From positions 1,056,001 through 1,120,000 of the forward strand of contig CP000070.1 in the NCBI GenBank assembly GCA_000002445.1: a stretch of DNA of 64,000 bases. The letters are read 5' to 3'. The notes under the pieces are model-generated. The model ran no database searches. It was not told the DNA's origin and saw nothing but the letters and a program-made list of their open reading frames with translations. The translations under genes were made by a program, and so were the position numbers. This DNA is from Trypanosoma brucei (Eukaryota). Below are positions 1 to 64,000 of this stretch, piece after piece. Numbering within the stretch: position 1 is the stretch's first letter; the number at the start of each line of letters is the position of its first letter.

Positions 1-1298
1 CCCACGAATCCGTTGCAGACGAGGTAATGGACGACGTATCCGCCATAATGTCCTCCACCTCCGAAGTCATTAGTAGTTTATGGCCAGGCGTAAAGTTGGA
101 TGTCCCATTCAAAGCAGAGATTCATATAGGACCATCACTAGGGGAGTTGTCCAGGTAGTATGCAGAGGCGTATTGCTATTGTTCATTTGAGTTGATTTAC
201 CTGCTTGTCTGAAAGATTAAAGGAAAAAAAAAATATATATATATATATATATCTTCGCTGCCTCTGCCTCTCTCTCTCTATCTGTCCCACTTTCTTCTTC
301 ATTTTTTTTCCTTCGGTTGTGCCTCATTTTCCGTGTGTTTGCACCAAAGTTTGACAGTTTTTGGTGATTAGTTGACAGCAGCGGAGGTGAGGAGTAGCGT
401 CGATGGAAAAGGCGATACAAATTTGTTTTTGTTCTCTCCACAATGTTTTTTTTTTAATTTTCAAGTTCCATAGAGTAACGTGTGGACATCTTGTTTTTTT
501 TCTTTTCCTGCGCATGTATGTTTAAGTGTGTGTTTGCGTGTGCGTACAGCGATGCGTGGCGCGCGAAAAGAAATGTTGAGATTATAGTGCGGCTGGTGGT
601 GAGGAAGATACCGTTTGTGTGTGAGCACGTGAGTGCAAGGGGAGGTGTGGAAAAAAAATAATAATAATAAGCAAGTGAAGCTCTTTTGGACCGAATGCAA
701 GCCTGAGGTGGAGAGTGGTGGAGGGAACGGGAAGCGGGTGAGTAAATAAATGATGACGCAAGACGGTGGCGGACCGAATGTTAGTGGAAAAGTTTTCAAT
801 TAACTTTGCTTGTGTTCCCCGTTATTTTCCTCCATCCTCTTTTTTTTTTTTCGCTCCGAGAAGTTGCCCGTAACACACGTCGCCCTGATTACTACACTGA
901 TTTTTTTTGTTGTGTTCCCAGTCGAGGTCTTACACCGTTAAATAAATATATTTCATATACAAGGCAATTCAAGCATCCATACACATCTGCATAAATATAT
1001 GTTTACGCATGTGGTTCTGTACCTTTCGTGTTTATCAGCCAACTCTTCAATTTTTTTTTCTCTTTGTGAGGGAACTCACCTCGCACATTACCAGTCCTTT
1101 GAAACCTCTAAATCATTTGAAAATGCAAGAAAAAAGTTGCTTTATCACCTGCTAAGCTATTGATTTATACCGTTCTTCTATACCCGTCCCTTTTCTTGTT
1201 GAATTATGCGTTGAATCACCCCTCTCTCCCGTGATTGTGATTCACCTTATAGTGTACACAAGTGTGGACTTCATTGTTCATTAACTTTCTGTTCCCAC

Positions 1299-2966
1299 AT
1301 GGTGTTAAAATTGTTGCTGGAGCTTGGAGCCGAGAGGTATGCGGAACAATTCGCCGCCAAATGCCATGAACTGGGGATGGTGATGAAGGAATCTGCAGGA
1401 CCCGGCAGAGTACCCGTTCCGGTGACGCTTCAGCCATCTATGATTTCTCGCGGTGAGTTTGGAACTCTCTGTTGTATGCAGCCGCTATGGAATGAGGCCG
1501 TCGACAATACAGCTAGAAACTTTACTTTCCTTCGTGATGCTTTGCAAGAGACGGCAGCCAGCGATGTCAACTTCACTGGGAAGCTCCTGAACATGCTCCA
1601 AGAGGTGTACCTCAGCGGAGGGCCGTTCCAACAGCTCATGCTCGGTATATTCCGCACAGATTACATGCGTGAAGGGGTTTATGATAAGATGCTGTCGACG
1701 ACGGCGTCTCGTTGGAAGAATGTTGAAATCAATACCATCAGCTGCTCTTTCGCCGGTCTATCGCCTCTCATCACTGAGTTTCATCAACACATCGCTGCGT
1801 ATCTTCAAGTGCTGCAGAAAGCAAGAGGAAAGGAGGATGATGACGGAGTTGAGAACATGAGTTGGATATGGGGTAAGGGCAACTGCAGATTGGAGAGAAG
1901 TGTCTCGGGTGATGTTGTACCAAAAGCAATAGCGGACGCAGTGCGTGCGTGGGTGGAGCAGCAGAAGTTTGCCTCACTTCGTGCGTCGTGGGAGCAGTTT
2001 CAACAGAATGAAGTAGGAAGCGGTGAAATACACCAACTTGGGGTGCTTGACACCGCGCCCGTTGTGCTCGTTGTTGTTCAGGAGAATGAACGTAACACTG
2101 CCGATCAGTATGCTCTGCTAATGAGAGTACTTGAGGAGCACCGCATTCGCTTCATATTTCGAACACTTCAGGAGCTCCACTTGTCACTGAAACTTCACAG
2201 CATCAGCCCCGAGCAACCACCTCTTGCTGTTGTTGACGGGCATTATCCGATAGCAGTTGCTTACTTCCGCAGCACCTACGTGCCGGAGGACTTCCCAACA
2301 GACGCCACATGGGCCGCTCGCCTTTCCTTGGAGCGCAGCAGCGCCATTAAGTGTCCAAGCATACCTTACCATTTGTTAACATTCAAGAAACTGCAACAAC
2401 TTCTGTGTGACGTGGATCGTGTGCTTGTACCAGTCGCTTTCTGTGGTGATTCGGATAAAGCAGGCTTGCTCCAGCGGCACTTCGTACCTCAATATTCTCT
2501 GAACCCGAAGGAAGTGGGTGAGGAAGCCGTGGAGAAAGTTATTCATGATGTACTTCAGCGGCCAGACCAATTTGTGTTAAAACCTCAGTTGGAGGGCGGT
2601 GGTAATCTTCTCTCTGGCGAGACGATGGTGAAGGCACTGAAGGCAACCAAGGAGGGGGATCCGGTTACGTACAGCAAGGTGCGTTGTGAGTACGTCGTCA
2701 TGTCGCGTATACAATTTCATGTCAGCACGGGGAGTTTGCTGGCGCGTGGTGACGTGGTTCAACTAGAGCGCAACATGTGTTCTGAAGTTGGCATTTTTGG
2801 CGTTATTCTCAGTGCTGCCAAGGGGTCAAGCGTAGGCACCAATGGTTCTTCAGTGCTTTTCAACACCTTTGCTGGATATACTGTTCGATCGAAACCTGCG
2901 GATGCGGATGATGGTGGCGTCATGGCAGGTGTTGCGGCTCTTGATTCCTTAGCGGTTGTACCGTAA
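1299..2966 (+). CDS. GSH2: glutathione synthetase (eukaryotic type), 555 aa
   Basis: Uninterrupted ORF starting at ATG 1299. Translated motif VLKPQLEGGGNLLSGE closely matches the conserved glycine-rich ATP-binding loop of eukaryotic glutathione synthetases (human VLKPQREGGGNN). Length is typical of the family. Third-position GC bias typical of trypanosome coding sequence. Confidence 0.85.
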   Translation: MVLKLLLELGAERYAEQFAAKCHELGMVMKESAGPGRVPVPVTLQPSMISRGEFGTLCCMQPLWNEAVDNTARNFTFLRDALQETAASDVNFTGKLLNMLQEVYLSGGPFQQLMLGIFRTDYMREGVYDKMLSTTASRWKNVEINTISCSFAGLSPLITEFHQHIAAYLQVLQKARGKEDDDGVENMSWIWGKGNCRLERSVSGDVVPKAIADAVRAWVEQQKFASLRASWEQFQQNEVGSGEIHQLGVLDTAPVVLVVVQENERNTADQYALLMRVLEEHRIRFIFRTLQELHLSLKLHSISPEQPPLAVVDGHYPIAVAYFRSTYVPEDFPTDATWAARLSLERSSAIKCPSIPYHLLTFKKLQQLLCDVDRVLVPVAFCGDSDKAGLLQRHFVPQYSLNPKEVGEEAVEKVIHDVLQRPDQFVLKPQLEGGGNLLSGETMVKALKATKEGDPVTYSKVRCEYVVMSRIQFHVSTGSLLARGDVVQLERNMCSEVGIFGVILSAAKGSSVGTNGSSVLFNTFAGYTVRSKPADADDGGVMAGVAALDSLAVVP

Positions 2967-4603
2967 GTGAGTTGCAATGCCCCGGGTGGATGGTTTCGCT
3001 CTGCTCTGTTTCCGACAGTTGTCTGTGCTTTTTCTTTTTTTTCCTCTCGTGTTGCGGTGGGCCCCTCCACTTATCCCTGGTATGTTGTGTAATCGTTGCT
3101 ACGCTCAAAGGGGTGCTCATCTGCACCGCGTGGTTGCTAGCCACTTGCACGACATGTATTCTTCATTTTTTCTTCTTTCGGACATATGGTGCCATGTAAC
3201 GTTTTCAAACCCGACAACGCATCGACGTCTGTAAGTTGCTCCATTTGAATTTCCCTTTACTGCCGTTTGACTTCATTATTGTTATACTCCTTTATGTGCA
3301 CGGGGGCGAGGCACTTACCAGCCGAGTGGTCTGAAGATAGTTTGACAGTGGCTGATGGCAGCGGGAAAGGAGGAGTAGTTGAATGTGTATTTTTTTACTT
3401 TTGGAAGTGTAAAAGTATAAACTATTGTCGCATGGATAAACTGTTTTTTTTTGAAAACGACTCGATCTTATGAGAAAAACTTTAGCGGCGGAAGATTGCA
3501 CGTGAACTTTTACCGTGCCGTGAACAGTGCGTCTTTTTGGGTGTGATTGTACGTCTGTTTAACCTCTCTCCTGTTTGCTCTATTTTTCTTTTTTTCTTTT
3601 GTTTTGAGTGGTGAGGTGGAGTGAAACAGTTTCAGCAAAACCTGCGTGACTTTTCGTTGTTAGAAGTAAAAGAACGGGGACTCTAGGTACAGTTTTCATT
3701 GTCGCCACTTCATGCTCATTCTCAGAAAGGTCTGAATGATGCCCCCATATGGATCATTGCTGCCGCCACCGTCAGTGACGTAAGTGAATGCTCATTCCGC
3801 TAAAGGGTTTCCAACTCCCTTTTCGGTTCACCCTTCCCGTTGTCATTGTCATAAATTGTCATAGTTATTATAATTATTGTCATTACCTCCACTCTCTTTT
3901 TGTGTTGTCTTACGGGGGCACGTCACGAATGGGTAGTCAGCTGCAGTCCGGCTTCACAAGTCATAGGCCACCGTGGCGTTACCCCATTCGAAGAGCCGGA
4001 GTGGTCTAAAAAAAACAACAACAACATAACAACCGCCGTTTCGTGTGCACCGCCCTTCACCCCAGTCTGCCTACGGTGATGAAAATACATGTATATGCTA
4101 ACTTTTCTGTACTCCATGGAGTGAGCATGAAGTGAATTATCCGCAGAGAAGTCTGAAACGTTTTTAAATCCCCCCCCTGTACTCCTCTTCTTCTTGTGGT
4201 TTCCATCTCAGTACTTCGATGCTTGGTATGACACACGAATACTGCGTGTTACTCAGACGTGGTGACGAAGTAACGGATACTTTCCTTCATCACAGCGCTT
4301 GTTTGTTGTTTCTTTTTTTTTATTTCTACTACTTTTCCAATACGTCTCCTATATCTGTTGTTGTTGTTGTTGTGATGGTGGTGGTGATTGGCTCCGGAGG
4401 GTAGGTTATATAAATATAAATAAATATATATATATATATTGTTTGCGTGTTTTCCACCTTGATAAACGAAATTGAGGTGGTACCCGTTACATAACGAAGC
4501 GTGAAGAACTGGGGCACAGAGAGGGACAGGGGGAAAAAAAAAGAGAAGAAAAAGAAGGTCAACGGAGCGGATAGTGGAAAAACGTAGGCAACTTGCGGTA
4601 GCG

Positions 4604-4840
4604 ATGAGTAACACACGCCAGCGCGTGGGCGGGGGTAAAGCATCCTTCACGCAGCGTACGATGAATTTTTTCCGCACGTACAAACGCGACTTGTTCTTTA
4701 CTTGCGTTGCTTTCATGGCTATAGGCACTGTGGCTAGACGTGAGTTGATGGTACGTGGTGTAGTGTCGCCGCCACAGAAAATTGAAGCGGTTCCGAGGGT
4801 GGAGCGGGAGTTTGGCTCGAAGCGTCAACGGAGTGAATGA
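4604..4840 (+). CDS. small hypothetical protein (78 aa) with one predicted transmembrane helix (LFFTCVAFMAIGTVA); possibly a small mitochondrial/membrane protein
   Basis: ORF in the 3.4-kb gap between the GS and PP2C genes. First ATG at 4604 (the track ORF 4574..4840 starts at GTG). Coding-like composition contrasts with the flanking low-complexity sequence. A polypyrimidine tract lies upstream at 4296..4370. Same strand as all neighbours. Without it, there would be an unusually long gene-free gap. Confidence 0.4.
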   Translation: MSNTRQRVGGGKASFTQRTMNFFRTYKRDLFFTCVAFMAIGTVARRELMVRGVVSPPQKIEAVPRVEREFGSKRQRSE

Positions 4841-5418
4841 TGAGTATATCGCGTATATGTATACACACACACAAATATATATATATCTTGTATTTACGTC
4901 CGTATTTGTTTGTGAATGTGTAAGTATTTTAACCGGCGCTAAGGGAAATGTGACAGCGTCTTGTTCCCGAGTCGTGCACTTTTCCTACTACGGAGAGACT
5001 TTGCTACGAGGTGACGTTCTGATCGCAGCCGTACGGAAGAGTTCTACTTGGTGCTTTCATAGAAATAAGGCAACTGAGCCACAGCGGGTACCCCAACCAT
5101 TTAAATATCGAGCAGGTGTCGGTTACTTACTCATTCCTACATTTTTATCTCACCCTTTGTTAAACGCTATTTTTTAATTTTTTCTGTTTAACGTCATCGA
5201 ACGGTAAGTGCGTGTATGTGTGTGTGATTTTGCCGTATCATTGCTTACCAATGTATACAAAGAACTAAGCCTTTGCCGATGACTTTGTTTAAATGTATTC
5301 CCATTCTTTCTTTATCCTTTTTCCTTTTTCTTTTACTGCTGTCATATTATTATTTTTTTTTTGATTTTCACCATTTCTTTTTCGTGTCTGTGTTGTCTTT
5401 ACCAAACAACTAATACAT

Positions 5419-5421
<3 letters not shown>

Positions 5422-5453
<32 letters not shown>
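5422..5453. repeat. (TA)16 microsatellite
   Basis: Perfect dinucleotide run. Similar (TA)n runs at 233..252, 10926..10955, 11243..11261, 24933..24950, 25318..25346, 28771..28792, 36831..36847, 54784..54802, 55158..55185, 55605..55625. Confidence 0.95.
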
Positions 5454-5455
<2 letters not shown>

Positions 5456-6388
5456 CAAACGCGTATAGTAGGTTTAGAGGTACTGGCACACTTACAAAGC
5501 GTGTTGGCTTTCAGCAGCAGCGGCAAGCGGCAAGCGGGTAGTCGGGTGCGAGTTGGAGTAGTTCACGACGACACGGTGACTACTCTCTGATCCATCATTC
5601 AATACATAAAAATCTCGAAGGTTGCCCTTTCGTGTGTGTGTGTGTGCTTGTGTGATAATCACTTAGTCATATAAGCGAATAATAAGAGAAGGGGAAATAG
5701 TTAGATAAGGACTTGTTTATTGTCATCGTCATTTTAGTTGGTATAGGGACGGAAATAGTGAGGAAACTGGGAGGTGAAGGAACAGGCAGAGGCGCCCACG
5801 GGGGGGGGGTGAAAAAAAAAAAAGCATCGTGAGAGGAAGCAACGGAATTTAAAAACGAAGTTAAGCAGAGAGTTGCAGAGGCAAAAGAGAAAGGAAAAAA
5901 AAGAGGGAAAAGTAAAGGCAGAAAAGGGAACGTTGGTAGTTCTTCCTCTTCCACCATTAGGGCATCAAACTTTTTTCTTCCTACTCCCATACGCACTGTC
6001 AATCAGAGTGAAAAGTTTTCAATTTTTTTTTCATCACAAGGGGGAGAAAAGGAAAAGAGGAAGGGAACGGAGAAGGGCAAAGGAAAACCAGTAAGTTTTC
6101 CCCCCACCAATTGTATTGGCGTGGTTAGAAGGGTGAAGAAAGAGGGAGAAGCCTTCCGCGAAAAAAAAAAGTTCTTCCGTTTCCTTTCTTTTTGAACATT
6201 CTGAAGTCGTGTTGAGGGAAGCTTCGACTTACCGTTGAACGGGCACAGGCAGACAGCGGTGAAAACTGAAGGAGGGAACATAGACTCTCTTCCGAGAGAG
6301 GAAGGACAAAGGGGAAAAGAGTACCGGGCAGGCAAAGAGGTGGGTTTGAGTTCGAGGCGGCACATCAAGTGCAAAATCAGTTGCAAGA

Positions 6389-8629
6389 ATGTATACCAGT
6401 GTTAGAAAGCCTCCGCTTTCCACAGCGAAGCTTTCAGAGAAGACGGATGCTGCAGGCAAGGGTAACCTCAATGGAGTAGCTGAGTCACCGACATCGCGTG
6501 ACGGAGGGATTGGCAGCAGCATGCCGTACGTCGCCAGGAAACCCAACTCTGGTGATGGTCAGGGACGTCCAGGTGAGGTCCAGAGAGCAGGACAAGTAAC
6601 ATATCAAACAACTAACGCCCTTTTCACGGGAAGCACAGTTCCAGGAAAAACTAAGGACGTCAGCACCGCCAAAAGTAGTGGTGGAGGTGATCACCTTAAC
6701 AATGGAGACAGGCCTCCCCTTGTCGGCGACAACAATGAAGTAAGCTCGCCACGAACTATAAAAATGAACAGCTCTCCCCCTCGACGCTATTTTCACCGAG
6801 GGGCTATAAACTGCAACTCAAGCGAAAACGTGGCGGCGGTTCTCGGCGGTTCCACATTGATTAGCGGTGAGAGAGTAGGCAGTGGCTCTGGGTATCCACG
6901 CCGTGTTTTTTCAGGTCCACCTTCCACGCGGATGTTAAATCAAGGAGGTGAGGAGCCTGCACAGAAACCACAACCACCCGGAAGCAGCAGATCAAAGTCT
7001 GGCATAAGACAACTACAGTTCGCACTGAACGGCAACAGTAGCCAGCGTTTGCTACCCGTCCCCCCACGCCAACTGTGTCCCTCCAATCCAGCGCGACGTG
7101 GTGGTGGTGCCGCCACAGTGACCCCACGATGCTCTGACGCACGGCGGCAAAAGCAAGATTCGACGGATCCGTTTGACATGACTCAAGTTCTCAATGGTGT
7201 TGGCACTCAGTTGGGTCTCCCTTCTTACTGCCCGGGCGCCGAAAGCTCTCAAGGAAGCAACCGATTGAGGGGCTCGAAACCACCATCACCATCTTTATTG
7301 CCACTGGCGTCTCTGAGGTCGCAGCAAATGCCATCAACGGCGGGTGTACCCGCCCCACGGTCCCTCTCAGAGTCGCAGCAGCTGTCGATCAATCCTAGCG
7401 GGGTGTTTGGCTGCGCCACTGATTGCAAGAACGGGCTTGGTTACGACTTCCGTGTAGTGGCGAGCACAGGGAAATCTTTCAATTTACCAATCAAACTTAC
7501 CGCAGGCGTTGGTTGCGTGCAAGGCCTTCGACCAACAATGGAGGATGAACACTTCATCCGTCTGCAGGCAACTACAGCTGTGGGGCAGCCCGTGTCGCTG
7601 TTGGGTATTCTTGACGGCCACTGTGGCCGCCGTGTCGCGGAGTTGGCCGCAAAGCATGTACCAGACAACTTCATTGCCCACCCCGCACTCGGGGAAAATA
7701 ACGCACTAGCCTTTGTGGAGTCCATTATACAAGCAGACCGGGCGATTTTTCATTCAATAGGAAAAGGTAGCGGAGGTGTGGGACTTTCAGCTGGTTTTGG
7801 TGGCTCTGGAGGATCGACACTTATTGCCGCGGCAGTTCATGGACGAATGCTGTATGTTGCTTGTCTGGGGGATGCACGCGCTGTGCTTTATGATGGCAAT
7901 ACGACCATACCAATGAGTGAAGACCATAAACCCCTGAATAAAAAGGAACACACACGCATCCTTCAGTGTGGTGGCTTTGTACAGCTTGGTAGGGTTTGTG
8001 GTGTTCTTGCGGTGAGCCGCGCATTAGGCGATTACGAATTCAAGTTTAATGGGAATCGGTTTATATCTAATCGCGAACTGATGGTTTCTAATGTTGCCGA
8101 TGTGCGGCAGATTAACCTGACAGACTCTAGCAAGTTCCTTCTCCTGGCTTGCGACGGCCTGTGGGATGCGGTGCAGAACGAGGAGGCGACACAGTTCGTT
8201 CGTGACTTCCTAAGCTATACCCCTGACGTAGGTTCATCGCCGGAGGCCACTAAGCGGGCGATAAATAACTGTTGTCAAAAACTTGCTGAGTTTGCTGTCA
8301 GCCGCGGGAGTACGGATAACGTTTCGGTGATGCTATTGTTCTTTCACAACGTGGCCGATGTTGTCGCAAGTTTTGATCGTGCAAGCGACGCAACAACGTC
8401 GAGGGCGACGGTAACAAGCCCCGTTTCTCCACGGTTATTCAGTGCAAGCAGAGGTGTGAATGCCGGGTTCACAGGTATGGAATCGAGACTAGCCGGAATC
8501 TCTGGGGGTAGTAGTAGCGGTGCATTCGGCGGCAGTAGTGGAGCTGAGGGTTCTTCTGTCAGGGGAGCTGGTCGTACAAAAGTGGACAGAGGCGCCTCGT
8601 GGTTAACCCGGAGTCGCTCTCTGTGGTAA
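6389..8629 (+). CDS. protein phosphatase 2C (PPM family) with roughly 370-aa S/G/P-rich N-terminal extension, 746 aa
   Basis: ATG at 6389. PPM motifs in the C-terminal half: GLRPTMEDEH, GILDGHCG, ACLGDARAVL, LAVSRALGDYEFK, LLLACDGLWD, GSTDNVSVMLL (catalytic domain roughly nt 7520..8340). Confidence 0.85.
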   Translation: MYTSVRKPPLSTAKLSEKTDAAGKGNLNGVAESPTSRDGGIGSSMPYVARKPNSGDGQGRPGEVQRAGQVTYQTTNALFTGSTVPGKTKDVSTAKSSGGGDHLNNGDRPPLVGDNNEVSSPRTIKMNSSPPRRYFHRGAINCNSSENVAAVLGGSTLISGERVGSGSGYPRRVFSGPPSTRMLNQGGEEPAQKPQPPGSSRSKSGIRQLQFALNGNSSQRLLPVPPRQLCPSNPARRGGGAATVTPRCSDARRQKQDSTDPFDMTQVLNGVGTQLGLPSYCPGAESSQGSNRLRGSKPPSPSLLPLASLRSQQMPSTAGVPAPRSLSESQQLSINPSGVFGCATDCKNGLGYDFRVVASTGKSFNLPIKLTAGVGCVQGLRPTMEDEHFIRLQATTAVGQPVSLLGILDGHCGRRVAELAAKHVPDNFIAHPALGENNALAFVESIIQADRAIFHSIGKGSGGVGLSAGFGGSGGSTLIAAAVHGRMLYVACLGDARAVLYDGNTTIPMSEDHKPLNKKEHTRILQCGGFVQLGRVCGVLAVSRALGDYEFKFNGNRFISNRELMVSNVADVRQINLTDSSKFLLLACDGLWDAVQNEEATQFVRDFLSYTPDVGSSPEATKRAINNCCQKLAEFAVSRGSTDNVSVMLLFFHNVADVVASFDRASDATTSRATVTSPVSPRLFSASRGVNAGFTGMESRLAGISGGSSSGAFGGSSGAEGSSVRGAGRTKVDRGASWLTRSRSLW

Positions 8630-10315
8630 GGGATGCTGTGGCAAGTATTCGGTGATGTTATGAGGAGACAGGTTGCGGCCCTGTTTGGGTGTATTACGTA
8701 TGCCTCTGCTTCAGAGGAAAGTGATTGGGGGAGGGGGGAGGGAGGGAAACGGAATGAAAGTGGGGTGAAGATTAGTACTGATGCTATTGTAAGGGAAGGG
8801 GGATGTAACGGATGGATGCCCGTGGTTTTCTTCCTGAAGCCTTTATTTACCGCTGCCCAGCCTCTCCCTGCACCCGTTCCCCCAATACGTGAAACTCACC
8901 AGAACACTGGGACGCTAGCGCATGTACAGGCACTAATTTCTTTTTTTTTTTTGTAGTCCCCCTTTGTTTTCCCCTTCACTCATCTTTTACTTCTATGTTT
9001 TCCTGCTTTTTTTGTATCTTGTTATTGCCTGAGCGAACTCTCCGCACACATCCCTTTCTGTGTGCACCCCTTACACATACATATCTGTATACCAATTATT
9101 ATCATTATTGTTTGGCGAGCCATTCCCGTGCTCATACGCACATACAGTGGAAATGATCAGTGACTGAAGGGGAAAGGAAAGGGAGGTTTCTTTTTTTATT
9201 TTCATTTTATTTTCATGTTTCCCCACTTATCTTTCTTTCTGATTTTTATAACCCGCCGCTGCCTTCATTGTTGATGGGACAGCAATGGCAGGCCGTTTGA
9301 CGGTGTAAACCTTAGAACGTCGCCTCCACGCCTCTTCCTCCTCGTCGTGAAAGCTTAGCATTTCGGTGGGAAGCAACTACTGATTATGGAAATGCCTAGA
9401 AAAAACAAAGAAAGGAAGTAAATAAAAAGCCAAAGGGGGTCGAAGGAGGTGTAGATGGAAGTTAGGAATGGGATGGAAGTTGATGGGTGGTATGTGTGGG
9501 TGAAACAGCTCTGAAGGCAAAGCTAAACGATGCTTTATTTCTAAATGATTCTGTAGTAAAAACTTAGAGATTGGTTGAAGAGGGACCGCTTTTGCAGGTT
9601 GTTTATTTCGCCGCACAGGAGCCTCCGGTTGGGTTGCAGCGGGGCGAAGTGAATGCGTTGGGGTATGGTGGTGTAATGAAGCATGGTTGAGGAAAAGCGA
9701 AACGTTGGAGTATGAAAAGAAGGAATATTAAAGCGGGATTGTCGTGTAATGGCGGTAACATTGGACTTATTCGTGTGCGACTCGCCTCCTTTTCCACCTT
9801 TCTCTTTCGGTCCTTTTTCTTTTAAATAGTGTTTTCCCGTCCACCATCACTCTCTCAACGTACTGCACATTTTAATTCAACCTTCTAACAGTAACGCAGG
9901 TTATATGTAAGGTGAAAAAGATGTTGCCACCATTACTATTGGTTAGCAGCACATGCACATGCGGAAGAAGTGGCGGAGCTTTTTTGTTGTTTTTTATGGT
10001 TTTTGCTTTTATTTGTCTGAACCGTGGCTGAGACCTCCTCCTTCACGTTTTGCGTGCCCAAGTGTCTCGTTATCATGTTCTTTTTTTTTTTTTTACCCTC
10101 ATTAAGACGGTAATAACAGTTATCTGTCTGATAATTGATGTGCTGCTTCCCTCCTTCTTCGCTTTGATCGCCTGTACAATTCACCCCAGACGCTGTGGCG
10201 GAGGTTGGTTTACCTTCTGTTTGTTCCTTTTTTTTTTTTGCTGTCTTCTTGTTTTCTTTTCGCCTTGTTTTTTTGTTCCGCTTCATTATTGTTGTTTATT
10301 TGTTTTTTTTTTTGC

Positions 10316-10332
10316 GGGGGGGGGGGGAGGGG
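10316..10332 (+). repeat. G12-A-G4 homopolymer run in the long PP2C downstream region
   Basis: gcggggggggggggagggg. Other G-runs of at least 9 at about 5797..5808, about 57396..57406 and about 58186..58192. Confidence 0.9.
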
Positions 10333-11411
10333 TCTTCCCTCTTTAAACCTTTCTTTCCTCTTTCTATCACGGCCTCGAACCCCGCCGGATATCTTTCCTC
10401 CCTTATTTCTGCTTTTGCCTCCTCTCTACCTTCTTTTTCTCCACATTGTCGTCACCACGGCACAATTTCCCCCTTTGTCCACGCGCTGTGTGTCGTTTAT
10501 AAATATAAATATTAGCACAGGTGGGAGGAGGCTTATGGCGGAAGCGGCTGCGTTTTCCCTATTTGATGGATGGATTGTAAAGGGAAGGAGAAAACGAAGA
10601 TGGTAGGGAAGACAGAGGGGAAAATCACCTATTTTGTTCTTTTTTTGTGTGTGGTTGTTTGTTTGTTTTAATCGTTTTTGTAGAGAGTAGTAATGATGGA
10701 AGTTCTTCTCTCTCCCTATCTTCGCTTTCACACCCCCTCTCTCTGTTTTATTTTTCTTGTGGTGGTTTCAACCAACGGTTCGGAGGGAGGGAGGAGGGGG
10801 GAGAGAGATAAAGCGAAGTAACGGCCGTTAGCTGGAGTCTTGCGTATGTACACAAGAACACGGGTTGCCTTTGGCTGCCCCCTTTTTTATACGGCGTTGT
10901 ACCTTTACGGTGGATATGAAGGGCGTATATTATATATATATATATATTATATATGCATATGTTTGCGGTACTCGTAGCAACGCATGACCACATGTATGTG
11001 TTGCATGCGTACTTCTCCGTATTTCCCCCTCTCTTTGTGTGCACTATAACCTATTTTAGAGGAAGCTACGGTTTGCAATAGTTCTATTGTTATGGCACAA
11101 TGTTTCAACTCAGCATCACACTAACATACCATGTAGGGCCTGACGCGTTAAGCGAGATTTTCCCATCCCGTCATTGCTGTCTCTCTTCCCGCAGCCCTCT
11201 GTTCAAATGTATCTCCTAACTGTCTTCCTGCTTTTTTCCATTATATATATATATATATATACGTTGTTTAAAATGCAGCAGTTTGTCTCTTCGGGGAGGT
11301 GGCTGAACTACAAGAGGAATAAGTGATCCCTAACAGTTCGGAGAGAGGTATAGTTGTTATATTTGTAAGGTGAAGGTGATCAAAGGGACTGCCATTGGTT
11401 GAGTGGACGCG

Positions 11412-13028
11412 ATGATAATCTCTAAGGAGGAGCTGAGTGCCATCACACTCAAATCGTCGTTCATCTACGAGTATGGAGATTTGCCACATTTTATGAGTTG
11501 TATAAATAGTTTTCCCCTGCACTTCTTTGTGCGGTACCGTAGCAGTAAGGAGGATCCCTCTCAGCACCGCTGGTCTCGCTTGTTGAAAGTGGTGCGGCGG
11601 GAGGTACCCGCAGTTGGCGGAAGTATCAACTCGAATGTTAATGATAGTAACGGGGATGTGAGCGGCGCTGGCGGTGGAACCTCTTCCACTAATATTGTCC
11701 CCCTTCAATGGCGAGAGAAGAAGTTCCTCATAACACTTTCTGTTGAAGGTGAGGAAAAGTACGTTGATTTACCACGAATATCTTTACAACTGCCATCAGA
11801 AAATGAGGTCATGTCTTATTGCGCACGCCACGTGGAGCTGGAGGCCAATGACACGGGCGATGTTGAGGTTGAACGTTCCTCAACAGCAAGAGACCAACTA
11901 CCTAGCGCACACGAAATTCAAAAACTTCGTGAGTTCCGGCGAAATGTGATTGAAAATCACCGATGGACGCCGGAAGAGGTTGCGCAGGCGCGTGAACAGA
12001 ACGAGCTAATGGGACGCGTGGGAGCCAGTTGCGCCCCCGTGCGGTTGACGGTGGCTTCGATGAATAACATGCTTTTCGAGTCGAAACTGTCTATTGCGTC
12101 TAGCCGTCGAGCTGTAGGCCACCTGGCCGCAGCTATGGAGCGCCGCAATGCTGTTCGTCTACCCCATTCTTCCTCATATGTATCAGCGACACCACCACAA
12201 ACGGTGGCTGGGACGGGGAGTCAGTTGACTAACGTCTCTCAGTGTGATATGGGAGGCATTGAGAGTCAGGGCACCACCCAGTTTGACGAAGAACGGGTTC
12301 CTGAGGTGGATCCTCAAGTCCTTCAAGAGATGGTGAAAGCGTGGGGCGAAAGCGTTCGTCACGGGGAAGAGTTTTACAAGTATGTTAGCAACAAGGATCG
12401 AAGCGCATACCTCACGAAGATTGCCACTATAACCCAAAACAATTATGAAAAGAACAGGCAAGACCGTGTACGTGGAATTGCGAACGAGAAACGACTAGAT
12501 CGGAAGGCGAACCTCGTGGAGTCGGGAGGTTTGTGGATTGTCGACGATAAGCTGCGCGCAAAACTTGCACAGAATTATCGGCAGGAACAAGACGGTGAAG
12601 CAGGAGTTGGACACGTGGAGGCATCTGTGGATGGAAAGAAGGGTAATGACTCAAGGAAGTTACCCGGCGGTTTAAATGCGCTTGATGACACTAAAGGTCA
12701 AACTGTGGGTAAGGAAGAAACAATGCTGCAGCGCTTTATGAGATACCACAGGGAACAAGAACTCTCCTTTGCGTCGGTGCCTGACAGTTTTGTTGACGAA
12801 GTAACTGGGGACAACCTTTCTCTGTCCACTTCCCGTGGTAAAGATGCTCAACACGACACTGACGGTTTAAACACAGCGTTAGGGAAGGCGGTCATTGGCC
12901 ACTCACCGGAGTTGCTCTCGTTGAGTTCAAACCCCCAAGTTGTCACTTCGCAACTGCTTCATAGGGTGACTTGCATGAGTGGGAGGATGTCGCTTAAGCG
13001 AGGGCACTCTGTTTCCAATAAGTCTTAA
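11412..13028 (+). CDS. hypothetical protein (about 538 aa), no recognisable domain
   Basis: Long uninterrupted ORF. The track start at 11403 is GTG and the first ATG is at 11412. Coding-like codon usage. Same orientation as neighbours. Confidence 0.6.
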   Translation: MIISKEELSAITLKSSFIYEYGDLPHFMSCINSFPLHFFVRYRSSKEDPSQHRWSRLLKVVRREVPAVGGSINSNVNDSNGDVSGAGGGTSSTNIVPLQWREKKFLITLSVEGEEKYVDLPRISLQLPSENEVMSYCARHVELEANDTGDVEVERSSTARDQLPSAHEIQKLREFRRNVIENHRWTPEEVAQAREQNELMGRVGASCAPVRLTVASMNNMLFESKLSIASSRRAVGHLAAAMERRNAVRLPHSSSYVSATPPQTVAGTGSQLTNVSQCDMGGIESQGTTQFDEERVPEVDPQVLQEMVKAWGESVRHGEEFYKYVSNKDRSAYLTKIATITQNNYEKNRQDRVRGIANEKRLDRKANLVESGGLWIVDDKLRAKLAQNYRQEQDGEAGVGHVEASVDGKKGNDSRKLPGGLNALDDTKGQTVGKEETMLQRFMRYHREQELSFASVPDSFVDEVTGDNLSLSTSRGKDAQHDTDGLNTALGKAVIGHSPELLSLSSNPQVVTSQLLHRVTCMSGRMSLKRGHSVSNKS

Positions 13029-13642
13029 CCCGCTGTAATTGAGCTGAAGTAAGACAACCAAGTCCGCTTTGGGCAGCTTAGACTTCCAAAGACGAGACGG
13101 GTTCCACAAAAACAAACTCATTTAAATGTGGTGCATGAAGAGCGCTTCCCCGCTTGTGAGTGCGGCATCTGATTGTTAGTGGAGAAGAGATTTCATTACT
13201 TTATGAATTGTTTTACTTTTGCTCCTCTTCGTTGCCTTACGAGATGTGTAGGGATTGACTTACGCAAACGCGACGAACGGCGTAGGAAGGGGTTAGAAAA
13301 TTTTGAAAGGTTGTGCCACTATTTGTCACCTGTGGTTGTACGGTGAGGTAGGAGGTCAGGATTTCTGTGGGTATTTCCAGCTAAATTTCAGGGTTCTTCT
13401 GCCACAAAGTGGGGTTGATTCTTCTAATAAATGTCGACCCTTTTTTTAAAAAAAAATCTATAGTGAAAGGTAAAAAAAGAGTCTATGTGTGTTCGTTGGT
13501 ATTTACATACATTTTTTATACTTGTGCGTGTGCGCGTATGAATGTGTAAGTAGGTTGCGCTGGTGGTGATGGGAGGGAATAACTATATCTGTTTTGTTTC
13601 TTTCTTTTTTTGTGTTTATGCCCCTTGGATTCAGTAGGATGG

Positions 13643-16201
13643 ATGATGGAAAAGCAGTGGATAGTTTCTTCCCTCTTGCGCTCTTCAGAGCAGGGGAACG
13701 CGGAAGGCGTTAATGCCTTTAGTACTACTACTCTCGGATTAAAGCGGCAGCGAGATAGCCAATTTTATGACGGTGATGGGAAGCCGTTGAGAGGTTTGAG
13801 GCGTGAAGCTGCGAGCCTTATGTATAACAACCGCTATCTCAGTGAGGAGGAACTGCACCGGCTTGAGCAGTCGCTTTCTGCTGGCCAGGGTAACACTTCT
13901 GTGACTTCCACTGCTGATGGGAAGGGCGGTGGCAGTGCTAGGAGGATCCTGAACGGACTACCTGCGCTACCAGACATGTTTGGTGTTGTGCCGTCGACAA
14001 CTTCTGGAGGAAAGGCTGCAAAATCAGCGGGTGGTGAGAATGGCGACTCAAGGTGGGCCGTACCAGCGATGAATCGGTGGTTCCTCGTGCAGCGAAACCA
14101 CGTGGTTCAGAATCGGCTGACTGAGGGTGGAAACAATAGCAACGACGAATCCGCGCAACAGTTAGGCCATCAGTCTGCACATATGGGAGGCTGTGGTTAC
14201 CGTTGGGTCCGGGCTGATGCACTTCAGGTGGAAAGCGCACTTACTGGCTCTTTGGTCGTTGCTGCTATGCCGGTTGCGGACACGGGAGCCTCCACGGGAA
14301 GGACCGAAATGGGAAGTGGAGGTGCAAAGCACAAGCGCGTACAGGAAGAACTTCAAGAATCGTGGATTTCGCAGGCATGTTTGCTAGCTCCCCCCGAGAC
14401 CGAATTTTCCGTCGCTGACGCTTATAAAGGGTCGGACCCCTTTTCATTCTTTACGGTAAGTGAAGATGAGTATCGGATATTAAACCTGGAGAGCCCACAA
14501 TTCCAGCCATCATTTCTATCACGGCATAACGACGTTGAAGAAGCAACGCCACATCATTTTAACTTTGATGCCACTATGAAGCTTCTCACAATGTACGAAA
14601 GATTCGGTAATTTCGTGGTGGTGGCTGATCGTTGGACATATGCCAACGCTTCTGGCACAGGTCCTGCGGACGTTAACGGCGCGGATGAAACACTTTTGCC
14701 TCCACCCGTTGAGGCATTAATGGAGCGATACAAGTTGGTCTCGGAGGCGGTTCTTCAGTATCGTTTGCATATGCTGAGGACAGTCTTACGCGATGGAAAA
14801 AGCGGCAGGTGCGATGAAGCAGTTGCGGCAGCTGTTGGATGCCGCAAACCCGAGTCGAGGGCTTCTCGTGAGGCTGTAGTGGCGAAATCTCAAAAAGACA
14901 CGGATGATCGTCTAATAGCATCGTCACATCCCTTAGTTTCGTTGATGTTAAAGCACCCCATTCTCGAGACGCAACGACAGAGGCAGGAGTGGCTCACTCA
15001 GAAGTTTCGAGAGATTAAGGATGACGATGGTAAGAGTTGTAACAACAACGACAACGGGAACCCGAACAAGGAGGACACGAATGATGAGGTCTCCGCGACG
15101 GCCAATGCCGCGAGTGAGATCGCCATGATTAACGGTCACCGCCGCAGTTACCTGAAGGATTTGGCAGTGATGGGTACCAGTTCTTTATCCAATCACTTGG
15201 ATTCATCACAAATGCAGAACAGCAGGGATCATGGTGATGGCGGAACTTCCTTCGCTGTTGGTGGCAACGCGAGATCTGGCAGTGCTTCTCCTCTTGAGTC
15301 CCAACTATCGGTTCCACTCAACATTTGTCCAATACCCACCGCTTCACCCTTCTGGTATGATGGGCTACTGGAGCGTGTGAGGCGGGAGCGTTTACGTGAG
15401 GATATGATCCTTGAATCGCGAGAGAATGTGCCTTACCACGTGGCATTGATGTCTCTCCAAAAAGTGGGCAAGCAGGCGAAGGTTCTGTTCGACAGATTGC
15501 GGACCCTCACGCAAGAGACGGTGGCAGCATCGGTAGAGGAGCCGGAGGAGTCAGACGTTAGCACTAGGGCAAGCGGTACGTCAGCCGTTGTAGACACCGG
15601 TGTTGGAGGCAAGGAAGGAAGGGGGGCGAGACCTGGGAAGTTAGCGACAGCTAAGCAGTGCAAGAAGAGACAACAGCAGCAACTTACCGATCCCAGTTCG
15701 GAGGACAGTTACCAGGCTGTGCAGGAGGAGGTTCGTCGTGTGCCTGCGATCTGCGAACGGCTGAAGCTATGCGTTCAGGCCGGTTGGTTCCTACCACCCT
15801 CGTATTTGGGAAAGGGATGTGGATCCGATCTTAAAGGTAGCAACGGTAACACAAACAATGAAAACTCTGGGGGTAACCGTGGCGCGCCCGTCGGTGGCAG
15901 CAGCGGCGGCACCAACATCATAGCCAATCGCGTTTTAAGTAATTCCTCTGAGGCGCTTTTGCTGTCGTTGCCTCCAAACACACCGCGTATTCATCGCAGC
16001 GTGGAGCACGAGTTGGAGAAGCATCTCTGGGAAGATCACCGGGCGTTGTGTGATGACAGTGCGGAGGTGCAGCAGTTACTGGGTGAGGTACGTGTGTTAT
16101 ACACACAGAATGTTATATTGCGCAGGTTTGCTGGGAGGTGTGGTACTCTCAAGGCCTCACTTAAAAAACTTGCGAGTGACGCTTCTTCAATGAAAATATG
16201 A
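13643..16201 (+). CDS. hypothetical protein (about 852 aa) with low-complexity N/D/G-rich segments
   Basis: Long ORF. The track start at 13610 is TTG; the first in-frame ATGs are the tandem pair at 13643/13646. A polypyrimidine tract at 13591..13620 sits immediately upstream. Confidence 0.6.
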   Translation: MMEKQWIVSSLLRSSEQGNAEGVNAFSTTTLGLKRQRDSQFYDGDGKPLRGLRREAASLMYNNRYLSEEELHRLEQSLSAGQGNTSVTSTADGKGGGSARRILNGLPALPDMFGVVPSTTSGGKAAKSAGGENGDSRWAVPAMNRWFLVQRNHVVQNRLTEGGNNSNDESAQQLGHQSAHMGGCGYRWVRADALQVESALTGSLVVAAMPVADTGASTGRTEMGSGGAKHKRVQEELQESWISQACLLAPPETEFSVADAYKGSDPFSFFTVSEDEYRILNLESPQFQPSFLSRHNDVEEATPHHFNFDATMKLLTMYERFGNFVVVADRWTYANASGTGPADVNGADETLLPPPVEALMERYKLVSEAVLQYRLHMLRTVLRDGKSGRCDEAVAAAVGCRKPESRASREAVVAKSQKDTDDRLIASSHPLVSLMLKHPILETQRQRQEWLTQKFREIKDDDGKSCNNNDNGNPNKEDTNDEVSATANAASEIAMINGHRRSYLKDLAVMGTSSLSNHLDSSQMQNSRDHGDGGTSFAVGGNARSGSASPLESQLSVPLNICPIPTASPFWYDGLLERVRRERLREDMILESRENVPYHVALMSLQKVGKQAKVLFDRLRTLTQETVAASVEEPEESDVSTRASGTSAVVDTGVGGKEGRGARPGKLATAKQCKKRQQQQLTDPSSEDSYQAVQEEVRRVPAICERLKLCVQAGWFLPPSYLGKGCGSDLKGSNGNTNNENSGGNRGAPVGGSSGGTNIIANRVLSNSSEALLLSLPPNTPRIHRSVEHELEKHLWEDHRALCDDSAEVQQLLGEVRVLYTQNVILRRFAGRCGTLKASLKKLASDASSMKI

Positions 16202-16746
16202 GGATTGCTGCTCAACCACTCCTATTTACCCATTTGTTGGCCAGCATCTCTCAAGTCTGGCACATATTGTCACTATCGTCGTTGCCAGAGCTATTGTTTG
16301 CAGTGTGATGATTGTTGTTGACAATCTGCTTTGGATGGTGATTGTGTTTGTGGTGAATAAGCTTATTTTGCGTAACCTTATAAGTGATGCCATTTTTTCT
16401 GAAACTTTAATGCGGCGTTAGCCCCTGTCTTATAGGTTTTGAATTCTTGGTAAACGACATGTTGGGCAATTTGAGTTTTTTTTTCTTGTGCCGTGTTGGC
16501 TCCACTCTATTCGGTTCTCTACTTTTTTTTGTTTTGTTTTCTTCGACAAGGCGGATGAGGATAGACCTGGTGGCACCATTTCCGCTGTCATTTGTGGTTT
16601 CATGGGGAGAGGGACTGGAAACCCTACAAGCTTTTACAACGCAGAAGTGAAGATCAAACCAAAGTATAGCGTGATTGAGGAGTTTGAAAGTGTCAAGTGA
16701 GGCGTGCGGCTAGCCAACTTGCCCGTATTTTATCTAAACGGGTAGA

Positions 16747-19014
16747 ATGATCCACAGCACCGCGATGCATCACTTCATCAGGACCTTCTCGTTGTGTCTG
16801 AACGTTAACTGCATTCCGCGGCTGCGATTTGGAGGGCTCACACCCGAGATTACTAATAATGTGCTGCAAGGCCCGTTGCTTACCCCGCATCGCACCTTTC
16901 TCAGAGCAGGTGCGACAACTATTCGCAAGAGTGGGAGTCGGTGTTTTTCCCACCAGCAAACATCGGCTAACTGCTCCGCGGTATCTTCGACAGAATCTGC
17001 GCAGCACTCCAGCCATGGGTTTCTTTCACCAAGCGAGTTGCTTTTCCAACTCGTTTCCCCCCACATAGCCAGTGCACCGTGTGTGTCGAGAGTTGCGCAC
17101 GTTTACAGTACCATACCCAAGTCGTTTGATGAGGTAGTGAGTAACCGCCACCTGCCACCGTCCGTAGTTGAGCATGACACGCGTCGATGGCTTCGAAATC
17201 AGTTTGGTACCCTCAGCAGTGCGCTGAGGCAGTTGCATGTTACAAACTCCACGGAACACTGGGGTATTTACATCTCGCAGGACCACGTTTACGTTGTGAA
17301 GGCCTACAGCGAGGAGGAGGCTGAGGAAGCGTTTGCAACCTTCAATGCTGTTACTCACACTTGTGATGAAAAATTCGGTGAACCATCGATTGACTGTACG
17401 TCGCGGCAGCGCACGTCGTTGTGCGAGAGGGAGAGTCTTTTGGAGGTGTTTCAGCCCGTTTTTCCGAACTTCACTCCCCCTCCGCTTCCCCCACCGTCAC
17501 AGCGGCAGCGTAGTTTTGCTGGGAAACGGAAGAAGCATGTGCCAGACGGTGTGTTCACCCCTCAAATGCTCGTTCCGTACGTTCCTACTTTCTTCGTGCC
17601 AATGTCAGAACTCCTTCAGGAGCTGCCAGAGGGATACACTGCGGAGCATATTGAAGGTCTCTTCGCAGCGACGGGGACTTTGGAAATCGTGGAGCTTGAG
17701 GGTGAGAAGTTTGTGCGGTTGCATGGTGGCAATCGGTTTTTGGATTTCACACTCGATGGAGCGGGTATTGCTGCACATGAGCGGTGGAGGGCTTACCAGC
17801 CTGACCCTTTTTTGTGCCAGTCTTTCTGCCGAATAATGTCAACCTCTGCTCATTGGGTTTCCCTTCGTGTGCTCATTATGAGGTCCCCAACCGCACTCGT
17901 CGAGGCCCTTCTGCCGTTAAGGGGCTACAAGACTTTGCTTTTCTTCGCGCAAATGCAACATGTCTTCTGTTTTACACCGAGGGGTGAGGGGGAGGTGTGC
18001 CGTGCTGCGTCTGTCACCTGTCTCTCCTACCGCGACAGTCCAACACCGGCGGTTGTGTCAGAACTTGTCGGCTTGCTCTCGGGCCAGCGAGCGTACATTA
18101 CCGATTTGCAGCGCTGTGATAAATATAACAATTCCGGATGCATTTGCATATCGGATCACGCCAAAACGCAGATAATCATGTACTATGGCACACTTATTAA
18201 TTTTTTCCGTGTCCATGGTGAGATATTTTATGTTGAGGAAGATTCCCTCGTAGGGCTCATCTCTGACAGGAAAATTACAACCAATACAACGAAAACCTTG
18301 GAGGATAAGCTGGAGGATGCACTAATGAAGAAGGATCGCCGTACAGCCCAAAAAGTACGACGCCGCATGTCACTGGAGCGAAATCCAGACAGTCCGTACA
18401 CTGACCGAGAGGTCCTATTGGACGCCATCTTGCGTTACTTGCCGAGGAACCGTTCCATTTCCCTCAATTTTCTCTTGAGGTCCTTGCCGCTCTCCTTGTC
18501 TGACTTCCTTCCTAACAAACCCCTTGCACTCTTTCAGCAAGCTCCGGAAAAGGTGCGTATTTTTGAGTACCGATACCGTCATCGATTGCATCTTATTCGT
18601 CCAGGCGTACCGCTGCCGCCTGGCGTCCTTCGAGATACGTATACAGAGCAGGAGTTGCTCTTCCTTTGCGCGGCTGAGCTCCAGCAGCAACCTCGTTTCG
18701 CCGTGGACGTTTATGGGCGCCTTCCCTACGGAGCCAAGGAGGTCATTCGCCTCCAATATAAGGGGCTTCTGGAGCTGCTGAAGCCGCATCCTCAGTACTT
18801 TACCGTGGTGTTTAAGGACTCCCTCCGTATGGATTCACGACAGGCACTCGTGACGCTCATACAAATGCCCCCATCGGTGGGCCTTACGGAGGATGACTAT
18901 GGCGCCCATGTTCCAGACGATGCTGTCCTGCAGCAACTTGAGGCAGAAGATAGGGATGCACTGGAGGCACTACCAGATGAAGTGCGAAAGACCATTCGCC
19001 AGGGTAATACTTGA
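16747..19014 (+). CDS. hypothetical protein, 755 aa
   Basis: Uninterrupted ORF from ATG 16747. Polypyrimidine-rich region 16440..16560 upstream. No recognisable catalytic motifs. Confidence 0.6.
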   Translation: MIHSTAMHHFIRTFSLCLNVNCIPRLRFGGLTPEITNNVLQGPLLTPHRTFLRAGATTIRKSGSRCFSHQQTSANCSAVSSTESAQHSSHGFLSPSELLFQLVSPHIASAPCVSRVAHVYSTIPKSFDEVVSNRHLPPSVVEHDTRRWLRNQFGTLSSALRQLHVTNSTEHWGIYISQDHVYVVKAYSEEEAEEAFATFNAVTHTCDEKFGEPSIDCTSRQRTSLCERESLLEVFQPVFPNFTPPPLPPPSQRQRSFAGKRKKHVPDGVFTPQMLVPYVPTFFVPMSELLQELPEGYTAEHIEGLFAATGTLEIVELEGEKFVRLHGGNRFLDFTLDGAGIAAHERWRAYQPDPFLCQSFCRIMSTSAHWVSLRVLIMRSPTALVEALLPLRGYKTLLFFAQMQHVFCFTPRGEGEVCRAASVTCLSYRDSPTPAVVSELVGLLSGQRAYITDLQRCDKYNNSGCICISDHAKTQIIMYYGTLINFFRVHGEIFYVEEDSLVGLISDRKITTNTTKTLEDKLEDALMKKDRRTAQKVRRRMSLERNPDSPYTDREVLLDAILRYLPRNRSISLNFLLRSLPLSLSDFLPNKPLALFQQAPEKVRIFEYRYRHRLHLIRPGVPLPPGVLRDTYTEQELLFLCAAELQQQPRFAVDVYGRLPYGAKEVIRLQYKGLLELLKPHPQYFTVVFKDSLRMDSRQALVTLIQMPPSVGLTEDDYGAHVPDDAVLQQLEAEDRDALEALPDEVRKTIRQGNT

Positions 19015-19297
19015 CAACGATGATGGTGAGGAGGCGAAAGTGATGGTGCAGGTCGACGCGGTTACTTCATAACCGAACGCAACACATTTGTAATTTTTTT
19101 TTTTATCTCTGCTTAGTGGGTTGCAGGGTGTTTGTCGTCGATGTCCGTTCTGGCGAACTGCCATTGCATTCTCGATTCCTTGTATCATCTCATCCCTTTT
19201 CCTCCCTTTTCGTGCTTCCACTATTTATGTACAAGATAATCTTCGTTATTTCACAAGCAACATACCAAATTTAAGGAAAAATAAAAGACATTCAAAC

Positions 19298-19645
19298 ATG
19301 TCCGATATCACGTACGAGAACGGTTCACCGACATACACCGGTAACACCGTCCTTAAGTGCTTCAGAGAGAATGGCAACGGCCTCCTCTTTCGCATCGTCA
19401 ATGATGAGGAGAAGAAATGGGCATTCTACAATGATACCAAGGGCTACAACATGGTGGTGAAAGTTGCTTTCGGTAAGGACAGCACTGTTCAACCCCTTGG
19501 CAACACCAAGATGGAAAAGGACACTGCTACTGGCGAATTCAAGTGCGAACTCGAAATTGCGCCGCTGGCGACTGAAATGTTCATTGAGGGAGTGCCCAAC
19601 GGATACAAAATAAACTTTGAAGCCAATCCTATTCCTCAGTCATGA
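19298..19645 (+). CDS. small protein, 115 aa, copy 1 of a tandem pair; possibly a small kinetoplastid calpain-related protein (calpain N-terminal domain only)
   Basis: ATG at 19298 (the track ORF 19121..19645 starts at TTG). Protein MSDITYENGSPTYTGNTVLKCFRENGNGLLFRIVNDEEKKW... is nearly identical to the downstream copy over about 110 codons. The SKCRP assignment rests on recollection that T. brucei carries two adjacent tiny calpain-like genes immediately upstream of its CSB-like gene; this is unverified. Confidence 0.7.
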   Translation: MSDITYENGSPTYTGNTVLKCFRENGNGLLFRIVNDEEKKWAFYNDTKGYNMVVKVAFGKDSTVQPLGNTKMEKDTATGEFKCELEIAPLATEMFIEGVPNGYKINFEANPIPQS

Positions 19646-20025
19646 GCAAGATGCGGTTATACATGCGAGTCCAGCAGATGATCGACAGTAGGAATGTAGT
19701 TAGCAGAAGAATTGATTCGCCCCATTTTTTTCCTTTTTCTCTCCTGGTTCTTTTGTTCTTGGGGGTTGCCGAAAAAATGCGCGACCCAAAGCACTTTATA
19801 CTGTTATATCAGAAGAGTTCCCCTCTGTATGCGGCGTTGGCGCTTCCATACGTTGCTGTCCGGCGCGTCGTGCATTTCTTTCTGGTGCCCAGTGTATTTT
19901 CGAGTTTTTGTATCATCTCATCCCTTCTCCTCCCTTTTCGTGCTTCCACTATTTATGTACAAGATAATCTTCGTTATTTCACAAGCAGCATACCAAATTT
20001 AAGGAAAAATAAAAGACATTCAAAC

Positions 20026-20388
20026 ATGTCCGATATCACGTACGAGAACGGTTCACCGACATACACCGGTAACACCGTCCTTAAGTGCTTCAGAGAGAAT
20101 GGCAACGGCCTCCTCTTTCGCATCGTCAATGATGAGGAGAAGAAATGGGCATTCTACAATGATACCAAGGACTACAACATGGTGGTGAAAGTTGCTTTCG
20201 GTAAGGACAGCACTGTTCAACCCCTTGGCAACACCAAGATGGAAAAGGACACTGCTACTGGCGAATTCAAGTGTGAGGTGAAAATCGCCCCCCTGGCGAC
20301 TGAAATGTTCATTGAGGGAGTGCCCAACGGATACAAAATAAGTTATGAAGCCGATCCTATTCCCCAGTGGAAATCCGTTCCCACCTAA
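20026..20388 (+). CDS. small protein, 120 aa, copy 2 of the tandem pair (paralogue of 19298..19645 with a different C-terminus)
   Basis: ATG at 20026. About 140 bp of 5' flank plus the first 110 or so codons are near-identical to copy 1. The C-terminal end diverges (…KISYEADPIPQWKSVPT versus …KINFEANPIPQS). The long track ORF 19642..20388 is an artefact of an open frame across the inter-copy region. Confidence 0.7.
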   Translation: MSDITYENGSPTYTGNTVLKCFRENGNGLLFRIVNDEEKKWAFYNDTKDYNMVVKVAFGKDSTVQPLGNTKMEKDTATGEFKCEVKIAPLATEMFIEGVPNGYKISYEADPIPQWKSVPT

Positions 20389-21267
20389 GTAAAGATATCG
20401 GGCAGTCGTGAGGAGGAAGGGAAGGGGGAAAAGAAAAGTAGTGAACACCTGTTGGTTAACTCAAGGTGAGGGGACCACATACAAAGGGAAAAGGAAATTA
20501 AGAAAGATTGTATGTTACCTTTTTTTTTTTCAAATTGTTACTCCAAATAATATGTTTATAGCCTTTTCCCTGTCATTATTTTTTTTTTGACAATTCTCTA
20601 CTTCCTTTCCTTTTCCCTTCCCCCTTGTTCTTTTTCCTCTTTTTTTTTTCCTAAATACTCGCGTGAGCGCATCACTCTCAACTAATTCGGCGAATGTTTT
20701 CTTTTTTACTTCCGGTTGATATCATTATCATTACTTATTTTAGTCTTTGTCCTTGTCCCTTTTACTTTTTGTGTGCGCATCGAACTGTAACTCAACGTTG
20801 AGCGCGAATCGAAAAAATAAAAAAAGGGGGAAGAGGAGACCACCACCACCCCCTAAAAAAAAAAAATAAACGTTAAGAAACTGGGCAAAGAGAGAGAGAG
20901 AGAAACAAACAAATATGAAGTGGAGGATAAGGGCAGCAGAATCTCACTTCTGAAGCCAATGTATGCAACGCAGTTCGGTCGTACCCTGCATTAAAAATTT
21001 TACCCATGTATTAGAGTTACATGCGCATATCTCAGAATCATGTCTTTCCACTTGTTTTGGTACTGGCCACGATTTTACGGGCGTATGTCTTTTCCTTCAC
21101 TATTTTTTTTGTTCACGTCCACACGTGTGTTCGTTTTTTCTTTACTCACGATACCGACCGGTAAGTTTTGTTGTGCCTGTGCGAGCGTTCCTACGTAGAT
21201 TTGCACATTTATCGGGTAGTGTTAGCTCTGGCGATAGCGGTTGCGTCGCCATGTCGAACTTAAACTA

Positions 21268-21346
21268 TTATTATTATTATTTATTATTTTGCGCTAGTCC
21301 AAGTTTGCTTCCGCTTTTTTGTCCTTTTATTTACTTATTTGTTTAG
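21268..21346 (+). promoter_or_regulatory. polypyrimidine tract / probable trans-splice acceptor region upstream of the SNF2 gene
   Basis: T/C-rich run (ttattattatttattattttgcgctagtccaagtttgcttccgcttttttgtccttttatttacttatttgtttag) ending in AG about 25 nt before the ATG. Typical kinetoplastid SL-addition context. The exact acceptor cannot be fixed from sequence. Confidence 0.5.
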
Positions 21347-21368
21347 CGTCATTATCGTAGTTAAAGTG

Positions 21369-24300
21369 ATGGCAGATGAACTCTCCCAGTTGGGTGTGAA
21401 TTGGGTAGAGGAATCTTTGCTCCGTCAAGATGTAGAGGCGAATGTGGAGGCACGAGCTGATGCCGCCGCAGCTGCGGATGAGGCTGAGCTGCAAAGGCGA
21501 TGGGCAGCACTGGAGGAGGTGGAGCGCACAGTGGCTAATATTCAAGAGCAACTTTCCAAAGTCGTTGCTCCTGTGGGCACGGCAGCTCACAAAATAGTCG
21601 AGGAGAAGGAAAGCGCTTCCGTGCTACAGTTCTCCCTGCTGAAGGCACAAAGAGAGTTGGAAAGTCGTGCGAAAGCGCTCCGCAGTTGGCAGATCGAATG
21701 CGAGGCACGCCAACGGCGGCGTGTGGAAGAGGCGAAACAGCGTAAGCAAGTGACTGAGCAGGAGGCAGTTATGGCCAGAATGCGGAATCGTTTGAGTCGT
21801 ACCCTCCAGCCGGTAGCGGACGTTCAAGGACTACAAGAGGGCGTAGGGAGTGCGGAGAGGGTTCCCGCGTCGACTAACCATCACGATTACCACGATCGCC
21901 TCACCACGGGCATGGGCTCGACACCTCAGGTGTGGTGGAATGGGAGAATAGGCACACCTAATGGAGCTGCAAGTGTGACTCACTCGAACATTTCAACGCC
22001 TTCGCGACGTCAACGCCTGTCATCGTCAACTTCTGCCGATGTGCCATTAACTCCTGCACAGTATTCCTGCGGCCCCGTTCTTCCATCAGCTTATCGAGTG
22101 ACGCTGACGCCAAGCGATGTCCGCTCCAAGTTGCAGAAATACGCAGATGACAGCGACTTAAGCATTTACAGCGCGCGGTGCCGCAAGCGGAAGCGGCTAG
22201 AAGGAGCTTTAGCGGGTCTAGCAGCGTTAGAAGCTGGAGTGGCCACTGCCAACGGCGAGATCAAGGAGGAGGATACCGATGAAGACTCGGGGGTTGTGGT
22301 GAAGTGTGAGGGTATTGGCATGAGTAGTTTCCCCAAAGTGAAGACAGAGGGTAGCGCACATGAGAAAAGTGGAACCTCATTGCTGGATGCCATAGATGTC
22401 GATGCGCTCATGGAGGAGTCTGATGATGTGGCTGTTGAAGTGCTCCAAAAAGTTAAGAAGGAAAAAAGGGCATCAGCAGGCGGTAGAAAGCACCGGGAGA
22501 GGGAAAATACCACGCAAAACTTTACGGACAGGCATGATTCCATTGAAGTCTTGCGTGGTATTTCTTTGGCATCATCCATTTATCAAAAATTGTTCGACCA
22601 CCAACGGGACGGATTGAGGTGGCTGCTGAATCTTCACCGACAGCGTGTCGGTGGGATTCTGGGAGATGACATGGGACTCGGGAAAACTATTCAAATAGCA
22701 GCCATGTTAAATGCCCTAAATCATTCCAACCAACTTCGTGGACCCTCTCTAATTGTTACACCGGTCACAGTGCTCCGTCAGTGGGTGGCAGAGATGCACC
22801 GATGGGCTCCATACGTGCGTACCTGTGTTATGCATGCCAGTAGTGCTTCCACTATTTCTCGCGAAAAGCTCATTGATTCGGTTCGAGGCACTCCAGCAGT
22901 GCTCTTAACAACCTATGCGGCCGTTCGTGAGCACTGCCGGTTGCTTCACAACGCATGTTTTCAGTATGTTATTCTTGACGAGGGGCACAAGATTAGCAAC
23001 CCGGAGGCTACTGTCACAATTGCTGCCAAGTCGTTTCCCACACCCCACCGGCTCATCCTCTCTGGAACCCCTGTGCAAAATACACTCAAGGAACTGTGGT
23101 GCCTGTTTGACTTCGTTAAACCAGGCCTACTGGGTACGTTGCGGAGGTTCGAGGAAGAGTTTGAGGTGCCAATCAACGCCAGTAAGAATATTCGGGCGTC
23201 ACCTCTCGCTTTGGCCACAGCCGCCGAGACTGCGCGGGTGCTGCACGAGAGCATCTCCCCGTTTTTACTACGTCGACTGAAGAAGCAAGTGATGAGCGAT
23301 TCTTTACCGGAGAAATACGAACGTGTTATTCGGTGCCCACTCAGTGATTCCCAATTAGAGGCGTATGTTGACCTCTTAAGTTCATCACGCGTGCAGAGGT
23401 TGATGAGTAACACCCTGTCATACACCCAGTTAATGGGTGGGTTGGACCGTGACGGGCGGGATGCAAGTGGTTGTCTGCACATCGCTGGCAAGCGGTTCCA
23501 GTTGATGCGTGATAAAGAAAACAAAGGCGTTGTTCGGCATGAGCTGTTTTGCGTGATGCACGAGTTGCGACAAATATGCAATCACGTGGATATCTTTCAC
23601 ATGCGACAAGCAAAGGACTTCAACTACACCGACGATATGGAAAACAACTTCTTTCTCGATGTTGTGAATGCCCCTACCGCCACTGCAAGGAAAGCGGGTG
23701 GAAAAGGCACGACACATTTTTCGATGCGCAGTAACAGGCCGGTAAATTATGAAGGTAGCAGTAAACTTCAAACTCTTAGACAGCTGCTGAAGTTGTGGCA
23801 ACGGGGTGGACAGCGTGCGCTGGTCTTCTCCCAGACGCGTGCCATGCTAGATATTATTGAAAATATGTGTGAACAAGAGAGCCTTACATATATCCGCATG
23901 GATGGTACCACCAATAGCTTACGACGGCAGGAACTCATGGATCGTTTCAACGAGGATGACAGAATCGTGGTGGCGCTGCTTACCACACGTGTGGGTGGCG
24001 TTGGGGTGAACTTAATTGGTGCTGACCGAGTTGTGATATTTGACCCTGACTGGAATCCGGTGACGGATGAGCAGGCGCGTGAGCGGGCGTGGCGAATTGG
24101 GCAAACACGCGATGTGGGTGTTTATCGTCTCATTTCTAGCGGAACAGTGGAGGAGGCGGTGTTGCGACGGCAACTTGCCAAGACGTATGTGACCGAGAAA
24201 GTTCTGCACGATCCAAAACTTCAACGTTTCTTCTACGAGCAAGGTAGTCTATCAGAGTCGTTCTACCTTGGCGTCGAGTATGACAGCCGGGTGCCACTAG

Positions 24301-24749
24301 GGAAGAAGCACATCGTCGCTGCACAAGAACTGTTTCCACTTTTAAAGGAAGAACACAATAATGAGGAGGTATTTGCGCTAACAGCGGTTGGGCATGAGCG
24401 GAGAATCCGAGGGACTGAGGAAGAATCAGGTGGGGCTTCTGTGAGGGCGAAGTCAGAAACAGAAAAAACTGCTGCTGCTTCCGTGTATCGGGTATGTGCT
24501 CCACGGGAGCTTTTTCCTTCTGCCACCACAACGTCACGAACATCTTCTTCCAACATATCTGAGACGTCATTGCTTCAGGATCTCGTTGACGGCAATCATG
24601 TGCGGATCTCTGGTGTTGACAGCACAGCACAGCGACTCGCGTGTACGTCAGCGTCCCATGCAATGTTGCGTGTGTCGAATGTCATCCGCACGTTCGAACA
24701 TCAGACACAAGAGGCATTTGCGAGGCTTCCCAGGGTGGAGGGATCGTAA
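21369..24749 (+). CDS. SNF2-family DNA-dependent ATPase, ERCC6/CSB (Rad26)-like, about 1126 aa
   Basis: The track start at 21339 is TTG; the first ATG is at 21369 (MADELSQ…). SNF2 motifs: GGILGDDMGLGKT (Walker A, motif I), VILDEGHKISN (DEGH, motif II), LSGTPVQN (III), and a helicase-C region LVFSQTRAMLDII / RVGGVGVNLIGADRVVIFDPDWNP / ARERAWRIGQTRDVGVYRL (V-VI). An N-terminal coiled-coil/acidic region and the overall length fit CSB/Rad26 better than Rad54. Confidence 0.85.
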   Translation: MADELSQLGVNWVEESLLRQDVEANVEARADAAAAADEAELQRRWAALEEVERTVANIQEQLSKVVAPVGTAAHKIVEEKESASVLQFSLLKAQRELESRAKALRSWQIECEARQRRRVEEAKQRKQVTEQEAVMARMRNRLSRTLQPVADVQGLQEGVGSAERVPASTNHHDYHDRLTTGMGSTPQVWWNGRIGTPNGAASVTHSNISTPSRRQRLSSSTSADVPLTPAQYSCGPVLPSAYRVTLTPSDVRSKLQKYADDSDLSIYSARCRKRKRLEGALAGLAALEAGVATANGEIKEEDTDEDSGVVVKCEGIGMSSFPKVKTEGSAHEKSGTSLLDAIDVDALMEESDDVAVEVLQKVKKEKRASAGGRKHRERENTTQNFTDRHDSIEVLRGISLASSIYQKLFDHQRDGLRWLLNLHRQRVGGILGDDMGLGKTIQIAAMLNALNHSNQLRGPSLIVTPVTVLRQWVAEMHRWAPYVRTCVMHASSASTISREKLIDSVRGTPAVLLTTYAAVREHCRLLHNACFQYVILDEGHKISNPEATVTIAAKSFPTPHRLILSGTPVQNTLKELWCLFDFVKPGLLGTLRRFEEEFEVPINASKNIRASPLALATAAETARVLHESISPFLLRRLKKQVMSDSLPEKYERVIRCPLSDSQLEAYVDLLSSSRVQRLMSNTLSYTQLMGGLDRDGRDASGCLHIAGKRFQLMRDKENKGVVRHELFCVMHELRQICNHVDIFHMRQAKDFNYTDDMENNFFLDVVNAPTATARKAGGKGTTHFSMRSNRPVNYEGSSKLQTLRQLLKLWQRGGQRALVFSQTRAMLDIIENMCEQESLTYIRMDGTTNSLRRQELMDRFNEDDRIVVALLTTRVGGVGVNLIGADRVVIFDPDWNPVTDEQARERAWRIGQTRDVGVYRLISSGTVEEAVLRRQLAKTYVTEKVLHDPKLQRFFYEQGSLSESFYLGVEYDSRVPLGKKHIVAAQELFPLLKEEHNNEEVFALTAVGHERRIRGTEEESGGASVRAKSETEKTAAASVYRVCAPRELFPSATTTSRTSSSNISETSLLQDLVDGNHVRISGVDSTAQRLACTSASHAMLRVSNVIRTFEHQTQEAFARLPRVEGS

Positions 24750-25317
24750 AGTGACCTTTTCCCCTTTTTTTAAAGAGGAAGTTTGCCCTGCTCGCATCCG
24801 TGCGTGCGTTTCGAAGCTTCATTGCACGGTGCTGTGGCGGATGACCATTGTTGACGGCCGCGTGGCGGTTGATTGTTTGAGAGAGGTGGCTTCCGCTATG
24901 ATCGGGGACGGGGAAAAAGTTGAGTGATGAACATATATATATATATATATGAAGTTATACCCGACCCCTTACAAGCTGAAGTGTGTACCGACGAGCGTCA
25001 GGACGTTTCCTTTGTAAACAGTTTTGTTTTCCCTTTCTTACTTCCAGTTTTTGTTACTATCATAACATTTCGTTGGAGCACTTACTCACAAACGCTTGCG
25101 AGCGGTAGATGCCCATGACCTTCATAAAGCGCATATGCTTACTTCTGTATGTACGTTTGGAGGTAACTTGTAGTAACTGTTTTGCTGTATTGTCATTGTG
25201 TGGTGTGTAGCGCAACGGATACTTTTGCTTTGCTTCCTTCTTTTTCTTTCTTTACTGCTGTTAGCTATAGAATTGCAACCCCCCCTTTCTCTTATTGGTT
25301 GCCTGTTTGGGGCGTCG

Positions 25318-25350
<33 letters not shown>

Positions 25351-26556
25351 TGACCACTTCTGACAGGGGTGGTCGTCCGCACGTGAAAGGGGAGGGGCGG
25401 AACGCCTGCGTTACAACGGGTGTGAGATAGAAGAAAAGGCGAATAGGAGAAAAAAGGGCCGGGCGCCTCTTATGTATTGCCCACACAGGAACATTTAGAT
25501 CTGCCCGTTGTTTCACTAAGGAGAGAAAGCGTGGGGAGCCAAAAAGAAAAAAAATATTAAGAGAAGAGCCGCGCACCGAAATCAGCAGTACTAGAAGCGA
25601 AGAAGAAGGAGGTATCAAAAAAAAAAAACAAGAAATAAGAGAAAGGTAAATAAGGATAAAGGTGACGGAATACATAGAGGAGAGCGACGAGCAGTGTGAG
25701 GGACACACACGCGGTTGAACAGGAGAAGGAACGCAACGGATATCCGACGGGCCTCCACAAAAGAAATAATAAAAGAGGGGCTGAAGGGACCCACCGGTTC
25801 TCACAGCTTTCAATAGTTGTTTTTCTTCATTCTGGTTTGGAAGTGTCCGGTGGTTCACTGCTGTGTTTTGTCGAGTGTTGTTGTTATTTATATTCCCACT
25901 GTTACCGTCTATATATATATTCGCTTACTGTCTTTGTGCGGTGACTTAGTGGTGAGAAGATTGCATCATCATTATTATCACCATTATTGAGACTATTACG
26001 AGTATTGCGAATATTTATATTTTGGCACATCCCTTTTGAGTCCAAGAAAGGAGGAGGAAAAAAATAGAAAAAAACAGAAAAAATCGCATCAACTGATTTC
26101 TTCCATTGCTGCGATAGTAATAACCATATTTGGTGGCACCGTTGACGTGTTCTTTTCAGTTTTTTCATTCACCCTTTTGGGCTTCTGGGTGGCGTCTATC
26201 CAAGGTATTTAAATATTTTTTTCCCTCTTTGTTTCTTGTTTCTTTCCACCTTTTTTTGGTTTTTTTTGCGCGGGGTCTCTGTCCCACACCGACGCATACA
26301 CGCACTAAAAAAAACAAAAAGATCCCCATTTCACCGTTGAAGGAGGTGAAGGCACACAAAAAATAAAAATAAAAGGGAGAGAGAAGGGTTATTGCTTCAA
26401 TAATCGGAAGGGTTGATTGCACTCCGCCCACCAACCAATCTCATTTTTTTTTATTTGTGTTTTGTACTTGACTACTATTTTTTTTTGTGTGTGTGTGCGT
26501 GTATTTGTGAGGAACTGTGTGCCACTTAACTTGGAACGGAGGTGAGCGGGAGAGCG

Positions 26557-26574
26557 AGAGAGAGAGAGAGAGAG
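26557..26574. repeat. (AG)9 microsatellite
   Basis: gagagagagagagagag, directly followed by the inverted tctctc, in the intergenic region upstream of the kinase gene. Confidence 0.9.
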
Positions 26575-26654
26575 TCTCTCTGTGACTGTCTGTGTGTCTG
26601 AAAGAGGAATTTGCTTTAGTGGGTTTGAGCGCTGAGGAATCCATTTCCCCCAAA

Positions 26655-28727
26655 ATGCAACAACAACAGCAGCAGCCATCACAAACCGCAGAGGCCAGTC
26701 GTAGCCGCCAGTGTAGCAGTTCGTTTGGGAGGCCATGTGTTGCTCTTTCATGGAATATCATGCAATTATACAAACGCATCAATAGCAAACTTTGTGAGGA
26801 GATGCGACGGCGCCCCACACGGTCCAGATGTAACGATGGCTACGATGACAAACATGGTCACTATTTTATGTACACAGGTGAGGAAATATGGGGACGGTAC
26901 ACCGTATTAGGTGCATTGGGACGTGGCAGCTTTGGAACTGTGCTGAGATGCTTTGACGAGAAGCATCAGGAACAGGTGGCGGTGAAGGTGGTTCGGAATG
27001 GGGATTACTTTCGTGCGCAAGGTCTGATAGAGGTGGACATCGTTTCGCGGTTAAATAACATTCCTGCATTAGACAATTTGGTTGTGCGGTTGAGAAAGGT
27101 GTTCATGTGGAAGAATCATTTGGTACTGGTGTTTGAGATGTTAAGCATGAATCTCTTCCAGTTAATCCAACGAACGAACTATAATGGTGTCAGTCTTGAC
27201 CTAACCAGAAAGTTTGCCTACCAGCTGGTGCTTGTGCTGAAGCAGTTAGAGGAGCATGATCCACCGATAATTCACAGTGACGTAAAGCCTGAGAATGTCG
27301 TTCTTCGGGACGCAAGTCGCAGTAGCATTCGCCTTATTGATTTTGGAAGCGCCTGCTTCATGAGGCAAGGAGCAACACTATACAAGTACGTGCAGTCTCG
27401 TTTCTACCGTAGTGTTGAAGTTATATTAGAACTTAACTACGACACAGCCATCGATAGATGGTCCCTTGGTTGCATGCTCGTTGAGCTTCACACCGGTGTG
27501 CCACTGTTTCCGGGCAAAACAGAAGTTGATCAAATTGCACGCTTTACCGGCGTCCTCGGGCCGATACCCGACGATATGATCGAGCGCAGTGGGAAGAAGG
27601 ATATATTTTTTCACGACAGTAGACAATCGCAACAACAACATCCACTGGGAACGGGTTGCCCTCCAGAAGATACCCCTGAGGAAGAGACATTACCCGCGGT
27701 TGGGCAGCGTCAGGAGGTTGTAGCATCACCATCACCAGTTATAGCTGCCGATGTGCTTCACAGTCTCTCAGCCGCATCGTCCGTATCTGCTGTGACAGCG
27801 ACGTCGGGTCCGCAAGGGGCTTGCAGTAGTGGTGTTCCTGCAACTTCCGGGCCTTCCCCCACATGCACGACGGCTGCTTCTTTGAGTGGTCGAATTGTTA
27901 CAAGAAACGCTACATGTGTGCCATGCAGTAGCACCTTAGGGATGTCTTGCCAAGGTGGTAGTGGCGCTAGCAATAACAACATTGCGAGTACCAAGGGGAC
28001 CTCAGCATCGGCCACTTCTGCAGCGCGTCGCCCAATGACTGCTGTTAACATGACTTCCTCGGGTAAGAAAGGTGGTGCCGCACCGTCAACTGCAATGACG
28101 GGTGCAAGTCGGGGTTTGTCATCGACCCCTTCAGCGTATAAGATGCGTTTCCCCTCCTCGAATAGTTTAAAACCTCAGTCGAAGTCCCCATCTACCAGCA
28201 ACGTAGGCGTCGCAAATGCCAACACAGCTGTGGACAGTGGTGGAGGAAACAGCAATGCAACTGAAAATGCAGGCCATTCCACAGCTGTGGTTTCTTCCCG
28301 TGCCCCCGCGTGGTCCCGCCCATCCAATTCAACTCCAAAGCTACGGCCGGCAGCGGGCGTGCCGGGAAGTGGAACGGGACCTCTTTTTGGTACTTCCACT
28401 TTGCCACAGGGTCGAGTTACCGCTCCGCAGCAGATGGAGGCAACAACGGCGAAGAGCCCGTTTACACTTCGGGTTCCTCCGACTCCCGAACAATGTCAGA
28501 GTCTCGCTGATATTATTGGTGTTTACACGGGAGGGCCACGAGGTTGTCGTCGTGGTCAAGCAGGACATGATGTTAGTGACTACCTGGTGTTTTTAGACTT
28601 TATCCAGCGGCTACTCTGCTATGACCCAAAGGAGCGTTTGAGCTGCGCTGATGCATTAAGACATCCTTTCTTATCAGCTTTAGAGGTGCAAAGGCAGTGG
28701 AAGTATTTGGGCGTTGGTTCCTCTTAG
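26655..28727 (+). CDS. CMGC protein kinase, DYRK-like, with about 300-aa low-complexity insert in the C-lobe
   Basis: First ATG at 26655 (the track start 26592 is GTG). Kinase motifs: GRGSFGTV (glycine loop), VAVKVV (β3 lysine), HSDVKPENVVL (catalytic loop), DFGSAC, and activation segment TLYKYVQSRFYRSVEVIL (DYRK-type YxY/SRFYRSPE). DRWSLGCMLVELHTG is followed by a long S/T/A-rich insertion (roughly nt 27600..28480) before the final subdomain (YDPKERLSCADALRHPFL). Confidence 0.85.
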   Translation: MQQQQQQPSQTAEASRSRQCSSSFGRPCVALSWNIMQLYKRINSKLCEEMRRRPTRSRCNDGYDDKHGHYFMYTGEEIWGRYTVLGALGRGSFGTVLRCFDEKHQEQVAVKVVRNGDYFRAQGLIEVDIVSRLNNIPALDNLVVRLRKVFMWKNHLVLVFEMLSMNLFQLIQRTNYNGVSLDLTRKFAYQLVLVLKQLEEHDPPIIHSDVKPENVVLRDASRSSIRLIDFGSACFMRQGATLYKYVQSRFYRSVEVILELNYDTAIDRWSLGCMLVELHTGVPLFPGKTEVDQIARFTGVLGPIPDDMIERSGKKDIFFHDSRQSQQQHPLGTGCPPEDTPEEETLPAVGQRQEVVASPSPVIAADVLHSLSAASSVSAVTATSGPQGACSSGVPATSGPSPTCTTAASLSGRIVTRNATCVPCSSTLGMSCQGGSGASNNNIASTKGTSASATSAARRPMTAVNMTSSGKKGGAAPSTAMTGASRGLSSTPSAYKMRFPSSNSLKPQSKSPSTSNVGVANANTAVDSGGGNSNATENAGHSTAVVSSRAPAWSRPSNSTPKLRPAAGVPGSGTGPLFGTSTLPQGRVTAPQQMEATTAKSPFTLRVPPTPEQCQSLADIIGVYTGGPRGCRRGQAGHDVSDYLVFLDFIQRLLCYDPKERLSCADALRHPFLSALEVQRQWKYLGVGSS

Positions 28728-30033
28728 TGGTGGAACACGGTTGTAGGTTCTAATACGCACATATATAGACATATATATATATATATATATATTGTACACA
28801 CCATTTTGTGGTCGGTTTTTTCCATTTTTTTTTTTAAAATGCGTGTGTTACCGGTGTGACTTTGGTGGAAGGAACTCACTAAAGGCAGTATCAGCTGGTA
28901 TATCGATAGATGAACGTGTGTGTGCGTGTGGGAAACAAGCGTTATATCGTCATGAATGAATGCATGTCCGCGGTTGCGCGTGTAATTGTGTCTGTGGGTC
29001 TGTTGGCTCACTTAATGAAGCACGGGGAGAGTCTTAGCGAAGCGGAATGGAGGAGGATGAGGAGGGTAAGGTTGGTAATTCTCATTTCTTTGTTGTTTTT
29101 GCCTTACTTCAAAAAGAAAAAAAAACTCCTTGCCTCTAAATTGGCGTTGGAAATACTGGTACTCGTTATATTGAGGGCGATGGCATGCCGTGGGAATGGT
29201 TTCGACGTGACTTGGTGGTCCAATTGCGGTTTTTGTTATTTATCACGGTGGTGAGGCTTTGTTCCTGCTTTGTCCCTGAAATTTTCCCCAAATTCTTTTT
29301 GTTTGTTTAGTGTTTCTGCGATTATTTGTCCCCGAATGTGCGCGCTTCTTTTGTTCCCCCTTTGTTTTTGAAAATAATTTCCCTCTTTTTTTTGTTTTTA
29401 CCTCGCGTGCGTGACCTCGTTCTTTGTTTGTACCGCTTGAATTATTAGTTACCTTCGTCACGCGATGCTCGCGTATGAGGGAAGGAGGGAAAGGGGAAGC
29501 AGAGGATTTCACTCCTTGTGTTATTGCTGTTATCAAGGAAAGCGCCTTCACCTACGTTTAGGAACGCATATTTTGTGGGGTCAAATAGTCCCTACCGCAA
29601 GGACTTTACAATTCATCCTTTTTGTTTTCTTTCCACTTATTTGCCTTCCATCTCTTTTTTTTTTTTACCTTCTTATTTCCATCTATATTTGTTGAATTGT
29701 GTTAGGTTTTACCTTTCCTCCATATGCCTTCCCGTCTACTTCATGTTCCATTTACGTACCCACTTTCAGTGTGCAACTGAGTTGCGACGTCGTGTAGAGC
29801 TACTTTGTTTGTGGCTTCAATGATTTTGCGCTTTCTTCAAAAAAAATAAATAAATAAAGAACTTGAAAAAAAAGGAAAGAAAAGAGTTGTTTTCATTGGT
29901 ACATTCGTTTCTTCCTTTTTTATCTTTTTCCCTTCTCATCCTTGACTCAAGGTAAACACCGTCCGTTACTGTGCTGAGAAGCGTTTTCTGCTAACTCGTT
30001 GTGTCAACGACACCCTAAACCCGCAGGAATTTC

Positions 30034-31536
30034 ATGGCAACTGAGGTGAAGCCAGCAGGTTCCACCTTGGAGTTCCTCGTTGGAGAAAACAATGAACAAC
30101 AGTTATGGGCGGAAGTGTATACGCGGCAATTTCCCACTGATGATGAGTTTGAGTGCCTCACAGCAGAGGAGCAGGGGGAACTTTTGGCGGAGCTGCGTGA
30201 GGAAGTGGAACTGTTGGATGTAGAGGCGGGTATGATGCAGAGGCATGCGGAGTCATTGCGCCTCACTCGGAGTACTGCGCCCACTACAAACGTGAGCAGC
30301 GCTCGGCGGTCGCTGATGGCATTTGTGTCGGGTGGTACCGGCAACCTCAGCGAAGAAGCGACTCCCGGTGACTCTGCCGCAGTTAACCAGTCAGACGACT
30401 GGTCGGAACAGCAAGTGGCGGCAGCAGCAACGGGCAGTGGTGTACTTAATACAACATCCACAGGTTCAACACGCCGCGGGCAGCCTTACAGCCGTAAGTT
30501 GGCAGATGCAAAGGATGCGTACGTAGTGCTTGAGGATCGAGTTGCCATGCTCACCAAGGAAAGAGAGCGGATGAAGCAACAGAAGGACAAGGAGGAGCGT
30601 GACAATGATCATTTGCGTGACTTGTTCCGTGCCACCGTGGAAGAGGCGGTGAATCGTATGAAGGAGCTACGTTTAGAGGAGCTGCAGTTTAATCGTGAGG
30701 TTATCTGCGAGGCAACTGGTACGGCGTCGGCTGATGACTTGTTGCGGTATATGAACAATCGCCACGGTGCCCAGGGAAAATATTTAGATAAGCTTAATGC
30801 GCAGTGTGCCGCTGCTGAAAGGAGCATCCTACAGCACCAGCGGAATTTGAAGCAGCGGCGTGCTGCCGGTGAGGCGTTTCATGCTATTGACTTTGAGCAG
30901 TTGCGTATTGAAAATCAGAAGTTTGTGGAAAGAATTGAACGGAAAAATTTAGAGTTAGTTGAGCTCAAAGGGACTTCCACCCGGACGGTACAGACCTTGA
31001 ATAACCTTATGGACACTCTTAATGGGCTCACTTCGGAGCAGAGTCGTCTGCGGAAGGATTACAAAAACCGATGTGAATATTTGGCTAGACTGAAAAGAGA
31101 GATGGTGTCTGTTGCCCAAGAAGCAAAAGTGGCTGAGCAGAAGAACACGGCGATTAAACTCCGTCATGAAGCGGTGCGTGTTCCAAAAATTGAAAACTAC
31201 ATGGCTCAAAAGGCAGAAGAGTATGAATTGCGGAAGGCTCAGCGTAACTGGCAGCGAAAGGTGGAGATTGCAGAGGGGCAGTTGGGACTGATGAAGCAGC
31301 AGATACGTGTGCTGGTTAATGCAACGGATGCCCAACGAAGACGTAAGAGACTTTTGGCACATCAACGCTCAACAGCGTCAACCAAGCATTCGGTCCATGG
31401 CAGGAGGACTAGCGTAAGTGGAGAGACGCGGACTGCCAACTTTGCCTGCCCTGACGGCACCATTGACGTTCAAGTGCAACAGGAGCCAGTCGTGGGAGGA
31501 AGCAAAGGTCTTTTGGACATGAAGAGAAGGCAATAG
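30034..31536 (+). CDS. coiled-coil protein, 500 aa; possible flagellar CCDC113/CCDC96-like (DUF4201-type) protein
   Basis: ATG at 30034 directly after the AG at ccgcagGAATTTCATG. The C-terminal half is continuous heptad-like, charged/hydrophobic sequence (IDFEQLRIENQKFVERIERKNLELVELK…). The family suggestion is by pattern only. Confidence 0.6.
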   Translation: MATEVKPAGSTLEFLVGENNEQQLWAEVYTRQFPTDDEFECLTAEEQGELLAELREEVELLDVEAGMMQRHAESLRLTRSTAPTTNVSSARRSLMAFVSGGTGNLSEEATPGDSAAVNQSDDWSEQQVAAAATGSGVLNTTSTGSTRRGQPYSRKLADAKDAYVVLEDRVAMLTKERERMKQQKDKEERDNDHLRDLFRATVEEAVNRMKELRLEELQFNREVICEATGTASADDLLRYMNNRHGAQGKYLDKLNAQCAAAERSILQHQRNLKQRRAAGEAFHAIDFEQLRIENQKFVERIERKNLELVELKGTSTRTVQTLNNLMDTLNGLTSEQSRLRKDYKNRCEYLARLKREMVSVAQEAKVAEQKNTAIKLRHEAVRVPKIENYMAQKAEEYELRKAQRNWQRKVEIAEGQLGLMKQQIRVLVNATDAQRRRKRLLAHQRSTASTKHSVHGRRTSVSGETRTANFACPDGTIDVQVQQEPVVGGSKGLLDMKRRQ

Positions 31537-32477
31537 CTTCCTCTCGTTTTTGTTTTTCCCCCATGGGAAGTTGTGCGTGCTGGGTCATACTTTTGTGTTT
31601 GTATGTTTCTATTTTCTGCGTGTGAGCTGTTTGTCTATGTGGATAGCACTGATCTCGTTTGCACGTGCGGGTTTCAATTCCACTCCCTTCCCCTCCTTTT
31701 TATTTTATTTTCCTTCTTTCATTGACTTGCTCTCCCTTCGTCGCAGCTGAGCATTGCCTGCTTATATGTGCAGAAGGAAGCGGTACGTTCCTCGCTTGTT
31801 TGTTTGTGCCTACGCGTCACGTGACTCAATTTGTTTCTACTCACTCTCTCCCACCTGCGCGTGAACGTGTGAATATGTATATTAATGTGGCTTTATTCTG
31901 CGGTTGCTCCGCAGGCGTCTTACGTTCTGTTGTGTGGGGAAACTCGTGTCATGAACAAAGGGGGATGGGAAGGGGGGGAGGAGGAAAGGAAGTGTCGAAG
32001 GTTGAAGGGAAATCGTGTTTTCCTCCTTTCTTCCTTTTTTTTGTTTTTTAATACTCTCATCCTTGCCCCCGTTTTCTATGTGTCTGTAGAGGTTGGAGAA
32101 GGTGGTTGTGGGGAGAAATGCAACGTTAAGGCGTGAGTATGTGAAGGCTTAGTAGACATCCAATTTCACGTGTTACCTCATGTCTCCGTGCTACCTCAAC
32201 TCAGCTCTAACGGCTTTCTGTCCTTTTCTTGTCGCCGTACTTTAAAATATTAGAAACACTTGTTACCTTTCTGCGTTTCTCCTCTTCGCAGGTGAAAGTA
32301 TTCAAAGGTGTGTGACGCGCTACCAGGGTGTTGCACAATATATATATATAAATATATATTCAGCACAGCAGCAAGGCGGCTGCGACGCCTGTAAAGCATT
32401 CTATAACAGTTTTTTTTTGTTTATAGTTTGCTGAAGGCAGTGATTCTTTGCACAACCGTGATCACATTCATTTTTGT

Positions 32478-35183
32478 ATGTTTGATAAGGTAACAGCAAT
32501 GAGCGAGAGGGAAACAACATCCCATAGCCCCGAGTTGGGCGGCGACAACAATGGTAGCGTCGTCGTAGCTGTTCGCGTGCGACCCCTGGAAGGTTTGAGC
32601 ATTGAAGCAGGTGGTGCTTTGAGTATGTCGCGATTTACCGCCCAGCAGCGAATGCATCGTCGGGGAATGTCGGCACAAGAGGGTGATAAACCTGCTGTAC
32701 GTGTGGGAGTTGACCGCAAAACAGTTGTTGTGCTTGATCCCGAAAATCTTCAATACATTCGGGAGAGTTTTGTTTTTAACCATGTATTTTCCCCCGTTTT
32801 GTTGGATGAATCCCTCATGGGTACGGATGGTGGATCGGTAGGCGATATAGCCCGGCCGTCGGGAGATGTCTATGGGGGAATTTCCAGTAGTGGAGGTTAC
32901 AACTCGGGTGTTCTCGGTTGCTGCACGAAGGGGACCAAACTCAGTGCAGAAGACCGAAGGGCTGAATTAGAACAACAGGAAGTATACGAACTGTTAGGAG
33001 CTCCACTAACTGAGCATTTTATGAAAGGGCACAACTCCTGCCTTTTTGCATATGGACAGGAGGGTAGTGGCAAGAGTTACACCCTGTCGGGAACGGCGCG
33101 GTGCGTGGGGGTGATTCCACGTATTTGCAAAGATCTTCTTAGCCGAGCTTCAGCGCCTTGTCGGAGCCCACCATGTGAGGTCCAACGGAAGCAGGAGGCG
33201 GTGAAAAATAATCTCTTGCCACTTCAAGTGAGTCATATGTCGTTTGCTCTCCGTGGTGCGTATACGTCCGCAAAGTCAGGGGGGAACTTTTCTTCGCCCA
33301 TAAAAAATGCCCCCCCAACCGTGCTTCCGCCATCGCTGAGGAACAAACAAAACGCCAGTCGGGTGGAAGTGACGATATCATACATGGAGGTTTGCAACGA
33401 TTGGGTTAGGGATTTGCTTAAACCGAAAAGGGACAGGGACCCAAAATGTGGCGATGCAGACTCGTGCACATACGGCTCGGATGCTTTTGAGAGATTGAAG
33501 GTGCGGTACTACCCAAGACATGGCCCTAGTGTGGAGGGACTAACAACAATTAACGTGCGCACGTGGGAGGAGTGCTGGAGTTATATCCAGTACGGAAACA
33601 TGGAGCGCCAGCAACTGATATCGTTACGTAAAACCCATGGCCACACACACACTATATTCCGAATAACCTCACCAAAGGTTGATCCGTTTGATGAGTGCAT
33701 TACGTCGGTGGAGTGTTCACCAAAGATTGATGTCGTTGAGCTTTCGAGCGTTGGCTGTTTAAAGAACTCTCGTTCTCCACCAAACACAGCAGGTATTACC
33801 ACGTATGAGGATTGTAGAAGACAGTTAAGGGAGTTCAATGCGGTCCAGCGGTCTCTTGGAGTTTTGAGTCGCGTTCTTCAAGCAGTGGCAAGTGGTAGCA
33901 AAAACGCCCCGTACCGTGAGAATCTGTTGACCCATTTGCTCTCTGACGGACTCGTCGGTGGGTCGCTTACCATCTTCTGCGCAACAGTGCTGTCAGACGT
34001 CTGTGCACATGCCGAAACACTAACAACACTTCGTTATGCCGCGCAGACTTGTAGTACCATTTGCTGTATGAAGCCCAATGTGGCCTCGGTCGCAAGTACG
34101 GGCTGTTTGAACCAGAAACAACTGGGAACGACCGTGGAAAGTCTGTCACCGAGGTTTGAAGGTTCCACACCAACAGTACGAAATGATGTAAGGGGAATGA
34201 CCACCTCCGTCTCGTTGCCCTTTTGGTCCGATTGTAGCGGCTCGCGAGCTGGAGCTGTGGGTGCCGCGAGTGACGACGGTTCGCCAAGCAAGAATGGCGC
34301 AAAAGGGGCGTTTTGTGTTGAATGCCTGCCATATATTCCCGGGGCGAAGGTGGAACGAGTTGGCACGGATTCATACGTACCACCAAACAACTGCAGCGGT
34401 GTTACAAATATCACTGCCCTGAACCAAGGCGGGTGTTCAGGGCCGGGTACATTGTTACGAAGGGATCAACAGACTGTCGGACTGCCGCCACTTACCGGGT
34501 CACCGGGGGTTTCTTCCAGCCCGCGTGTTTCCTGGTCCGAAAGGTTGAAGGCAAGCGCTTCGTTTAATAACTTGGGTTGTGGCAATACCTCCAGAGGCGG
34601 GGTGGAGGGTTGGCAGTTGAGGTCCCCTTCCTCTGTTAGCGACAAACCTTCATCCCCTTCTACCAGCGCTTTTAGTTCCCCCAGAAACTTGCTGCGTCCC
34701 AGCAGTTTGGTTCCCAACTCAGGTACTGCCGTGACTGACAGCCCGCTGCAGCCCCACACACCCAATCGTGGAGTGGGAAGGGTTAGTGCCCTGGCTTCCT
34801 CTTTTCTGATATTAACAAGCCCTTCTGCGGTAGCCCCTAGTGGCCGAATTGCAGGGCTAACAGCATTGGGCGGCGCTCACGACGTTATTAGTGCGAGTGG
34901 TGTAACAACAGGCGCGTTCCCGTCAGAGGTCTTGGGAGGAAGTCCCATCCATTCCTGGACCCAGCACGGTTTCCTCGGTTCCCCAGAGTTTGTCCGCAAA
35001 AAGGAAAGCCGAAGGAATCTTGTAAAGGTTTTCACCCCTGAAGAGCTGCAGCCGTCGTTAGCGTCCCCTGAGTCATGCTCTCCAAAGCAAAGCTGCCCAC
35101 CAACACCAATACTTTCCACCAAGAACAATCCTACTCTCAAACCTCTAGCTACTAGTAATCCAGTATCTCCTACAGTGAAGTGA
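32478..35183 (+). CDS. divergent kinesin-like protein with long S/P-rich C-terminal tail (about 900 aa)
   Basis: The track start at 32448 is TTG. In-frame ATGs at 32478 and 32499 (MSERE…). Motor-domain hallmarks: VAVRVRPLE (N-terminal RxRP), FAYGQEGSGKSYT (P-loop), NAPYRENLLTHLLSDGLVGGSLTIFCATV (the HIPYRDSKLT…NSKT… region). Switch I (SLRKTHGHTH versus SSRSH) and switch II (VVELSSVGC versus LVDLAGSE) are degenerate. Confidence 0.7.
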   Translation: MFDKVTAMSERETTSHSPELGGDNNGSVVVAVRVRPLEGLSIEAGGALSMSRFTAQQRMHRRGMSAQEGDKPAVRVGVDRKTVVVLDPENLQYIRESFVFNHVFSPVLLDESLMGTDGGSVGDIARPSGDVYGGISSSGGYNSGVLGCCTKGTKLSAEDRRAELEQQEVYELLGAPLTEHFMKGHNSCLFAYGQEGSGKSYTLSGTARCVGVIPRICKDLLSRASAPCRSPPCEVQRKQEAVKNNLLPLQVSHMSFALRGAYTSAKSGGNFSSPIKNAPPTVLPPSLRNKQNASRVEVTISYMEVCNDWVRDLLKPKRDRDPKCGDADSCTYGSDAFERLKVRYYPRHGPSVEGLTTINVRTWEECWSYIQYGNMERQQLISLRKTHGHTHTIFRITSPKVDPFDECITSVECSPKIDVVELSSVGCLKNSRSPPNTAGITTYEDCRRQLREFNAVQRSLGVLSRVLQAVASGSKNAPYRENLLTHLLSDGLVGGSLTIFCATVLSDVCAHAETLTTLRYAAQTCSTICCMKPNVASVASTGCLNQKQLGTTVESLSPRFEGSTPTVRNDVRGMTTSVSLPFWSDCSGSRAGAVGAASDDGSPSKNGAKGAFCVECLPYIPGAKVERVGTDSYVPPNNCSGVTNITALNQGGCSGPGTLLRRDQQTVGLPPLTGSPGVSSSPRVSWSERLKASASFNNLGCGNTSRGGVEGWQLRSPSSVSDKPSSPSTSAFSSPRNLLRPSSLVPNSGTAVTDSPLQPHTPNRGVGRVSALASSFLILTSPSAVAPSGRIAGLTALGGAHDVISASGVTTGAFPSEVLGGSPIHSWTQHGFLGSPEFVRKKESRRNLVKVFTPEELQPSLASPESCSPKQSCPPTPILSTKNNPTLKPLATSNPVSPTVK

Positions 35184-36138
35184 CATTTTGTTTGAATACA
35201 GTTTTTATTTCTTTTCTTTGATTCGTTTATTACTGAATGTGCGTACACGTATATGTGTATATATACATATATATGTAACTTTCTCATGTCATTTTAGCGT
35301 CATCGAAGAAGGGAAGGAAATGAAGAAAGGAAAGAATCGAGCATCTATTTTCGCTACTGTCTGTCTATTTGTTTTTCCCATTCTTTCCCCTTTTGACCCT
35401 TTTTGTTAGTTTTTTTGAGTTTATACTCTGCAGACTCCAGCAGCACGGCAGAGAGAGGTGAAGACGAGACAAGAATAGAAGCTGTTACAATGGTAGAAAA
35501 GGGGCAAAAGAAACGTAACCAACTGCAACTACTCTCAGCCTTGAATGTTTTTTTTTTTTACTACCCGTAAAGGAGAAGCGAGGGTTCACCATGTTGTATT
35601 TGAAATTTATAAATTCTTTCTATAGCTTTATTACTTGTCTCTATGTGGTGAATGATGTGGTTGTTTCTTTTTTTTTTCCTCATGTCAATATATTGTTGTT
35701 ACTGTCGTTACAAGTGTGTTTTTGTCCGCACCGTGCTAAGAATCTTCCTCCTGTTAATTGTGCCATCTGCGTGATGTTTCTGAAACGATATATATACATA
35801 TATATATGAATTTAAAATCTATTGCCTTTCTGCTTTCCCTTCCCACATAATCTCTGAGTCTGCGTTTGTGTGTGCCCTTTCCCCTCTTGTTTCCCATTCC
35901 AACTCATTTTTTTTTATTTGTTGCCTCTCCAAAATATTTCATGCATGCATATCATTTCTGCACCACAGATTCCATGGGGATGGGCACCGGTGAGTCCCTT
36001 TTCTCCCCACCAGGGTTTCCTGTACGTTTTTTTGTTTTTTTGTTTTTTGATCTTTATTTATTTACGTTCTTGTCTCGTATTTTCCTCTCGACTCTTAGTT
36101 TATGAATGCAGAGCGTGTATGTATATGTATTTGTATGT

Positions 36139-36161
36139 ATGTGTGTGTGTGTGTGTGTGTT
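36139..36161. repeat. (GT)11 microsatellite inside a longer degenerate (GTAT/GT)n tract 36110..36175
   Basis: gtgtgtgtgtgtgtgtgtgtgt. Similar degenerate TG/TA-rich tracts at 39730..39780 and 57240..57330. Confidence 0.9.
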
Positions 36162-37712
36162 TGTATGTATGGTAAATCTTTCATTCCTTCTCTTGCATTT
36201 TTCTTTTCTCTCAATATTCCTTCCACCTCCGTTTTTTTTTAACTTCTACCTTTCTTTTATTATTGATCGTGCCCCTTTGTTTTGAATTTGAGTGCAGATG
36301 TACTGGTGTGCATGGCAGCTGTAAACTACCTAAAGTATGAAAACAAAACGAGAGGTGAGAAAATATTTCTTCCACCCTTTCTTTTATTACTTAACTTCTC
36401 CCCTTCTTCTCAATATAAACGATTTTTTTTTCCTTCAGCGTCTGCTATGGGTTGGTACCGAACTTGACAGCACATTCATTTATCTATTTGTTGTTGTTGT
36501 TGCGATTATTAATTAATTTTCTTCTGCTTTATTTATAATTCTTGAGTTTTTACCTCTTATTAACGAGTGAAGTGACGATTGTTGAGAATTAACGGTACTC
36601 CTTTTGGACCGATGACCGAGTGTTTTATTCACCTATGTATGCGTATGCGTATGCGGAAGAGAGGCGTTTCGACTTCCCCTTCTCTTTCTTTTTTTTTCCT
36701 TTTTCTTCCTCCTCTTACCGACTTGTTGACTGACTGACAGTAAAGTGACAAAAATTGTGGGGTACGTACGGATATATTAGTAAACAAATAAATAAATTAG
36801 TAGGTGAATAAATAAATAAATAAATAAAAATATATATATATATATATTTCCCCTGTGTTTTCCCTGTTTCTATCTTATTTCAAGGTGATTAACATATTGT
36901 CGTCTCCCTCTCCTTCTTTTTCTCCTCTTTAACACACATGCTCACACACGCCAAAGGTGTATAATTCAAGTCGCACGCATTCATTTACTCCTATGTCTTT
37001 TCCCCGTTTCTTCGTTTTTTTTATTTTTTATTTTTTATTTTTGAAAAAAAAAACTTGTAGCGTATGAGCGCATTTACCTACTTTTCAAAACAATCTTTAA
37101 CCATGAAGGCCCAGCGACCCGATTCGTAATTGTCCTCTTTTTACCCGTAATGAGGCTGATGTTATAATGCCTTCTGAAGCATTTTCAATCCTTTTTTTTT
37201 TCGTTCTTATTCTCCTGTTTCTCTCCTCCCCTCCTCCGGACTCGTCATCTTATCTTTTCCTTGTGCTACCTTTTCAGATTGTTTAATCAACTTTTTCCTA
37301 TCGTTGATGTTTACCCTCACTTTTATTACTCTTTCTTCCATTGCTAAATTAAATCGGATACTTCCCTTTGCTTTGTTTCCCACTTCATTTATCAAAGTTT
37401 TTTTTTTAAGGAATAGTTTTCATATTTTCTTGGGTGGGTACCCCCTAAACGAACAACACCTGAGGCTTAAGTTGAGGGAATCACAGAAATAAGATAATTA
37501 CAATAAGGTAAATAAAGGTAAAGGTGGGTACAAGGTGAGGGAGATAGGCAAGACAGATCTAAGCGTAGGGAATTTAGTGGTTTGTAATACGAGTAAGTAG
37601 TAGGATAAAATAGGAAAATATTGTTCAACTTAATAATTTAAGGAGGAGGCAAAAATAAGAAGGAACAAAAGTCAACAACGGTTATAACAGACTGTGAGGA
37701 AGGAGAAGAAAG

Positions 37713-39236
37713 ATGGATCTGGATTCTTTCCTCGACAAGAAGAGCAAAAAACTTGCTGGTGGAAAGAAGAAGGCGAAAACAAGCGAACTTTCTGAGAAGG
37801 AGAAGGCGCAGTTGGGAATAGGCGTGTTTCTTGGGCTTGATGTTACCCCTGCAGCGCACGCACAATCGGAAGAAGCGGGTGAAGATGACAAGAGGGAAAG
37901 TAAAAATGGTGTATCAGATCCCGATGGGGTAGCAGCTGTTGAGGCCACTGTGCAGTCAGGGATTCAAACAAACAAGGATCCCGATGTTCCGGCCGTGCGT
38001 AACGCTTGGGTCGATGAAGGGGCTGAAGCTGGTGGTGGTGCTGAGGTGGGAGCTATTCCCGGAAACTTGGCCGTGCCAGTGATTAGAAGCACTGGTAAAA
38101 AAGCTAAGGGTTGGGATTCGGTGAAGGTAACGTCGGGCTCGATAGAGGACCTTCTCGCAAAGGCAACCGAAAGCGGGAAACGACAGAAGTTTGTTGCTCG
38201 CGGCAACGAGGGTGCCACAGGGTCACTTGGTTGTGAGGTGCTTGCTAGTGCAACAAGTTTTCCTTCGCTCGACGAGCTAACAGGAGGGGCAGCTGCCCCT
38301 GCGAAAGAAACTGGCTCAACACCAACTCTTGACACGTGTGGTTCAGTGGAAGATGTGAGCGCTGAAGTGGACAAGGTGACTTCCAGCACGTATAAACCGC
38401 CAGTAGACAAACCGGTTTCTGGTGTTTACAGACCGCCAACAGAGAAACCCACATCTGGAGCGTACAGGCCACCAACCGATAAACCTGCAACTGGCGCATA
38501 TAAGCCCCCAACCGATAAACCCTTCTCAGGAGCATACAGACCACCAGCGGACAAACCGTCTTCGGGAGCCTACAGACCGACTGCAGCGAAACTAGGAGAG
38601 GTGATGGCAGCAACAACAGCACGAGACGAGACTTCTTCCGAAAAACCAGCTGCGGGAGCGTATAGGCCGCCCATTGACAAACCTTCTTCCGGTGCGTATA
38701 AACCGCCGGTGGATAAACCGTCTTCTGGTGCGTACAAACCTCCAACGGACAAATCCTCCCTGGGTGCGTACGAACCTCCCAGTGAAAAACCAGCTTCAGT
38801 GCCGGCCGTACCTGCTGAATCCTCTGCGGTAAAACCGTCCACTGGAGCGTACAGGCCACCGACCGATAAACCACCCACAGGTGTATACAAACCCCCAGTG
38901 GATAAACCGTCCACTGGAGCGTACAGGCCTCCAACAGACAAACCGTCATCGGGGGGAGCTTATGTGCCTCCAAGTGAGAGGCTTGCAACTGCCGCGCCGG
39001 GGGAGCAGCTGTCTGTCGAGAAACCGTCGGCAGGAACGTACAAACCTCCTACTGATAGGGTTTCATCCGGATCATACAAACCACCCACTGACAGGCCATC
39101 AGCAGGGGCATATAAACCCCCAACCGATAAACCCTCCTCGGGAGCATACAGACCACCAACGGACAGACCGTCTTCGGGAGCCTACAGACCACCAGCCGAA
39201 AGAAGTTTCGGCAGCACCTTTAGACCACCAAGCTAA
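37713..39236 (+). CDS. proline-rich repetitive protein, 507 aa, with about 25 copies of a 12-aa unit YRPPTDKPSSGA
   Basis: ATG at 37713. N-terminal K/E-rich region. From about residue 227, degenerate 36-bp/12-aa repeats (YKPPVDKPVSGV / YRPPTEKPTSGA / YRPPTDKPATGA …). Confidence 0.65.
   Translation: MDLDSFLDKKSKKLAGGKKKAKTSELSEKEKAQLGIGVFLGLDVTPAAHAQSEEAGEDDKRESKNGVSDPDGVAAVEATVQSGIQTNKDPDVPAVRNAWVDEGAEAGGGAEVGAIPGNLAVPVIRSTGKKAKGWDSVKVTSGSIEDLLAKATESGKRQKFVARGNEGATGSLGCEVLASATSFPSLDELTGGAAAPAKETGSTPTLDTCGSVEDVSAEVDKVTSSTYKPPVDKPVSGVYRPPTEKPTSGAYRPPTDKPATGAYKPPTDKPFSGAYRPPADKPSSGAYRPTAAKLGEVMAATTARDETSSEKPAAGAYRPPIDKPSSGAYKPPVDKPSSGAYKPPTDKSSLGAYEPPSEKPASVPAVPAESSAVKPSTGAYRPPTDKPPTGVYKPPVDKPSTGAYRPPTDKPSSGGAYVPPSERLATAAPGEQLSVEKPSAGTYKPPTDRVSSGSYKPPTDRPSAGAYKPPTDKPSSGAYRPPTDRPSSGAYRPPAERSFGSTFRPPS
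38391..39200 (+). repeat. in-frame degenerate 36-bp tandem repeats encoding (Y[RK]PP[TVAS][DE]KP[SATF][ST]GA)n
   Basis: The periodicity is visible in the translation and in recurring DNA strings such as ccaccaacggacaaaccgtcttcgggagcctacagacc (found at about 38541 and about 39141). Antisense ORFs 38245..38988 and 38570..38941 are by-products of the repeat. Confidence 0.8.
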
Positions 39237-40045
39237 GGTAGCGATCTTCTTCCGCTACGAAACTGAAGGTGAGTGACGCGTTAGTGCTCGCTAGTGGGGA
39301 CAGGTGTTGTTTTTCTTTTTGTTTGTTTGAAGAGAAGAACGTTTTTTCGTTGGAAGGTGACGAAGTCCAGCTTCCACACGGGGGAAGGAGAGTATGCGCA
39401 TCTTTTTTTCCTATTTTGACTACCAATTGGCTCTGCACCTGTGATGAAGGTGGAGACACTTCTATCCGATGGAATAACCGGCGTGTTCTAACGGTATCTC
39501 ACTGCGGAGAATTATTGTTTGCGTACGCATTATTCGCCTCCTACTTTTCCACTCGTTACAAAGAGTGAAAAGTAACCAATACGCCATCAGGGACGCTTTG
39601 ACAAGGGACCCAGCAAGTGAGTGGTCCACCTGGTGAAGCTGAATTTCAGTTGTCTACCTGCGGGGAGGGGGGTGTGACGTTGGAGGAGACTTGACTTTCA
39701 TTTCTTCATACTTCTAGCCCTGGCCCCATTCTGTACACATGTATATGTATGTGTATGTGTATGTGTATGGGTGTGTGCATATACTCTGTGGTTGCTCATA
39801 CCATAACGGGTGGAGGTGTGGTGTGGTGGGACCACCTGTGCCGGCACTTGAGTCACCCGTCAAAAGCTTGAGAAGAAGCGAACAACACAACCTCCTGCTT
39901 TCACCCCCGAGATGCGCGGAATGGCACCTCAGCGGGAACGTTGTGGCGATATTTCCCCTCCGATCCTTCCCCGCAACGTACTTACAAAGAATATGCACAA
40001 CAGGACCCTTGTTAGGGTAAAGCGTATATGTGTGTGTCGCACATT

Positions 40046-40097
40046 CTTCGTTTATTTCACTCTATTGGTGGTATTTTTTTTTTCCTGTTTGTTTACA
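40046..40097 (+). promoter_or_regulatory. polypyrimidine tract upstream of the giant repeat-protein gene
   Basis: ttcgtttatttcactctattggtggtattttttttttcctgtttgtttacaAG about 65 nt upstream of ATG 40162. Confidence 0.45.
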
Positions 40098-40161
40098 AGG
40101 TAGGGTTGTCGCATAGCTTGAGACAATAGCCGTGCTGTGAAGGGGACCCAAATAAGCAACG

Positions 40162-43100
40162 ATGGGTAATGAACCCTTCTTGTTGTTTAGGGGTAGCGAG
40201 CTGCTTCCAGGCTTTCCGTCAAGCCGGCCGGAAGGGAATTTGGCTCAACCCGACGAAGGTGACGTGGAGCGTTTGCCGACGCATCTGATTCCCATTGAAC
40301 CTCTCACACACTCCGTGGTGCGAGTCGTCTGCCATTCTTCCACCCGTGCGGGTATGTCAACGCCACTTGCCCAAATGTGCGCACTAACTGATGTCCGTAG
40401 ATTGTTGGAGGAAGAAAGAGATAAATGCGTTGAGACGGCTCGGTCGTGGGAAGGACTGTGCGCACTTCACTCACACTATCCCCACGATCACGCCACAGGC
40501 TGCATGCCAATAGCAAACGAAGAGTTAGACTGTGTGGCGTCCAGCTTATCCCTGGATGAATCTTTTGTCAAGGAAGTTCTTCGGAGCAAACTCTGGAGGG
40601 TGAAAGGCAACGCTGAAAGTGCGGATGGTAAGGTCGAACCTGATTTGAAGCGCCTCAAAATAGTTGTGTCTGATTTGTGCCAGCTTCTGTGGCACCATCG
40701 TGATGGAGAGGGGTCCATAAGCACCGACGGTGTTGCTGTGCCAGACTCGAGTGAGCGCTGTGAAGTCGTTAGACGGGAAAAGAGAAAGGCATCAAAGGTC
40801 GAGGCAAAGAGCGTTTTGTCCATTATCGCAGGACTAACAAAAGACAGTTTGGACGAACTCACAGCCAGCCATGGCAGCGTAGAGCCCCTCCTTGTGGGTT
40901 TAGTCTTTAGTGAGGTGTCGGAGGAAACTTGTAATCATAGCGGAGGAGAGACGGTTGGAACGCTCGTGGGGGATGATTTGCTGAGGCTGTTCGACAAAAA
41001 GGTTGAGGCCACTGTGGAAAACAAGGATGGTTACGGTGATACAGTTGATTTTTCTGCCCGGGTACTGCTCCTTAACGCTGTTATGGAGAGGAAGAACATG
41101 AAAAACATGGCCCATGCCTCTCCAATGTGGTCAGCGCTCCTGTCGGTGGTAAACTTTGTGTATGTCACTGGTGATCCTGCAACTGTCCGTTACGTCGCTC
41201 AACTGATCAACCATGTGCAATGTTTGACACAACAGGTCACTGCGGAGCCCGCACCTAGACCGCATTCAAAGGTGGACATCTCTCTTTTTTACACTCCTCT
41301 GATGGGTGTTGAGAACGAGGAGGGTCTTTACCCAAGTGGTGCACGCTGTGTTTCCAACCTAAAGACCGCGTTGTCGGAAGCAGTCGTTGGCGTGGCGAAT
41401 AAAAAAAGATGGAAACCGGAAGCTTTTTCCCCTGGCGGTTCGGGAGGATTTCAGGATTTGTTGCAATGGTCACTTATGCTGGAGCACGTGTGGCACCACT
41501 GCGGCAGCGCCCCCTGTCACAAGGTTTCTCGGGGGATAGAGCAATGGATTGGCATGGCTGTTGAGACGGCTGCCGATATCTTCGCGTCTACTGCGGAGGC
41601 TTTGCTGCTTTCCATGTATGTTATGGAGCCACTTCCTCCTGTATGCCTGCCTGTAGCGGACAACACAGAAACTGCTGTCAAATCGGTTGCTGGTTCACCG
41701 GGTTTCAGTGTGGGTGATGTTCTTCTTTCTGCGCATCGTGTATCGTTGTTGGTCTTTGGAGCTGTTGTAGGTCCATGTGCTTCTGACAACCCTCTGCTTC
41801 GGCGGGAGGCACTGGAGGACCTTTACGGGGCTCACCTGAAAGCATCTGAGGCAGTAAGGGGACGACTAGAACGGTTTTGCGCGCGGCAGGCCGAGCGCAC
41901 TGTGGATGCTTCGCCGGCACTAAAAAATCTGGAAAAATATCAAAGTCAGTGGAGTAAGACAGTCGAGCTTGAGCAGGGTAAAAAGGGGGATTCCCTCGCA
42001 CGCATTTTATACGTGTGCATGGAAGGAATGCATCATATTTTAAGTACACCACTTATTAAACATTGTGACGTTCCATATGATCTTGGCGAAAACGCCATAG
42101 CAGGCGTTGATGGTTGGCGTTGCAGTGGCGCTACCACCTCGTGCGTGGGAAGGACGACTACCAATTGTGGATACGGCGCAAAGGTGAACCAGAGGTGCCA
42201 GGTGACCGAAAGTCCAATTACTTCATCATGGGCTTCGGCTGCAAAATCTTCTGCGATTTGCAACTTCACAATGCAACGCCTCCTGCCGATGTTGCTACAC
42301 TCATTAGGGCAGCAACCGGTGGTTTTGAATGGGAACTCTATCGTTAATGTTGGAACGCGCAGGGCCGTGCAGTCTTGGGAAGATCAGCGGATGCAACTGG
42401 AGGGACGGTGTAGGGCGGCTGAGGCGATGATTGAGCACCAACGGTGCGTGATAGGCGAGATTAGAAATCAAAGAAGTGCACTTGGGAATCGACTACGTGA
42501 GGCACAACGGTGCATGAGAAAACTGGTTATGATGTGTGTGGGGTATGAAGAAGGACACGCGAGCTACGCCCAGAAGTTAGCTTTTCGACTGAAATATAGC
42601 TTGGAGGAAGATATCACTAGTATTTTCGTTCCCATTGAGGTAAAGCCGGTTGCGGGATCGGATGCTTGGGACGGCGGGGAAACTTCTCAACAGTCATCTC
42701 CGTCGCCGTTGGTGTGCGGTGAAGCTTCAATGGTAGCACCCTTAGCGGGCCGGGACGATCTGCGCAGGTTAATGTTCCGCGATGCGCAAATGCAACTCGA
42801 CGCTTGCCACAATGTCGTGCGGTGCGTTTGTCAAGAAGCTCGGGAAAACCTCAATACACTTTCAGCTGCCATGATGGAGTGCAGTATAAGTTACGGAAAT
42901 GTCTCCCCCAACGAGTCGTTGCGCGCAATGTTTTCCACTTCACTTTACGGAACGAGGACGAATGAACCCAGCGGTGGTTACATGCCCCCTACTGGTGATC
43001 AAGAATGTGACTGTGACGGCAGTAACCAAGGTGATATGTACCAAAAAGATGATTCAAAGCACACATATCCCTCTACAATCATCAAAGTACCCCTGGGGTT

Positions 43101-46100
43101 AAGTACTCACAATAATAATCACAAAAATTTCGAAGGCAAAAATCAACCCCGTGGGCGGGCTCTCGAAATTTCCTCCAATGAGTCGCGTCCACTGTCTCAC
43201 ACAGGAAAAACAACTTGGGGCTCGAGAGACGAACAAATTTATCAGCACGAAAAGCAACAAACACTTAACACATCTACAAAGCGCCGATACGTCTCAACAC
43301 CGTCAGCTTCGCGGTGTTCATCAAGAGACATAGTAGCAGTCATCCAATCACCAAAACCAAGCAAGGCGGCCATCGACGCCATTGCACATCTCCAAAAGAA
43401 ACATGCCGAAGGAAAATCTCATCACCAACATTTAAAAAAGCAATACGAAGATACGTGTCTGTCTTTGGTGAAAACAGCAGCGGAATTTCAAGAGAACATA
43501 GCAAGACAAAAGATAGAACAGACCTGCTGGTCTGAACAGAACAAAATACTATTAGCGTTCATCAATACAACCGTGAGGGAGACACAGATATCGATGATGA
43601 AACAAAAAATCGAAAAGGAACGCACATTGACGGAGGAGGATTCCCGAAAATTAGCTACTGACCGTCGGGTGCTTGACTTATCTAAGGTGTATTTTGACTC
43701 ACTGAACGAGGTACGTGAATCCATGGCGGAACACTATGGTACTCTCATGTGTGAATGCAAAACAGTACTGAGTAATGCGAATGCTACAAGCTATGAAGCT
43801 CATCAGCAGTTGGCGGAGGAGATTCGTGCTCGTGAATTAGCTACTGACCGTCGGGTGCTTGACTTATCTAAGGTGTATTTTGACTCACTGAACGAGGTAC
43901 GTGAATCCATGGCGGAACACTATGGTACTCTCATGTGTGAATGCAAAACAGTACTGAGTAATGCGAATGCTACAAGCTATGAAGCTCATCAGCAGTTGGC
44001 GGAGGAGACTCGTGCTCGTGAATTAGCTACTGACCGTCGGGTGCTTGACTTATCTAAGGTGTATTTTGAGTCACTGAACGAGGTACGTGAATCCATGGCG
44101 GAACACTATGGTACTCTCATGTGTGAATGCAAAACAGTACTGAGTAATGCGAATGCTACAAGCTATGAGGCTCATCAGCAGTTGGCGGAGGAGACTCGTG
44201 CTCGTGAATTAGCTACTGACCGTCGGGTGCTTGACTTATCTAAGGTGTATTTTGACTCACTGAACGAGGTACGTGAGTCCATGGCGGAACACTATGATAC
44301 TCTCATGTGTGAATGCAAAACAGTATTGAGTAATGCGAATGCTACAAGCTATGAAGCTCATCAGCAGTTGGCGGAGGAGATTCGTGCTCGTGAATTAGCT
44401 ACTGACCGTCGGGTGCTTGACTTATCTAAGGTGTATTTTGACTCACTGAACGAGGTACGTGAATCCATGGCGGAACACTATGATACTCTCATGTGTGAAT
44501 GCAAAACAGTATTGAGTAATGCGAATGCTACAAGCTATGAGGCTCATCAGCAGTTGGCGGAGGAGACTCGTGCTCGTGAATTAGCTACTGACCGTCGGGT
44601 GCTTGACTTATCTAAGGTGTATTTTGACTCACTGAACGAGGTACGTGAGTCCATGGCGGAACACTATGATACTCTCATGTGTGAATGCAAAACAGTACTG
44701 AGTAATGCGAATGCTACAAGCTATGAAGCTCATCAGCAGTTGGCGGAGGAGACTCGTGCTCGTGAATTAGCTACTGACCGTCAGGTGCTTGACTTATCTA
44801 AGGTGTATTTTGACTCACTGAACGAGGTACGTGAATCCATGGCGGAACACTATGATACTCTCATGTGTGAATGCAAAACAGTATTGAGTAATGCGAATGC
44901 TACAAGCTATGAAGCTCATCAGCAGTTGGCGGAGGAGACTCGTGCTCGTGAATTAGCTACTGACCGTCGGGTGCTTGACTTATCTAAGGTGTATTTTGAC
45001 TCACTGAACGAGGTACGTGAATCCATGGCGGAACACTATGATACTCTCATGTGTGAATGCAAAACAGTATTGAGTAATGCGAATGCTACAAGCTATGAAG
45101 CTCATCAGCAGTTGGCGGAGGAGATTCGTGCTCGTGAATTAGCTACTGACCGTCGGGTGCTTGACTTATCTAAGGTGTATTTTGACTCACTGAACGAGGT
45201 ACGTGAATCCATGGCGGAACACTATGATACTCTCATGTGTGAATGCAAAACAGTATTGAGTAATGCGAATGCTACAAGCTATGAAGCTCATCAGCAGTTG
45301 GCGGAGGAGATTCGTGCTCGTGAATTAGCTACTGACCGTCGGGTGCTTGACTTATCTAAGGTGTATTTTGACTCACTGAACGAGGTACGTGAATCCATGG
45401 CGGAACACTATGGTACTCTCATGTGTGAATGCAAAACAGTACTGAGTAATGCGAATGCTACAAGCTATGAGGCTCATCAGCAGTTGGCGGAGGAGACTCG
45501 TGCTCGTGAATTAGCTACTGACCGTCGGGTGCTTGACTTATCTAAGGTGTATTTTGACTCACTGAACGAGGTACGTGAGTCCATGGCGGAACACTATGAT
45601 ACTCTCATGTGTGAATGCAAAACAGTACTGAGTAATGCGAATGCTACAAGCTATGAAGCTCATCAGCAGTTGGCGGAGGAGATTCGTGCTCGTGAATTAG
45701 CTACTGACCGTCGGGTGCTTGACTTATCTAAGGTGTATTTTGAGTCACTGAACGAGGTACGTGAATCCATGGCGGAACACTATGATACTCTCATGTGTGA
45801 ATGCAAAACAGTACTGAGTAATGCGAATGCTACAAGCTATGAAGCTCATCAGCAGTTGGCGGAGGAGATTCGTGCTCGTGAATTAGCTACTGACCGTCGG
45901 GTGCTTGACTTATCTAAGGTGTATTTTGACTCACTGAACGAGGTACGTGAATCCATGGCGGAACACTATGATACTCTCATGTGTGAATGCAAAACAGTAC
46001 TGAGTAATGCGAATGCTACAAGCTATGAAGCTCATCAGCAGTTGGCGGAGGAGATTCGTGCTCGTGAATTAGCTACTGACCGTCGGGTGCTTGACTTATC

Positions 46101-47388
46101 TAAGGTGTATTTTGAGTCACTGAACGAGGTACGTGAATCCATGGCGGAACACTATGGTACTCTCATGTGTGAATGCAAAACAGTATTGAGTAATGCGAAT
46201 GCTACAAGCTATGAAGCTCATCAGCAGTTGGCGGAGGAGACTCGTGCTCGTGAATTAGCTACTGACCGTCGGGTGCTTGACTTATCTAAGGTGTATTTTG
46301 AGTCACTGAACGAGGTACGTGAATCCATGGCGGAACACTATGATACTCTCATGTGTGAATGCAAAACAGTATTGAGTAATGCGAATGCTACAAGCTATGA
46401 AGCTCATCAGCAGTTGGCGGAGGAGACTCGTGCTCGTGAATTAGCTACTGACCGTCAGGTGCTTGACTTATCTAAGGTGTATTTTGAGTCACTGAACGAG
46501 GTACGTGAATCCATGGCGGAACACTATGGTACTCTCATGTGTGAATGCAAAACAGTACTGAGTAATGCGAATGCTACAAGCTATGAGGCTCATCAGCAGT
46601 TGGCGGAGGAGACTCGTGCTCGTGAATTAGCTACTGACCGTCGGGTGCTTGACTTATCTAAGGTGTATTTTGATTGTGCTGGGGTGCTATGTGACGCTGT
46701 TTTCAAAAAATGTATTTTTTTTGGTGGTGTAGTGTTTGATATTTGTCGTGATTGTTTGGTTCCTATGTCTATTTGTTCTTCCGTGTCGCTGGGCGGTGTT
46801 TATGCTTTGGGTGGCATTGATGGACTTGTGTACGAAATGGAATTGAGGAAACGGCGCATTGCAGAGTTGGAAGAATGTGTTCGGCAGAAGCACATTGTTA
46901 TCACATCACTAAAAGAGAGTATTGCCAACTTGTATGGCCTTTTGGAGGCACAGCGAGATCTTGGCATGGTCGCTCCACCTCCACCACCGTTAGTGTCGCG
47001 CGAGTTTGGTGTGCTGAACTCGAGTGCGAAAGAAGCCGTGGCATATGTGAACAGTGATGCATCTTTTTCTAGTACTTTTTTTGCATCACCATCTCGTGTT
47101 CTATCCCCTGGTGTTAATGACGGGGTGAAGTTGAAAGTGTGTCCCAGATCATTTGCTGATGAGGCTGTGTTATCAGCGGAGACAGTTGGGGGCGCTTTTA
47201 CTTCATCAAATGATCATCATGTTGCCGTTGGTGGGGTAGTTGGACACGAAGCTAATCGTACCGACCAAATTACGGATGAAGGTGAACGGTTGCAGGGCTG
47301 GAGCCTTCCTATTGATCGTAAGGAGATGCGACCAGTAAGTTGGTATTTGCAGTCTATCGCTGCCATTGAGAGTACGCTCAAGAAGTAG
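40162..47388 (+). CDS. very large repeat-containing protein, 2408 aa: about 1160-aa unique N-terminal region, 16 tandem 62-aa repeats, about 240-aa unique C-terminus
   Basis: ATG at 40162, preceded by a polypyrimidine tract at 40046..40097. Uninterrupted 7.2-kb ORF. Repeat unit ELATDRRVLDLSKVYFDSLNEVRESMAEHYGTLMCECKTVLSNANATSYEAHQQLAEEIRAR, predicted α-helical. Confidence 0.85.
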   Translation: MGNEPFLLFRGSELLPGFPSSRPEGNLAQPDEGDVERLPTHLIPIEPLTHSVVRVVCHSSTRAGMSTPLAQMCALTDVRRLLEEERDKCVETARSWEGLCALHSHYPHDHATGCMPIANEELDCVASSLSLDESFVKEVLRSKLWRVKGNAESADGKVEPDLKRLKIVVSDLCQLLWHHRDGEGSISTDGVAVPDSSERCEVVRREKRKASKVEAKSVLSIIAGLTKDSLDELTASHGSVEPLLVGLVFSEVSEETCNHSGGETVGTLVGDDLLRLFDKKVEATVENKDGYGDTVDFSARVLLLNAVMERKNMKNMAHASPMWSALLSVVNFVYVTGDPATVRYVAQLINHVQCLTQQVTAEPAPRPHSKVDISLFYTPLMGVENEEGLYPSGARCVSNLKTALSEAVVGVANKKRWKPEAFSPGGSGGFQDLLQWSLMLEHVWHHCGSAPCHKVSRGIEQWIGMAVETAADIFASTAEALLLSMYVMEPLPPVCLPVADNTETAVKSVAGSPGFSVGDVLLSAHRVSLLVFGAVVGPCASDNPLLRREALEDLYGAHLKASEAVRGRLERFCARQAERTVDASPALKNLEKYQSQWSKTVELEQGKKGDSLARILYVCMEGMHHILSTPLIKHCDVPYDLGENAIAGVDGWRCSGATTSCVGRTTTNCGYGAKVNQRCQVTESPITSSWASAAKSSAICNFTMQRLLPMLLHSLGQQPVVLNGNSIVNVGTRRAVQSWEDQRMQLEGRCRAAEAMIEHQRCVIGEIRNQRSALGNRLREAQRCMRKLVMMCVGYEEGHASYAQKLAFRLKYSLEEDITSIFVPIEVKPVAGSDAWDGGETSQQSSPSPLVCGEASMVAPLAGRDDLRRLMFRDAQMQLDACHNVVRCVCQEARENLNTLSAAMMECSISYGNVSPNESLRAMFSTSLYGTRTNEPSGGYMPPTGDQECDCDGSNQGDMYQKDDSKHTYPSTIIKVPLGLSTHNNNHKNFEGKNQPRGRALEISSNESRPLSHTGKTTWGSRDEQIYQHEKQQTLNTSTKRRYVSTPSASRCSSRDIVAVIQSPKPSKAAIDAIAHLQKKHAEGKSHHQHLKKQYEDTCLSLVKTAAEFQENIARQKIEQTCWSEQNKILLAFINTTVRETQISMMKQKIEKERTLTEEDSRKLATDRRVLDLSKVYFDSLNEVRESMAEHYGTLMCECKTVLSNANATSYEAHQQLAEEIRARELATDRRVLDLSKVYFDSLNEVRESMAEHYGTLMCECKTVLSNANATSYEAHQQLAEETRARELATDRRVLDLSKVYFESLNEVRESMAEHYGTLMCECKTVLSNANATSYEAHQQLAEETRARELATDRRVLDLSKVYFDSLNEVRESMAEHYDTLMCECKTVLSNANATSYEAHQQLAEEIRARELATDRRVLDLSKVYFDSLNEVRESMAEHYDTLMCECKTVLSNANATSYEAHQQLAEETRARELATDRRVLDLSKVYFDSLNEVRESMAEHYDTLMCECKTVLSNANATSYEAHQQLAEETRARELATDRQVLDLSKVYFDSLNEVRESMAEHYDTLMCECKTVLSNANATSYEAHQQLAEETRARELATDRRVLDLSKVYFDSLNEVRESMAEHYDTLMCECKTVLSNANATSYEAHQQLAEEIRARELATDRRVLDLSKVYFDSLNEVRESMAEHYDTLMCECKTVLSNANATSYEAHQQLAEEIRARELATDRRVLDLSKVYFDSLNEVRESMAEHYGTLMCECKTVLSNANATSYEAHQQLAEETRARELATDRRVLDLSKVYFDSLNEVRESMAEHYDTLMCECKTVLSNANATSYEAHQQLAEEIRARELATDRRVLDLSKVYFESLNEVRESMAEHYDTLMCECKTVLSNANATSYEAHQQLAEEIRARELATDRRVLDLSKVYFDSLNEVRESMAEHYDTLMCECKTVLSNANATSYEAHQQLAEEIRARELATDRRVLDLSKVYFESLNEVRESMAEHYGTLMCECKTVLSNANATSYEAHQQLAEETRARELATDRRVLDLSKVYFESLNEVRESMAEHYDTLMCECKTVLSNANATSYEAHQQLAEETRARELATDRQVLDLSKVYFESLNEVRESMAEHYGTLMCECKTVLSNANATSYEAHQQLAEETRARELATDRRVLDLSKVYFDCAGVLCDAVFKKCIFFGGVVFDICRDCLVPMSICSSVSLGGVYALGGIDGLVYEMELRKRRIAELEECVRQKHIVITSLKESIANLYGLLEAQRDLGMVAPPPPPLVSREFGVLNSSAKEAVAYVNSDASFSSTFFASPSRVLSPGVNDGVKLKVCPRSFADEAVLSAETVGGAFTSSNDHHVAVGGVVGHEANRTDQITDEGERLQGWSLPIDRKEMRPVSWYLQSIAAIESTLKK
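43651..46672 (+). repeat. 186-bp near-perfect tandem repeat array, 16 full units plus about 46 bp of a 17th, entirely in-frame within the giant CDS
   Basis: The ttagctactgaccgtcgggtgc unit start recurs at 43651, 43837, 44023 … 46627, period exactly 186 bp. Units differ only at a few sites (GAC/GAG, GGT/GAT, ATT/ACT, CGG/CAG, CTG/TTG, GAA/GAG). Confidence 0.95.
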
Positions 47389-47800
47389 TGTGTTTTTTGA
47401 GCGTTTTACTACGTTGATAAGGATGTTGTCCGACTGCATATTTACGGTGAATAGTGTACATTTACAGGGGGTTTGTATATTTTTCTGTACGGCAATCGTG
47501 AGTTTGAGAGTGAAATTTTTATTTTTATGGATAGTGCTGGTGGGTAATTGTCGTTGCTGCAATAAGACATGTTTTAGCGGAACGATTGTTTCCCTACCTT
47601 CTATTACCCCTACCCTTGTTTTTGTTCCTCTCTGACCCTTTTGTCTAACGGAAGTACGTTGTCGTCAGAAGGAAAAACCTCCCCGAGGTAGAGAGTGCCG
47701 AAAAAGTGCAAGAAGGTGGCAGTCGCACTGTGTAACATATCGGAGAGAGAAAGGGAGCAATAAAGGCTCAGCGCGTGAAGGGGCCGAAAGGGAGGACACA

Positions 47801-48367
47801 ATGCCCTCACTAGCGAACGGGTTGCGTTGCCCGGATGCGCTCATCACCCGGACGTTGAATCCGCTACTCAATGGACCGAAGTTTGCGGTAATATACTGTG
47901 GAAATCACCAGTACAAAGTTGCGGTAGGCGATGTCATTGCGGTTCAGCGGCTTCGGGTCGAAATAGGAAGTCATATTGCTCTTAAAAAGGTGCTGATGGT
48001 AGGTGGCCCGCGCTTCACGGCTATCGGCCGTCCTCTTCTTGAAGGTGTACGGGTAACCGCACAGGTGGAGGAGCAAAAGCGGATGCGCAATGTGGTTTCG
48101 TTATTTGCCACGCCAGGTAGGCGACATGTGCGGTGGGTGGATGCACCTCATGCTGCAACAGTTATTCGCATTTGTGAAATATTTTACTCTCCCAATGTGG
48201 TTGGTGAGTTGGATAAGTACAAGGGCGAGTTGTTGGAAACGTTTACACCAGGTCAGCACACGAACCCAGTGTACCCCGTTGATGATGGCTATGACGTGTT
48301 TAGGAAGAAAGATAAGGAGGCCATGGAGAATGCCACCACCTTTCTCGACCTTTTGGGTGGTGTGTGA
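47801..48367 (+). CDS. mitochondrial ribosomal protein bL21m (bacterial L21 family), 188 aa
   Basis: ATG at 47801. FAVIYCGNHQYKVAVGDVIAVQRLRVEIGSHIALKKVLMVGG…RVTAQVEEQKRMRNVVSLF…HAATVIRI parallels bacterial bL21 (YAVIxTGGKQYKVxxGDxIxVEKL…VxAxVxxHGRGxKVxxFK…TxVxI). An N-terminal extension is consistent with a mitochondrial targeting sequence. Confidence 0.7.
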   Translation: MPSLANGLRCPDALITRTLNPLLNGPKFAVIYCGNHQYKVAVGDVIAVQRLRVEIGSHIALKKVLMVGGPRFTAIGRPLLEGVRVTAQVEEQKRMRNVVSLFATPGRRHVRWVDAPHAATVIRICEIFYSPNVVGELDKYKGELLETFTPGQHTNPVYPVDDGYDVFRKKDKEAMENATTFLDLLGGV

Positions 48368-48776
48368 AGGGATGTGCGAGGAGATTAAAGGAAGACGGGC
48401 AAACGGTTGCGTGTTGGTCACACACTACGGCGGCGGAGTTCAAGTTCAGTGGTGCCACTATTGTGTGTGTGTGTGTGTGCTGAGAAGGAGAACTATATAG
48501 AGCAGTATCTCCACTTTACGTGTGTTACTTCCATGGAACGGAGGTCGGGTCTGTTTGATGGTCCCTTTTGAGAGCGCGGCTTGCTGGGCTCATCCACACG
48601 TGCCTACTTTTTCTTTTTTGTGCGCATGCAGTACTTATATTCTGCGATTTATTTATTTTCTTCCAGTGCTTCCACCTACTTTGCCGTGCTTTCTACACAA
48701 CGTACACATGCTATTTTTGTGAGTGGTGGTAACTTAGCACACGTTTTTTTTCGACCTAGTCCGGTCACCCCACAGG

Positions 48777-51700
48777 ATGGTCGTTCATCTTACCCCACTA
48801 AAACGTCCGCAGTTACTCGACTTGTGTGGGCTTACGGGGTCGGTGTTGCGCGCTGTTGCCGCGTCTGCTCAAATCAACGGGTCGGCGAATTGTCCGCCCA
48901 GCAGTGAAAGTAGCAATGGCAACCATCATCCCCACCCTAACGGACACAGTGGTGATGATGGTATTACTAGTAATAAGGAGCACATTGGTGGTGATCGGAG
49001 CGGAAAACATTCCCGGTGTGAACATCCGCTAATGTGCGGAACGTTTTGTGACGTTTTGGAGGACCCGTACACGAAAGATACATGGAGACTGCACGATAAA
49101 ATGCTGTATTTGGTGTGGTGGTCGCACCGTCCAACTTCTTGTACCAACTGCGGTACGCAAGATGCATGGCTGCCGTCAGAAGATAGTGAGTTGAAATGCT
49201 GGAACTGCGGAACCGGCGCGGGCACTACCGCTGATCATGACATTGTTGAGGAAAGGTTTGATGAGGCGAATATGAGCGAGGAGGAGGAGGGGGGTCCGGA
49301 CCGCAGCATGGTGGAGGGTGAAACAAGTGGTGGTTTTGCCACGGGGGACAACAATGCTGTGGTTGCAACTGGCGGTAGTGCCGTCTCTCTGTACTCATTT
49401 TTCTATGAATGGATATCAGTTTTGCAGTCAACGAAGCAGCTCTCGGGCATACGACTCCCTAAAGGTGAATGTCTTTCGCAGGTATTGCGGGCGGCGTACG
49501 ACCTGGCCATGCTGTTCGTGCTCCCGGGGACGCCCGGGTCGGGAGCAATGGCGATGTGGGGAGGGGCGCTCTTTTTGAGTTTGACCTTGTACCGGTATGC
49601 TGTGCCGTTTCCCCTCTTTCAGTTAGGTGGACAGTTATACGATCTGAGGGAATCCCCAAAAGCTTCTTCTGATAACCGTGAGCGGATTGAAAACTTGCAA
49701 TGGGTTGACGTGGAGTTGCTCTCATCTCTAATCGGGGTTGTGCTTCCCGATTTCTTTGAGTCGTGTAGCGTTGGAGAGCAGTACATGTGTAACGTGATGA
49801 CGGTAACAGCACAGTTCGGCGTTCCTAGCTGTATTTGGCATCCCCGTCGCATTTCGTGGTATCAAGATTCCATCCTGCTGATGAAAAAACGTAGGCGGCT
49901 ACCCACACAAACTCATGGCACGCCATTTCCTAGCGAAATTTCACCTGAACACACGGCGATGATAGCCCTACTTGAGTTGGCTCGATTGTTTGATTCTAAA
50001 CCGTCAAGTGCCAGTGTGTCCGCGCGTGTTGGTAAGTGGTTGGACGAGAATGGGCTGTATCCGCAGCGTACCTCTTATCGATCGAAAGAATGTGGTGATG
50101 AAAACTTGAATGATGACAATCAACAGCCGAATGCAGCAGAAGCAGCGGGTAACGCCTCTATACCTGCAGCCGAAGAGGATACTGCGTGGGCATGTGGCTC
50201 ACTTACTACTACGAGTTCTCCGTTTGCCGGAGCTATGCACCACGTTTTACAATCCCCATGTGCCAATGCACTTCTCTACATGTTCGCTGAGGTGTTTTCA
50301 ATCCCTGCGCTTGAGTTAGCTGATATGGCAAGTAGTAGTGGAATGTACGGAGGCCCTGTGCGCACCTTTGAGGTGCTGCGAGACTCTGCATGCTCGGGGA
50401 ATTATGGCTTAGTGCCTCTGTCACGGAGAATTTCCCCGATAGTTTCCCCTTGGACAAGTGTATATTTTGCCATACACTCCAACGATCGCCTACCATTTCT
50501 TGCAGCACTGCAGCACGTTCGAAGTGCGACATCGCGTGAAAAAGAAATTCACTTTGTCCGACTCATTCAGGCCATTCTGCGCAAACACCAAAGCACGCGG
50601 CGTTATCAATTTAACTATACCATAAATGTGAAGAGTGAGAAGTCAATGTCACAAATCGACGGAACTTATTTTCTTTGCTATGTCGCAGAGCAGTTTGCCG
50701 TCTTCGCGGCCATTGGTTCCGCCCAGAGGACTTTAACCTTTGACAGCACGAACAAAAGCATAACGTTTAACTCCCCTCAACTCCGTGACGTGGAGGTGGA
50801 GCTTATTCCTGAGAAACGAATGTCCTCTAGTGCTAAAAGTGAGAAACCACATGAGGAGGCGTCACAGGCTTCGGTGGGGCAATCGCCGCATTTCCGTGGC
50901 CATCACCATGACAAATTTCAAAACAATCAATATCAATCGCTGCCGGGCGCCGCGCGTCCACAGTCGCAACGGGATGCCCATCGTATCCATATTAAATTCA
51001 GTGGCCCTGTTATAGCGAACGTGGAAAGCAGCAGCGCTAAGTGTGTGATTGATTGCGCGCGGCAAGACTTGGGTTCTGTGCAATGGCAGTCAGTGGTTCG
51101 GCGGCTGGAGCGCTGTGGGCGTATTCGCAGACGCATGAGGGTTCCGATGCTCGCGTCGCGCCTGGACGCGTTAGCTTCCGTCCGGGAGTCGACGGCGATG
51201 ACATCACATCCCATGAACGGTTCTTCCACACTCGGGTGGAGAGATACAGAGAGCCTCTTTGGATCAACACACCACATGTTGTACGTGTCGCAGAAGTACA
51301 CGGCTACAACACTTAGGCGCGAGGTGCAACAGGATGTGTTGTCATTACTGAGACCGTCGCTTGTCTTTGGAATGTCAGAAAGTCGTGTTGTCACAATGTA
51401 TGCTGCCCTCATCGCTTTGTTGGAAATCACTGACAGACAACTGGGATCTCAGGCTCGTACGTCACCGCGTGTGCCTGGAGGACCGCCAGCGCGCACGTGG
51501 TTAGATGAATTACTGAGCAAGGAAGAGTGGAACTTTGATGACAGGCCTACGCAGAAAACGTTAAATGATACGCCTTCGCCGCCATATCCCAACCGAGATA
51601 CCAACGGAGGAGGGGACGCGATGGTGCTCCCTGCTTCAACAGCAGCCGTCCAGAGGGAACAACAGGACGCAAAGCACCGTAACTCTTCTGACGGACAACA

Positions 51701-52532
51701 AAGGTGTCCAAACGGTTCGCGCCATTCGACGCAATGCAACGCAACTACAGAAGCCTTTCCAAGCTATGAGGAGGTATTAATGGGACGTGTCAAAATGATC
51801 ACTAACGGTGCTGGAGGTCGAAACTCGGGGACGCGGTTCCTGCGGTTTACGAAGTCTCAGAAGCAGCGACGACCCTGCACTGAGGGTAGCGCGGGTGGTG
51901 TTAGCGTCGATAATCCTTCAGCATCAGCTGTTGACGACCCGTCAAATCTCAACTTCACTTCGTTTAACCTGTTTAAAGCGGAGATATGTAGGAGACGGCT
52001 CTACCGACTTCTCTGTTTTATTGACGAGTACAAAAGGAAAGGACATGCAGAACTCAAGCGGCCACCGCACGAAATACGAGCAGACACGCACATGGCAGTG
52101 AAAGCAGAGGATCATAAGGCTTTCAAGAGAGAGGATTCACCTCCGCTATATTCCGCGCAGACTCCTAACGTGTGCGCTAATCGCTCTCCAAGGCACAGTT
52201 TTACATCTGCTCGCAAAAGTAACACTCCATTACTGGGGCCTCAGCCAAATAAAACGACCCCAACAACACCTCCACGACACGCGACATCTCCCATTGTGGA
52301 GCCAATAAAACTACCACCTCAGGCAGAACAATCCGTGTGGGGTTGTCGCAGCTCCGGATCTTCCGGTCACCGCAACGGTGATAACACAAACCATACCCAC
52401 AATCGCATTTATCACACTGGTGTGGGTGACAGGCCACCCCAATCCCGCGCCTCCAGCAACGACGGAGGTTCAATTGAAAACAGGAAACCTATGGGTGAGT
52501 GGTCTTCTAAGAAATTTCGGCGGACGAAATGA
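48777..52532 (+). CDS. hypothetical protein, 1251 aa, with N-terminal Cys-rich segment (CTNCG…CWNCG) resembling a zinc ribbon
   Basis: ATG at 48777 directly after ccccacAG. Polypyrimidine tract 48741..48776. Long uninterrupted ORF. No other recognisable domain. Confidence 0.65.
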   Translation: MVVHLTPLKRPQLLDLCGLTGSVLRAVAASAQINGSANCPPSSESSNGNHHPHPNGHSGDDGITSNKEHIGGDRSGKHSRCEHPLMCGTFCDVLEDPYTKDTWRLHDKMLYLVWWSHRPTSCTNCGTQDAWLPSEDSELKCWNCGTGAGTTADHDIVEERFDEANMSEEEEGGPDRSMVEGETSGGFATGDNNAVVATGGSAVSLYSFFYEWISVLQSTKQLSGIRLPKGECLSQVLRAAYDLAMLFVLPGTPGSGAMAMWGGALFLSLTLYRYAVPFPLFQLGGQLYDLRESPKASSDNRERIENLQWVDVELLSSLIGVVLPDFFESCSVGEQYMCNVMTVTAQFGVPSCIWHPRRISWYQDSILLMKKRRRLPTQTHGTPFPSEISPEHTAMIALLELARLFDSKPSSASVSARVGKWLDENGLYPQRTSYRSKECGDENLNDDNQQPNAAEAAGNASIPAAEEDTAWACGSLTTTSSPFAGAMHHVLQSPCANALLYMFAEVFSIPALELADMASSSGMYGGPVRTFEVLRDSACSGNYGLVPLSRRISPIVSPWTSVYFAIHSNDRLPFLAALQHVRSATSREKEIHFVRLIQAILRKHQSTRRYQFNYTINVKSEKSMSQIDGTYFLCYVAEQFAVFAAIGSAQRTLTFDSTNKSITFNSPQLRDVEVELIPEKRMSSSAKSEKPHEEASQASVGQSPHFRGHHHDKFQNNQYQSLPGAARPQSQRDAHRIHIKFSGPVIANVESSSAKCVIDCARQDLGSVQWQSVVRRLERCGRIRRRMRVPMLASRLDALASVRESTAMTSHPMNGSSTLGWRDTESLFGSTHHMLYVSQKYTATTLRREVQQDVLSLLRPSLVFGMSESRVVTMYAALIALLEITDRQLGSQARTSPRVPGGPPARTWLDELLSKEEWNFDDRPTQKTLNDTPSPPYPNRDTNGGGDAMVLPASTAAVQREQQDAKHRNSSDGQQRCPNGSRHSTQCNATTEAFPSYEEVLMGRVKMITNGAGGRNSGTRFLRFTKSQKQRRPCTEGSAGGVSVDNPSASAVDDPSNLNFTSFNLFKAEICRRRLYRLLCFIDEYKRKGHAELKRPPHEIRADTHMAVKAEDHKAFKREDSPPLYSAQTPNVCANRSPRHSFTSARKSNTPLLGPQPNKTTPTTPPRHATSPIVEPIKLPPQAEQSVWGCRSSGSSGHRNGDNTNHTHNRIYHTGVGDRPPQSRASSNDGGSIENRKPMGEWSSKKFRRTK

Positions 52533-53425
52533 GGAGGTGGTGAGCGATGTTGAATCGAGGGTTATCAAGTAGAAAAAGGGTAACAACAACGAGGTGTGGT
52601 GTGCCCACGTGCACGGGAGTGCTGGAAGAAGTAGTCTGTCCCCCAACGGGTAAAACAGCCTCTTCCCTGGCTTTTACTGGATTCGTTTCCCTTCCTTCCA
52701 ATGCGTATGCATTGGTACGCAAAATTTAAAGGGTGGAGGAGGGGAGGGGAAATATGTACTTGATTTTTTAGGGCACCGCCTGGACAAGAAGGCACGCGGT
52801 TGGGGGTAAAGCATTCGCGTAATTAAGTGCTTTGCGTTTCTTGTTTGTATGATGGCTTGATTTCTGCAGTGTGTCGCACCCCTCCCTTTTCACCATATTC
52901 CAATGAAAAAATGGGGTGCGAGTTTTGTGATGAATCTCGTGTACGACCGTATAAGTATAAGTTTCCTTCCACATGCTTTATCTGCACACAATACTGAGTT
53001 TGTTGTTTATGTTCTTAAAGTACGTTCATTCTTTTGCTTGTACAGGTAATCACATCATGTCTGTTACCTCTGCTTGTGCACTTACTTTCGATAACTCCAC
53101 GCTCGGTTTCAGTATTGAATGATGTTTTTTCCTTCTTTTTTTCCCCCTTCTCTCGCTATTTCGTGTCAATGTTACCTATCTCGCTAGGCTCTTTAACCGA
53201 GACGCGTCACCGGCTCATTTTCGCAGCAGACAAAAAATTTGTTGACGAACCCTAGCGGAGGAGGGTGAAGATCAGCTCACAAAAGAAAACAAAGGAAGAG
53301 TAAGTAGCAACAAAGGAGAAAGGCGGGTGCAGGGAGGTAAAAAAACTGAAACCGTCCAATAAAGACAAATAAATTTTAAGGAAGCATACAGGCAACAACA
53401 TACATTCTCCCCTAAGAAAAATTTA

Positions 53426-53466
53426 GGTTTTTTTTGTTGTTTTTTATTTTTTTCCTTCTATTGTTA
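53426..53466 (+). promoter_or_regulatory. polypyrimidine tract upstream of ELO copy a
   Basis: ggttttttttgttgttttttatttttttccttctattgttaAG immediately 5' of ATG 53482. Confidence 0.45.
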
Positions 53467-53481
53467 AGTGATTTGCCGAAG

Positions 53482-54387
53482 ATGTTGATGAACTTCGGGG
53501 GCTCCTACGATGCCTACATAAATAACTTCCAAGGTACCTTTCTTGCGGAGTGGATGTTGGATCATCCATCGGTTCCTTACATCGCAGGCGTCATGTATCT
53601 CATTCTTGTACTCTACGTACCGAAAAGCATTATGGCGAGTCAACCGCCCCTCAATCTTAGGGCCGCCAACATCGTGTGGAATCTGTTTCTGACATTATTT
53701 TCAATGTGCGGCGCGTATTACACCGTTCCGTACCTCGTGAAAGCGTTCATGAATCCTGAAATTGTCATGGCAGCCTCGGGGATAAAATTAGACGCAAACA
53801 CCTCACCAATAATCACACATAGTGGTTTCTATACCACCACGTGCGCTTTGGCTGATAGCTTTTACTTCAACGGTGATGTGGGTTTCTGGGTTGCACTTTT
53901 TGCCCTGTCAAAGATCCCTGAAATGATTGACACGGCCTTTCTTGTCTTCCAAAAGAAGCCGGTTATTTTTCTACACTGGTACCATCACCTCACTGTGATG
54001 CTTTTCTGTTGGTTTGCCTACGTGCAGAAAATTTCCAGCGGTCTGTGGTTTGCCTCCATGAACTATTCTGTCCACTCCATCATGTACTTGTACTACTTTG
54101 TATGTGCCTGCGGTCACCGTCGCCTCGTCCGTCCATTCGCTCCGATAATTACATTTGTGCAAATATTTCAGATGGTGGTGGGTACGATTGTTGTGTGTTA
54201 CACGTACACTGTAAAGCATGTGTTGGGAAGGAGCTGCACAGTAACAGACTTCTCTCTTCATACTGGTTTGGTAATGTATGTGAGTTACCTGCTTCTTTTT
54301 TCGCAGCTCTTCTACCGCAGCTATCTCAGTCCGAGGGATAAGGCCAGTATTCCACACGTAGCAGCGGAAATAAAGAAAAAAGAGTAA
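53482..54387 (+). CDS. ELO-family fatty-acid elongase (3-ketoacyl-CoA synthase), copy a of three in tandem, about 301 aa
   Basis: The track start at 53434 is TTG; the first ATG is at 53482. All four ELO signature boxes are present: SKIPEMIDT (KxxExxDT), LHWYHHLT (HxxHH), HSIMYLYYF (HxxMYxYY), ITFVQIFQM (TxxQxxQ). Multiple TM helices. C-terminal K-rich tail KKKE (ER-retention-like). Confidence 0.88.
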   Translation: MLMNFGGSYDAYINNFQGTFLAEWMLDHPSVPYIAGVMYLILVLYVPKSIMASQPPLNLRAANIVWNLFLTLFSMCGAYYTVPYLVKAFMNPEIVMAASGIKLDANTSPIITHSGFYTTTCALADSFYFNGDVGFWVALFALSKIPEMIDTAFLVFQKKPVIFLHWYHHLTVMLFCWFAYVQKISSGLWFASMNYSVHSIMYLYYFVCACGHRRLVRPFAPIITFVQIFQMVVGTIVVCYTYTVKHVLGRSCTVTDFSLHTGLVMYVSYLLLFSQLFYRSYLSPRDKASIPHVAAEIKKKE

Positions 54388-55706
54388 ATGAAAGAATGGG
54401 GAGTTTAGTGGAGGATGGGGAAGAGCACGCACGCGTGTCTGCTCACGTGCTTATGTGTTTTGACAATGTTGAAGGTAAAAAGAAAAGAAGGAAAATGAGA
54501 AGAGTGATGGGTGGTGTTCGTCGCAGGCATGATCTGTGGCGTGTCCCTGCACTTGGTTCGATTTATTGCATTGGTTTCATTTCCTTTTCTCTTTTTTTTG
54601 TTCATAAAAAAATGCACACGCACGCAGTCGCACGCTCAGCTGTTCGCTTCGGTTGCTTGCTACTCCCCTACCATATTGTTTTTTGTGTGTGTATTTTGCA
54701 GTTGTAACTTCCACCTTCCCTTACTTTCACTTTGGGATGAACCAAAAAATAAAGGAAACGAAAATAAAAACGAAAAAAAGGAACATATATATATATATAT
54801 ATGCTAAATGTCATACGAGTTATTTAGCGCATACACACAAAGAGGTGTGTGTGTGTGTATTGGTAGGGCAATAATGCATCACCGTATCCCTCAAGCAATT
54901 CTACTCTGTTGACTCCATTCCTCCTCTCCTATCTTTTTTTACCCTTGTTTATTTTTCTCTTTTGAGGGACCGAACAAAAAAAAAATACGACAGTCACTTC
55001 TGAATAAGCAGCATTGTGGCAACGTATATTTTTTGTGTTCTTTTTTGTCCCCTTTAGCTCCCCTATTTTTCCACAGGGACACTTTGTTTCCTTCCTCCTT
55101 CGCACATACGGTAAACATACATACATACATACACATGTACACACAAACACATATTATATTATATATATATATATATATATATAATATGAGTGTGTGCCGT
55201 TGTGCGTGTGAAGGTTCGCTCACAGATATCCCTCAAACGTTAAACTCCCGTATTAAACGGTGGAAGAAAACAATATAAAAAAAGGGGAAGGGAGTCCAAC
55301 CGCGTAATATTGGGCGTAATAAATGTAGTGTGGCCAATCTTTCGTTTGTTTCAGTTCTTGTCACAAAATTAGTCTCTCTCCTTTCTTCTTCCTTCTTCAC
55401 CTACTCTTGCGGATATATACATGTGCGTACAAATGCACGCGGGTATATATGAATATTTGTTTGAGTCGTTCTGGTATTGAAAAGGTTACGACAGCAAACG
55501 ATACTTTTTAACAGAAAATAAATACGCTGAACGACTCGATTTATTAGTGAGGGTTGAGTGCATACAAATATACAAAAGTAGGTAAAAATATATTTAAATA
55601 TAAATATATATATATATATATATATCAACTCACAGAGCCTTTCTGGTGAGAAGGAAGCGTATTCGGTTAACAGAAATTAAACGAATAGTGGCGTAAGTGC
55701 GACGAG

Positions 55707-56522
55707 ATGTTTCCATACGTCACAGACTATAGCGGTTTTGCTATCAGGAAATGGATGATTGATAATGTGGATGTTGCCGGCTTCCTTTGCCTCTTGTATC
55801 TTGGGCTTGTGTGGAAGGGACCAGGCGTCGTGAAGAGCCTCAGAGAAAAGAATTTAATCAATGCAACACTTCTTCAGGGCGTTTTTATTATGTGGAATCT
55901 CTTTTTGTCCACCTTTTCCGTCATCGGAATGATCGTCGTTGTTCCCGCCGCTATTGCACACATCAGCAACAAGGGACTTGTTCCCGCTCTTTGCGAGAGG
56001 GATGTAAACATGATTTACGACTCTCCCGTCGGTTTCTGGGTTGGTGTGTTTGCGTTGTCAAAAATACCGGAATTGTTTGACACGGTTCTTCTTGTTTTGC
56101 AGGGGAAACAACCTCCGTTCCTTCATTGGTATCACCACACCACCGTGTTAATCTTCTCTTGGCAAAGCTACTGCGAGGGAAGTAGTACCATATTTGTCTT
56201 TGTTGCCATGAACCTGACGGTACATGCCGTCATGTACTTTTACTTCGCCATGTGTGCCAGTGGATTCAAGGCGATTATGCGAACCATTGCTCCGGTTATT
56301 ACAATTATGCAAATTTTGCAGATGATAGTTGGCAGCGCTGTAACAATGTACTCCGCATATGTACTTTACAATCCTCAACCTGATGGGCCACAGACTTGCG
56401 ATGTGACAAAAGCAAGCGCTCGGATGGGAGTGGTGATGTATTTGAGTTATTTGTACCTCTTCGCTGCGCTGTTTGTTGAGTCATACCTGAAACCAAAAAA
56501 GAGGACCGAAAAGTCGAAATGA
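55707..56522 (+). CDS. ELO-family fatty-acid elongase, copy b, 271 aa
   Basis: ATG at 55707. Signature boxes SKIPELFDT, LHWYHHTT, HAVMYFYFA, ITIMQILQM. C-terminal KPKKRTEKSK. Confidence 0.88.
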   Translation: MFPYVTDYSGFAIRKWMIDNVDVAGFLCLLYLGLVWKGPGVVKSLREKNLINATLLQGVFIMWNLFLSTFSVIGMIVVVPAAIAHISNKGLVPALCERDVNMIYDSPVGFWVGVFALSKIPELFDTVLLVLQGKQPPFLHWYHHTTVLIFSWQSYCEGSSTIFVFVAMNLTVHAVMYFYFAMCASGFKAIMRTIAPVITIMQILQMIVGSAVTMYSAYVLYNPQPDGPQTCDVTKASARMGVVMYLSYLYLFAALFVESYLKPKKRTEKSK

Positions 56523-58440
56523 AGTACGGGACGGTAAAGAAAACAACAACGGGGTAATTTTTTTTTGTTTTTTCTTGTTTGTTTGTTGTAGAAACGTGGG
56601 TAACCGGGGAGGGGATGAGGGGGAGAAACGCCACTGGCACGGGACTAATGAACTAACGCCTTTTTATTTATTTATTTATTACCCTCTTCCCTTTTGTTTT
56701 TGGGAATGGAGGGGAAGAAGAAAACCATAACGCGATGCGTCGCAGCGTTTCGGTATGCGAGGAAGAGAGAGGGGAAAAACAAAAAGGAGCAGACAATTTT
56801 GAATGGCAGGGATGAGGGAAGAAAAAACAGTTTGGCACGTTCGACTGTTTTAATACTCGCTATTGAAACGAAAAAAAAAAATAAAAGAAAAGACAAACAA
56901 GCGCGCAAGTAAAATTAAGACCCAAACTGAGCAGGACGGAGCAAATTTTCCAAAACAAAAAATTACCTTGTGAGGAATCACAACTGATATGCGAGCAATC
57001 GGAAGGGAAAAGCAAAAGGAAAATTTGTGCGTGAAGGAGGGCATAACAATGAAGTAAATGCCAAGAAAGAAAGGAAAAAGAAAAAGAACAAAGTAGATAC
57101 TTACAATACAATACAAAAAAAAAGTAGGAAAACAGATGGCTTGAATGTATTATTTCTTCCGATGCGTTATTTTCCCCCTCTCCATGGTCCCCGTTTATGT
57201 CCTCTCAACTTACCGCTACCACGAGCCCAATAATTTATAAACAAAGCTCGTGGCATATGTGTATGTATGTGTATGTGTATATGTGCGTATGTATGTATGC
57301 ATGCATAATTATTTTTGCATTCATATGGACGCATATAAACGCATATACACATGTTTCTTTTTTTTTTTGTTTCGCCTTCTAAATCCCCTCCCCACTTTGG
57401 GGGGGGGGGAGAGTAGTGGTTTTATTTCGTTTCGTTTTAGTTTTTTATCATTTTTTTTAAATATAATAATTTCATATTTATCTCGTAATTATTTTATTTT
57501 TCGTAGTTGTTGTGTTTGTTTCCTCATTTATTCACAACCAATCACTCTCTTCGTTATATTTTTGGTTGCTTTTGACGACTACTTTACTACAATCATTATT
57601 ATTATTATCATTATTGTTCCTTCTTTTTCTTTTTTGTGTTATTATTTCAAAAAAATTGTAATAAAATAAACATTCACGCTACTTCGTGGTTGTTCACTCA
57701 TGAGAATGTTCTCATGAATATCGCAGCGGATTTGTTTGTCTATTAATTTTTTTTTCACCTTTTTAATTTCTCTCCTCATTTCTCTCTACACTCAATCACC
57801 TTATATTCCACTACTTTAGCCGTTTAGTGAAATCATATGACTAAATAAGCGCATTGACGTGAGCGTGAGCTGAAAGTGCTTTGTATATAATAAAAAAAAA
57901 AGAAAAAAGGCGCGGTTTTTAAAAAAAAAAATAGATAAATAAAATAATTCATCTGTCGATGAGAAATGGGAAATGTTTTCTGCCGTGGGGAGCTGATGCC
58001 GACGCCAATGGAAAACAGCCGGTTGACTCCGTCTAAAAACTTAATCGTGGCTATTTTATTTTTTTGTAACTTTAATTGCAACTTGAGGCTGTTGGAGTTA
58101 CTGGTGCATAATGAAGTGATACACGAAGGAGAGACGGATTATATTCTTCTTATCTGTAATGTCTTATGGGTGGTTTTTTTTTTGGGGGGGATAATACTGT
58201 AAAAGGAAAGCATAGGTGACGCACATTTTTGCGCCGTTGGTGTTGTTGTTCTTGTTGAGTGTAAATGTAAAATTATTTTCCAGAAATGGGGTGCTGCTGT
58301 GGGTTGTCGTGACAAACACTTCCTAACTTAATTATGATAATGCCAAACACTAGCAGGGATTGTGGAAGTTACAATCGGAAGGCCGATTCGTGTTTAACTC
58401 GATGAATATTATGTAAATGTGATGTTCGCCGTGTTTAAAC

Positions 58441-58522
58441 TTCTTCGTTTCTCCCTTCAGTACGCTCATTTGTTGTTTTCTGTGTCCGGTTTTTTTTCCT
58501 GTTTTGTTTGCCTCCTTCAACC
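58441..58522 (+). promoter_or_regulatory. polypyrimidine tract upstream of ELO copy c
   Basis: ttcttcgtttctcccttcAGtacgctcatttgttgttttctgtgtccggttttttttcctgttttgtttgcctccttcaacc. Several candidate AG acceptors. Confidence 0.4.
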
Positions 58523-58697
58523 TGGACGTTTGCGCGCCCACTCACATACACGATAGTGAAGAAAAGGCATACAAAAAGAGTAAAAAAAATAAATAAAAGA
58601 AGTAAGGGAAAGTAAAGGAAAAAAAAAGAGGTAGCGTGTGCATCGAGTTCGACTGCGTCAAGAAAACCGGAATATAATACATCCTTAAGCACGACAA

Positions 58698-59615
58698 ATG
58701 TTTTTTACTCCTCCACAACTTCAGAAGCTTGAGCAGGACTGGAATGGGCTCGCAGTGCGTGATTGGATGATTGCCAATGTGGATGTTGTGTTGTACATCT
58801 CTTTCCTCTACCTTGGATTCGTATTTATTGGCCCAAAATTGTTCGCTAAGCTTGTTGGCACAAACCCGGCCGCTGCTGCTGCTGGAGCCCGAAGCGCTGA
58901 CGGCACCGGCTCTCCAATCGTTCGCCGGTCGATGGTTGTGTGGAATTTGGCGCTTTCAATTTTCTCCATCTTCGGCACAAGCACTGTGACGCCTGTACTT
59001 CTGCGTAACCTTGCCAATAAGGGGTTCTACGGTGCCACCTGTGACTTCAAGGAAACGGAATTTTACACAACAAATGTTGGATTCTGGATGGGTATTTTCG
59101 CTCTTTCAAAGATACCGGAGCTTGTTGACACGATATTCCTCGTGTTGCAGGGCAAACAGGAGTTGCCTTTCCTTCATTGGTATCACCATGTGACAGTTCT
59201 GTTGTTCTCATGGCACACGTACTGTGTAGGGAGTAGCGCATACATTTGGGTGGCCGCTATGAATTACTCCGTACATTCCGTCATGTACCTTTACTTCGCC
59301 CTTGCAGCATTAGGATACAAACGCGTAGTTCGCCCACTTGCGCCGTACATCACAATTATACAGATACTACAAATGGTTGTGGGTTGTTATGTGACTATTT
59401 TTGCACTTCAGGAGTTGCATGGGGAGGGGGGTCGCGGATGTGGTGTGTCGCCAGCGAACATGCGCATTCAATTGGTGATGTACGCCAGTTATTTGTACCT
59501 CTTCTCGAAGATGTTTGTGGCGTCGTACATTCGACCCCCCAAGCGCCCGACTGTTGGCGGTCCCTCCTCAACAGCCGGCGTCAGCAACGGTTCTGTCGAG
59601 AAGAAAGTTAAATAA
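58698..59615 (+). CDS. ELO-family fatty-acid elongase, copy c, 305 aa, with Ala/Gly-rich loop insertion between the first two TM helices
   Basis: ATG at 58698. Signature boxes SKIPELVDT, LHWYHHVT, HSVMYLYFA, ITIIQILQM. Insertion GTNPAAAAAGARSADGTGSPIV at roughly nt 58860..58925. Polypyrimidine tract 58441..58522 upstream. Confidence 0.88.
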   Translation: MFFTPPQLQKLEQDWNGLAVRDWMIANVDVVLYISFLYLGFVFIGPKLFAKLVGTNPAAAAAGARSADGTGSPIVRRSMVVWNLALSIFSIFGTSTVTPVLLRNLANKGFYGATCDFKETEFYTTNVGFWMGIFALSKIPELVDTIFLVLQGKQELPFLHWYHHVTVLLFSWHTYCVGSSAYIWVAAMNYSVHSVMYLYFALAALGYKRVVRPLAPYITIIQILQMVVGCYVTIFALQELHGEGGRGCGVSPANMRIQLVMYASYLYLFSKMFVASYIRPPKRPTVGGPSSTAGVSNGSVEKKVK

Positions 59616-61157
59616 TGACCTGTTGACTGAGCGGCAGATACATACAACACTCTCATGTACACGCGCCATGAGAAACTTTCATTTAGTGAAGTTGTTTTGC
59701 ATGTTCGTATCAAACTGTCGCCCCCCCTTTTTTTTACTTCTCTTTTCTTCTTTTTGTTTTTCTTTTTTTTTTCTTGTTGTTTTATGTTTAAATACTTTTA
59801 TGGTTTGAGGGTAATAACAAAACGGAAAAGAAAAAACAGAGTGGATTGCTGTGGTATCGTTGCACACATCCTTTTCTTATTATTGTCTCACTTTTCTCAT
59901 CTCCCTTCCTTTCTTTTTTTTTTTTTACCGGTGTGCACCAGTAGCCACGGCGGGAAAGGGGGGAAGGAATGAGAAATGAATCAAAGAGGAAGAGAAATAA
60001 ACAACAATAATGAAAAAAAAAAGATTCTTTTATATTAATTCGTATGACCTTTGAATAACGAAACGGAGAGGTTAGCGGTGAATTATCTCAAGCAGAACCG
60101 TGTGACGCATGACAGGCGTAACACATGCGGTACGACGCGTCTCTTCAGTCACCACACGATGAGGACTGAAGGATTGTTGAAGGCAATGTTGTGCTGTTGG
60201 CCTCTTGTTTTTTTTGTTTTGTTTTGTTTTTTTCGTGGGAATTGTTGGGCACAGGACGCGTTTTCCTCTTCTTTTTTTCTTCCTTCTTTTTTTTTTTTTA
60301 CTTTCTCTTCTGTTTTATCTTATCACTTTACGTGTTGTTAAACATTTTTTTTTGTTGTTGTTGTTCTTTTCCCTTACAACTTATGTTTCGCTAGTATGAA
60401 AGGAAAATGAATTTAAAATTATAAGGGAAGAAAAATGGTGGAGTTTCGCCGTTGCTGTTGTTGTTGGTATTTTTATTTCTGACATAATTGTGTGGCTTTT
60501 GCTTTTCGTTCATTTGGCATACAGCTACCAGTGACACTACAAAATAGGCGGAGAAGGGAAAGAAAACAGAGCAGGAAAAAGAAAAAAAACCGCGAAAGAG
60601 AAGGGAAGAAATAGGAGGAAACAAGATGAAACGAAACGAAACGAAAACAGAGGGGATTGTTGTTTTTGTTTTTTGTTTTTGTTTTTTTTTGTCTTTGGTT
60701 TTGGTTTCTGATACTGGAAAAGATTGAGACAACATCGCTGGTGTTAGGCTTCAAAGTACTCACATTTTTCCTTTTTATTTTATTTTATTTTATTCTTTTT
60801 CAATATTTATACCTCGTTTCAGTGCCTCTCTCCCTCATTTTGTTCCTCCCATACGGTGTGGAAAGTTTATTTATTTATGTGGAGGGGGGAGGGGACGTGA
60901 CGGGGTTCGTAAATTGTGTTCGTTTATTTTATCTACTCACTCGACTCTCTCCATGCTTCTTTTTTTTTTCCTCTTCCTTTTTTTGTTTTTTTTATGTTTT
61001 TGTGCCATGTTTCACGAATTGTAACGTATTTATAATTCCTCCGTATGATTGACACATTACAGTGAGTTGCGTTCCTCCTAAAAAAAAAAAGTATACGCAC
61101 ACACACGCACACAGGTATAAATATATTTACATATTTTATTTTGTTTATAGATATACA

Positions 61158-61751
61158 ATGAGTCAGTTTGGTCAACTTGTGTGCTTCAAGTGCCGCAAGA
61201 TATTAAGTTATCCCTTAGGAGCCGTAAGTTGCCGTTGCCGCAACTGCAACACCATCAATCCTGCACAAAACCTCCACATCACCTGCGGTTGTTGCTTTCG
61301 GCATATTTTGGTACCCATCAACACACTCACATTTTTATGCCCCTGTTGTGCCACAATAACGGATATACCGCAGTCACTTCTTCCATTAGTGGAAGGTCCA
61401 GTAAGTGTTGGTACAGAAACGGATCGTGTAGTCAAGACGATTTATGTCACATACCCCGGGAAAGCAAAACCAAAGGATAAAAATCGAAAGGGAATGAAAC
61501 ATGATGATGATGATGATGATGATGATAGGGAAAGTGAAGAAGAGGGTTGCAGCTCTGGTGGTGGTGGTAATATTGTGATGGGCGGAAAGGCAACGGCAAC
61601 TGGAAGGGAAGGAGGAGGTTGTAAAACAGGACCTCTGGATGGTGATGATGGTGATGATGATGAGCAACTTGTCGGTGATGGCCAGCGGAGCGTATCAAAC
61701 CGACATGAGGGATCGAATGTTATTATGGTAGTAGGAACACGCATATTATAG
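61158..61751 (+). CDS. small protein (197 aa) with two tandem LSD1-type zinc fingers (C-x2-C-x14-C-x2-C), then poly-Asp and Gly-rich tail
   Basis: The track start at 61062 is GTG; the first ATG is at 61158 (MSQFGQLV…). Finger 1: CFKCRKILSYPLGAVSCRCRNCNTIN. This fits the plant zf-LSD1 consensus CxxCRxxLxYPxGAxxVRCxxCNTIN almost residue for residue. Finger 2: CGCCFRHILVPINTLTFLCPCCATIT, same spacing with the Pro and the TI conserved. Fingers span nt 61182..61349. A D8 tract follows at about nt 61500..61525. Confidence 0.65.
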   Translation: MSQFGQLVCFKCRKILSYPLGAVSCRCRNCNTINPAQNLHITCGCCFRHILVPINTLTFLCPCCATITDIPQSLLPLVEGPVSVGTETDRVVKTIYVTYPGKAKPKDKNRKGMKHDDDDDDDDRESEEEGCSSGGGGNIVMGGKATATGREGGGCKTGPLDGDDGDDDEQLVGDGQRSVSNRHEGSNVIMVVGTRIL

Positions 61752-63228
61752 ATATTTCATCTGCATGTGTTACGCGGAAGAAAGCAACCTCGAATGTGTA
61801 CCCGAGCACTTATGGCGCAGCTGTGCTGTTTTATTGCTACGACCTTACCAGCGCTTTAACTGGTAGACAGGGGAAAGGGAATCTAGTGGAGTGTGTATAA
61901 TCCTCATATGCGGCTTCGCAACATAACTTTCCGCAATTTGCTTTCGCGTCTTCTTGTCTCTCTTTTTTTTTTTTGTCTTTTGCATTCTTTGCTTCCTAAC
62001 CCTTTGGAGGAACTTCCCTGCGTGTGAGTGTTCCTTTTTTTTTTATTATTGTTGTTGCTGTGATATGTTGCGTTGCGTGTATTCATGTAACTCAGATCGA
62101 ATCTCAAGAAAAAAAAAAAGAAAGAAAAAAAGCAATAATAACTTGAAAATAATGTGAATGCATTTGAATATATTAGGAAATTTAAAGGTTCTTACTTTTT
62201 CTTTTCAGAGGCGGCCGATCTCGCTTGAATTCCCATCTTTTTATTTCATGCATTTCACCGTAAACAAAAGGAAGCAACGGAGGATATGGGCGAATAGGAT
62301 TGGTACTCTTGTGTGCATAAACGCACACGTGTCATTGAAATGATTACTGTTCGAATCAGAGTGAGACAAGTTGTCAATTCGTGATGAATGTGGATGATTG
62401 TGCAAACTAGGGAGACGGGAAAGTGTGCGGGAGGATGCAGTTAATGTGGTTAAAGCTTAAAGCGTAAAAGAACCACACACGCACAAAAAAAAAAGAAAGA
62501 ATAACGGAGAAAGAAAAGCGAAGCTCATTCCTCATTTTTTTTTTCACGGCATTGTTTATTGTTACGACAGCTGGTGATGTTTGCCTCCCTCTTTATTCAA
62601 AGAATAAATAAATAAATAAAGGAGGAGAGAAACGAGAGGGTTAAAGCTGTGCCATTTGATTGCGCTGCACATACGGTGATTCCTGCTTTTCATACGTACG
62701 GTTTTGGAGCAATGGGATGGAGGGATTGGAGGATTTCATTGGAACGACTATAAAGTGCCAACTTGCCCAAACATGAGGGAAACCATAAAGAAGGTGGAGG
62801 CATGGAGTTGCAAATATTAGTGAGGGTTCGTCAAACATATTGGTTTCACTTAAAACAGCATTTTCACCCATTCATTTATGGGAATATAATCCGCATTTAC
62901 GGTTCTCACCCCCTTTTTTCCTTCTTCTTCTGCTCCCTCCTTTTGACAACTGGGTCGAGTAGCGGCGTGCTGTTGCCTTGTCTGCGGGGCAACGTGCTTT
63001 GAAAAAGGATTAAAATTGAGTATTGTTTTTGAGAAACATGTGGTTTACATCGCTTGCCCGTTCCCGCTGCGGTGGACCCACGTGGCGGCTGTTTTCTGCC
63101 ACTCCGATTGTTTCGGGTTGCGTGGGTGAGTTTCATTCAATCGCGCTATACGCCCCAGTTCGCAACGAGTTTAAGACATCTCCAGACTGCGCCGCTAGTG
63201 GTTTTAAGGCGCATTCGTCAAGTGCGGG

Positions 63229-63275
63229 CTCATCCTCCTCCTCCTCCTCCTCCTCACGCTTCACTTCTGCAGCAG
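63229..63275 (+). promoter_or_regulatory. (CCT)n polypyrimidine tract plus AG upstream of the terminal partial gene
   Basis: catcctcctcctcctcctcctcacgcttcacttctgcAG directly before ATG 63287. Confidence 0.45.
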
Positions 63276-63286
63276 AGGAAGAGAAG

Positions 63287-64000
63287 ATGTCCACTCCGTC
63301 GAGCGGTGCAAAGGTACGTGCACTTCAGCTGCATAACCTGCCACGATCGTGGATGTATGAAGAAATTGTAGAATTTCTTCACCAAGTTGCTGAGCACGCG
63401 GGTATTGAACAGCCGTCTTATCACTCCACGGCGTCGTGTAACAGCGATGGAAATGAGGAAAGTGACTCGGCAGTGCCCCACGTGACATCCCCTTTCGTGG
63501 CCAGGTTACACATACCGTTCGGACGGCGAACGGGGATCGTTTATGGGACACCTATTATTCTTATAACGTCTGATTCTCTTGCGGATTATCTCTTGCGTGA
63601 TCTCACCTTCGACCCTGATGACTATAGGAGTCGCATTTACTTCACAGAAACTAAAGCCGACAGGTGGTATAACGGTGTGGGTGGTTTGTCTGCTGTGAGT
63701 GAGGAGGCTGCGGTGGTGGCTGAGCAACAACAGGCACTTTCGACGTTGGAGCTTGATCGTTATCTCTTGGCTCCTGACCTTTTGTACGATATGGCAAAGA
63801 TGCGGCAGCGGCGCCTCGTCACACGGCGGTCGAAATTGCTGCTGCATACGTTTGCGGATGATGAGAGTGACATGAAGGATACTCACGATGTTGAGGGTTG
63901 TGACGCTTCTGCTGGGGGAAATGCCGTATTTGGCGAGCGAACTGAAGAGCAGAATGAGGAGGAGGAGGAGGATAGGACGAGGAAAGGGGGAGGGAAAGCG
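63287..64000 (+). CDS. 5' portion of a hypothetical protein gene (at least 238 aa, runs off the window end), acidic C-terminal region
   Basis: ATG at 63287, preceded by the (CCT)n polypyrimidine tract 63229..63262 and a ctgcag AG. The frame stays open to position 64000. Confidence 0.5.
   Translation, partial: MSTPSSGAKVRALQLHNLPRSWMYEEIVEFLHQVAEHAGIEQPSYHSTASCNSDGNEESDSAVPHVTSPFVARLHIPFGRRTGIVYGTPIILITSDSLADYLLRDLTFDPDDYRSRIYFTETKADRWYNGVGGLSAVSEEAAVVAEQQQALSTLELDRYLLAPDLLYDMAKMRQRRLVTRRSKLLLHTFADDESDMKDTHDVEGCDASAGGNAVFGERTEEQNEEEEEDRTRKGGGKA

What the first reader, a model, noticed from the sequence alone, without database searches (positions are those of the whole stretch)
19160..20388. 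Tandem mini-gene pair homogenised over 5' flank plus most of the CDS, but with divergent C-termini and 3' UTRs
The two 115/120-codon genes, with ATGs at 19298 and 20026, are nearly identical from about 125 bp upstream of the ATG through codon 110 or so. They differ by one G/D substitution and a few UTR SNPs. They then diverge: …ELEIAPL…KINFEANPIPQS stop versus …EVKIAPL…KISYEADPIPQWKSVPT stop. Their downstream sequences are unrelated. This is a gene-conversion tract with a sharp 3' boundary. In trypanosomes, where regulation is largely 3'-UTR-driven, it gives two almost identical proteins under potentially different post-transcriptional control. From memory, the T. brucei locus upstream of its CSB gene holds two tiny calpain-related SKCRP genes reported as bloodstream-form up-regulated. 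These ORFs may be those genes.
Basis: partly seen in the sequence, partly recalled or inferred. Interest (0 to 1): 0.5.

Follow-up and report, generated by a model that had tools for sequence, protein, structure and literature searches.

The report
Tandem SKCRP genes kept alike by conversion
These are the two known, adjacent SKCRP7.1/7.2 genes of Trypanosoma brucei chromosome 7, which recurrent gene conversion keeps almost identical at the front while their protein tails and 3' UTRs stay different; this is a clear but ordinary example of how trypanosome tandem genes evolve.

Summary
A 480-nt ungapped direct repeat (19161-19640 vs 19889-20368, 95.4% identical) contains two DUF1935-only ORFs of 115 and 120 aa. 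They match T. b. brucei TREU927 AAZ12470 and AAZ12471 exactly (Tb927.7.4060/4070, SKCRP7.1/7.2), just upstream of TbCSB. The repeat is a mosaic. The core (splice signal, 5' UTR, codons 1-82) has 3 mismatches in 366 nt and no synonymous differences. Codons 83-89 differ at 6 of 7 third positions. Codons 90-105 are identical. The ends are diverged and the 3' flanks are unrelated. T. congolense has the same 114/120-aa pair and shares the copy-2 markers (D49, Y107, stop-loss tail), yet 13 residues group by species. The duplication is therefore old and the identity comes from gene conversion. In T. b. gambiense and T. b. equiperdum, copy 1 carries the copy-2 base at all four core differences. Gene identity, array and expression were already published, and the conversion pattern follows the PGK precedent. 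Interest is low to moderate.

The parts
19161..19640 (+). Repeat copy 1 (480 nt)
   Evidence: Ungapped alignment to 19889-20368, 95.4% identity
19889..20368 (+). Repeat copy 2 (480 nt)
19180..19545 (+). Core homogenised tract of copy 1 (partner 19908-20273): polypyrimidine tract, predicted splice acceptor, 5' UTR and codons 1-82
   Evidence: 3 mismatches in 366 nt in TREU927 (19199, 19260, 19443). In T. b. gambiense and T. b. equiperdum, copy 1 has the copy-2 base at all three, and also at 19179
19193..19235 (+). Polypyrimidine run 19193-19211 and first downstream AG at 19234-19235: predicted trans-splice acceptor of copy 1, giving a predicted 62-nt 5' UTR. The equivalent in copy 2 is 19921-19939 with AG at 19962-19963
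   Evidence: Pattern search. This is a prediction; no mapped splice site was retrievable
19298..19645 (+). CDS of Tb927.7.4060 (SKCRP7.1), 115 aa, DUF1935 only, ancestral-type C-terminus ...NFEANPIPQS
   Evidence: Pfam PF09149 at 142 bits. Exact match to AAZ12470.1/XP_846029.1. The copy-specific peptide CELEIAPLATEMFIEGVPNGYK was detected by MS
20026..20388 (+). CDS of Tb927.7.4070 (SKCRP7.2), 120 aa, DUF1935 only
   Evidence: Pfam PF09149 at 144 bits. Exact match to AAZ12471.1. Array 58a spans chr7:1075298-1076388, which equals window 19298-20388
19546..19564 (+). Divergent patch, codons 83-89 (partner 20274-20292): 8 mismatches in 19 nt, 6 of 7 third positions differ
   Evidence: This is as diverged as between species (0.43-0.86)
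19565..19613 (+). Second identical block, codons 90-105 (partner 20293-20341)
   Evidence: 0 mismatches in 49 nt. It contains V99, which is derived in both T. brucei copies relative to T. congolense and T. vivax
20368..20388 (+). Stop-loss C-terminal extension of copy 2 (TGG AAA TCC GTT CCC ACC TAA = WKSVPT*)
   Evidence: T. vivax has CAG TGA AAA where copy 2 has CAG TGG AAA. T. congolense copy 2 ends PIPQWRPGPL
19646..19812 (+). 3' UTR of copy 1, 167 nt, with a tightly defined poly(A) site lying 109 nt upstream of the copy-2 polypyrimidine run
   Evidence: Kolev 2010 Table S13: major PAS at chr7:1075812, 167 nt, dispersion 2.09. Position relative to the PPT
20389..21198 (+). 3' UTR of copy 2, major form 810 nt (mean 684, dispersed), unrelated in sequence to the copy-1 UTR
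   Evidence: Kolev 2010 Table S13: major PAS at chr7:1077198, 810 nt, dispersion 129. No similarity to the copy-1 flank
20577..20584 (+). UA(U)6 motif (candidate RBP10 site) in the copy-2 3' UTR; a second one lies at 21101-21108; none in the copy-1 UTR
   Evidence: 2 vs 0; shuffle P = 0.004. Motif function from PMC5568443. Binding was not tested here
16747..19014 (+). Upstream neighbour, 755-aa protein with no Pfam domain, syntenic in other trypanosomes
21369..24749 (+). Downstream neighbour TbCSB (Tb927.7.4080), SNF2-family helicase, 1126 aa from the ATG at 21369
   Evidence: Pfam SNF2-rel_dom and Helicase_C. Annotated as 1126 aa in other strains. TbCSB gene ID from PMC4138998

Best explanation
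The region is the two-gene tandem array Tb927.7.4060/Tb927.7.4070 (SKCRP7.1/SKCRP7.2) of T. brucei chromosome 7. Each gene encodes a protein made only of the kinetoplastid calpain N-terminal domain (DUF1935). Neither has a protease core or an acylation signal.

The duplication predates the T. brucei / T. congolense split. Since then, recurrent non-reciprocal recombination (gene conversion) between the copies has repeatedly overwritten the 5' part of the unit: the polypyrimidine tract and splice acceptor, the 5' UTR and codons 1-82. A separate short patch (codons 90-105) has also been overwritten. Conversion has not crossed into codons 83-89, the last ~10 codons or the 3' UTR.

Copy 2 additionally lost its stop codon (TGA to TGG) in the common ancestor of T. 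brucei and T. congolense, which added a six-residue tail.

The result is two proteins that are identical over about 80% of their length, expressed from mRNAs with the same 5' end but with 3' UTRs of 167 and about 810 nt. Trypanosome genes are transcribed polycistronically and controlled mainly through their 3' UTRs, so the copies are regulated differently. SKCRP7.2 is the more abundant mRNA and is enriched in procyclic forms. SKCRP7.1 protein is about equal in long-slender bloodstream and procyclic forms.

What is shown: the anatomy, gene identity, synteny, the cross-species pattern, and the published UTR and expression values. What is inferred: that conversion rather than another homogenising process is responsible, that the 3' UTRs cause the expression difference, and (weakest) that the two UA(U)6 motifs in the copy-2 UTR act through RBP10.
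For: Identity and naming:
- DUF1935 full-length, 142 and 144 bits, and no other Pfam hit.
- Exact matches to TREU927 AAZ12470.1 and AAZ12471.1 on the 2.2-Mb chromosome.
- Jackson 2007 array 58a coordinates match with an offset of 1,056,000.
- TbCSB = Tb927.7.4080 lies downstream.
- PDB relatives are L. major SMP-1 2FE0 (E = 2.4e-28) and 1R75.

Conversion:
- Core 3/366 vs tail 13/95 mismatches, p = 1.9e-7; longest clean run p = 5e-4.
- Third-position differences between the copies: 0/82 in codons 1-82, 6/7 in codons 83-89, 0/16 in codons 90-105.
- 118 nt of non-coding 5' flank are also homogenised.
- The T. congolense pair is adjacent and in the same short-long order (CCC91514 114 aa, CCC91515 120 aa). 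Thirteen columns group by species; G49/D49, F107/Y107 and the W[KR]..P. tail group by copy.
- At 19179, 19199, 19260 and 19443, copy 1 of T. b. gambiense and T. b. equiperdum carries the copy-2 base, whereas G49 in TREU927 copy 1 matches T. congolense copy 1 and T. vivax.

Generality: the same plan (short 5' flank + CDS homogenised, remaining 3' flank unique) is seen in T. cruzi (633 nt, 98.9%), L. donovani (510 nt, 99.8%) and at the last copy of the 12-copy T. melophagium array.

Stop-loss: T. vivax CAG TGA AAA vs copy 2 CAG TGG AAA.

Regulation:
- 3' UTRs of 167 vs 810 nt, and 23.4 vs 60.7 RNAs per procyclic cell.
- 82 vs 1247 (total) and 180 vs 4248 (polysomal) counts in stumpy forms.
- SILAC protein LS/PC of 1.07 for 4060 vs 0.37 for 4070.
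- Liu 2010, as reviewed, found SKCRP7.2 differentially expressed in procyclic forms.
- UA(U)6 motifs: 2 in UTR2, 0 in UTR1; RBP10 biology.
Against: - T. congolense DNA could not be retrieved, so the cross-species test rests on protein sequences. Only two internal columns plus the tail group by copy.
- The four strain differences could in principle be new mutations in the TREU927 lineage. Their density (about 1.3%) is not above the intergenic background between strains.
- The expression numbers come from different studies and methods. Spliced-leader tags start inside the homogenised tract, so those values are probably not independent for the two genes. Most tryptic peptides are shared between the proteins.
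- No experiment links either 3' UTR to the expression difference.
- UA(U)6 is short and trypanosome UTRs are U-rich, so two occurrences are weak evidence.
Confidence: 0.85

Rival explanations
1. A recent tandem duplication specific to T. brucei. The copies are alike simply because they are young, and the 3' ends differ because the duplication breakpoint fell inside the gene or because the ends evolved quickly.
For: T. vivax has a single copy at the syntenic site in two assemblies. The near-identity of the core would fit a young duplicate.
Against: T. congolense has the same short+long pair with shared copy-2 markers. Codons 83-89 differ at 6/7 third positions, as much as between species. A young duplicate cannot be both saturated in one patch and identical around it.
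Confidence: 0.04
2. Homogenisation by repeated unequal crossing-over (cycles of array contraction and expansion) rather than by gene conversion without crossover.
For: Copy number at this locus clearly changes among lineages: 1 in T. vivax; 2 in T. brucei, T. congolense, T. cruzi and L. donovani; 12 in T. melophagium. Internal T. melophagium units are homogenised over the whole 747-nt period.
Against: In T. brucei and T. congolense the two-copy state, with a copy-specific tail on the distal gene, has persisted since before their split while the 5' part was homogenised. The mosaic of identical, saturated and identical segments within 120 nt fits short conversion tracts or patchy heteroduplex repair, not whole-unit exchange.
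Confidence: 0.08
3. Strong purifying selection on sequence, without any recombination, keeps the 5' part identical.
For: The protein is highly conserved: 73-88% identity across trypanosomatids.
Against: Selection on the protein does not explain 0/82 synonymous differences when species differ at 49-60% of third positions. It also does not explain the identity of 118 nt of non-coding flank, or the 13 species-specific substitutions present in both copies.
Confidence: 0.02
4. Assembly or annotation artefact, such as a collapsed or duplicated repeat in the reference.
For: Repeats do disturb assemblies here. The T. equiperdum OVI contig begins 20 nt before copy 2, and the DAL972 annotation fuses both genes into a 361-aa 'low quality protein'.
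Against: Three independent assemblies are colinear through both copies and both distinct 3' flanks. Separate poly(A) sites have been mapped, and a peptide unique to copy 1 has been detected.
Confidence: 0.01

Closest known systems
T. brucei phosphoglycerate kinase array (PGKA/B/C; Le Blancq et al. 1988, as cited and summarised in Jackson 2007, PMC1855330)
   Same: Both are tandem paralogs in a polycistronic unit that are partly homogenised by gene conversion. In both, one copy carries a distinct C-terminal extension, non-coding flanks differ, and the isoforms are stage-specific (the details of the PGKC extension and its 3'-UTR control are from my own knowledge).
   Different: PGK has three genes encoding an enzyme, and its extension is a known glycosome-targeting signal. 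Here there are two 13-kDa domain-only proteins. The six-residue tail arose by stop-codon loss and has no known function.
Tandem arrays with 'mixed dynamics' in Jackson 2007 (e.g. Tb105a, Tb109c, Tb24)
   Same: Most copies evolve in concert, while a terminal copy with a distinct C-terminus and unalignable UTRs retains orthology across species. The pair itself is listed in that paper's supplementary table as array 58a.
   Different: In the Jackson examples the divergent copy as a whole escapes concerted evolution. Here the boundary runs through the gene, so one and the same copy is concerted in its 5' four-fifths and orthology-retaining in its 3' end. The pair is not mentioned in the main text or the held supplements beyond that table entry.
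Leishmania small myristoylated proteins (SMP-1, PDB 2FE0) and L. donovani SKCRP14.1
   Same: They share the single-domain DUF1935 architecture and size. SMP-1 matches at E = 2.4e-28. The syntenic L. donovani genes are 73% identical and also form a converted pair upstream of the SNF2 gene. One Leishmania ortholog is named 'small myristoylated protein-3' by its source.
   Different: SMP-1 is N-myristoylated and palmitoylated and is a flagellar membrane protein. The T. brucei proteins start MSDIT with no Gly2, so they cannot be N-myristoylated. That SKCRP14.1 (a drug-induced cell-death modulator) is the syntenic L. donovani gene is my inference from the chromosome number and contig size; it was not tested.

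Membership tests
SKCRP (group 3 kinetoplastid calpain-related proteins, Ersfeld et al. 2005) | Consists only of the kinetoplastid-specific calpain N-terminal domain (domain I-K / Pfam DUF1935) | tested here: met
   PF09149 covers residues 6-112 of 115 and 6-111 of 120 at 142 and 144 bits, and no other family scores at E <= 1.
SKCRP (group 3 kinetoplastid calpain-related proteins, Ersfeld et al. 2005) | Encoded in a kinetoplastid genome; identity with the named genes SKCRP7.1/7.2 on T. brucei chromosome 7 | tested here: met
   Exact protein matches to TREU927 AAZ12470.1 and AAZ12471.1. Coordinates equal Jackson array 58a on chr 7. Tb927.7.4070 is cited to Liu 2010 as a tip protein, and SKCRP7.2 is listed from the same reference. 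Assigning 7.1 to 4060 and 7.2 to 4070 follows gene order and was not read in the original paper, which is not held.
SKCRP (group 3 kinetoplastid calpain-related proteins, Ersfeld et al. 2005) | N-terminal dual acylation motif (optional: 'may display') | tested here: not met
   Both proteins begin MSDITYENG with no Gly at position 2. The motif is optional for the group, so membership stands.
Calpain, peptidase family C2 (as the database name 'calpain-like cysteine peptidase' implies) | CysPc catalytic core with the Cys-His-Asn triad | tested here: not met
   No Peptidase_C2 hit even at E <= 1, and the proteins are only 115 and 120 aa. They are not peptidases, so the database name is misleading.
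Small myristoylated proteins (SMP family, Leishmania) | N-terminal myristoylation (Gly2), with or without palmitoylation, driving membrane association | tested here: not met
   No Gly2. The domain is homologous to SMP-1, but the defining lipid anchor signal is absent.
Concerted evolution by gene conversion | Paralogs within a species are more alike than orthologs between species, although the duplication predates the speciation | tested here: met
   Thirteen species-grouping columns, against copy-specific D49, Y107 and the stop-loss tail shared by T. brucei and T. congolense. This is at the protein level only, because T. congolense DNA was not obtainable.
Concerted evolution by gene conversion | Differences between the copies are significantly clustered, with silent sites and flanking non-coding DNA homogenised inside the tract | tested here: met
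   Fisher p = 1.9e-7; run-length p = 5e-4; 0/82 vs 6/7 third positions; 118 nt of 5' flank included.
Concerted evolution by gene conversion | Tracts segregating within the species (evidence that the process is ongoing) | tested here: inconclusive
   All 4 core differences in TREU927 are absent in T. b. gambiense and T. b. equiperdum, where copy 1 has the copy-2 base. G49 looks ancestral for copy 1. Only three assemblies were compared, and new mutations in TREU927 are not formally excluded.
RBP10-regulated procyclic-specific mRNAs | UA(U)6 motif in the 3' UTR and physical binding and repression by RBP10 in bloodstream forms | tested here: inconclusive
   The motif is present twice in the copy-2 UTR and absent from the copy-1 UTR.

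The most novel reading that the evidence does not exclude
The pair is not a lineage-specific curiosity but an ancient two-gene module, in which near-identical DUF1935 proteins are expressed from unrelated 3' UTRs. On this reading the module has been maintained since before Trypanosoma and Leishmania split. Gene conversion keeps the protein uniform, and selection holds the conversion boundary so that each copy keeps its own regulatory 3' end. T. brucei would then preserve, in codons 83-89, a relic of the original divergence: an 'L-type' patch in copy 1, as in Leishmania, T. congolense and T. melophagium, and a 'V-type' patch in copy 2, as in T. vivax and T. cruzi. The stop-loss tail of copy 2 would be a later functional specialisation, for example for flagellar-tip residence in procyclic forms.
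Probability: 0.2. Interest if true: 0.45.

Novelty: new member of a known kind. Interest (0 to 1): 0.25.

Why it matters
The practical consequences are modest but real.

- **Reagents and data.** The two genes cannot be told apart by probes, RNAi fragments, spliced-leader tags or most peptides taken from the first 82 codons. Published stage-regulation values, RNAi phenotypes and localisations for Tb927.7.4060/4070 are only copy-specific when they rest on codons 83-120 or the 3' UTRs.
- **A natural experiment.** The pair has the same splice signal, 5' UTR and most of the CDS, but 167-nt and 810-nt 3' UTRs. That makes it a convenient system for studying 3'-UTR control in trypanosomes.
- **Conversion tracts.** The locus gives a compact, datable example of a conversion boundary inside a gene, with a likely conversion tract segregating among T. 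brucei subspecies.
- **Annotation.** 'Calpain-like cysteine peptidase' is misleading because there is no protease domain, and the fused 361-aa DAL972 gene model is an artefact.

None of this changes current understanding of trypanosome genome evolution.

Tried and rejected
- **T. congolense DNA.** Exact look-ups of both proteins found no encoding contig, so the ortholog/paralog test could only be done on proteins.
- **Primary papers and supplements not held.** Liu et al. 2010, the primary SKCRP expression and localisation paper, is not held, so I relied on reviews and citing papers. The supplements of Siegel 2010 and Butter 2013 are not held either.
- **Mapped splice-acceptor sites.** The two gene IDs do not occur in the stored (truncated) Kolev tables S4/S12, so the splice sites given here are predictions.
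- **Residual homology between the two 3' flanks, or between either flank and the T. vivax 3' flank.** Local alignment scores were within or barely above the shuffled range. Rejected.
- **Further copies or relics of the unit elsewhere in the 64-kb window.** None found by blastn or tblastn.
- **N-terminally extended 248-aa isoform of copy 2.** This is ORF 19642-20388, and the spacer has no stop in that frame. The single supporting peptide in Gunasekera Table S9 has a 3.9-Da mass error and low ion scores. In T. b. equiperdum the open frame upstream of copy 2 stops short of that ATG. In T. cruzi and T. vivax only 6-7 in-frame codons upstream of the ATG are open. I do not accept it as a gene.
- **Bacterial-type promoter/terminator scan.** Nothing above shuffles, and in any case inapplicable to a trypanosome.
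- **Other 3'-UTR motifs.** PUF9 UUGUAC, AUUUA, UAUUUAU, (UAU)3 and the UGUA core showed no enrichment in either UTR.
- **Structure prediction.** Not run. Two solved homologs already exist, and the tool returns no coordinates with which to map the copy-specific residues.
Full report
**What is in the sequence**

The window carries an ungapped direct repeat, 19161-19640 vs 19889-20368. It is 480 nt long with 458 identities (95.4%) and a period of 728 nt. Each copy contains a small ORF: ATG 19298 to stop at 19643-19645 (115 aa), and ATG 20026 to stop at 20386-20388 (120 aa). No further copy or relic exists in the 64-kb window.

The 22 mismatches are strongly clustered:

| Segment (copy-1 coordinates) | Content | Mismatches |
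|---|---|---|
| 19164-19179 | ragged 5' edge | 6 |
| 19180-19545 | core, 366 nt | 3 (19199, 19260, 19443) |
| 19546-19564 | codons 83-89 | 8 in 19 nt |
| 19565-19613 | codons 90-105 | 0 in 49 nt |
| 19614-19640 | end of CDS | 5 in 27 nt |

Beyond these points the flanks do not align better than shuffled sequence. Core versus tail gives Fisher p = 1.9e-7, and the longest clean run (182 nt) has a permutation p of 5e-4. Codons 1-82 have no synonymous difference and one replacement (G49/D49). Codons 83-114 have six synonymous and five replacement codon differences. The one refinement is that the sharp boundary lies between codons 82 and 83, and the 3' portion is a mosaic rather than uniformly similar up to about codon 110.

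**What the genes are**

Both proteins are full-length matches to Pfam DUF1935 (142 and 144 bits against a cut-off of 27), and nothing else scores even at E <= 1. DUF1935 is the kinetoplastid-specific N-terminal domain of calpain-like proteins. [quoted passage not shown]

- Both sequences are exact matches to T. brucei brucei TREU927 AAZ12470.1/XP_846029.1 (115 aa) and AAZ12471.1 (120 aa), on a 2,205,233-bp contig.
- Jackson's 2007 catalogue of T. brucei tandem arrays lists '58a, calpain-like cysteine peptidase, chromosome 7, 2 copies, 348-363 bp, 1075298-1076388'. That equals window 19298-20388 with an offset of 1,056,000. The same offset reproduces the published poly(A) coordinates.
- The genes are Tb927.7.4060 and Tb927.7.4070. 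Proximity proteomics, TrypTag and Liu et al. 2010 place them at the flagellum tip plus cytoplasm, and SKCRP7.2 is listed as a flagellar-tip protein from the same source.
- The downstream 1126-aa SNF2 helicase (ATG at 21369) is TbCSB, Tb927.7.4080.
- Solved relatives are L. major SMP-1 (2FE0, E = 2.4e-28) and 1R75.

The proteins have no CysPc domain and no Gly2. They are therefore neither peptidases nor myristoylated SMPs, despite the database names.

**Is the identity due to gene conversion?**

The comparative evidence says yes.

- *Synteny and copy number.* The locus between the conserved ~750-aa gene and CSB holds one DUF1935 gene in T. vivax in two assemblies. It holds two in T. brucei subspecies, two in T. 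cruzi, two in L. donovani and twelve in T. melophagium. T. congolense IL3000 has two entries with consecutive accessions, 114 aa then 120 aa.
- *Species versus copy grouping.* Aligning the T. brucei and T. congolense pairs gives 13 columns between positions 2 and 99 in which both copies of a species share a residue that differs from the other species. The long copies of both species share D49 (against G49 in the short copies and in T. vivax), Y107 (against F107) and a six-residue tail beginning with W after PIPQ.
- *Origin of the tail.* The tail is a stop-codon loss. T. vivax reads CAG TGA AAA where T. brucei copy 2 reads CAG TGG AAA TCC GTT CCC ACC TAA.
- *Conclusion on age.* The duplication and the stop-loss thus predate the T. 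brucei / T. congolense split. Species-specific substitutions shared by both copies must then have been spread from one copy to the other.
- *Silent sites.* Third positions differ at 0/82 in codons 1-82 and 0/16 in codons 90-105 between the two T. brucei copies, against 0.49-0.75 between species. In codons 83-89 they differ at 6/7, as much as between species. Selection on the protein cannot produce that pattern, nor can it explain the identity of 118 nt of upstream non-coding DNA.

**Is it still going on?**

In T. b. gambiense DAL972 and a T. b. equiperdum chromosome assembly, copy 1 carries the copy-2 base at 19179, 19199, 19260 and 19443. These are all the positions at which the TREU927 copies differ in or at the edge of the core. 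The distinct 3' flanks are retained colinearly in both assemblies. G49 (19443 G) in TREU927 copy 1 is also the state of T. congolense copy 1 and of T. vivax. The simplest reading is therefore a copy-2-to-copy-1 conversion of at least 265 nt that segregates within T. brucei. With three assemblies this remains suggestive rather than proven.

**The same plan elsewhere**

- In T. cruzi the unit is 633 aligned nt at 98.9% identity. It covers about 190 nt of 5' flank, the whole CDS (identical) and 75-95 nt of 3' flank.
- In L. donovani it is 510 nt at 99.8% identity (93 nt 5', the CDS, 69 nt 3') within a 2733-nt period.
- In T. melophagium the eleven internal units are near-identical over the whole period. 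Homology starts 125 nt upstream of the first ATG and ends 4 nt after the last stop, so the last gene again has its own 3' flank.

T. brucei and T. congolense are special only in that the boundary has moved into the coding region and copy 2 has acquired a tail.

By contrast, the three ELO (fatty-acid elongase) genes in the same window (53482-59615) share no DNA repeat of 100 nt or more. Homogenisation is therefore a property of this array and not of the region.

**How it most likely works**

The homogenised tract begins at the polypyrimidine run (19193-19211 in copy 1, 19921-19939 in copy 2) and the first downstream AG (19234/5 and 19962/3). The predicted 5' UTR is 62 nt in both copies (prediction only). 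The two mRNAs should therefore be trans-spliced identically and share their 5' UTR and first 82 codons.

Their 3' ends have been mapped. The copy-1 3' UTR is 167 nt with a tight poly(A) site (window 19812), 109 nt upstream of the copy-2 polypyrimidine run, as expected for coupled polyadenylation and trans-splicing. The copy-2 3' UTR has a major form of 810 nt (window 21198) with dispersed sites.

Published abundances differ between the copies:

| Measurement | 4060 | 4070 | Source |
|---|---|---|---|
| RNAs per procyclic cell | 23.4 | 60.7 | |
| Stumpy total counts | 82 | 1247 | |
| Stumpy polysomal counts | 180 | 4248 | |
| SILAC protein, long-slender/procyclic | 1.07 | 0.37 | |
| SILAC protein, procyclic/stumpy | 2.07 | 7.93 | |

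A peptide unique to copy 1, spanning the divergent patch, was detected. The spliced-leader-trapping ratios in the same table are almost the same for both genes (0.25 vs 0.23, 0.83 vs 0.89, 4.80 vs 4.82). I attribute this to the tags lying inside the homogenised tract; that is an inference. A review of Liu et al. 2010 likewise reports SKCRP7.2 as differentially expressed in procyclic forms.

Everything upstream of codon 83 is the same in the two genes, so the difference must map to the 3' end of the CDS, the 3' UTR or genomic position. The 3' UTR is the usual determinant in trypanosomes (established knowledge). The copy-2 UTR contains two UA(U)6 motifs (20577, 21101) and the copy-1 UTR contains none. 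RBP10 binds this motif in procyclic-specific mRNAs and represses them in bloodstream forms. I offer this as a testable step at roughly 30% confidence.

**Why the boundary sits where it does**

This was not established. Either of two explanations would fit, and both are inferences: the dense heterology at codons 83-89 blocks heteroduplex extension (mismatch-repair-dependent rejection is known in T. brucei, from my own knowledge), or selection removes convertants that lose the copy-specific C-terminus. The separate identical block at codons 90-105 contains V99, which is derived in both T. brucei copies. It shows that short independent tracts or patchy repair also occur.

**Comparison with what is known**

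The genes, their domain content, their localisation, their tandem arrangement, their UTR lengths and their stage regulation are all already in the literature or databases. Partial homogenisation of tandem paralogs by gene conversion, with terminal copies keeping distinct C-termini and UTRs, is a documented feature of T. brucei arrays. The PGK genes are the classical case.

I did not find the following described for this pair:
- the exact mosaic of the tract;
- the shared stop-loss tail that dates the duplication to before the T. brucei / T. congolense split;
- the apparent segregating tract among T. brucei subspecies;
- the recurrence of the same plan at the syntenic locus in T. cruzi, Leishmania and T. 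melophagium.

I therefore class it as a new, well-documented member of a known kind, of low to moderate interest.

**Verdict**

The best explanation, recurrent gene conversion over the 5' four-fifths of an old two-gene SKCRP array with 3'-end-specific regulation, has confidence 0.85. Interest is 0.25.

Noticed in passing
window 19642-20388: The 384-nt spacer between the two genes has no stop codon in the frame of copy 2 (the other frames have 4 and 5; shuffle P = 0.0008). This gives a 248-aa ORF that starts at an ATG overlapping the copy-1 stop. Gunasekera 2012 Table S9 lists one peptide from it (HFILLYQKSSPLYAALALPYVAVR), but with a 3.9-Da mass error and low ion scores. In T. b. equiperdum the open frame stops short of that ATG, and in T. 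cruzi and T. vivax only 6-7 in-frame codons upstream of the ATG are open. It is probably chance plus a false identification. Copy 1 also has 68-85 open in-frame codons upstream.
   Followed up: partly
L005 4001-5088 (T. b. gambiense DAL972, FN554970.1): The 361-aa 'LOW QUALITY PROTEIN: calpain-like cysteine peptidase' fuses both SKCRP genes and the spacer into one model. The copy-1 stop codon (TCA TGA) is intact in that assembly, and the locus does not translate to the deposited protein. It is an annotation artefact.
   Followed up: yes
L004 1-383 (T. equiperdum OVI, CZPT02001500.1): The contig begins 20 nt upstream of the copy-2 ATG, so the assembly breaks inside the repeat. It also has runs of N in the copy-2 3' UTR.
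   Followed up: partly
L009 1272-9841 (T. melophagium JAJSEB010000022.1): The syntenic locus holds a 12-copy array of 114-aa DUF1935 genes with a period of about 747 nt. The CDSs differ by 0-2 nt, and the first and last units are the most divergent. This is a large copy-number expansion compared with 1-2 copies in other species.
   Followed up: partly
window 53482-59615: Three tandem ELO (GNS1/SUR4) fatty-acid elongase genes, Jackson array 59, lie in the same window. All are strong PF01151 matches but share no direct DNA repeat of 100 nt or more. This array has not been homogenised, in contrast to the SKCRP pair.
   Followed up: partly
window 20518-20652 (and 20889-20903): The mapped 810-nt 3' UTR of copy 2 contains a dense cluster of long polypyrimidine runs (14, 10, 10, 26 and 25 nt) followed by an AG at 20666, which looks like a strong internal trans-splice signal. 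A (GA)n run and long A-runs lie further downstream. This could underlie the dispersed poly(A) sites or an unannotated transcript.
   Followed up: no
codon 85 of the DUF1935 genes (window 19550-19552 / 20278-20280): The Leu/Val difference between the T. brucei copies mirrors a dimorphism across species. Leu occurs in T. congolense, T. melophagium and Leishmania; Val occurs in T. vivax, T. cruzi, T. conorhini and T. rangeli. In this 21-nt patch copy 1 is closest to L. donovani (p = 0.14) and copy 2 is closest to T. vivax (p = 0.29). The patch is too short to distinguish an ancient two-type origin from homoplasy.
   Followed up: no
PMC3694164 supplementary file 7, row Tb927.7.4070: The row carries a flag 'BSF' in a column I did not decode. 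The text says that 13 of the 31 polysome-enriched stumpy transcripts have a bloodstream fitness defect in the RIT-seq RNAi screen. Any RNAi fragment from the first 82 codons would hit both copies.
   Followed up: no

What the first reader, a model, noticed from the sequence alone, without database searches (positions are those of the whole stretch)
43651..46672. Sixteen near-identical 186-bp (62-aa) tandem repeats inside a 2408-aa ORF, with mosaic variant sites
The repeat ELATDRRVLDLSKVYFDSLNEVRESMAEHYGTLMCECKTVLSNANATSYEAHQQLAEEIRAR recurs 16 times, plus a truncated 17th, with an exact 186-bp period. Units differ only at about six sites: D/E at YF[DE]SL, G/D at HY[GD]TL, I/T at EE[IT]RAR, R/Q at DR[RQ]VL, plus silent CTG/TTG and GAA/GAG. 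These variants occur in shuffled combinations across units. Observed combinations are DGI, DGT, EGT, DDI, DDT, Q-DDT, EDI, EDT, Q-EGT. That pattern is the signature of ongoing unequal crossover and gene conversion (concerted evolution) rather than a single old duplication. Each unit carries a conserved Cys-x-Cys (MCECK) and is predicted helical. Together with about 1160 unique N-terminal residues, this looks like a cytoskeletal or flagellar scaffolding protein. DNA identity above 97% between units means copy number is very likely mis-estimated in a short-read assembly.
Basis: seen in the sequence. Interest (0 to 1): 0.7.

Follow-up and report, generated by a model that had tools for sequence, protein, structure and literature searches.

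The report
Variable 62-residue repeat array, trypanosome gene
An uncharacterised Trypanosoma brucei gene (Tb927.7.4130) really does contain sixteen near-identical 62-amino-acid repeats; other T. brucei subspecies carry 14 or 45 copies and more distant trypanosomes carry none, so it is a genuine but fairly ordinary expanding repeat in a protein of unknown role.

Summary
Window 43648-46623 holds 16 in-frame 186-bp units plus 50 bp of a 17th, inside the 2408-aa ORF 40162-47388. Only that reading frame is open across the array.

The window is T. brucei brucei TREU927 chromosome 7. By gene order the gene is Tb927.7.4130, annotated "hypothetical protein, conserved".

- **Copy number:** the same gene has 14 units in T. 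b. gambiense DAL972 and 45 in a T. b. equiperdum assembly (which I take from memory to be long-read). The array boundaries are identical in all three.
- **Orthologues:** syntenic orthologues in T. cruzi and T. vivax have no array. With T. grayi, they carry a weakly related ~35-aa motif twice.
- **Concerted evolution:** this is supported. Edge units differ more between strains than from units in their own array. Variants private to one lineage occupy many units. The 45-unit array contains an exact 5-unit block duplication.
- **Caveat:** in TREU927 the variant sites cannot be distinguished from free assortment, so part of that mosaic may be an assembly artefact.
- **Function:** unknown. There is no domain, no match to a solved structure, no usable structure model and no literature. 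The cytoskeletal or flagellar idea is untested.

This is a new member of a well-known kind and of modest interest.

The parts
40162..47388 (+). Complete ORF, 2408 aa plus stop. It is T. brucei brucei TREU927 XP_846036.1 / Q57UP3, 'hypothetical protein, conserved', and by gene order Tb927.7.4130.
   Evidence: ORF list and translation. Exact-sequence look-up. Gene order is anchored by Tb927.7.4110 as the kinesin and by 4100 flagellum, 4140 mitoribosome and 4160-4180 elongases.
40162..43647 (+). Unique N-terminal region, 1162 aa. Residues ~36-914 (40267-42903) are conserved in Trypanosoma orthologues. Residues ~915-1068 are low-complexity and poorly conserved. A conserved helical stretch begins at AAIDAIAHLQ (43366).
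   Evidence: phmmer against 1.84 billion representatives found only T. grayi, T. cruzi and T. vivax (E = 3e-69 to 3e-41). Alignments. pN/pS is 0.26 between TREU927 and DAL972. No Pfam or PDB relatives.
43648..46623 (+). Sixteen complete 186-bp (62-codon) tandem units. Consensus: ELATDRRVLDLSKVYFDSLNEVRESMAEHYDTLMCECKTVLSNANATSYEAHQQLAEETRAR.
   Evidence: TRF. Unit-by-unit dissection. Only this frame is open.
46624..46673 (+). Truncated 17th unit: 50 bp identical to the consensus. The 3' junction is identical in TREU927, DAL972 and T. b. equiperdum.
46675..46821 (+). Cys-rich hydrophobic segment directly after the array (residues 2172-2220). Its first 22 residues resemble the second half of the orthologues' motif in the register set by the array.
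   Evidence: MAFFT alignment. Fixed-register PSSM score of -5.3 against shuffles at -25.3 +/- 7.2, with 103 of 20000 shuffles as high. Hydropathy is about 1.6 with charged residues inside, so it is not a convincing membrane span.
46822..47025 (+). Conserved C-terminal helical block plus the proline motif (residues 2221-2288: ...LRKRRIAELEE...AQRDLGM..PPPPPLVSREFGVL).
   Evidence: 28 invariant columns among four species. Alignment.
47329..47388 (+). Conserved extreme C-terminus (RPVSWYLQSIAAIESTLKK) and the stop codon.
   Evidence: Alignment. Coordinates.

Best explanation
The feature is a real, frame-preserving coding minisatellite inside Tb927.7.4130. This gene is found only in the genus Trypanosoma and has no known function.

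Shown:
- The array is present in frame in three T. brucei subspecies assemblies with 16, 14 and 45 units and identical boundaries.
- It is absent from the syntenic orthologues of T. cruzi and T. vivax.
- Its units evolve in concert.

Inferred, DNA level: the orthologues carry two diverged copies of a ~35-aa motif 82-103 residues apart. In the T. brucei lineage, misaligned homologous recombination between two such copies created a 62-codon unit. Unequal exchange and gene conversion then amplified it and partly homogenised it, and they keep changing the copy number.

Inferred, protein level: each unit is an amphipathic alpha-helical module. The array lengthens a helical middle section that links a conserved ~900-aa N-terminal region, which is under purifying selection, to a conserved C-terminal helical, proline and WYLQS..AIES module. 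The exact unit sequence is only weakly constrained, and a threefold range of length is tolerated. The array therefore most likely acts as an extensible spacer or multivalent helical scaffold, not as a catalytic or sequence-specific element.
For: - **Array and ORF:**
- **Reading frame:** 0 stops in frame against 48-153 in each of the other five frames.
- **Identity of the gene:**
- **Copy number:** 16, 14 and 45 units, exact 186-bp period, no indels in 75 units, same 3' junction.
- **Orthology:** only Trypanosoma hits among 1.84 billion representatives. Synteny with the ~500-aa gene upstream and mitoribosomal L21 downstream.
- **No array in the T. cruzi or T. vivax gene:**
- **Concerted evolution:** first and last units differ by 5-7 nt between TREU927 and the other strains but by 0-2 nt from a unit in their own array. 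The unique flank differs by about 1%. Alleles 51C, 92G and 121C are found only in TREU927, in 6-11 units. Alleles 113C and 143C are found only in the other lineage, in up to 16 units.
- **Recombination:** the four-gamete test fails in all three arrays, with a minimum of 4, 1 and 2 events. Units 23-27 of the 45-unit array equal units 33-37 exactly, which 0 of 2000 shuffles reproduce.
- **Ancestral motif:** MAFFT places the unit on motif copy 1 and the tail on copy 2. A PSSM built only from the orthologues picks the same register, and 1 of 5000 shuffles scores as high. The tail gives 103 of 20000.
- **Helical character:** an all-helix model and a hydrophobic period of 62/17 = 3.65 residues, matched by 8 of 1000 shuffles.
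- **Constraint:** pN/pS is about 0.81 in the units (12 nonsynonymous, 4 synonymous) against 0.26 in the N-terminus.
Against: - An HMM built from the orthologue motif does not score the T. brucei unit above shuffles (268 of 2000 as high). Descent of the unit from that motif therefore rests on position and on one ungapped test.
- Both structure models have low confidence (pLDDT 53 and 37).
- No evidence of expression or localisation was found. The gene ID is absent from the held text of the TrypTag, SILAC, differentiation-proteome and hyperLOPIT supplements. Neighbouring genes 4100, 4140 and 4160-4180 do appear in hyperLOPIT.
- Copy numbers come from assemblies, not from reads.
- T. congolense, the key intermediate species, could not be examined.
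- A pN/pS near 1 also fits an array with no function at all.
Confidence: 0.7

Rival explanations
1. The array is real, but the details seen in this window are partly products of assembling near-identical units from a diploid genome with short reads. On this reading the count of 16 is not the true allele length. The apparently shuffled variant combinations arise because reads from different units and from both alleles were piled together. This does not exclude the main explanation.
For: After leaving out the first unit, TREU927 has 14 distinct haplotypes among 15 units and 14 four-gamete pairs. Free assortment gives 13.3 and 15.6, and neighbouring units are no more alike than distant ones. The 45-unit array is strongly structured: 12 haplotypes against 22.1 expected and 7 four-gamete pairs against 15.9, both P < 1/3000. 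Copy number is 14-16 in the two older assemblies and 45 in the third. That the older two are Sanger-era assemblies and the third is long-read is from my own knowledge. The short-read T. equiperdum OVI assembly contributes the neighbouring gene to the protein clusters but not this one.
Against: With only 15 units the test detects the structure of the 45-unit array in just 16 of 30 windows, so its power is about 50%. Fifteen distinct units would actually help a correct Sanger assembly. The frame, the period and both junctions are intact and identical to those of the other assemblies. True strain differences in copy number are expected for such arrays.
Confidence: 0.4
2. One reading: the protein is a cytoskeletal or flagellar scaffolding protein (FAZ, flagellum or subpellicular array), and the repeats form a structural rod.
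For: The protein is large (~265 kDa), mostly helical by prediction, and built from amphipathic repeats. From my own knowledge, many large repeat proteins of T. brucei are cytoskeletal. The gene is restricted to the genus.
Against: There is no sequence match to any solved chain in the PDB. From my own knowledge, those entries include T. brucei flagellar and axonemal structures. The gene ID is not among the proteins in the held hyperLOPIT lists, whereas the neighbour Tb927.7.4100 is listed under flagellum. There is no Pfam domain. Neighbouring flagellar and kinesin genes carry no weight, because trypanosome transcription units are not grouped by function (established knowledge).
Confidence: 0.25
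3. The array matters mainly as an antigen. Like many trypanosomatid tandem-repeat proteins, it would be an immunodominant B-cell target, and copy number and unit variants would be shaped by host immunity.
For: It belongs to the general class of high-scoring tandem-repeat genes in a trypanosomatid. Variation within units is mostly nonsynonymous (12 nonsynonymous, 4 synonymous). The expansion is specific to one lineage of a mammalian parasite.
Against: There is no signal peptide and no convincing membrane span, so the protein would be intracellular. A pN/pS of about 0.8 is not above 1. No serological data or literature were found.
Confidence: 0.12
4. The array is functionally neutral or the gene is decaying. 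It would be a runaway minisatellite tolerated in a dispensable part of a dispensable protein.
For: pN/pS is about 0.81 in the units. A threefold range of length is tolerated. T. b. equiperdum carries a TCA-to-TAA nonsense codon that removes the conserved last 61 residues. The protein was not found in the proteomic supplements searched.
Against: There are no stops or indels in 75 units across three assemblies. The N-terminus is under purifying selection at 0.26. N- and C-terminal blocks and synteny are conserved across the genus.
Confidence: 0.15

Closest known systems
Large tandem-repeat proteins of trypanosomatids, such as T. brucei FAZ1, GM6 and MARP, T. cruzi FRA/H49, and the Leishmania K39 kinesin (named from my own knowledge, not tested here)
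   Same: It has long runs of near-identical in-frame units inside a very large, mostly helical protein. Copy number differs between strains. Such arrays are hard to assemble.
   Different: No sequence similarity to any of them was detected in Pfam or the PDB. The 62-aa unit length is its own. Localisation and antigenicity are known for those proteins and unknown for this one.
Coding minisatellites (VNTRs) that evolve in concert, such as the yeast FLO/ALS adhesins and the mammalian mucins (established knowledge)
   Same: The period is a multiple of three, copy number is polymorphic, units carry mosaic variants, blocks of several units are duplicated, and variants spread within a lineage.
   Different: Those proteins are secreted or surface proteins with Ser/Thr-rich, usually disordered units. 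This one is a predicted intracellular helical unit with no signal peptide.
Its own orthologues: T. grayi XP_009311739.1 (1675 aa), T. cruzi KAF8279234.1 / XP_809648.1 (~1646 aa) and T. vivax KAG8342988.1 (1596 aa)
   Same: They share the N-terminal region, the C-terminal helical, proline and WYLQS..AIES module, and, for T. cruzi and T. vivax, the genomic position.
   Different: They have no tandem array. They carry only two diverged copies of a ~35-aa motif, 82-103 residues apart. Identity to the T. brucei protein is only about 30%.

Membership tests
Coding minisatellite / VNTR evolving in concert | Head-to-tail units whose period is a multiple of 3, with the reading frame open through the array | tested here: met
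   Period 186 bp, 0% indels. There are 0 stops in frame against 48-153 in each other frame.
Coding minisatellite / VNTR evolving in concert | Copy number differs between strains | tested here: met
   16, 14 and 45 full units in TREU927, DAL972 and T. b. equiperdum. This is based on assemblies, not reads.
Coding minisatellite / VNTR evolving in concert | Units within one genome are more alike than units at the same position in different genomes | tested here: met
   First and last units differ by 5-7 nt between TREU927 and the others but by 0-2 nt from a unit in their own array. Lineage-private alleles occur in many units. Mean identities differ only slightly: 98.3% within against 97.8-98.0% between.
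Coding minisatellite / VNTR evolving in concert | Traces of recombination: incompatible site pairs and duplicated blocks of several units | tested here: met
   Four-gamete failures in 15 of 21, 1 of 1 and 7 of 21 site pairs, with a minimum of 4, 1 and 2 events. An exact 5-unit block duplication, matched by 0 of 2000 shuffles. Caveat for TREU927.
Trypanosomatid tandem-repeat antigen class | Recognised by sera of infected hosts | not testable with these tools
   No serological data were found.
Canonical heptad coiled coil | Hydrophobic periodicity of 3.5 residues in a helical segment | tested here: not met
   The Fourier peak is at 62/17 = 3.65 residues (power 1.02), against 0.28 at 3.44. This fits an amphipathic helix or an 11-residue-type repeat, not a plain heptad repeat. 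The helix prediction itself has low confidence (pLDDT 53).
FAZ / flagellar / subpellicular cytoskeletal repeat proteins of T. brucei | Localisation to the structure, or sequence relationship to a known component | tested here: inconclusive
   No PDB chain matches. The ID is absent from the held hyperLOPIT and TrypTag supplement text, but some files were cut when stored. Localisation cannot be tested here.
Pfam DUF5748 / XPG_I / DUF948 (hits on the full protein) | At least one individually significant domain match | tested here: not met
   All three hits have 0 stretches that pass on their own. The scores are sums of weak matches repeated 16 times. Precomputed hits at the other loci are marked 'faint'.
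C2H2 zinc finger (UniProt label on the T. cruzi orthologues) | The pattern C-x(2,4)-C-x3-[hydrophobic]-x8-H-x(3,5)-H | tested here: not met
   The pattern occurs once in T. cruzi only, in a non-conserved region. It is absent from T. brucei, T. grayi and T. vivax. The Cys-x-Cys of the unit does not fit it.

The most novel reading that the evidence does not exclude
The array is a recent expansion, specific to the T. brucei lineage, of the helical middle section of a genus-specific structural protein. Natural copy-number variation from 14 to 45 units would correspond to about 130 to about 420 nm if the helix were fully extended. It would then change the spacing between the conserved N- and C-terminal modules and so tune the size of some cell structure. 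Strains would provide a natural test of a molecular ruler.
Probability: 0.1. Interest if true: 0.55.

Novelty: new member of a known kind. Interest (0 to 1): 0.3.

Why it matters
In practical terms, Tb927.7.4130 is a gene whose length in the reference genome should not be trusted. It ranges from 2284 to over 4100 codons between assemblies. That affects read mapping, proteomic quantification, primer and guide design, and any tagging or knock-out work. The array could also serve as a strain-typing marker.

In biological terms, it is a tidy example of how a two-copy motif in an ancestral protein can seed a large array in one lineage. The pre-expansion state is preserved in T. cruzi, T. grayi and T. 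vivax.

It does not open a new class of system. Trypanosomatid genomes contain many such repeat proteins, and nothing here points to an unusual mechanism.

Tried and rejected
- **Word-indexed homologue search:** it returned nothing for the N-terminus. It also returned nothing for a four-species alignment of the C-terminal block, although one query row is an exact fragment of a protein in that collection. I judged the tool blind to this family and did not use the third search.
- **Pfam hits DUF5748, XPG_I and DUF948:** rejected as artefacts of summing weak matches over 16 repeats.
- **AlphaFold2:** four units gave pLDDT 53. The N-terminal 900 aa with a six-sequence orthologue alignment gave pLDDT 37. 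Both are too poor for a fold search, so none was run.
- **PDB sequence searches:** the N-terminus, and three units plus the C-terminus, gave only chance hits with E > 0.3.
- **Membrane protein:** rejected. The maximum hydropathy is about 1.6, in segments that contain charged residues.
- **C2H2 zinc finger:** rejected.
- **HMM test of unit against orthologue motif:** negative. It is kept in the report beside the positive PSSM test.
- **Literature:** no hits for the gene ID, accession numbers or the repeat length. Nothing was found in the held supplement text of the TrypTag, SILAC, differentiation-proteome or hyperLOPIT papers. The RIT-seq paper is not held.
- **T. congolense:** its status could not be obtained with any tool.
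Full report
**1. Observation**

Tandem Repeats Finder reports one outstanding array in the window, at 43649-46673. It has period 186, 16.3 copies, 98% matches, no indels and a score of 5812. It lies inside the ORF 40162..47388 on the + strand, 2408 aa.

Read in frame, sixteen complete units occupy 43648-46623. The first unit starts with K where the others have E. A 17th unit matches the consensus for exactly 50 bp (46624-46673) and then diverges. The 186 bp upstream of unit 1 show only random similarity to the unit (48 of 186).

There are eight variable columns. Five are nonsynonymous (K/E, R/Q, D/E, G/D, I/T) and three are silent. Fifteen of the sixteen units are distinct. Pairwise identity averages 98.3% with a minimum of 96.2%. 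Only the annotated frame is open across the array, with 0 stops against 48-153 in each of the other five frames.

**2. What and where it is**

The protein is an exact match to XP_846036.1 / AAZ12477.1 / Q57UP3, "hypothetical protein, conserved", of T. brucei brucei TREU927, on a 2.2-Mb record.

All 17 ORFs of at least 200 aa that do not sit inside a longer ORF lie on the + strand; the only two on the - strand each fall within a + ORF. This fits a trypanosome polycistronic unit. The neighbours are:
- a CCDC113/CFAP263 homologue and a kinesin upstream;
- a 507-aa proline-rich repeat protein immediately upstream;
- mitoribosomal L21, a 1251-aa unknown protein and three ELO elongases downstream.

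Published tables give Tb927.7.4110 as the kinesin. They give Tb927.7.4100 as flagellar, 4140 as mitoribosomal and 4160-4180 as elongases. By gene order, the repeat gene is therefore Tb927.7.4130.

**3. Comparison with other assemblies**

The same 90% cluster holds the T. b. gambiense DAL972 protein (2284 aa) and a T. b. equiperdum protein (4145 aa). Both loci were fetched. They contain 14 and 45 complete units respectively. Both have the exact 186-bp period, no indel, the same K-type first unit and an identical 3' junction. The unique N-terminus is 98.5% identical in protein and about 99% in DNA.

Across the 75 units there are 16 variable columns.
- Three (positions 72, 150 and 176) are polymorphic inside all three arrays.
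- Alleles 20A, 51C, 92G and 121C occur only in TREU927, in 2-11 units.
- Alleles 108G, 113C, 143C and 167T occur only in the gambiense/equiperdum lineage, in up to 24 units.

The positional first and last units differ by 5-7 nt between TREU927 and the other two assemblies. Yet each is within 0-2 nt of some unit in its own array. The unique flank differs by about 1%. This is the classical signature of concerted evolution.

The four-gamete test fails in all three arrays, with a minimum of 4, 1 and 2 recombination events. In the 45-unit array, units 23-27 are repeated exactly as units 33-37, a run that 0 of 2000 order shuffles reproduce. That is direct evidence for unequal exchange of blocks of several units.

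**4. A caveat specific to this window**

In TREU927 the seven informative sites cannot be distinguished from complete free assortment. There are 14 haplotypes in 15 units against 13.3 expected, and 14 four-gamete pairs against 15.6 expected. Neighbouring units are no more alike than distant ones.

The 45-unit array is strongly structured by contrast, with 12 haplotypes against 22.1 and 7 pairs against 15.9, both P < 1/3000. Full equilibrium between sites 21-31 bp apart is what a consensus built from mis-piled reads of a diploid array would look like.

Sub-windows of 15 units from the 45-unit array reveal its structure in only 16 of 30 cases. The contrast is therefore suggestive, not decisive. 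The copy number of 16 and the exact mosaic in this window should be treated as provisional.

**5. Orthologues and origin**

An exhaustive phmmer search of the first 1200 residues against 1.84 billion representatives found only three true relatives. They are T. grayi (1675 aa), T. cruzi (~1646 aa) and T. vivax (1058-aa and 1596-aa gene models), all annotated as hypothetical. No Leishmania or other kinetoplastid hit appeared.

The T. cruzi and T. vivax genes sit in the same position, between a ~500-aa unknown gene and L21. TRF finds no array in either. They share the N-terminal region and a C-terminal module (RRIAELEE..., PPPPPL[IV]S.EFG.L, WYLQS.SAIES).

In the stretch that corresponds to the array, each orthologue has a ~35-aa motif twice, 103, 103 and 82 residues apart. 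MAFFT places the T. brucei unit on copy 1. It places the truncated 17th unit plus the following Cys-rich tail on copy 2.

The tests of that correspondence gave mixed results.
- An HMM of the six orthologue motif copies does not score the unit above shuffles (268 of 2000 as high).
- An ungapped PSSM built from the same six copies and scanned over all 62 registers picks exactly the MAFFT register (RRVLDLSKVYFDSL...). It scores 16.5 against -5.5 +/- 4.2, and 1 of 5000 shuffles scores as high.
- The 22 tail residues that are not part of the repeat score -5.3 against -25.3 +/- 7.2 in the register fixed by the array (103 of 20000).

I take this as moderate support for one scenario. The array arose in the T. 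brucei lineage by misaligned recombination between two ancestral motif copies. The resulting 62-codon unit was then amplified. T. congolense could not be examined, so the timing within the African trypanosomes is open.

**6. The protein**

No Pfam family truly matches. The hits to DUF5748, XPG_I and DUF948 have no individually significant stretch and are repeat-summing artefacts. The N-terminus, the C-terminus and the orthologues give nothing.

No solved structure is related by sequence. The C2H2 label that UniProt puts on the T. cruzi orthologues comes from a single pattern match absent from the other species.

AlphaFold2 on four units gives one ~60-residue helix per unit, but at pLDDT 53. 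The N-terminal 900 residues with the orthologue alignment give pLDDT 37. I ran no fold search on such models.

Hydrophobic residues in the unit recur with a period of 62/17 = 3.65 residues, not 3.5, and 8 of 1000 shuffles match that. This indicates an amphipathic helix or an 11-residue-type repeat, not a canonical heptad coiled coil. There is no convincing membrane span.

Variation among the 75 units is 12 nonsynonymous to 4 synonymous changes, a pN/pS of about 0.81. The N-terminus evolves at 0.26 between TREU927 and DAL972. The flanking domains are therefore constrained. For the array, what is conserved is the frame and the general character of the unit, not its exact sequence. If the helix were fully extended, 14, 16 and 45 units would span about 130, 149 and 419 nm. 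That is arithmetic, not a measurement.

**7. Mechanism and rivals**

My best explanation is a polymorphic coding minisatellite, specific to one lineage and maintained by unequal recombination and gene conversion. It encodes an extensible helical spacer or scaffold between two conserved modules of a Trypanosoma-specific protein. The DNA-level part is well supported. The protein-level part is inference.

The rivals are:
- partial assembly artefact in this particular window (about 0.4, and not exclusive of the main explanation);
- an antigenic repeat (about 0.12);
- a neutral or decaying array (about 0.15). The last gains a little from a TCA-to-TAA nonsense codon that removes the conserved C-terminus in T. 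b. equiperdum.

**8. Literature**

No searchable main text mentions Tb927.7.4130, its accession numbers or a 62-aa or 186-bp T. brucei repeat. The held supplement text of the TrypTag, SILAC, differentiation-proteome and hyperLOPIT papers does not list it. Its neighbours 4100, 4140 and 4160-4180 are listed in hyperLOPIT. Some files were cut when stored, so this is only weak negative evidence for abundance.

**9. Verdict**

The feature is real, correctly described and correctly attributed to T. brucei. The concerted-evolution reading and the copy-number warning are supported by independent assemblies. The functional guess is untested. Large, variable, in-frame repeat arrays are a familiar feature of trypanosomatid proteins, and the gene is already annotated. 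I rate it a new member of a known kind, with interest about 0.3.

Noticed in passing
window 37713-39236 (+): The gene just upstream (by order Tb927.7.4120, 507 aa) has a C-terminal two-thirds made of about 20 degenerate 12-aa units, G-A-Y-[KR]-P-P-[TV]-D-K-P-[ST]-[ST]. TRF reports period 36 at 72-76% match. It has no Pfam hit. Its pN/pS against DAL972 is 0.69.
   Followed up: partly
L001 15436-15438 (T. b. equiperdum GCA_003543875.1, CM010678.1): A TCA-to-TAA nonsense codon ends the repeat gene 61 codons early and removes the conserved WYLQSIAAIESTLKK end. The downstream frame is otherwise intact. Whether this is a real loss or an assembly error is unresolved.
   Followed up: partly
L004 6001-10790 (T. 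vivax GCA_021307395.1): The orthologue is split into two adjacent gene models (1058 + 529 aa) in this assembly, whereas another T. vivax assembly has a single 1596-aa model. A frameshift or an annotation split is likely.
   Followed up: no
L002 10115-10834 against window 47801-48367: The mitoribosomal L21 gene model is 239 aa in DAL972 but 188 aa in TREU927 and T. b. equiperdum. This probably reflects a different choice of start codon.
   Followed up: no
window 53434-59615 (+): Three tandem fatty-acid elongase (ELO) genes (317, 271 and 305 aa) lie downstream. They correspond to Tb927.7.4160-4180. Only the first was scanned against Pfam.
   Followed up: partly
window 39740-39782: A short TGTATG-type microsatellite lies in the intergenic region upstream of the repeat gene.
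   Followed up: no
L003 (T. cruzi) against the window: In T. cruzi, a Ras/Roc GTPase gene lies between L21 and the ~1250-aa gene, and no kinesin was called between the CFAP263 homologue and the ~500-aa gene. These are small breaks in otherwise conserved synteny.
   Followed up: no
tool behaviour: The word-indexed homologue search returned no hit even for an alignment that contained an exact fragment of a T. cruzi protein listed as a representative of that same collection. Negative results from that tool for this family carry no information.
   Followed up: partly

What the first reader, a model, noticed from the sequence alone, without database searches (positions are those of the whole stretch)
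53482..59615. Tandem triplet of diverged ELO fatty-acid elongases: the modular elongase pathway locus
Three same-strand ORFs each carry the complete ELO box set: KxxExxDT, HxxHH, HxxMYxYY, TxxQxxQ. They share only moderate identity. N-termini and loop lengths differ: copy b is 271 aa, and copy c has an Ala-rich insertion GTNPAAAAAGARSADGTGSPIV. They are separated by 1.3-kb and 2.2-kb spacers rich in (TA)n and (CATA)n. This is the arrangement reported for T. brucei ELO1-3, which elongate C4 to C10, C10 to C14 and C14 to C18 sequentially in place of a type I/II cytosolic FAS (Lee et al. 2006). The divergence implies an old duplication with sub-functionalisation by chain length. Which copy is which cannot be decided from sequence alone. 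If the window is in chromosome orientation, my recollection of the reference numbering would make the order ELO3-ELO2-ELO1.
Basis: partly seen in the sequence, partly recalled or inferred. Interest (0 to 1): 0.55.

Follow-up and report, generated by a model that had tools for sequence, protein, structure and literature searches.

The report
Known T. brucei ELO3-ELO2-ELO1 elongase locus

Summary
Three intact + strand ORFs lie at 53482-54387 (301 aa), 55707-56522 (271 aa) and 58698-59615 (305 aa). Each is a full-length Pfam ELO protein (E about 1e-72), and they share only 40-48% identity. The spacers are 1319 and 2175 bp.

An exact-sequence look-up identifies them as T. brucei brucei TREU927 ELO3, ELO2 and ELO1, in that order. 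They sit on a 2.2-Mb record with consecutive protein accessions.

The literature assigns ELO1 C4 to C10, ELO2 C10 to C14 and ELO3 C14 to C18.

My tree shows each copy grouping with orthologues from other trypanosomatids (bootstrap 84-100). The duplications are therefore old, and I found no gene-conversion tracts between the copies.

Small corrections:
- HxxMYxYY is exact only in ELO3; ELO2 and ELO1 have HxxMYxYF.
- Long (TA)n runs occur only in spacer 1.
- The Ala-rich loop of ELO1 is a loop shared by all Trypanosoma ELO1 orthologues, not a T. brucei insertion.
- The copies can be told apart by database identity.

T. rangeli carries a fourth ELO gene upstream of ELO3 that this window lacks.

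Verdict: already known, low interest.

The parts
53482..54387 (+). ELO3 coding sequence (301 aa + stop). It is a 3-ketoacyl-CoA synthase that takes C14 to C16/C18. Motifs: KIPEMIDT, HWYHH, HSIMYLYY, TFVQIFQ. C-terminal KKKE.
   Evidence: ORF. Pfam ELO E 5e-73. Exact match to ELO3_TRYB2 / XP_846039.1. Motifs. Chain length from the literature.
54388..55706 (+). Spacer 1 (1319 bp, GC 0.377). Presumed to hold the ELO3 3' UTR, the intergenic stretch and the ELO2 5' UTR. Contains (AT)n and (ACAT)n microsatellites and pyrimidine tracts. No annotated gene.
   Evidence: The 103-aa ORF at 54396-54707 is not in the protein collection. The UTR assignment is inference.
55707..56522 (+). ELO2 coding sequence (271 aa + stop). 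It is a 3-ketoacyl-CoA synthase that takes C10/C12 to C14. Motifs: KIPELFDT, HWYHH, HAVMYFYF, TIMQILQ.
   Evidence: ORF. Pfam ELO E 7e-72. Exact match to Q57UP7 / XP_846040.1. Motifs. Chain length from the literature.
56523..58697 (+). Spacer 2 (2175 bp, GC 0.365). Presumed to hold the ELO2 3' UTR, the intergenic stretch and the ELO1 5' UTR. Contains a (TATG/TGTA)n tract at 57256-57303 and poly-A and poly-T runs. No ELO relic and no Rfam match.
58698..59615 (+). ELO1 coding sequence (305 aa + stop). It is a short-chain 3-ketoacyl-CoA synthase that takes C4 to C10. Motifs: KIPELVDT, HWYHH, HSVMYLYF, TIIQILQ. The loop between helices 1 and 2 is disordered and Ala-rich (Ala run at 58869-58883). 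C-terminal KKVK.
   Evidence: ORF. Pfam ELO E 3e-72. Exact match to Q57UP8 / XP_846041.1. Model pLDDT 89.8 with seven long helices. Best PDB match ELOVL7 6Y7F, TM 0.77.
52533..53481 (+). Upstream intergenic region (949 bp) between the 1251-aa ORF and ELO3. Pyrimidine tracts at 53124-53151 and 53425-53473 are candidate trans-splicing signals. T. rangeli has a fourth ELO gene at this position; here there is none, and no relic.
   Evidence: The splice-signal role is inference.
59616..61157 (+). Downstream intergenic region (1542 bp, GC 0.357). Presumed to hold the ELO1 3' UTR up to the zf-LSD1 gene. It is very T-rich and low in complexity.

Best explanation
This is the Trypanosoma brucei brucei TREU927 chromosome 7 locus that encodes the microsomal fatty-acid elongases ELO3, ELO2 and ELO1, in that 5' to 3' order.

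Each protein is the condensing enzyme (3-ketoacyl-CoA synthase) of an ER elongation cycle. It takes an acyl-CoA and adds two carbons from malonyl-CoA. By homology with human ELOVL7, it does so through a ping-pong mechanism with an acyl-imidazole intermediate on the second His of HxxHH.

The three enzymes have staggered chain-length preferences: ELO1 C4 to C10, ELO2 C10 to C14, ELO3 C14 to C18. Working in series, they replace a type I fatty acid synthase for bulk synthesis. Working singly, they can each extend scavenged fatty acids.

The genes lie in one same-strand polycistronic unit. Any differential expression must therefore act after transcription, presumably through their unrelated UTR-bearing spacers.

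Basis of each step:
- Shown here: identity, order, intactness, family membership, conservation of the catalytic residues, the fold of ELO1, and the age of the duplications.
- Taken from the literature: chain-length specificities, ER location and stage regulation.
- Inferred: the catalytic mechanism by homology, and the role of the UTRs.
For: - Exact full-length identity of the three products to ELO3_TRYB2, Q57UP7 (ELO2) and Q57UP8 (ELO1) of TREU927 on one 2.2-Mb record.
- The flanking bL21m and zf-LSD1 genes carry the adjoining accession numbers.
- Full-length Pfam ELO hits.
- The only sequence-detectable solved homologue is ELOVL7 6Y7F (E 6e-10).
- ELOVL7 residues K124, D130, H147, H150, H151, N177, H181, T208, Q211 and Q214 align with columns that are invariant in all three copies.
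- The ELOVL7 mechanism comes from bioRxiv 10.1101/2020.11.11.378570.
- The ELO1 model has pLDDT 89.8 and pTM 0.86 with seven long helices. Its best PDB match is 6Y7F, prob 1.00, TM 0.77.
- Chain-length roles: PMC8561143 and PMC10203773. Gene IDs: PMC11867338. Perinuclear ER location: PMC5519215.
- All 18 ORFs of 180 aa or more that do not overlap a longer ORF lie on the + strand.
- Orthologue clades: ELO1 bootstrap 100, ELO2 99, ELO1+ELO2 sister 100, Trypanosoma ELO3 84.
- The same order and flanks occur in T. rangeli.
Against: Nothing found here contradicts it. Limits:
- Lee et al. 2006 itself could not be read, so the specificities are taken from later papers that cite it.
- Which locus tag (Tb927.7.4160, 4170 or 4180) belongs to which ELO is inferred from accession order and my own recollection. 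It was not read from a source.
- Catalysis by acyl-imidazole has been shown for ELOVL7, not for the trypanosome enzymes.
- UTR boundaries and any regulatory elements were not determined.
Confidence: 0.97

Rival explanations
1. The three genes are long-chain, PUFA or VLCFA elongases (ELO4/ELOVL type) rather than the C4 to C18 de novo module.
For: Copy a (ELO3) sits in a larger clade that also holds bodonid sequences, and metagenome proteins labelled 'ELOVL6' are among the hits. The only solved homologue is a VLCFA elongase, ELOVL7.
Against: The products are identical to the proteins named ELO1-3, whose substrates were measured. The PUFA elongase ELO4 is listed under a chromosome 5 gene ID, Tb927.5.4530. 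No fourth ELO is in the window.
Confidence: 0.01
2. The array is a recent tandem duplication kept similar by gene conversion, with redundant copies, or one copy is decaying.
For: The arrangement is tandem and same-strand. Partial gene conversion between neighbouring ELO genes does occur in T. rangeli, where a 403-nt tract is 93.8% identical.
Against: Protein identity is only 40-48% and nucleotide identity 48-54%. The best shared DNA stretches are 66-71% identical over the catalytic core. The spacers share no element beyond low complexity. Each copy has its own orthologue clade across trypanosomatids. All three ORFs are intact with all catalytic residues.
Confidence: 0.01
3. The chain-length division is looser than the linear ELO1, ELO2, ELO3 relay. 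On this view the enzymes overlap in substrate range and have separate cellular roles, so 'modular pathway' describes them only in part.
For: In T. cruzi the knock-outs show some functional overlap, for example residual butyrate elongation in the elo1 mutant that is attributed to ELO2. They also show distinct roles in mitochondrial function and growth (PMC10203773).
Against: This refines the best explanation rather than replacing it. The same paper confirms sequential C4 to C16/C18 synthesis.
Confidence: 0.3

Closest known systems
T. brucei ELO1, ELO2, ELO3 (Lee, Stephens, Paul & Englund 2006, Cell 126:691; UniProt ELO3_TRYB2, Q57UP7, Q57UP8)
   Same: Identical sequences, same strain, same gene order and neighbours.
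   Different: Nothing; this is that locus.
T. cruzi / T. rangeli ELO arrays (T. cruzi ELO1-3 studied in PMC10203773)
   Same: Orthologous genes with the same order ELO3-ELO2-ELO1. The same flanks are present: a large protein of about 1200 aa upstream and zf-LSD1 downstream. The orthologue clades are well supported.
   Different: T. rangeli has a fourth ELO gene (283 aa) just upstream of ELO3. Its clade has members in T. vivax, T. grayi, T. theileri, T. melophagium, T. conorhini and T. cruzi marinkellei, but none from T. brucei among the hits. The window has only a 949-bp gap at that position.
Human ELOVL7 (PDB 6Y7F) and the ELOVL/ELO family, Pfam PF01151
   Same: The same seven-helix fold (TM 0.77), the same histidine box, and all residues implicated in catalysis are conserved.
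   Different: Identity is only about 22%. ELOVL7 extends C16-C20 acyl-CoAs, whereas ELO1 starts from C4, a range not used by animal or yeast ELOs. ELO2 and ELO1 have YF rather than YY in the third box.
T. brucei ELO4 (Tb927.5.4530)
   Same: Same family and same organism.
   Different: It is unlinked, on chromosome 5 by its gene ID, and it is a polyunsaturated long-chain elongase. It is not in this window.

Membership tests
ELO / GNS1-SUR4 fatty-acid elongase family (Pfam PF01151) | Full-length match to the family profile above the curated cut-off | tested here: met
   All three score 242-246 bits against a cut-off of 27 and cover profile positions 1 to 240 or 241 of 242.
ELO / GNS1-SUR4 fatty-acid elongase family (Pfam PF01151) | Histidine box HxxHH, plus the KxxExxDT and TxxQxxQ boxes | tested here: met
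   Each box is present once in each protein. The columns are invariant among the three copies and among 75 homologues.
ELO / GNS1-SUR4 fatty-acid elongase family (Pfam PF01151) | HxxMYxYY box | tested here: inconclusive
   The box is literal in ELO3 (HSIMYLYY). ELO2 has HAVMYFYF and ELO1 has HSVMYLYF. The His, Met and first two Tyr are kept. F for the last Y is clade-wide in ELO1 and ELO2 (column 274), so it is a conservative variant and not a defect.
ELO / GNS1-SUR4 fatty-acid elongase family (Pfam PF01151) | Residues needed for ELOVL7/EloA catalysis (K124, D130, H150, H151, N177, H181, Q211, Q214 in ELOVL7 numbering) | tested here: met
   They align to K144, D150, H168, H169, N194, H198, Q227 and Q230 of ELO3, and all are invariant in the three copies.
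ELO / GNS1-SUR4 fatty-acid elongase family (Pfam PF01151) | Seven-transmembrane-helix ELOVL fold | tested here: met
   Tested on ELO1 only. The model has pLDDT 89.8 and seven long helices. The top PDB match is 6Y7F with TM 0.77 and prob 1.00. ELO2 and ELO3 were not modelled, and their crude hydropathy plots give several hydrophobic segments but not a clean count.
ELO / GNS1-SUR4 fatty-acid elongase family (Pfam PF01151) | 3-ketoacyl-CoA synthase activity with malonyl-CoA | not testable with these tools
   Reported for these proteins in the literature.
T. brucei ELO1-3 modular elongase locus | Sequence identity to the deposited TbELO1, TbELO2 and TbELO3 | tested here: met
   Exact full-length matches.
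T. brucei ELO1-3 modular elongase locus | Tandem same-strand arrangement with the expected neighbours | tested here: met
   Accessions run consecutively from XP_846037 (bL21m) through XP_846039, XP_846040 and XP_846041 to XP_846042 (zf-LSD1). The arrangement is syntenic with T. rangeli.
T. brucei ELO1-3 modular elongase locus | Staggered chain-length specificity: C4-C10, C10-C14, C14-C18 | not testable with these tools
   Taken from PMC8561143 and PMC10203773, which cite Lee et al. 2006.

The most novel reading that the evidence does not exclude
The few features that are fixed within each orthologue clade but differ between clades may be what sets the unusual short- and medium-chain windows of these enzymes, or what gives them separate regulation. 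These features are:
- the disordered loop between helices 1 and 2 of ELO1, which ends in a conserved DGTGSPxVRR;
- the loop of about 22 aa between helices 2 and 3 of ELO3;
- ten clade-diagnostic residues, such as ELO1 L156/P157 against ELO3 V161/I162 just before HxxHH, and ELO1 Q258 against G in ELO2 and ELO3.
Separately, the T. brucei lineage may have lost a fourth tandem ELO that other trypanosomes keep. None of this was tested beyond alignment.
Probability: 0.2. Interest if true: 0.3.

Novelty: already known. Interest (0 to 1): 0.08.

Why it matters
The locus matters biologically. It is how African trypanosomes make fatty acids without a type I synthase, including the myristate needed for VSG GPI anchors. 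But it was described in 2006 and has been followed up many times since. It opens no new question.

Tried and rejected
- Rfam scan of the whole window at gathering thresholds found nothing.
- blastn of the four intergenic stretches against each other, looking for shared UTR elements, gave only short low-complexity matches: the best between different stretches was 31 nt (E 1.5e-5, down vs spacer 1) and the two ELO spacers shared only 20 nt at E 0.02. The repeat finder gave only T-rich, A-rich and AT families, plus the conserved coding boxes.
- tblastn for a fourth ELO or a relic, using the three window proteins and six members of the 'fourth ELO' clade, found none in the window.
- The spacer ORFs 54396-54707 (103 aa) and 59655-59972 (105 aa) are not in the protein collection, so they were treated as chance ORFs.
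- The T. congolense and T. vivax ELO2 orthologues did not appear among the listed hits. I considered a lineage loss and dropped the idea, because PMC8384185 reports a T. congolense ELO2 orthogroup and its expression. For T. vivax I have no literature check, so I make no claim either way.
- Lee et al. 2006 (PubMed 16923389) and Smith & Butikofer 2010 (PMC3744938) are not held.
- Kyte-Doolittle hydropathy was too crude to count helices and was replaced by a structure prediction for ELO1.
- A literature search for the yeast 'molecular caliper' rule gave only the reference and no usable text, so no caliper-residue mapping was attempted.
Full report
**1. What is there**

The ORF listing finds three + strand ORFs at 53434/53482-54387, 55707-56522 and 58698-59615. 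For the first ORF, the ATG at 53482 gives 301 aa; the upstream TTG is an artefact of the bacterial start-codon rule. None has an internal stop.

Each protein matches Pfam PF01151 (ELO, GNS1/SUR4) over the whole profile, with E about 1e-72.

- Pairwise protein identity is 40% (a-b), 41% (a-c) and 48% (b-c).
- Nucleotide identity over aligned codons is 48-54%.
- KxxExxDT, HxxHH and TxxQxxQ are present in all three.
- HxxMYxYY is literal only in copy a. Copies b and c have HxxMYxYF.
- The Ala-rich segment of copy c, and a loop of about 22 aa private to copy a, are both there.

The spacers are 1319 and 2175 bp and AT-rich (GC 0.377 and 0.365).

- Spacer 1 carries three (AT)n runs and an (ACAT)n run.
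- Spacer 2 has only a (TATG/TGTA)n tract and no long (TA)n.

**2. Identity**

An exact-sequence look-up returns:

| Window copy | Database entry | Accession |
|---|---|---|
| a | ELO3_TRYB2, 'Fatty acid elongase 3' | XP_846039.1 |
| b | Q57UP7, 'Fatty acid elongase 2' | XP_846040.1 |
| c | Q57UP8, 'Fatty acid elongase 1' | XP_846041.1 |

All are T. brucei brucei TREU927 proteins on a 2,205,233-bp record.

- The upstream bL21m gene (47801-48367) is XP_846037.
- The downstream zf-LSD1 gene (61158-61751) is XP_846042.

The window is therefore collinear with the annotation, and no gene is annotated in the spacers. PMC11867338 lists the characterised elongase genes as Tb927.7.4180.4170.4160 and Tb927.5.4530. 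Which tag goes with which ELO I infer from accession order and from memory.

**3. How it works**

From the literature:

- Trypanosomes lack type I FAS and have a mitochondrial type II system.
- They make bulk fatty acids with ER elongases that use malonyl-CoA and acyl-CoA.
- ELO1 extends C4-C8 to C10 starting from butyryl-CoA, ELO2 extends C10/C12 to C14, and ELO3 extends C14 to C16/C18.
- Each can also act alone on exogenous substrates (PMC10203773; PMC8561143).
- Down-regulation of ELO3 in bloodstream forms is said to favour myristate for GPI anchors.
- The proteins co-purify with the perinuclear ER (PMC5519215).

Mechanism by homology:

- The only solved relative is human ELOVL7 (6Y7F; E 6e-10).
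- Its structure and mass spectrometry support a ping-pong reaction with an acyl-imidazole on the second His of HxxHH. N177, H181, Q211 and Q214 assist malonyl-CoA decarboxylation.
- All these residues align with invariant columns of the three window proteins.
- A model of ELO1 built on 75 homologues has pLDDT 89.8 and seven long helices. Low confidence is limited to the Ala-rich loop and the C-terminal tail.
- The best PDB match of that model is 6Y7F, with TM 0.77.

ELO3 and ELO1 end in KKxx (KKKE, KVKK-type KKVK). ELO2 ends in EKSK.

All 18 ORFs of 180 aa or more that do not overlap a longer ORF lie on the + strand; the three minus-strand ones each lie inside or overlap a longer + strand ORF. 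This fits one polycistronic unit. Copy-specific regulation is therefore presumably post-transcriptional, which is an inference.

**4. Age of the duplication**

A profile search returned 1001 homologues at E of 1e-30 or better. A neighbour-joining tree of 62 named kinetoplastid sequences, with 100 bootstraps, gives:

- an ELO1 clade (Trypanosoma plus Leishmania, Phytomonas and Strigomonas), bootstrap 100;
- an ELO2 clade (Trypanosoma plus Leishmaniinae and Angomonas), bootstrap 99;
- ELO1 and ELO2 as sisters, bootstrap 100;
- a Trypanosoma ELO3 clade, bootstrap 84, inside a larger group that also contains bodonids.

The duplications therefore predate the split of Trypanosoma from the Leishmania lineage.

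There are no conversion tracts within the window. The best DNA matches between copies are 66-71% identical over the catalytic core. The spacers share nothing beyond low complexity.

**5. Comparison with relatives**

The T. rangeli locus reads: 1220-aa protein, ELO (283 aa), ELO3 (300), ELO2 (279), ELO1 (288), zf-LSD1. Order and flanks are the same, with one extra ELO upstream of ELO3. The window has 949 bp at that position and no relic.

The ELO1 loop is present in every Trypanosoma ELO1. Its sequence is variable, but it ends in a conserved DGTGSPxVRR. The ELO3 loop is likewise clade-wide.

Ten alignment columns are at least 90% conserved within each clade yet differ between clades. They are candidates for specificity and are untested.

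**6. Verdict**

The thing is already known in full: sequence, function and pathway. Interest is low. Only minor corrections and a few passing observations come out of the check.

Noticed in passing
L001:4510-5361 and L001:7020-7922 (T. rangeli, GCA_003719475.1 MKGL01000094.1): T. rangeli has a fourth ELO gene (283 aa) directly upstream of ELO3. The 3' halves of that gene and of ELO3 share a 403-nt tract at 93.8% identity (4866-5267 against 7436-7837), while their 5' halves are diverged. This looks like partial gene conversion between tandem paralogues. Nothing comparable exists among the three T. brucei genes.
   Followed up: partly
window 52533-53481: The position that holds the fourth ELO in T. 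rangeli is a 949-bp gene-free gap here, with no ELO relic by tblastn. The fourth-ELO clade has members from T. vivax, T. grayi, T. theileri, T. melophagium, T. conorhini and T. cruzi marinkellei, but no T. brucei member among the 120 best hits. This suggests loss in the T. brucei lineage.
   Followed up: partly
window 58869-58883 (Ala58-Ala62 of ELO1): The alanine run in the ELO1 loop varies in length among T. brucei-group sequences. TREU927 and T. equiperdum have 5 Ala, T. b. gambiense DAL972 has 6, and two Logan assemblies have 7. The loop is the only low-confidence internal stretch of the model (pLDDT about 58).
   Followed up: partly
window 56508-56522 (C-terminus of ELO2): ELO3 (KKKE) and ELO1 (KKVK) end in a canonical KKxx di-lysine ER-retrieval motif. 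ELO2 ends in EKSK, which fits neither KKxx nor KxKxx.
   Followed up: no
window 48777-52532: The exact sequence of the 1251-aa ORF just upstream of ELO3 is not in the protein collection, although all its neighbours are. The annotated start probably differs. It has no Pfam match. A syntenic 1220-aa protein without Pfam hits sits at the same place in T. rangeli.
   Followed up: no
window 40162-47388: This 2408-aa 'hypothetical conserved' protein has whole-protein Pfam scores for DUF5748, XPG_I and DUF948, but no single stretch passes on its own. Its cluster mates differ greatly in length (2284 aa in T. b. gambiense, 4145 aa in T. b. equiperdum), which points to a repetitive, length-variable gene.
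   Followed up: no
window 47801-48367: This gene encodes the mitochondrial ribosomal protein bL21m (Pfam Ribosomal_L21p, E 3e-20). A cluster mate (P0139, at least 90% identical) carries the chain AV identifiers of the solved T. brucei mitoribosome structures (6HIV, 6HIX, 6YXX).
   Followed up: partly
window 53425-53473, 55029-55056, 58465-58500: Pyrimidine tracts lie upstream of each ELO start codon. The one before ELO3 ends only about 10 nt before the ATG. Either the 5' UTR is very short, or the more distant tract at 53124-53151 is the real trans-splicing signal. This cannot be decided without spliced-leader mapping.
   Followed up: no
window 1-64000: All 18 ORFs of 180 aa or more that do not overlap a longer ORF are on the + strand, and cumulative GC skew rises across almost the whole window, with small dips only near 18-20, 34-38 and 52-54 kb. 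This fits a single polycistronic transcription unit with no strand switch. Rfam finds no RNA family in the window.
   Followed up: partly
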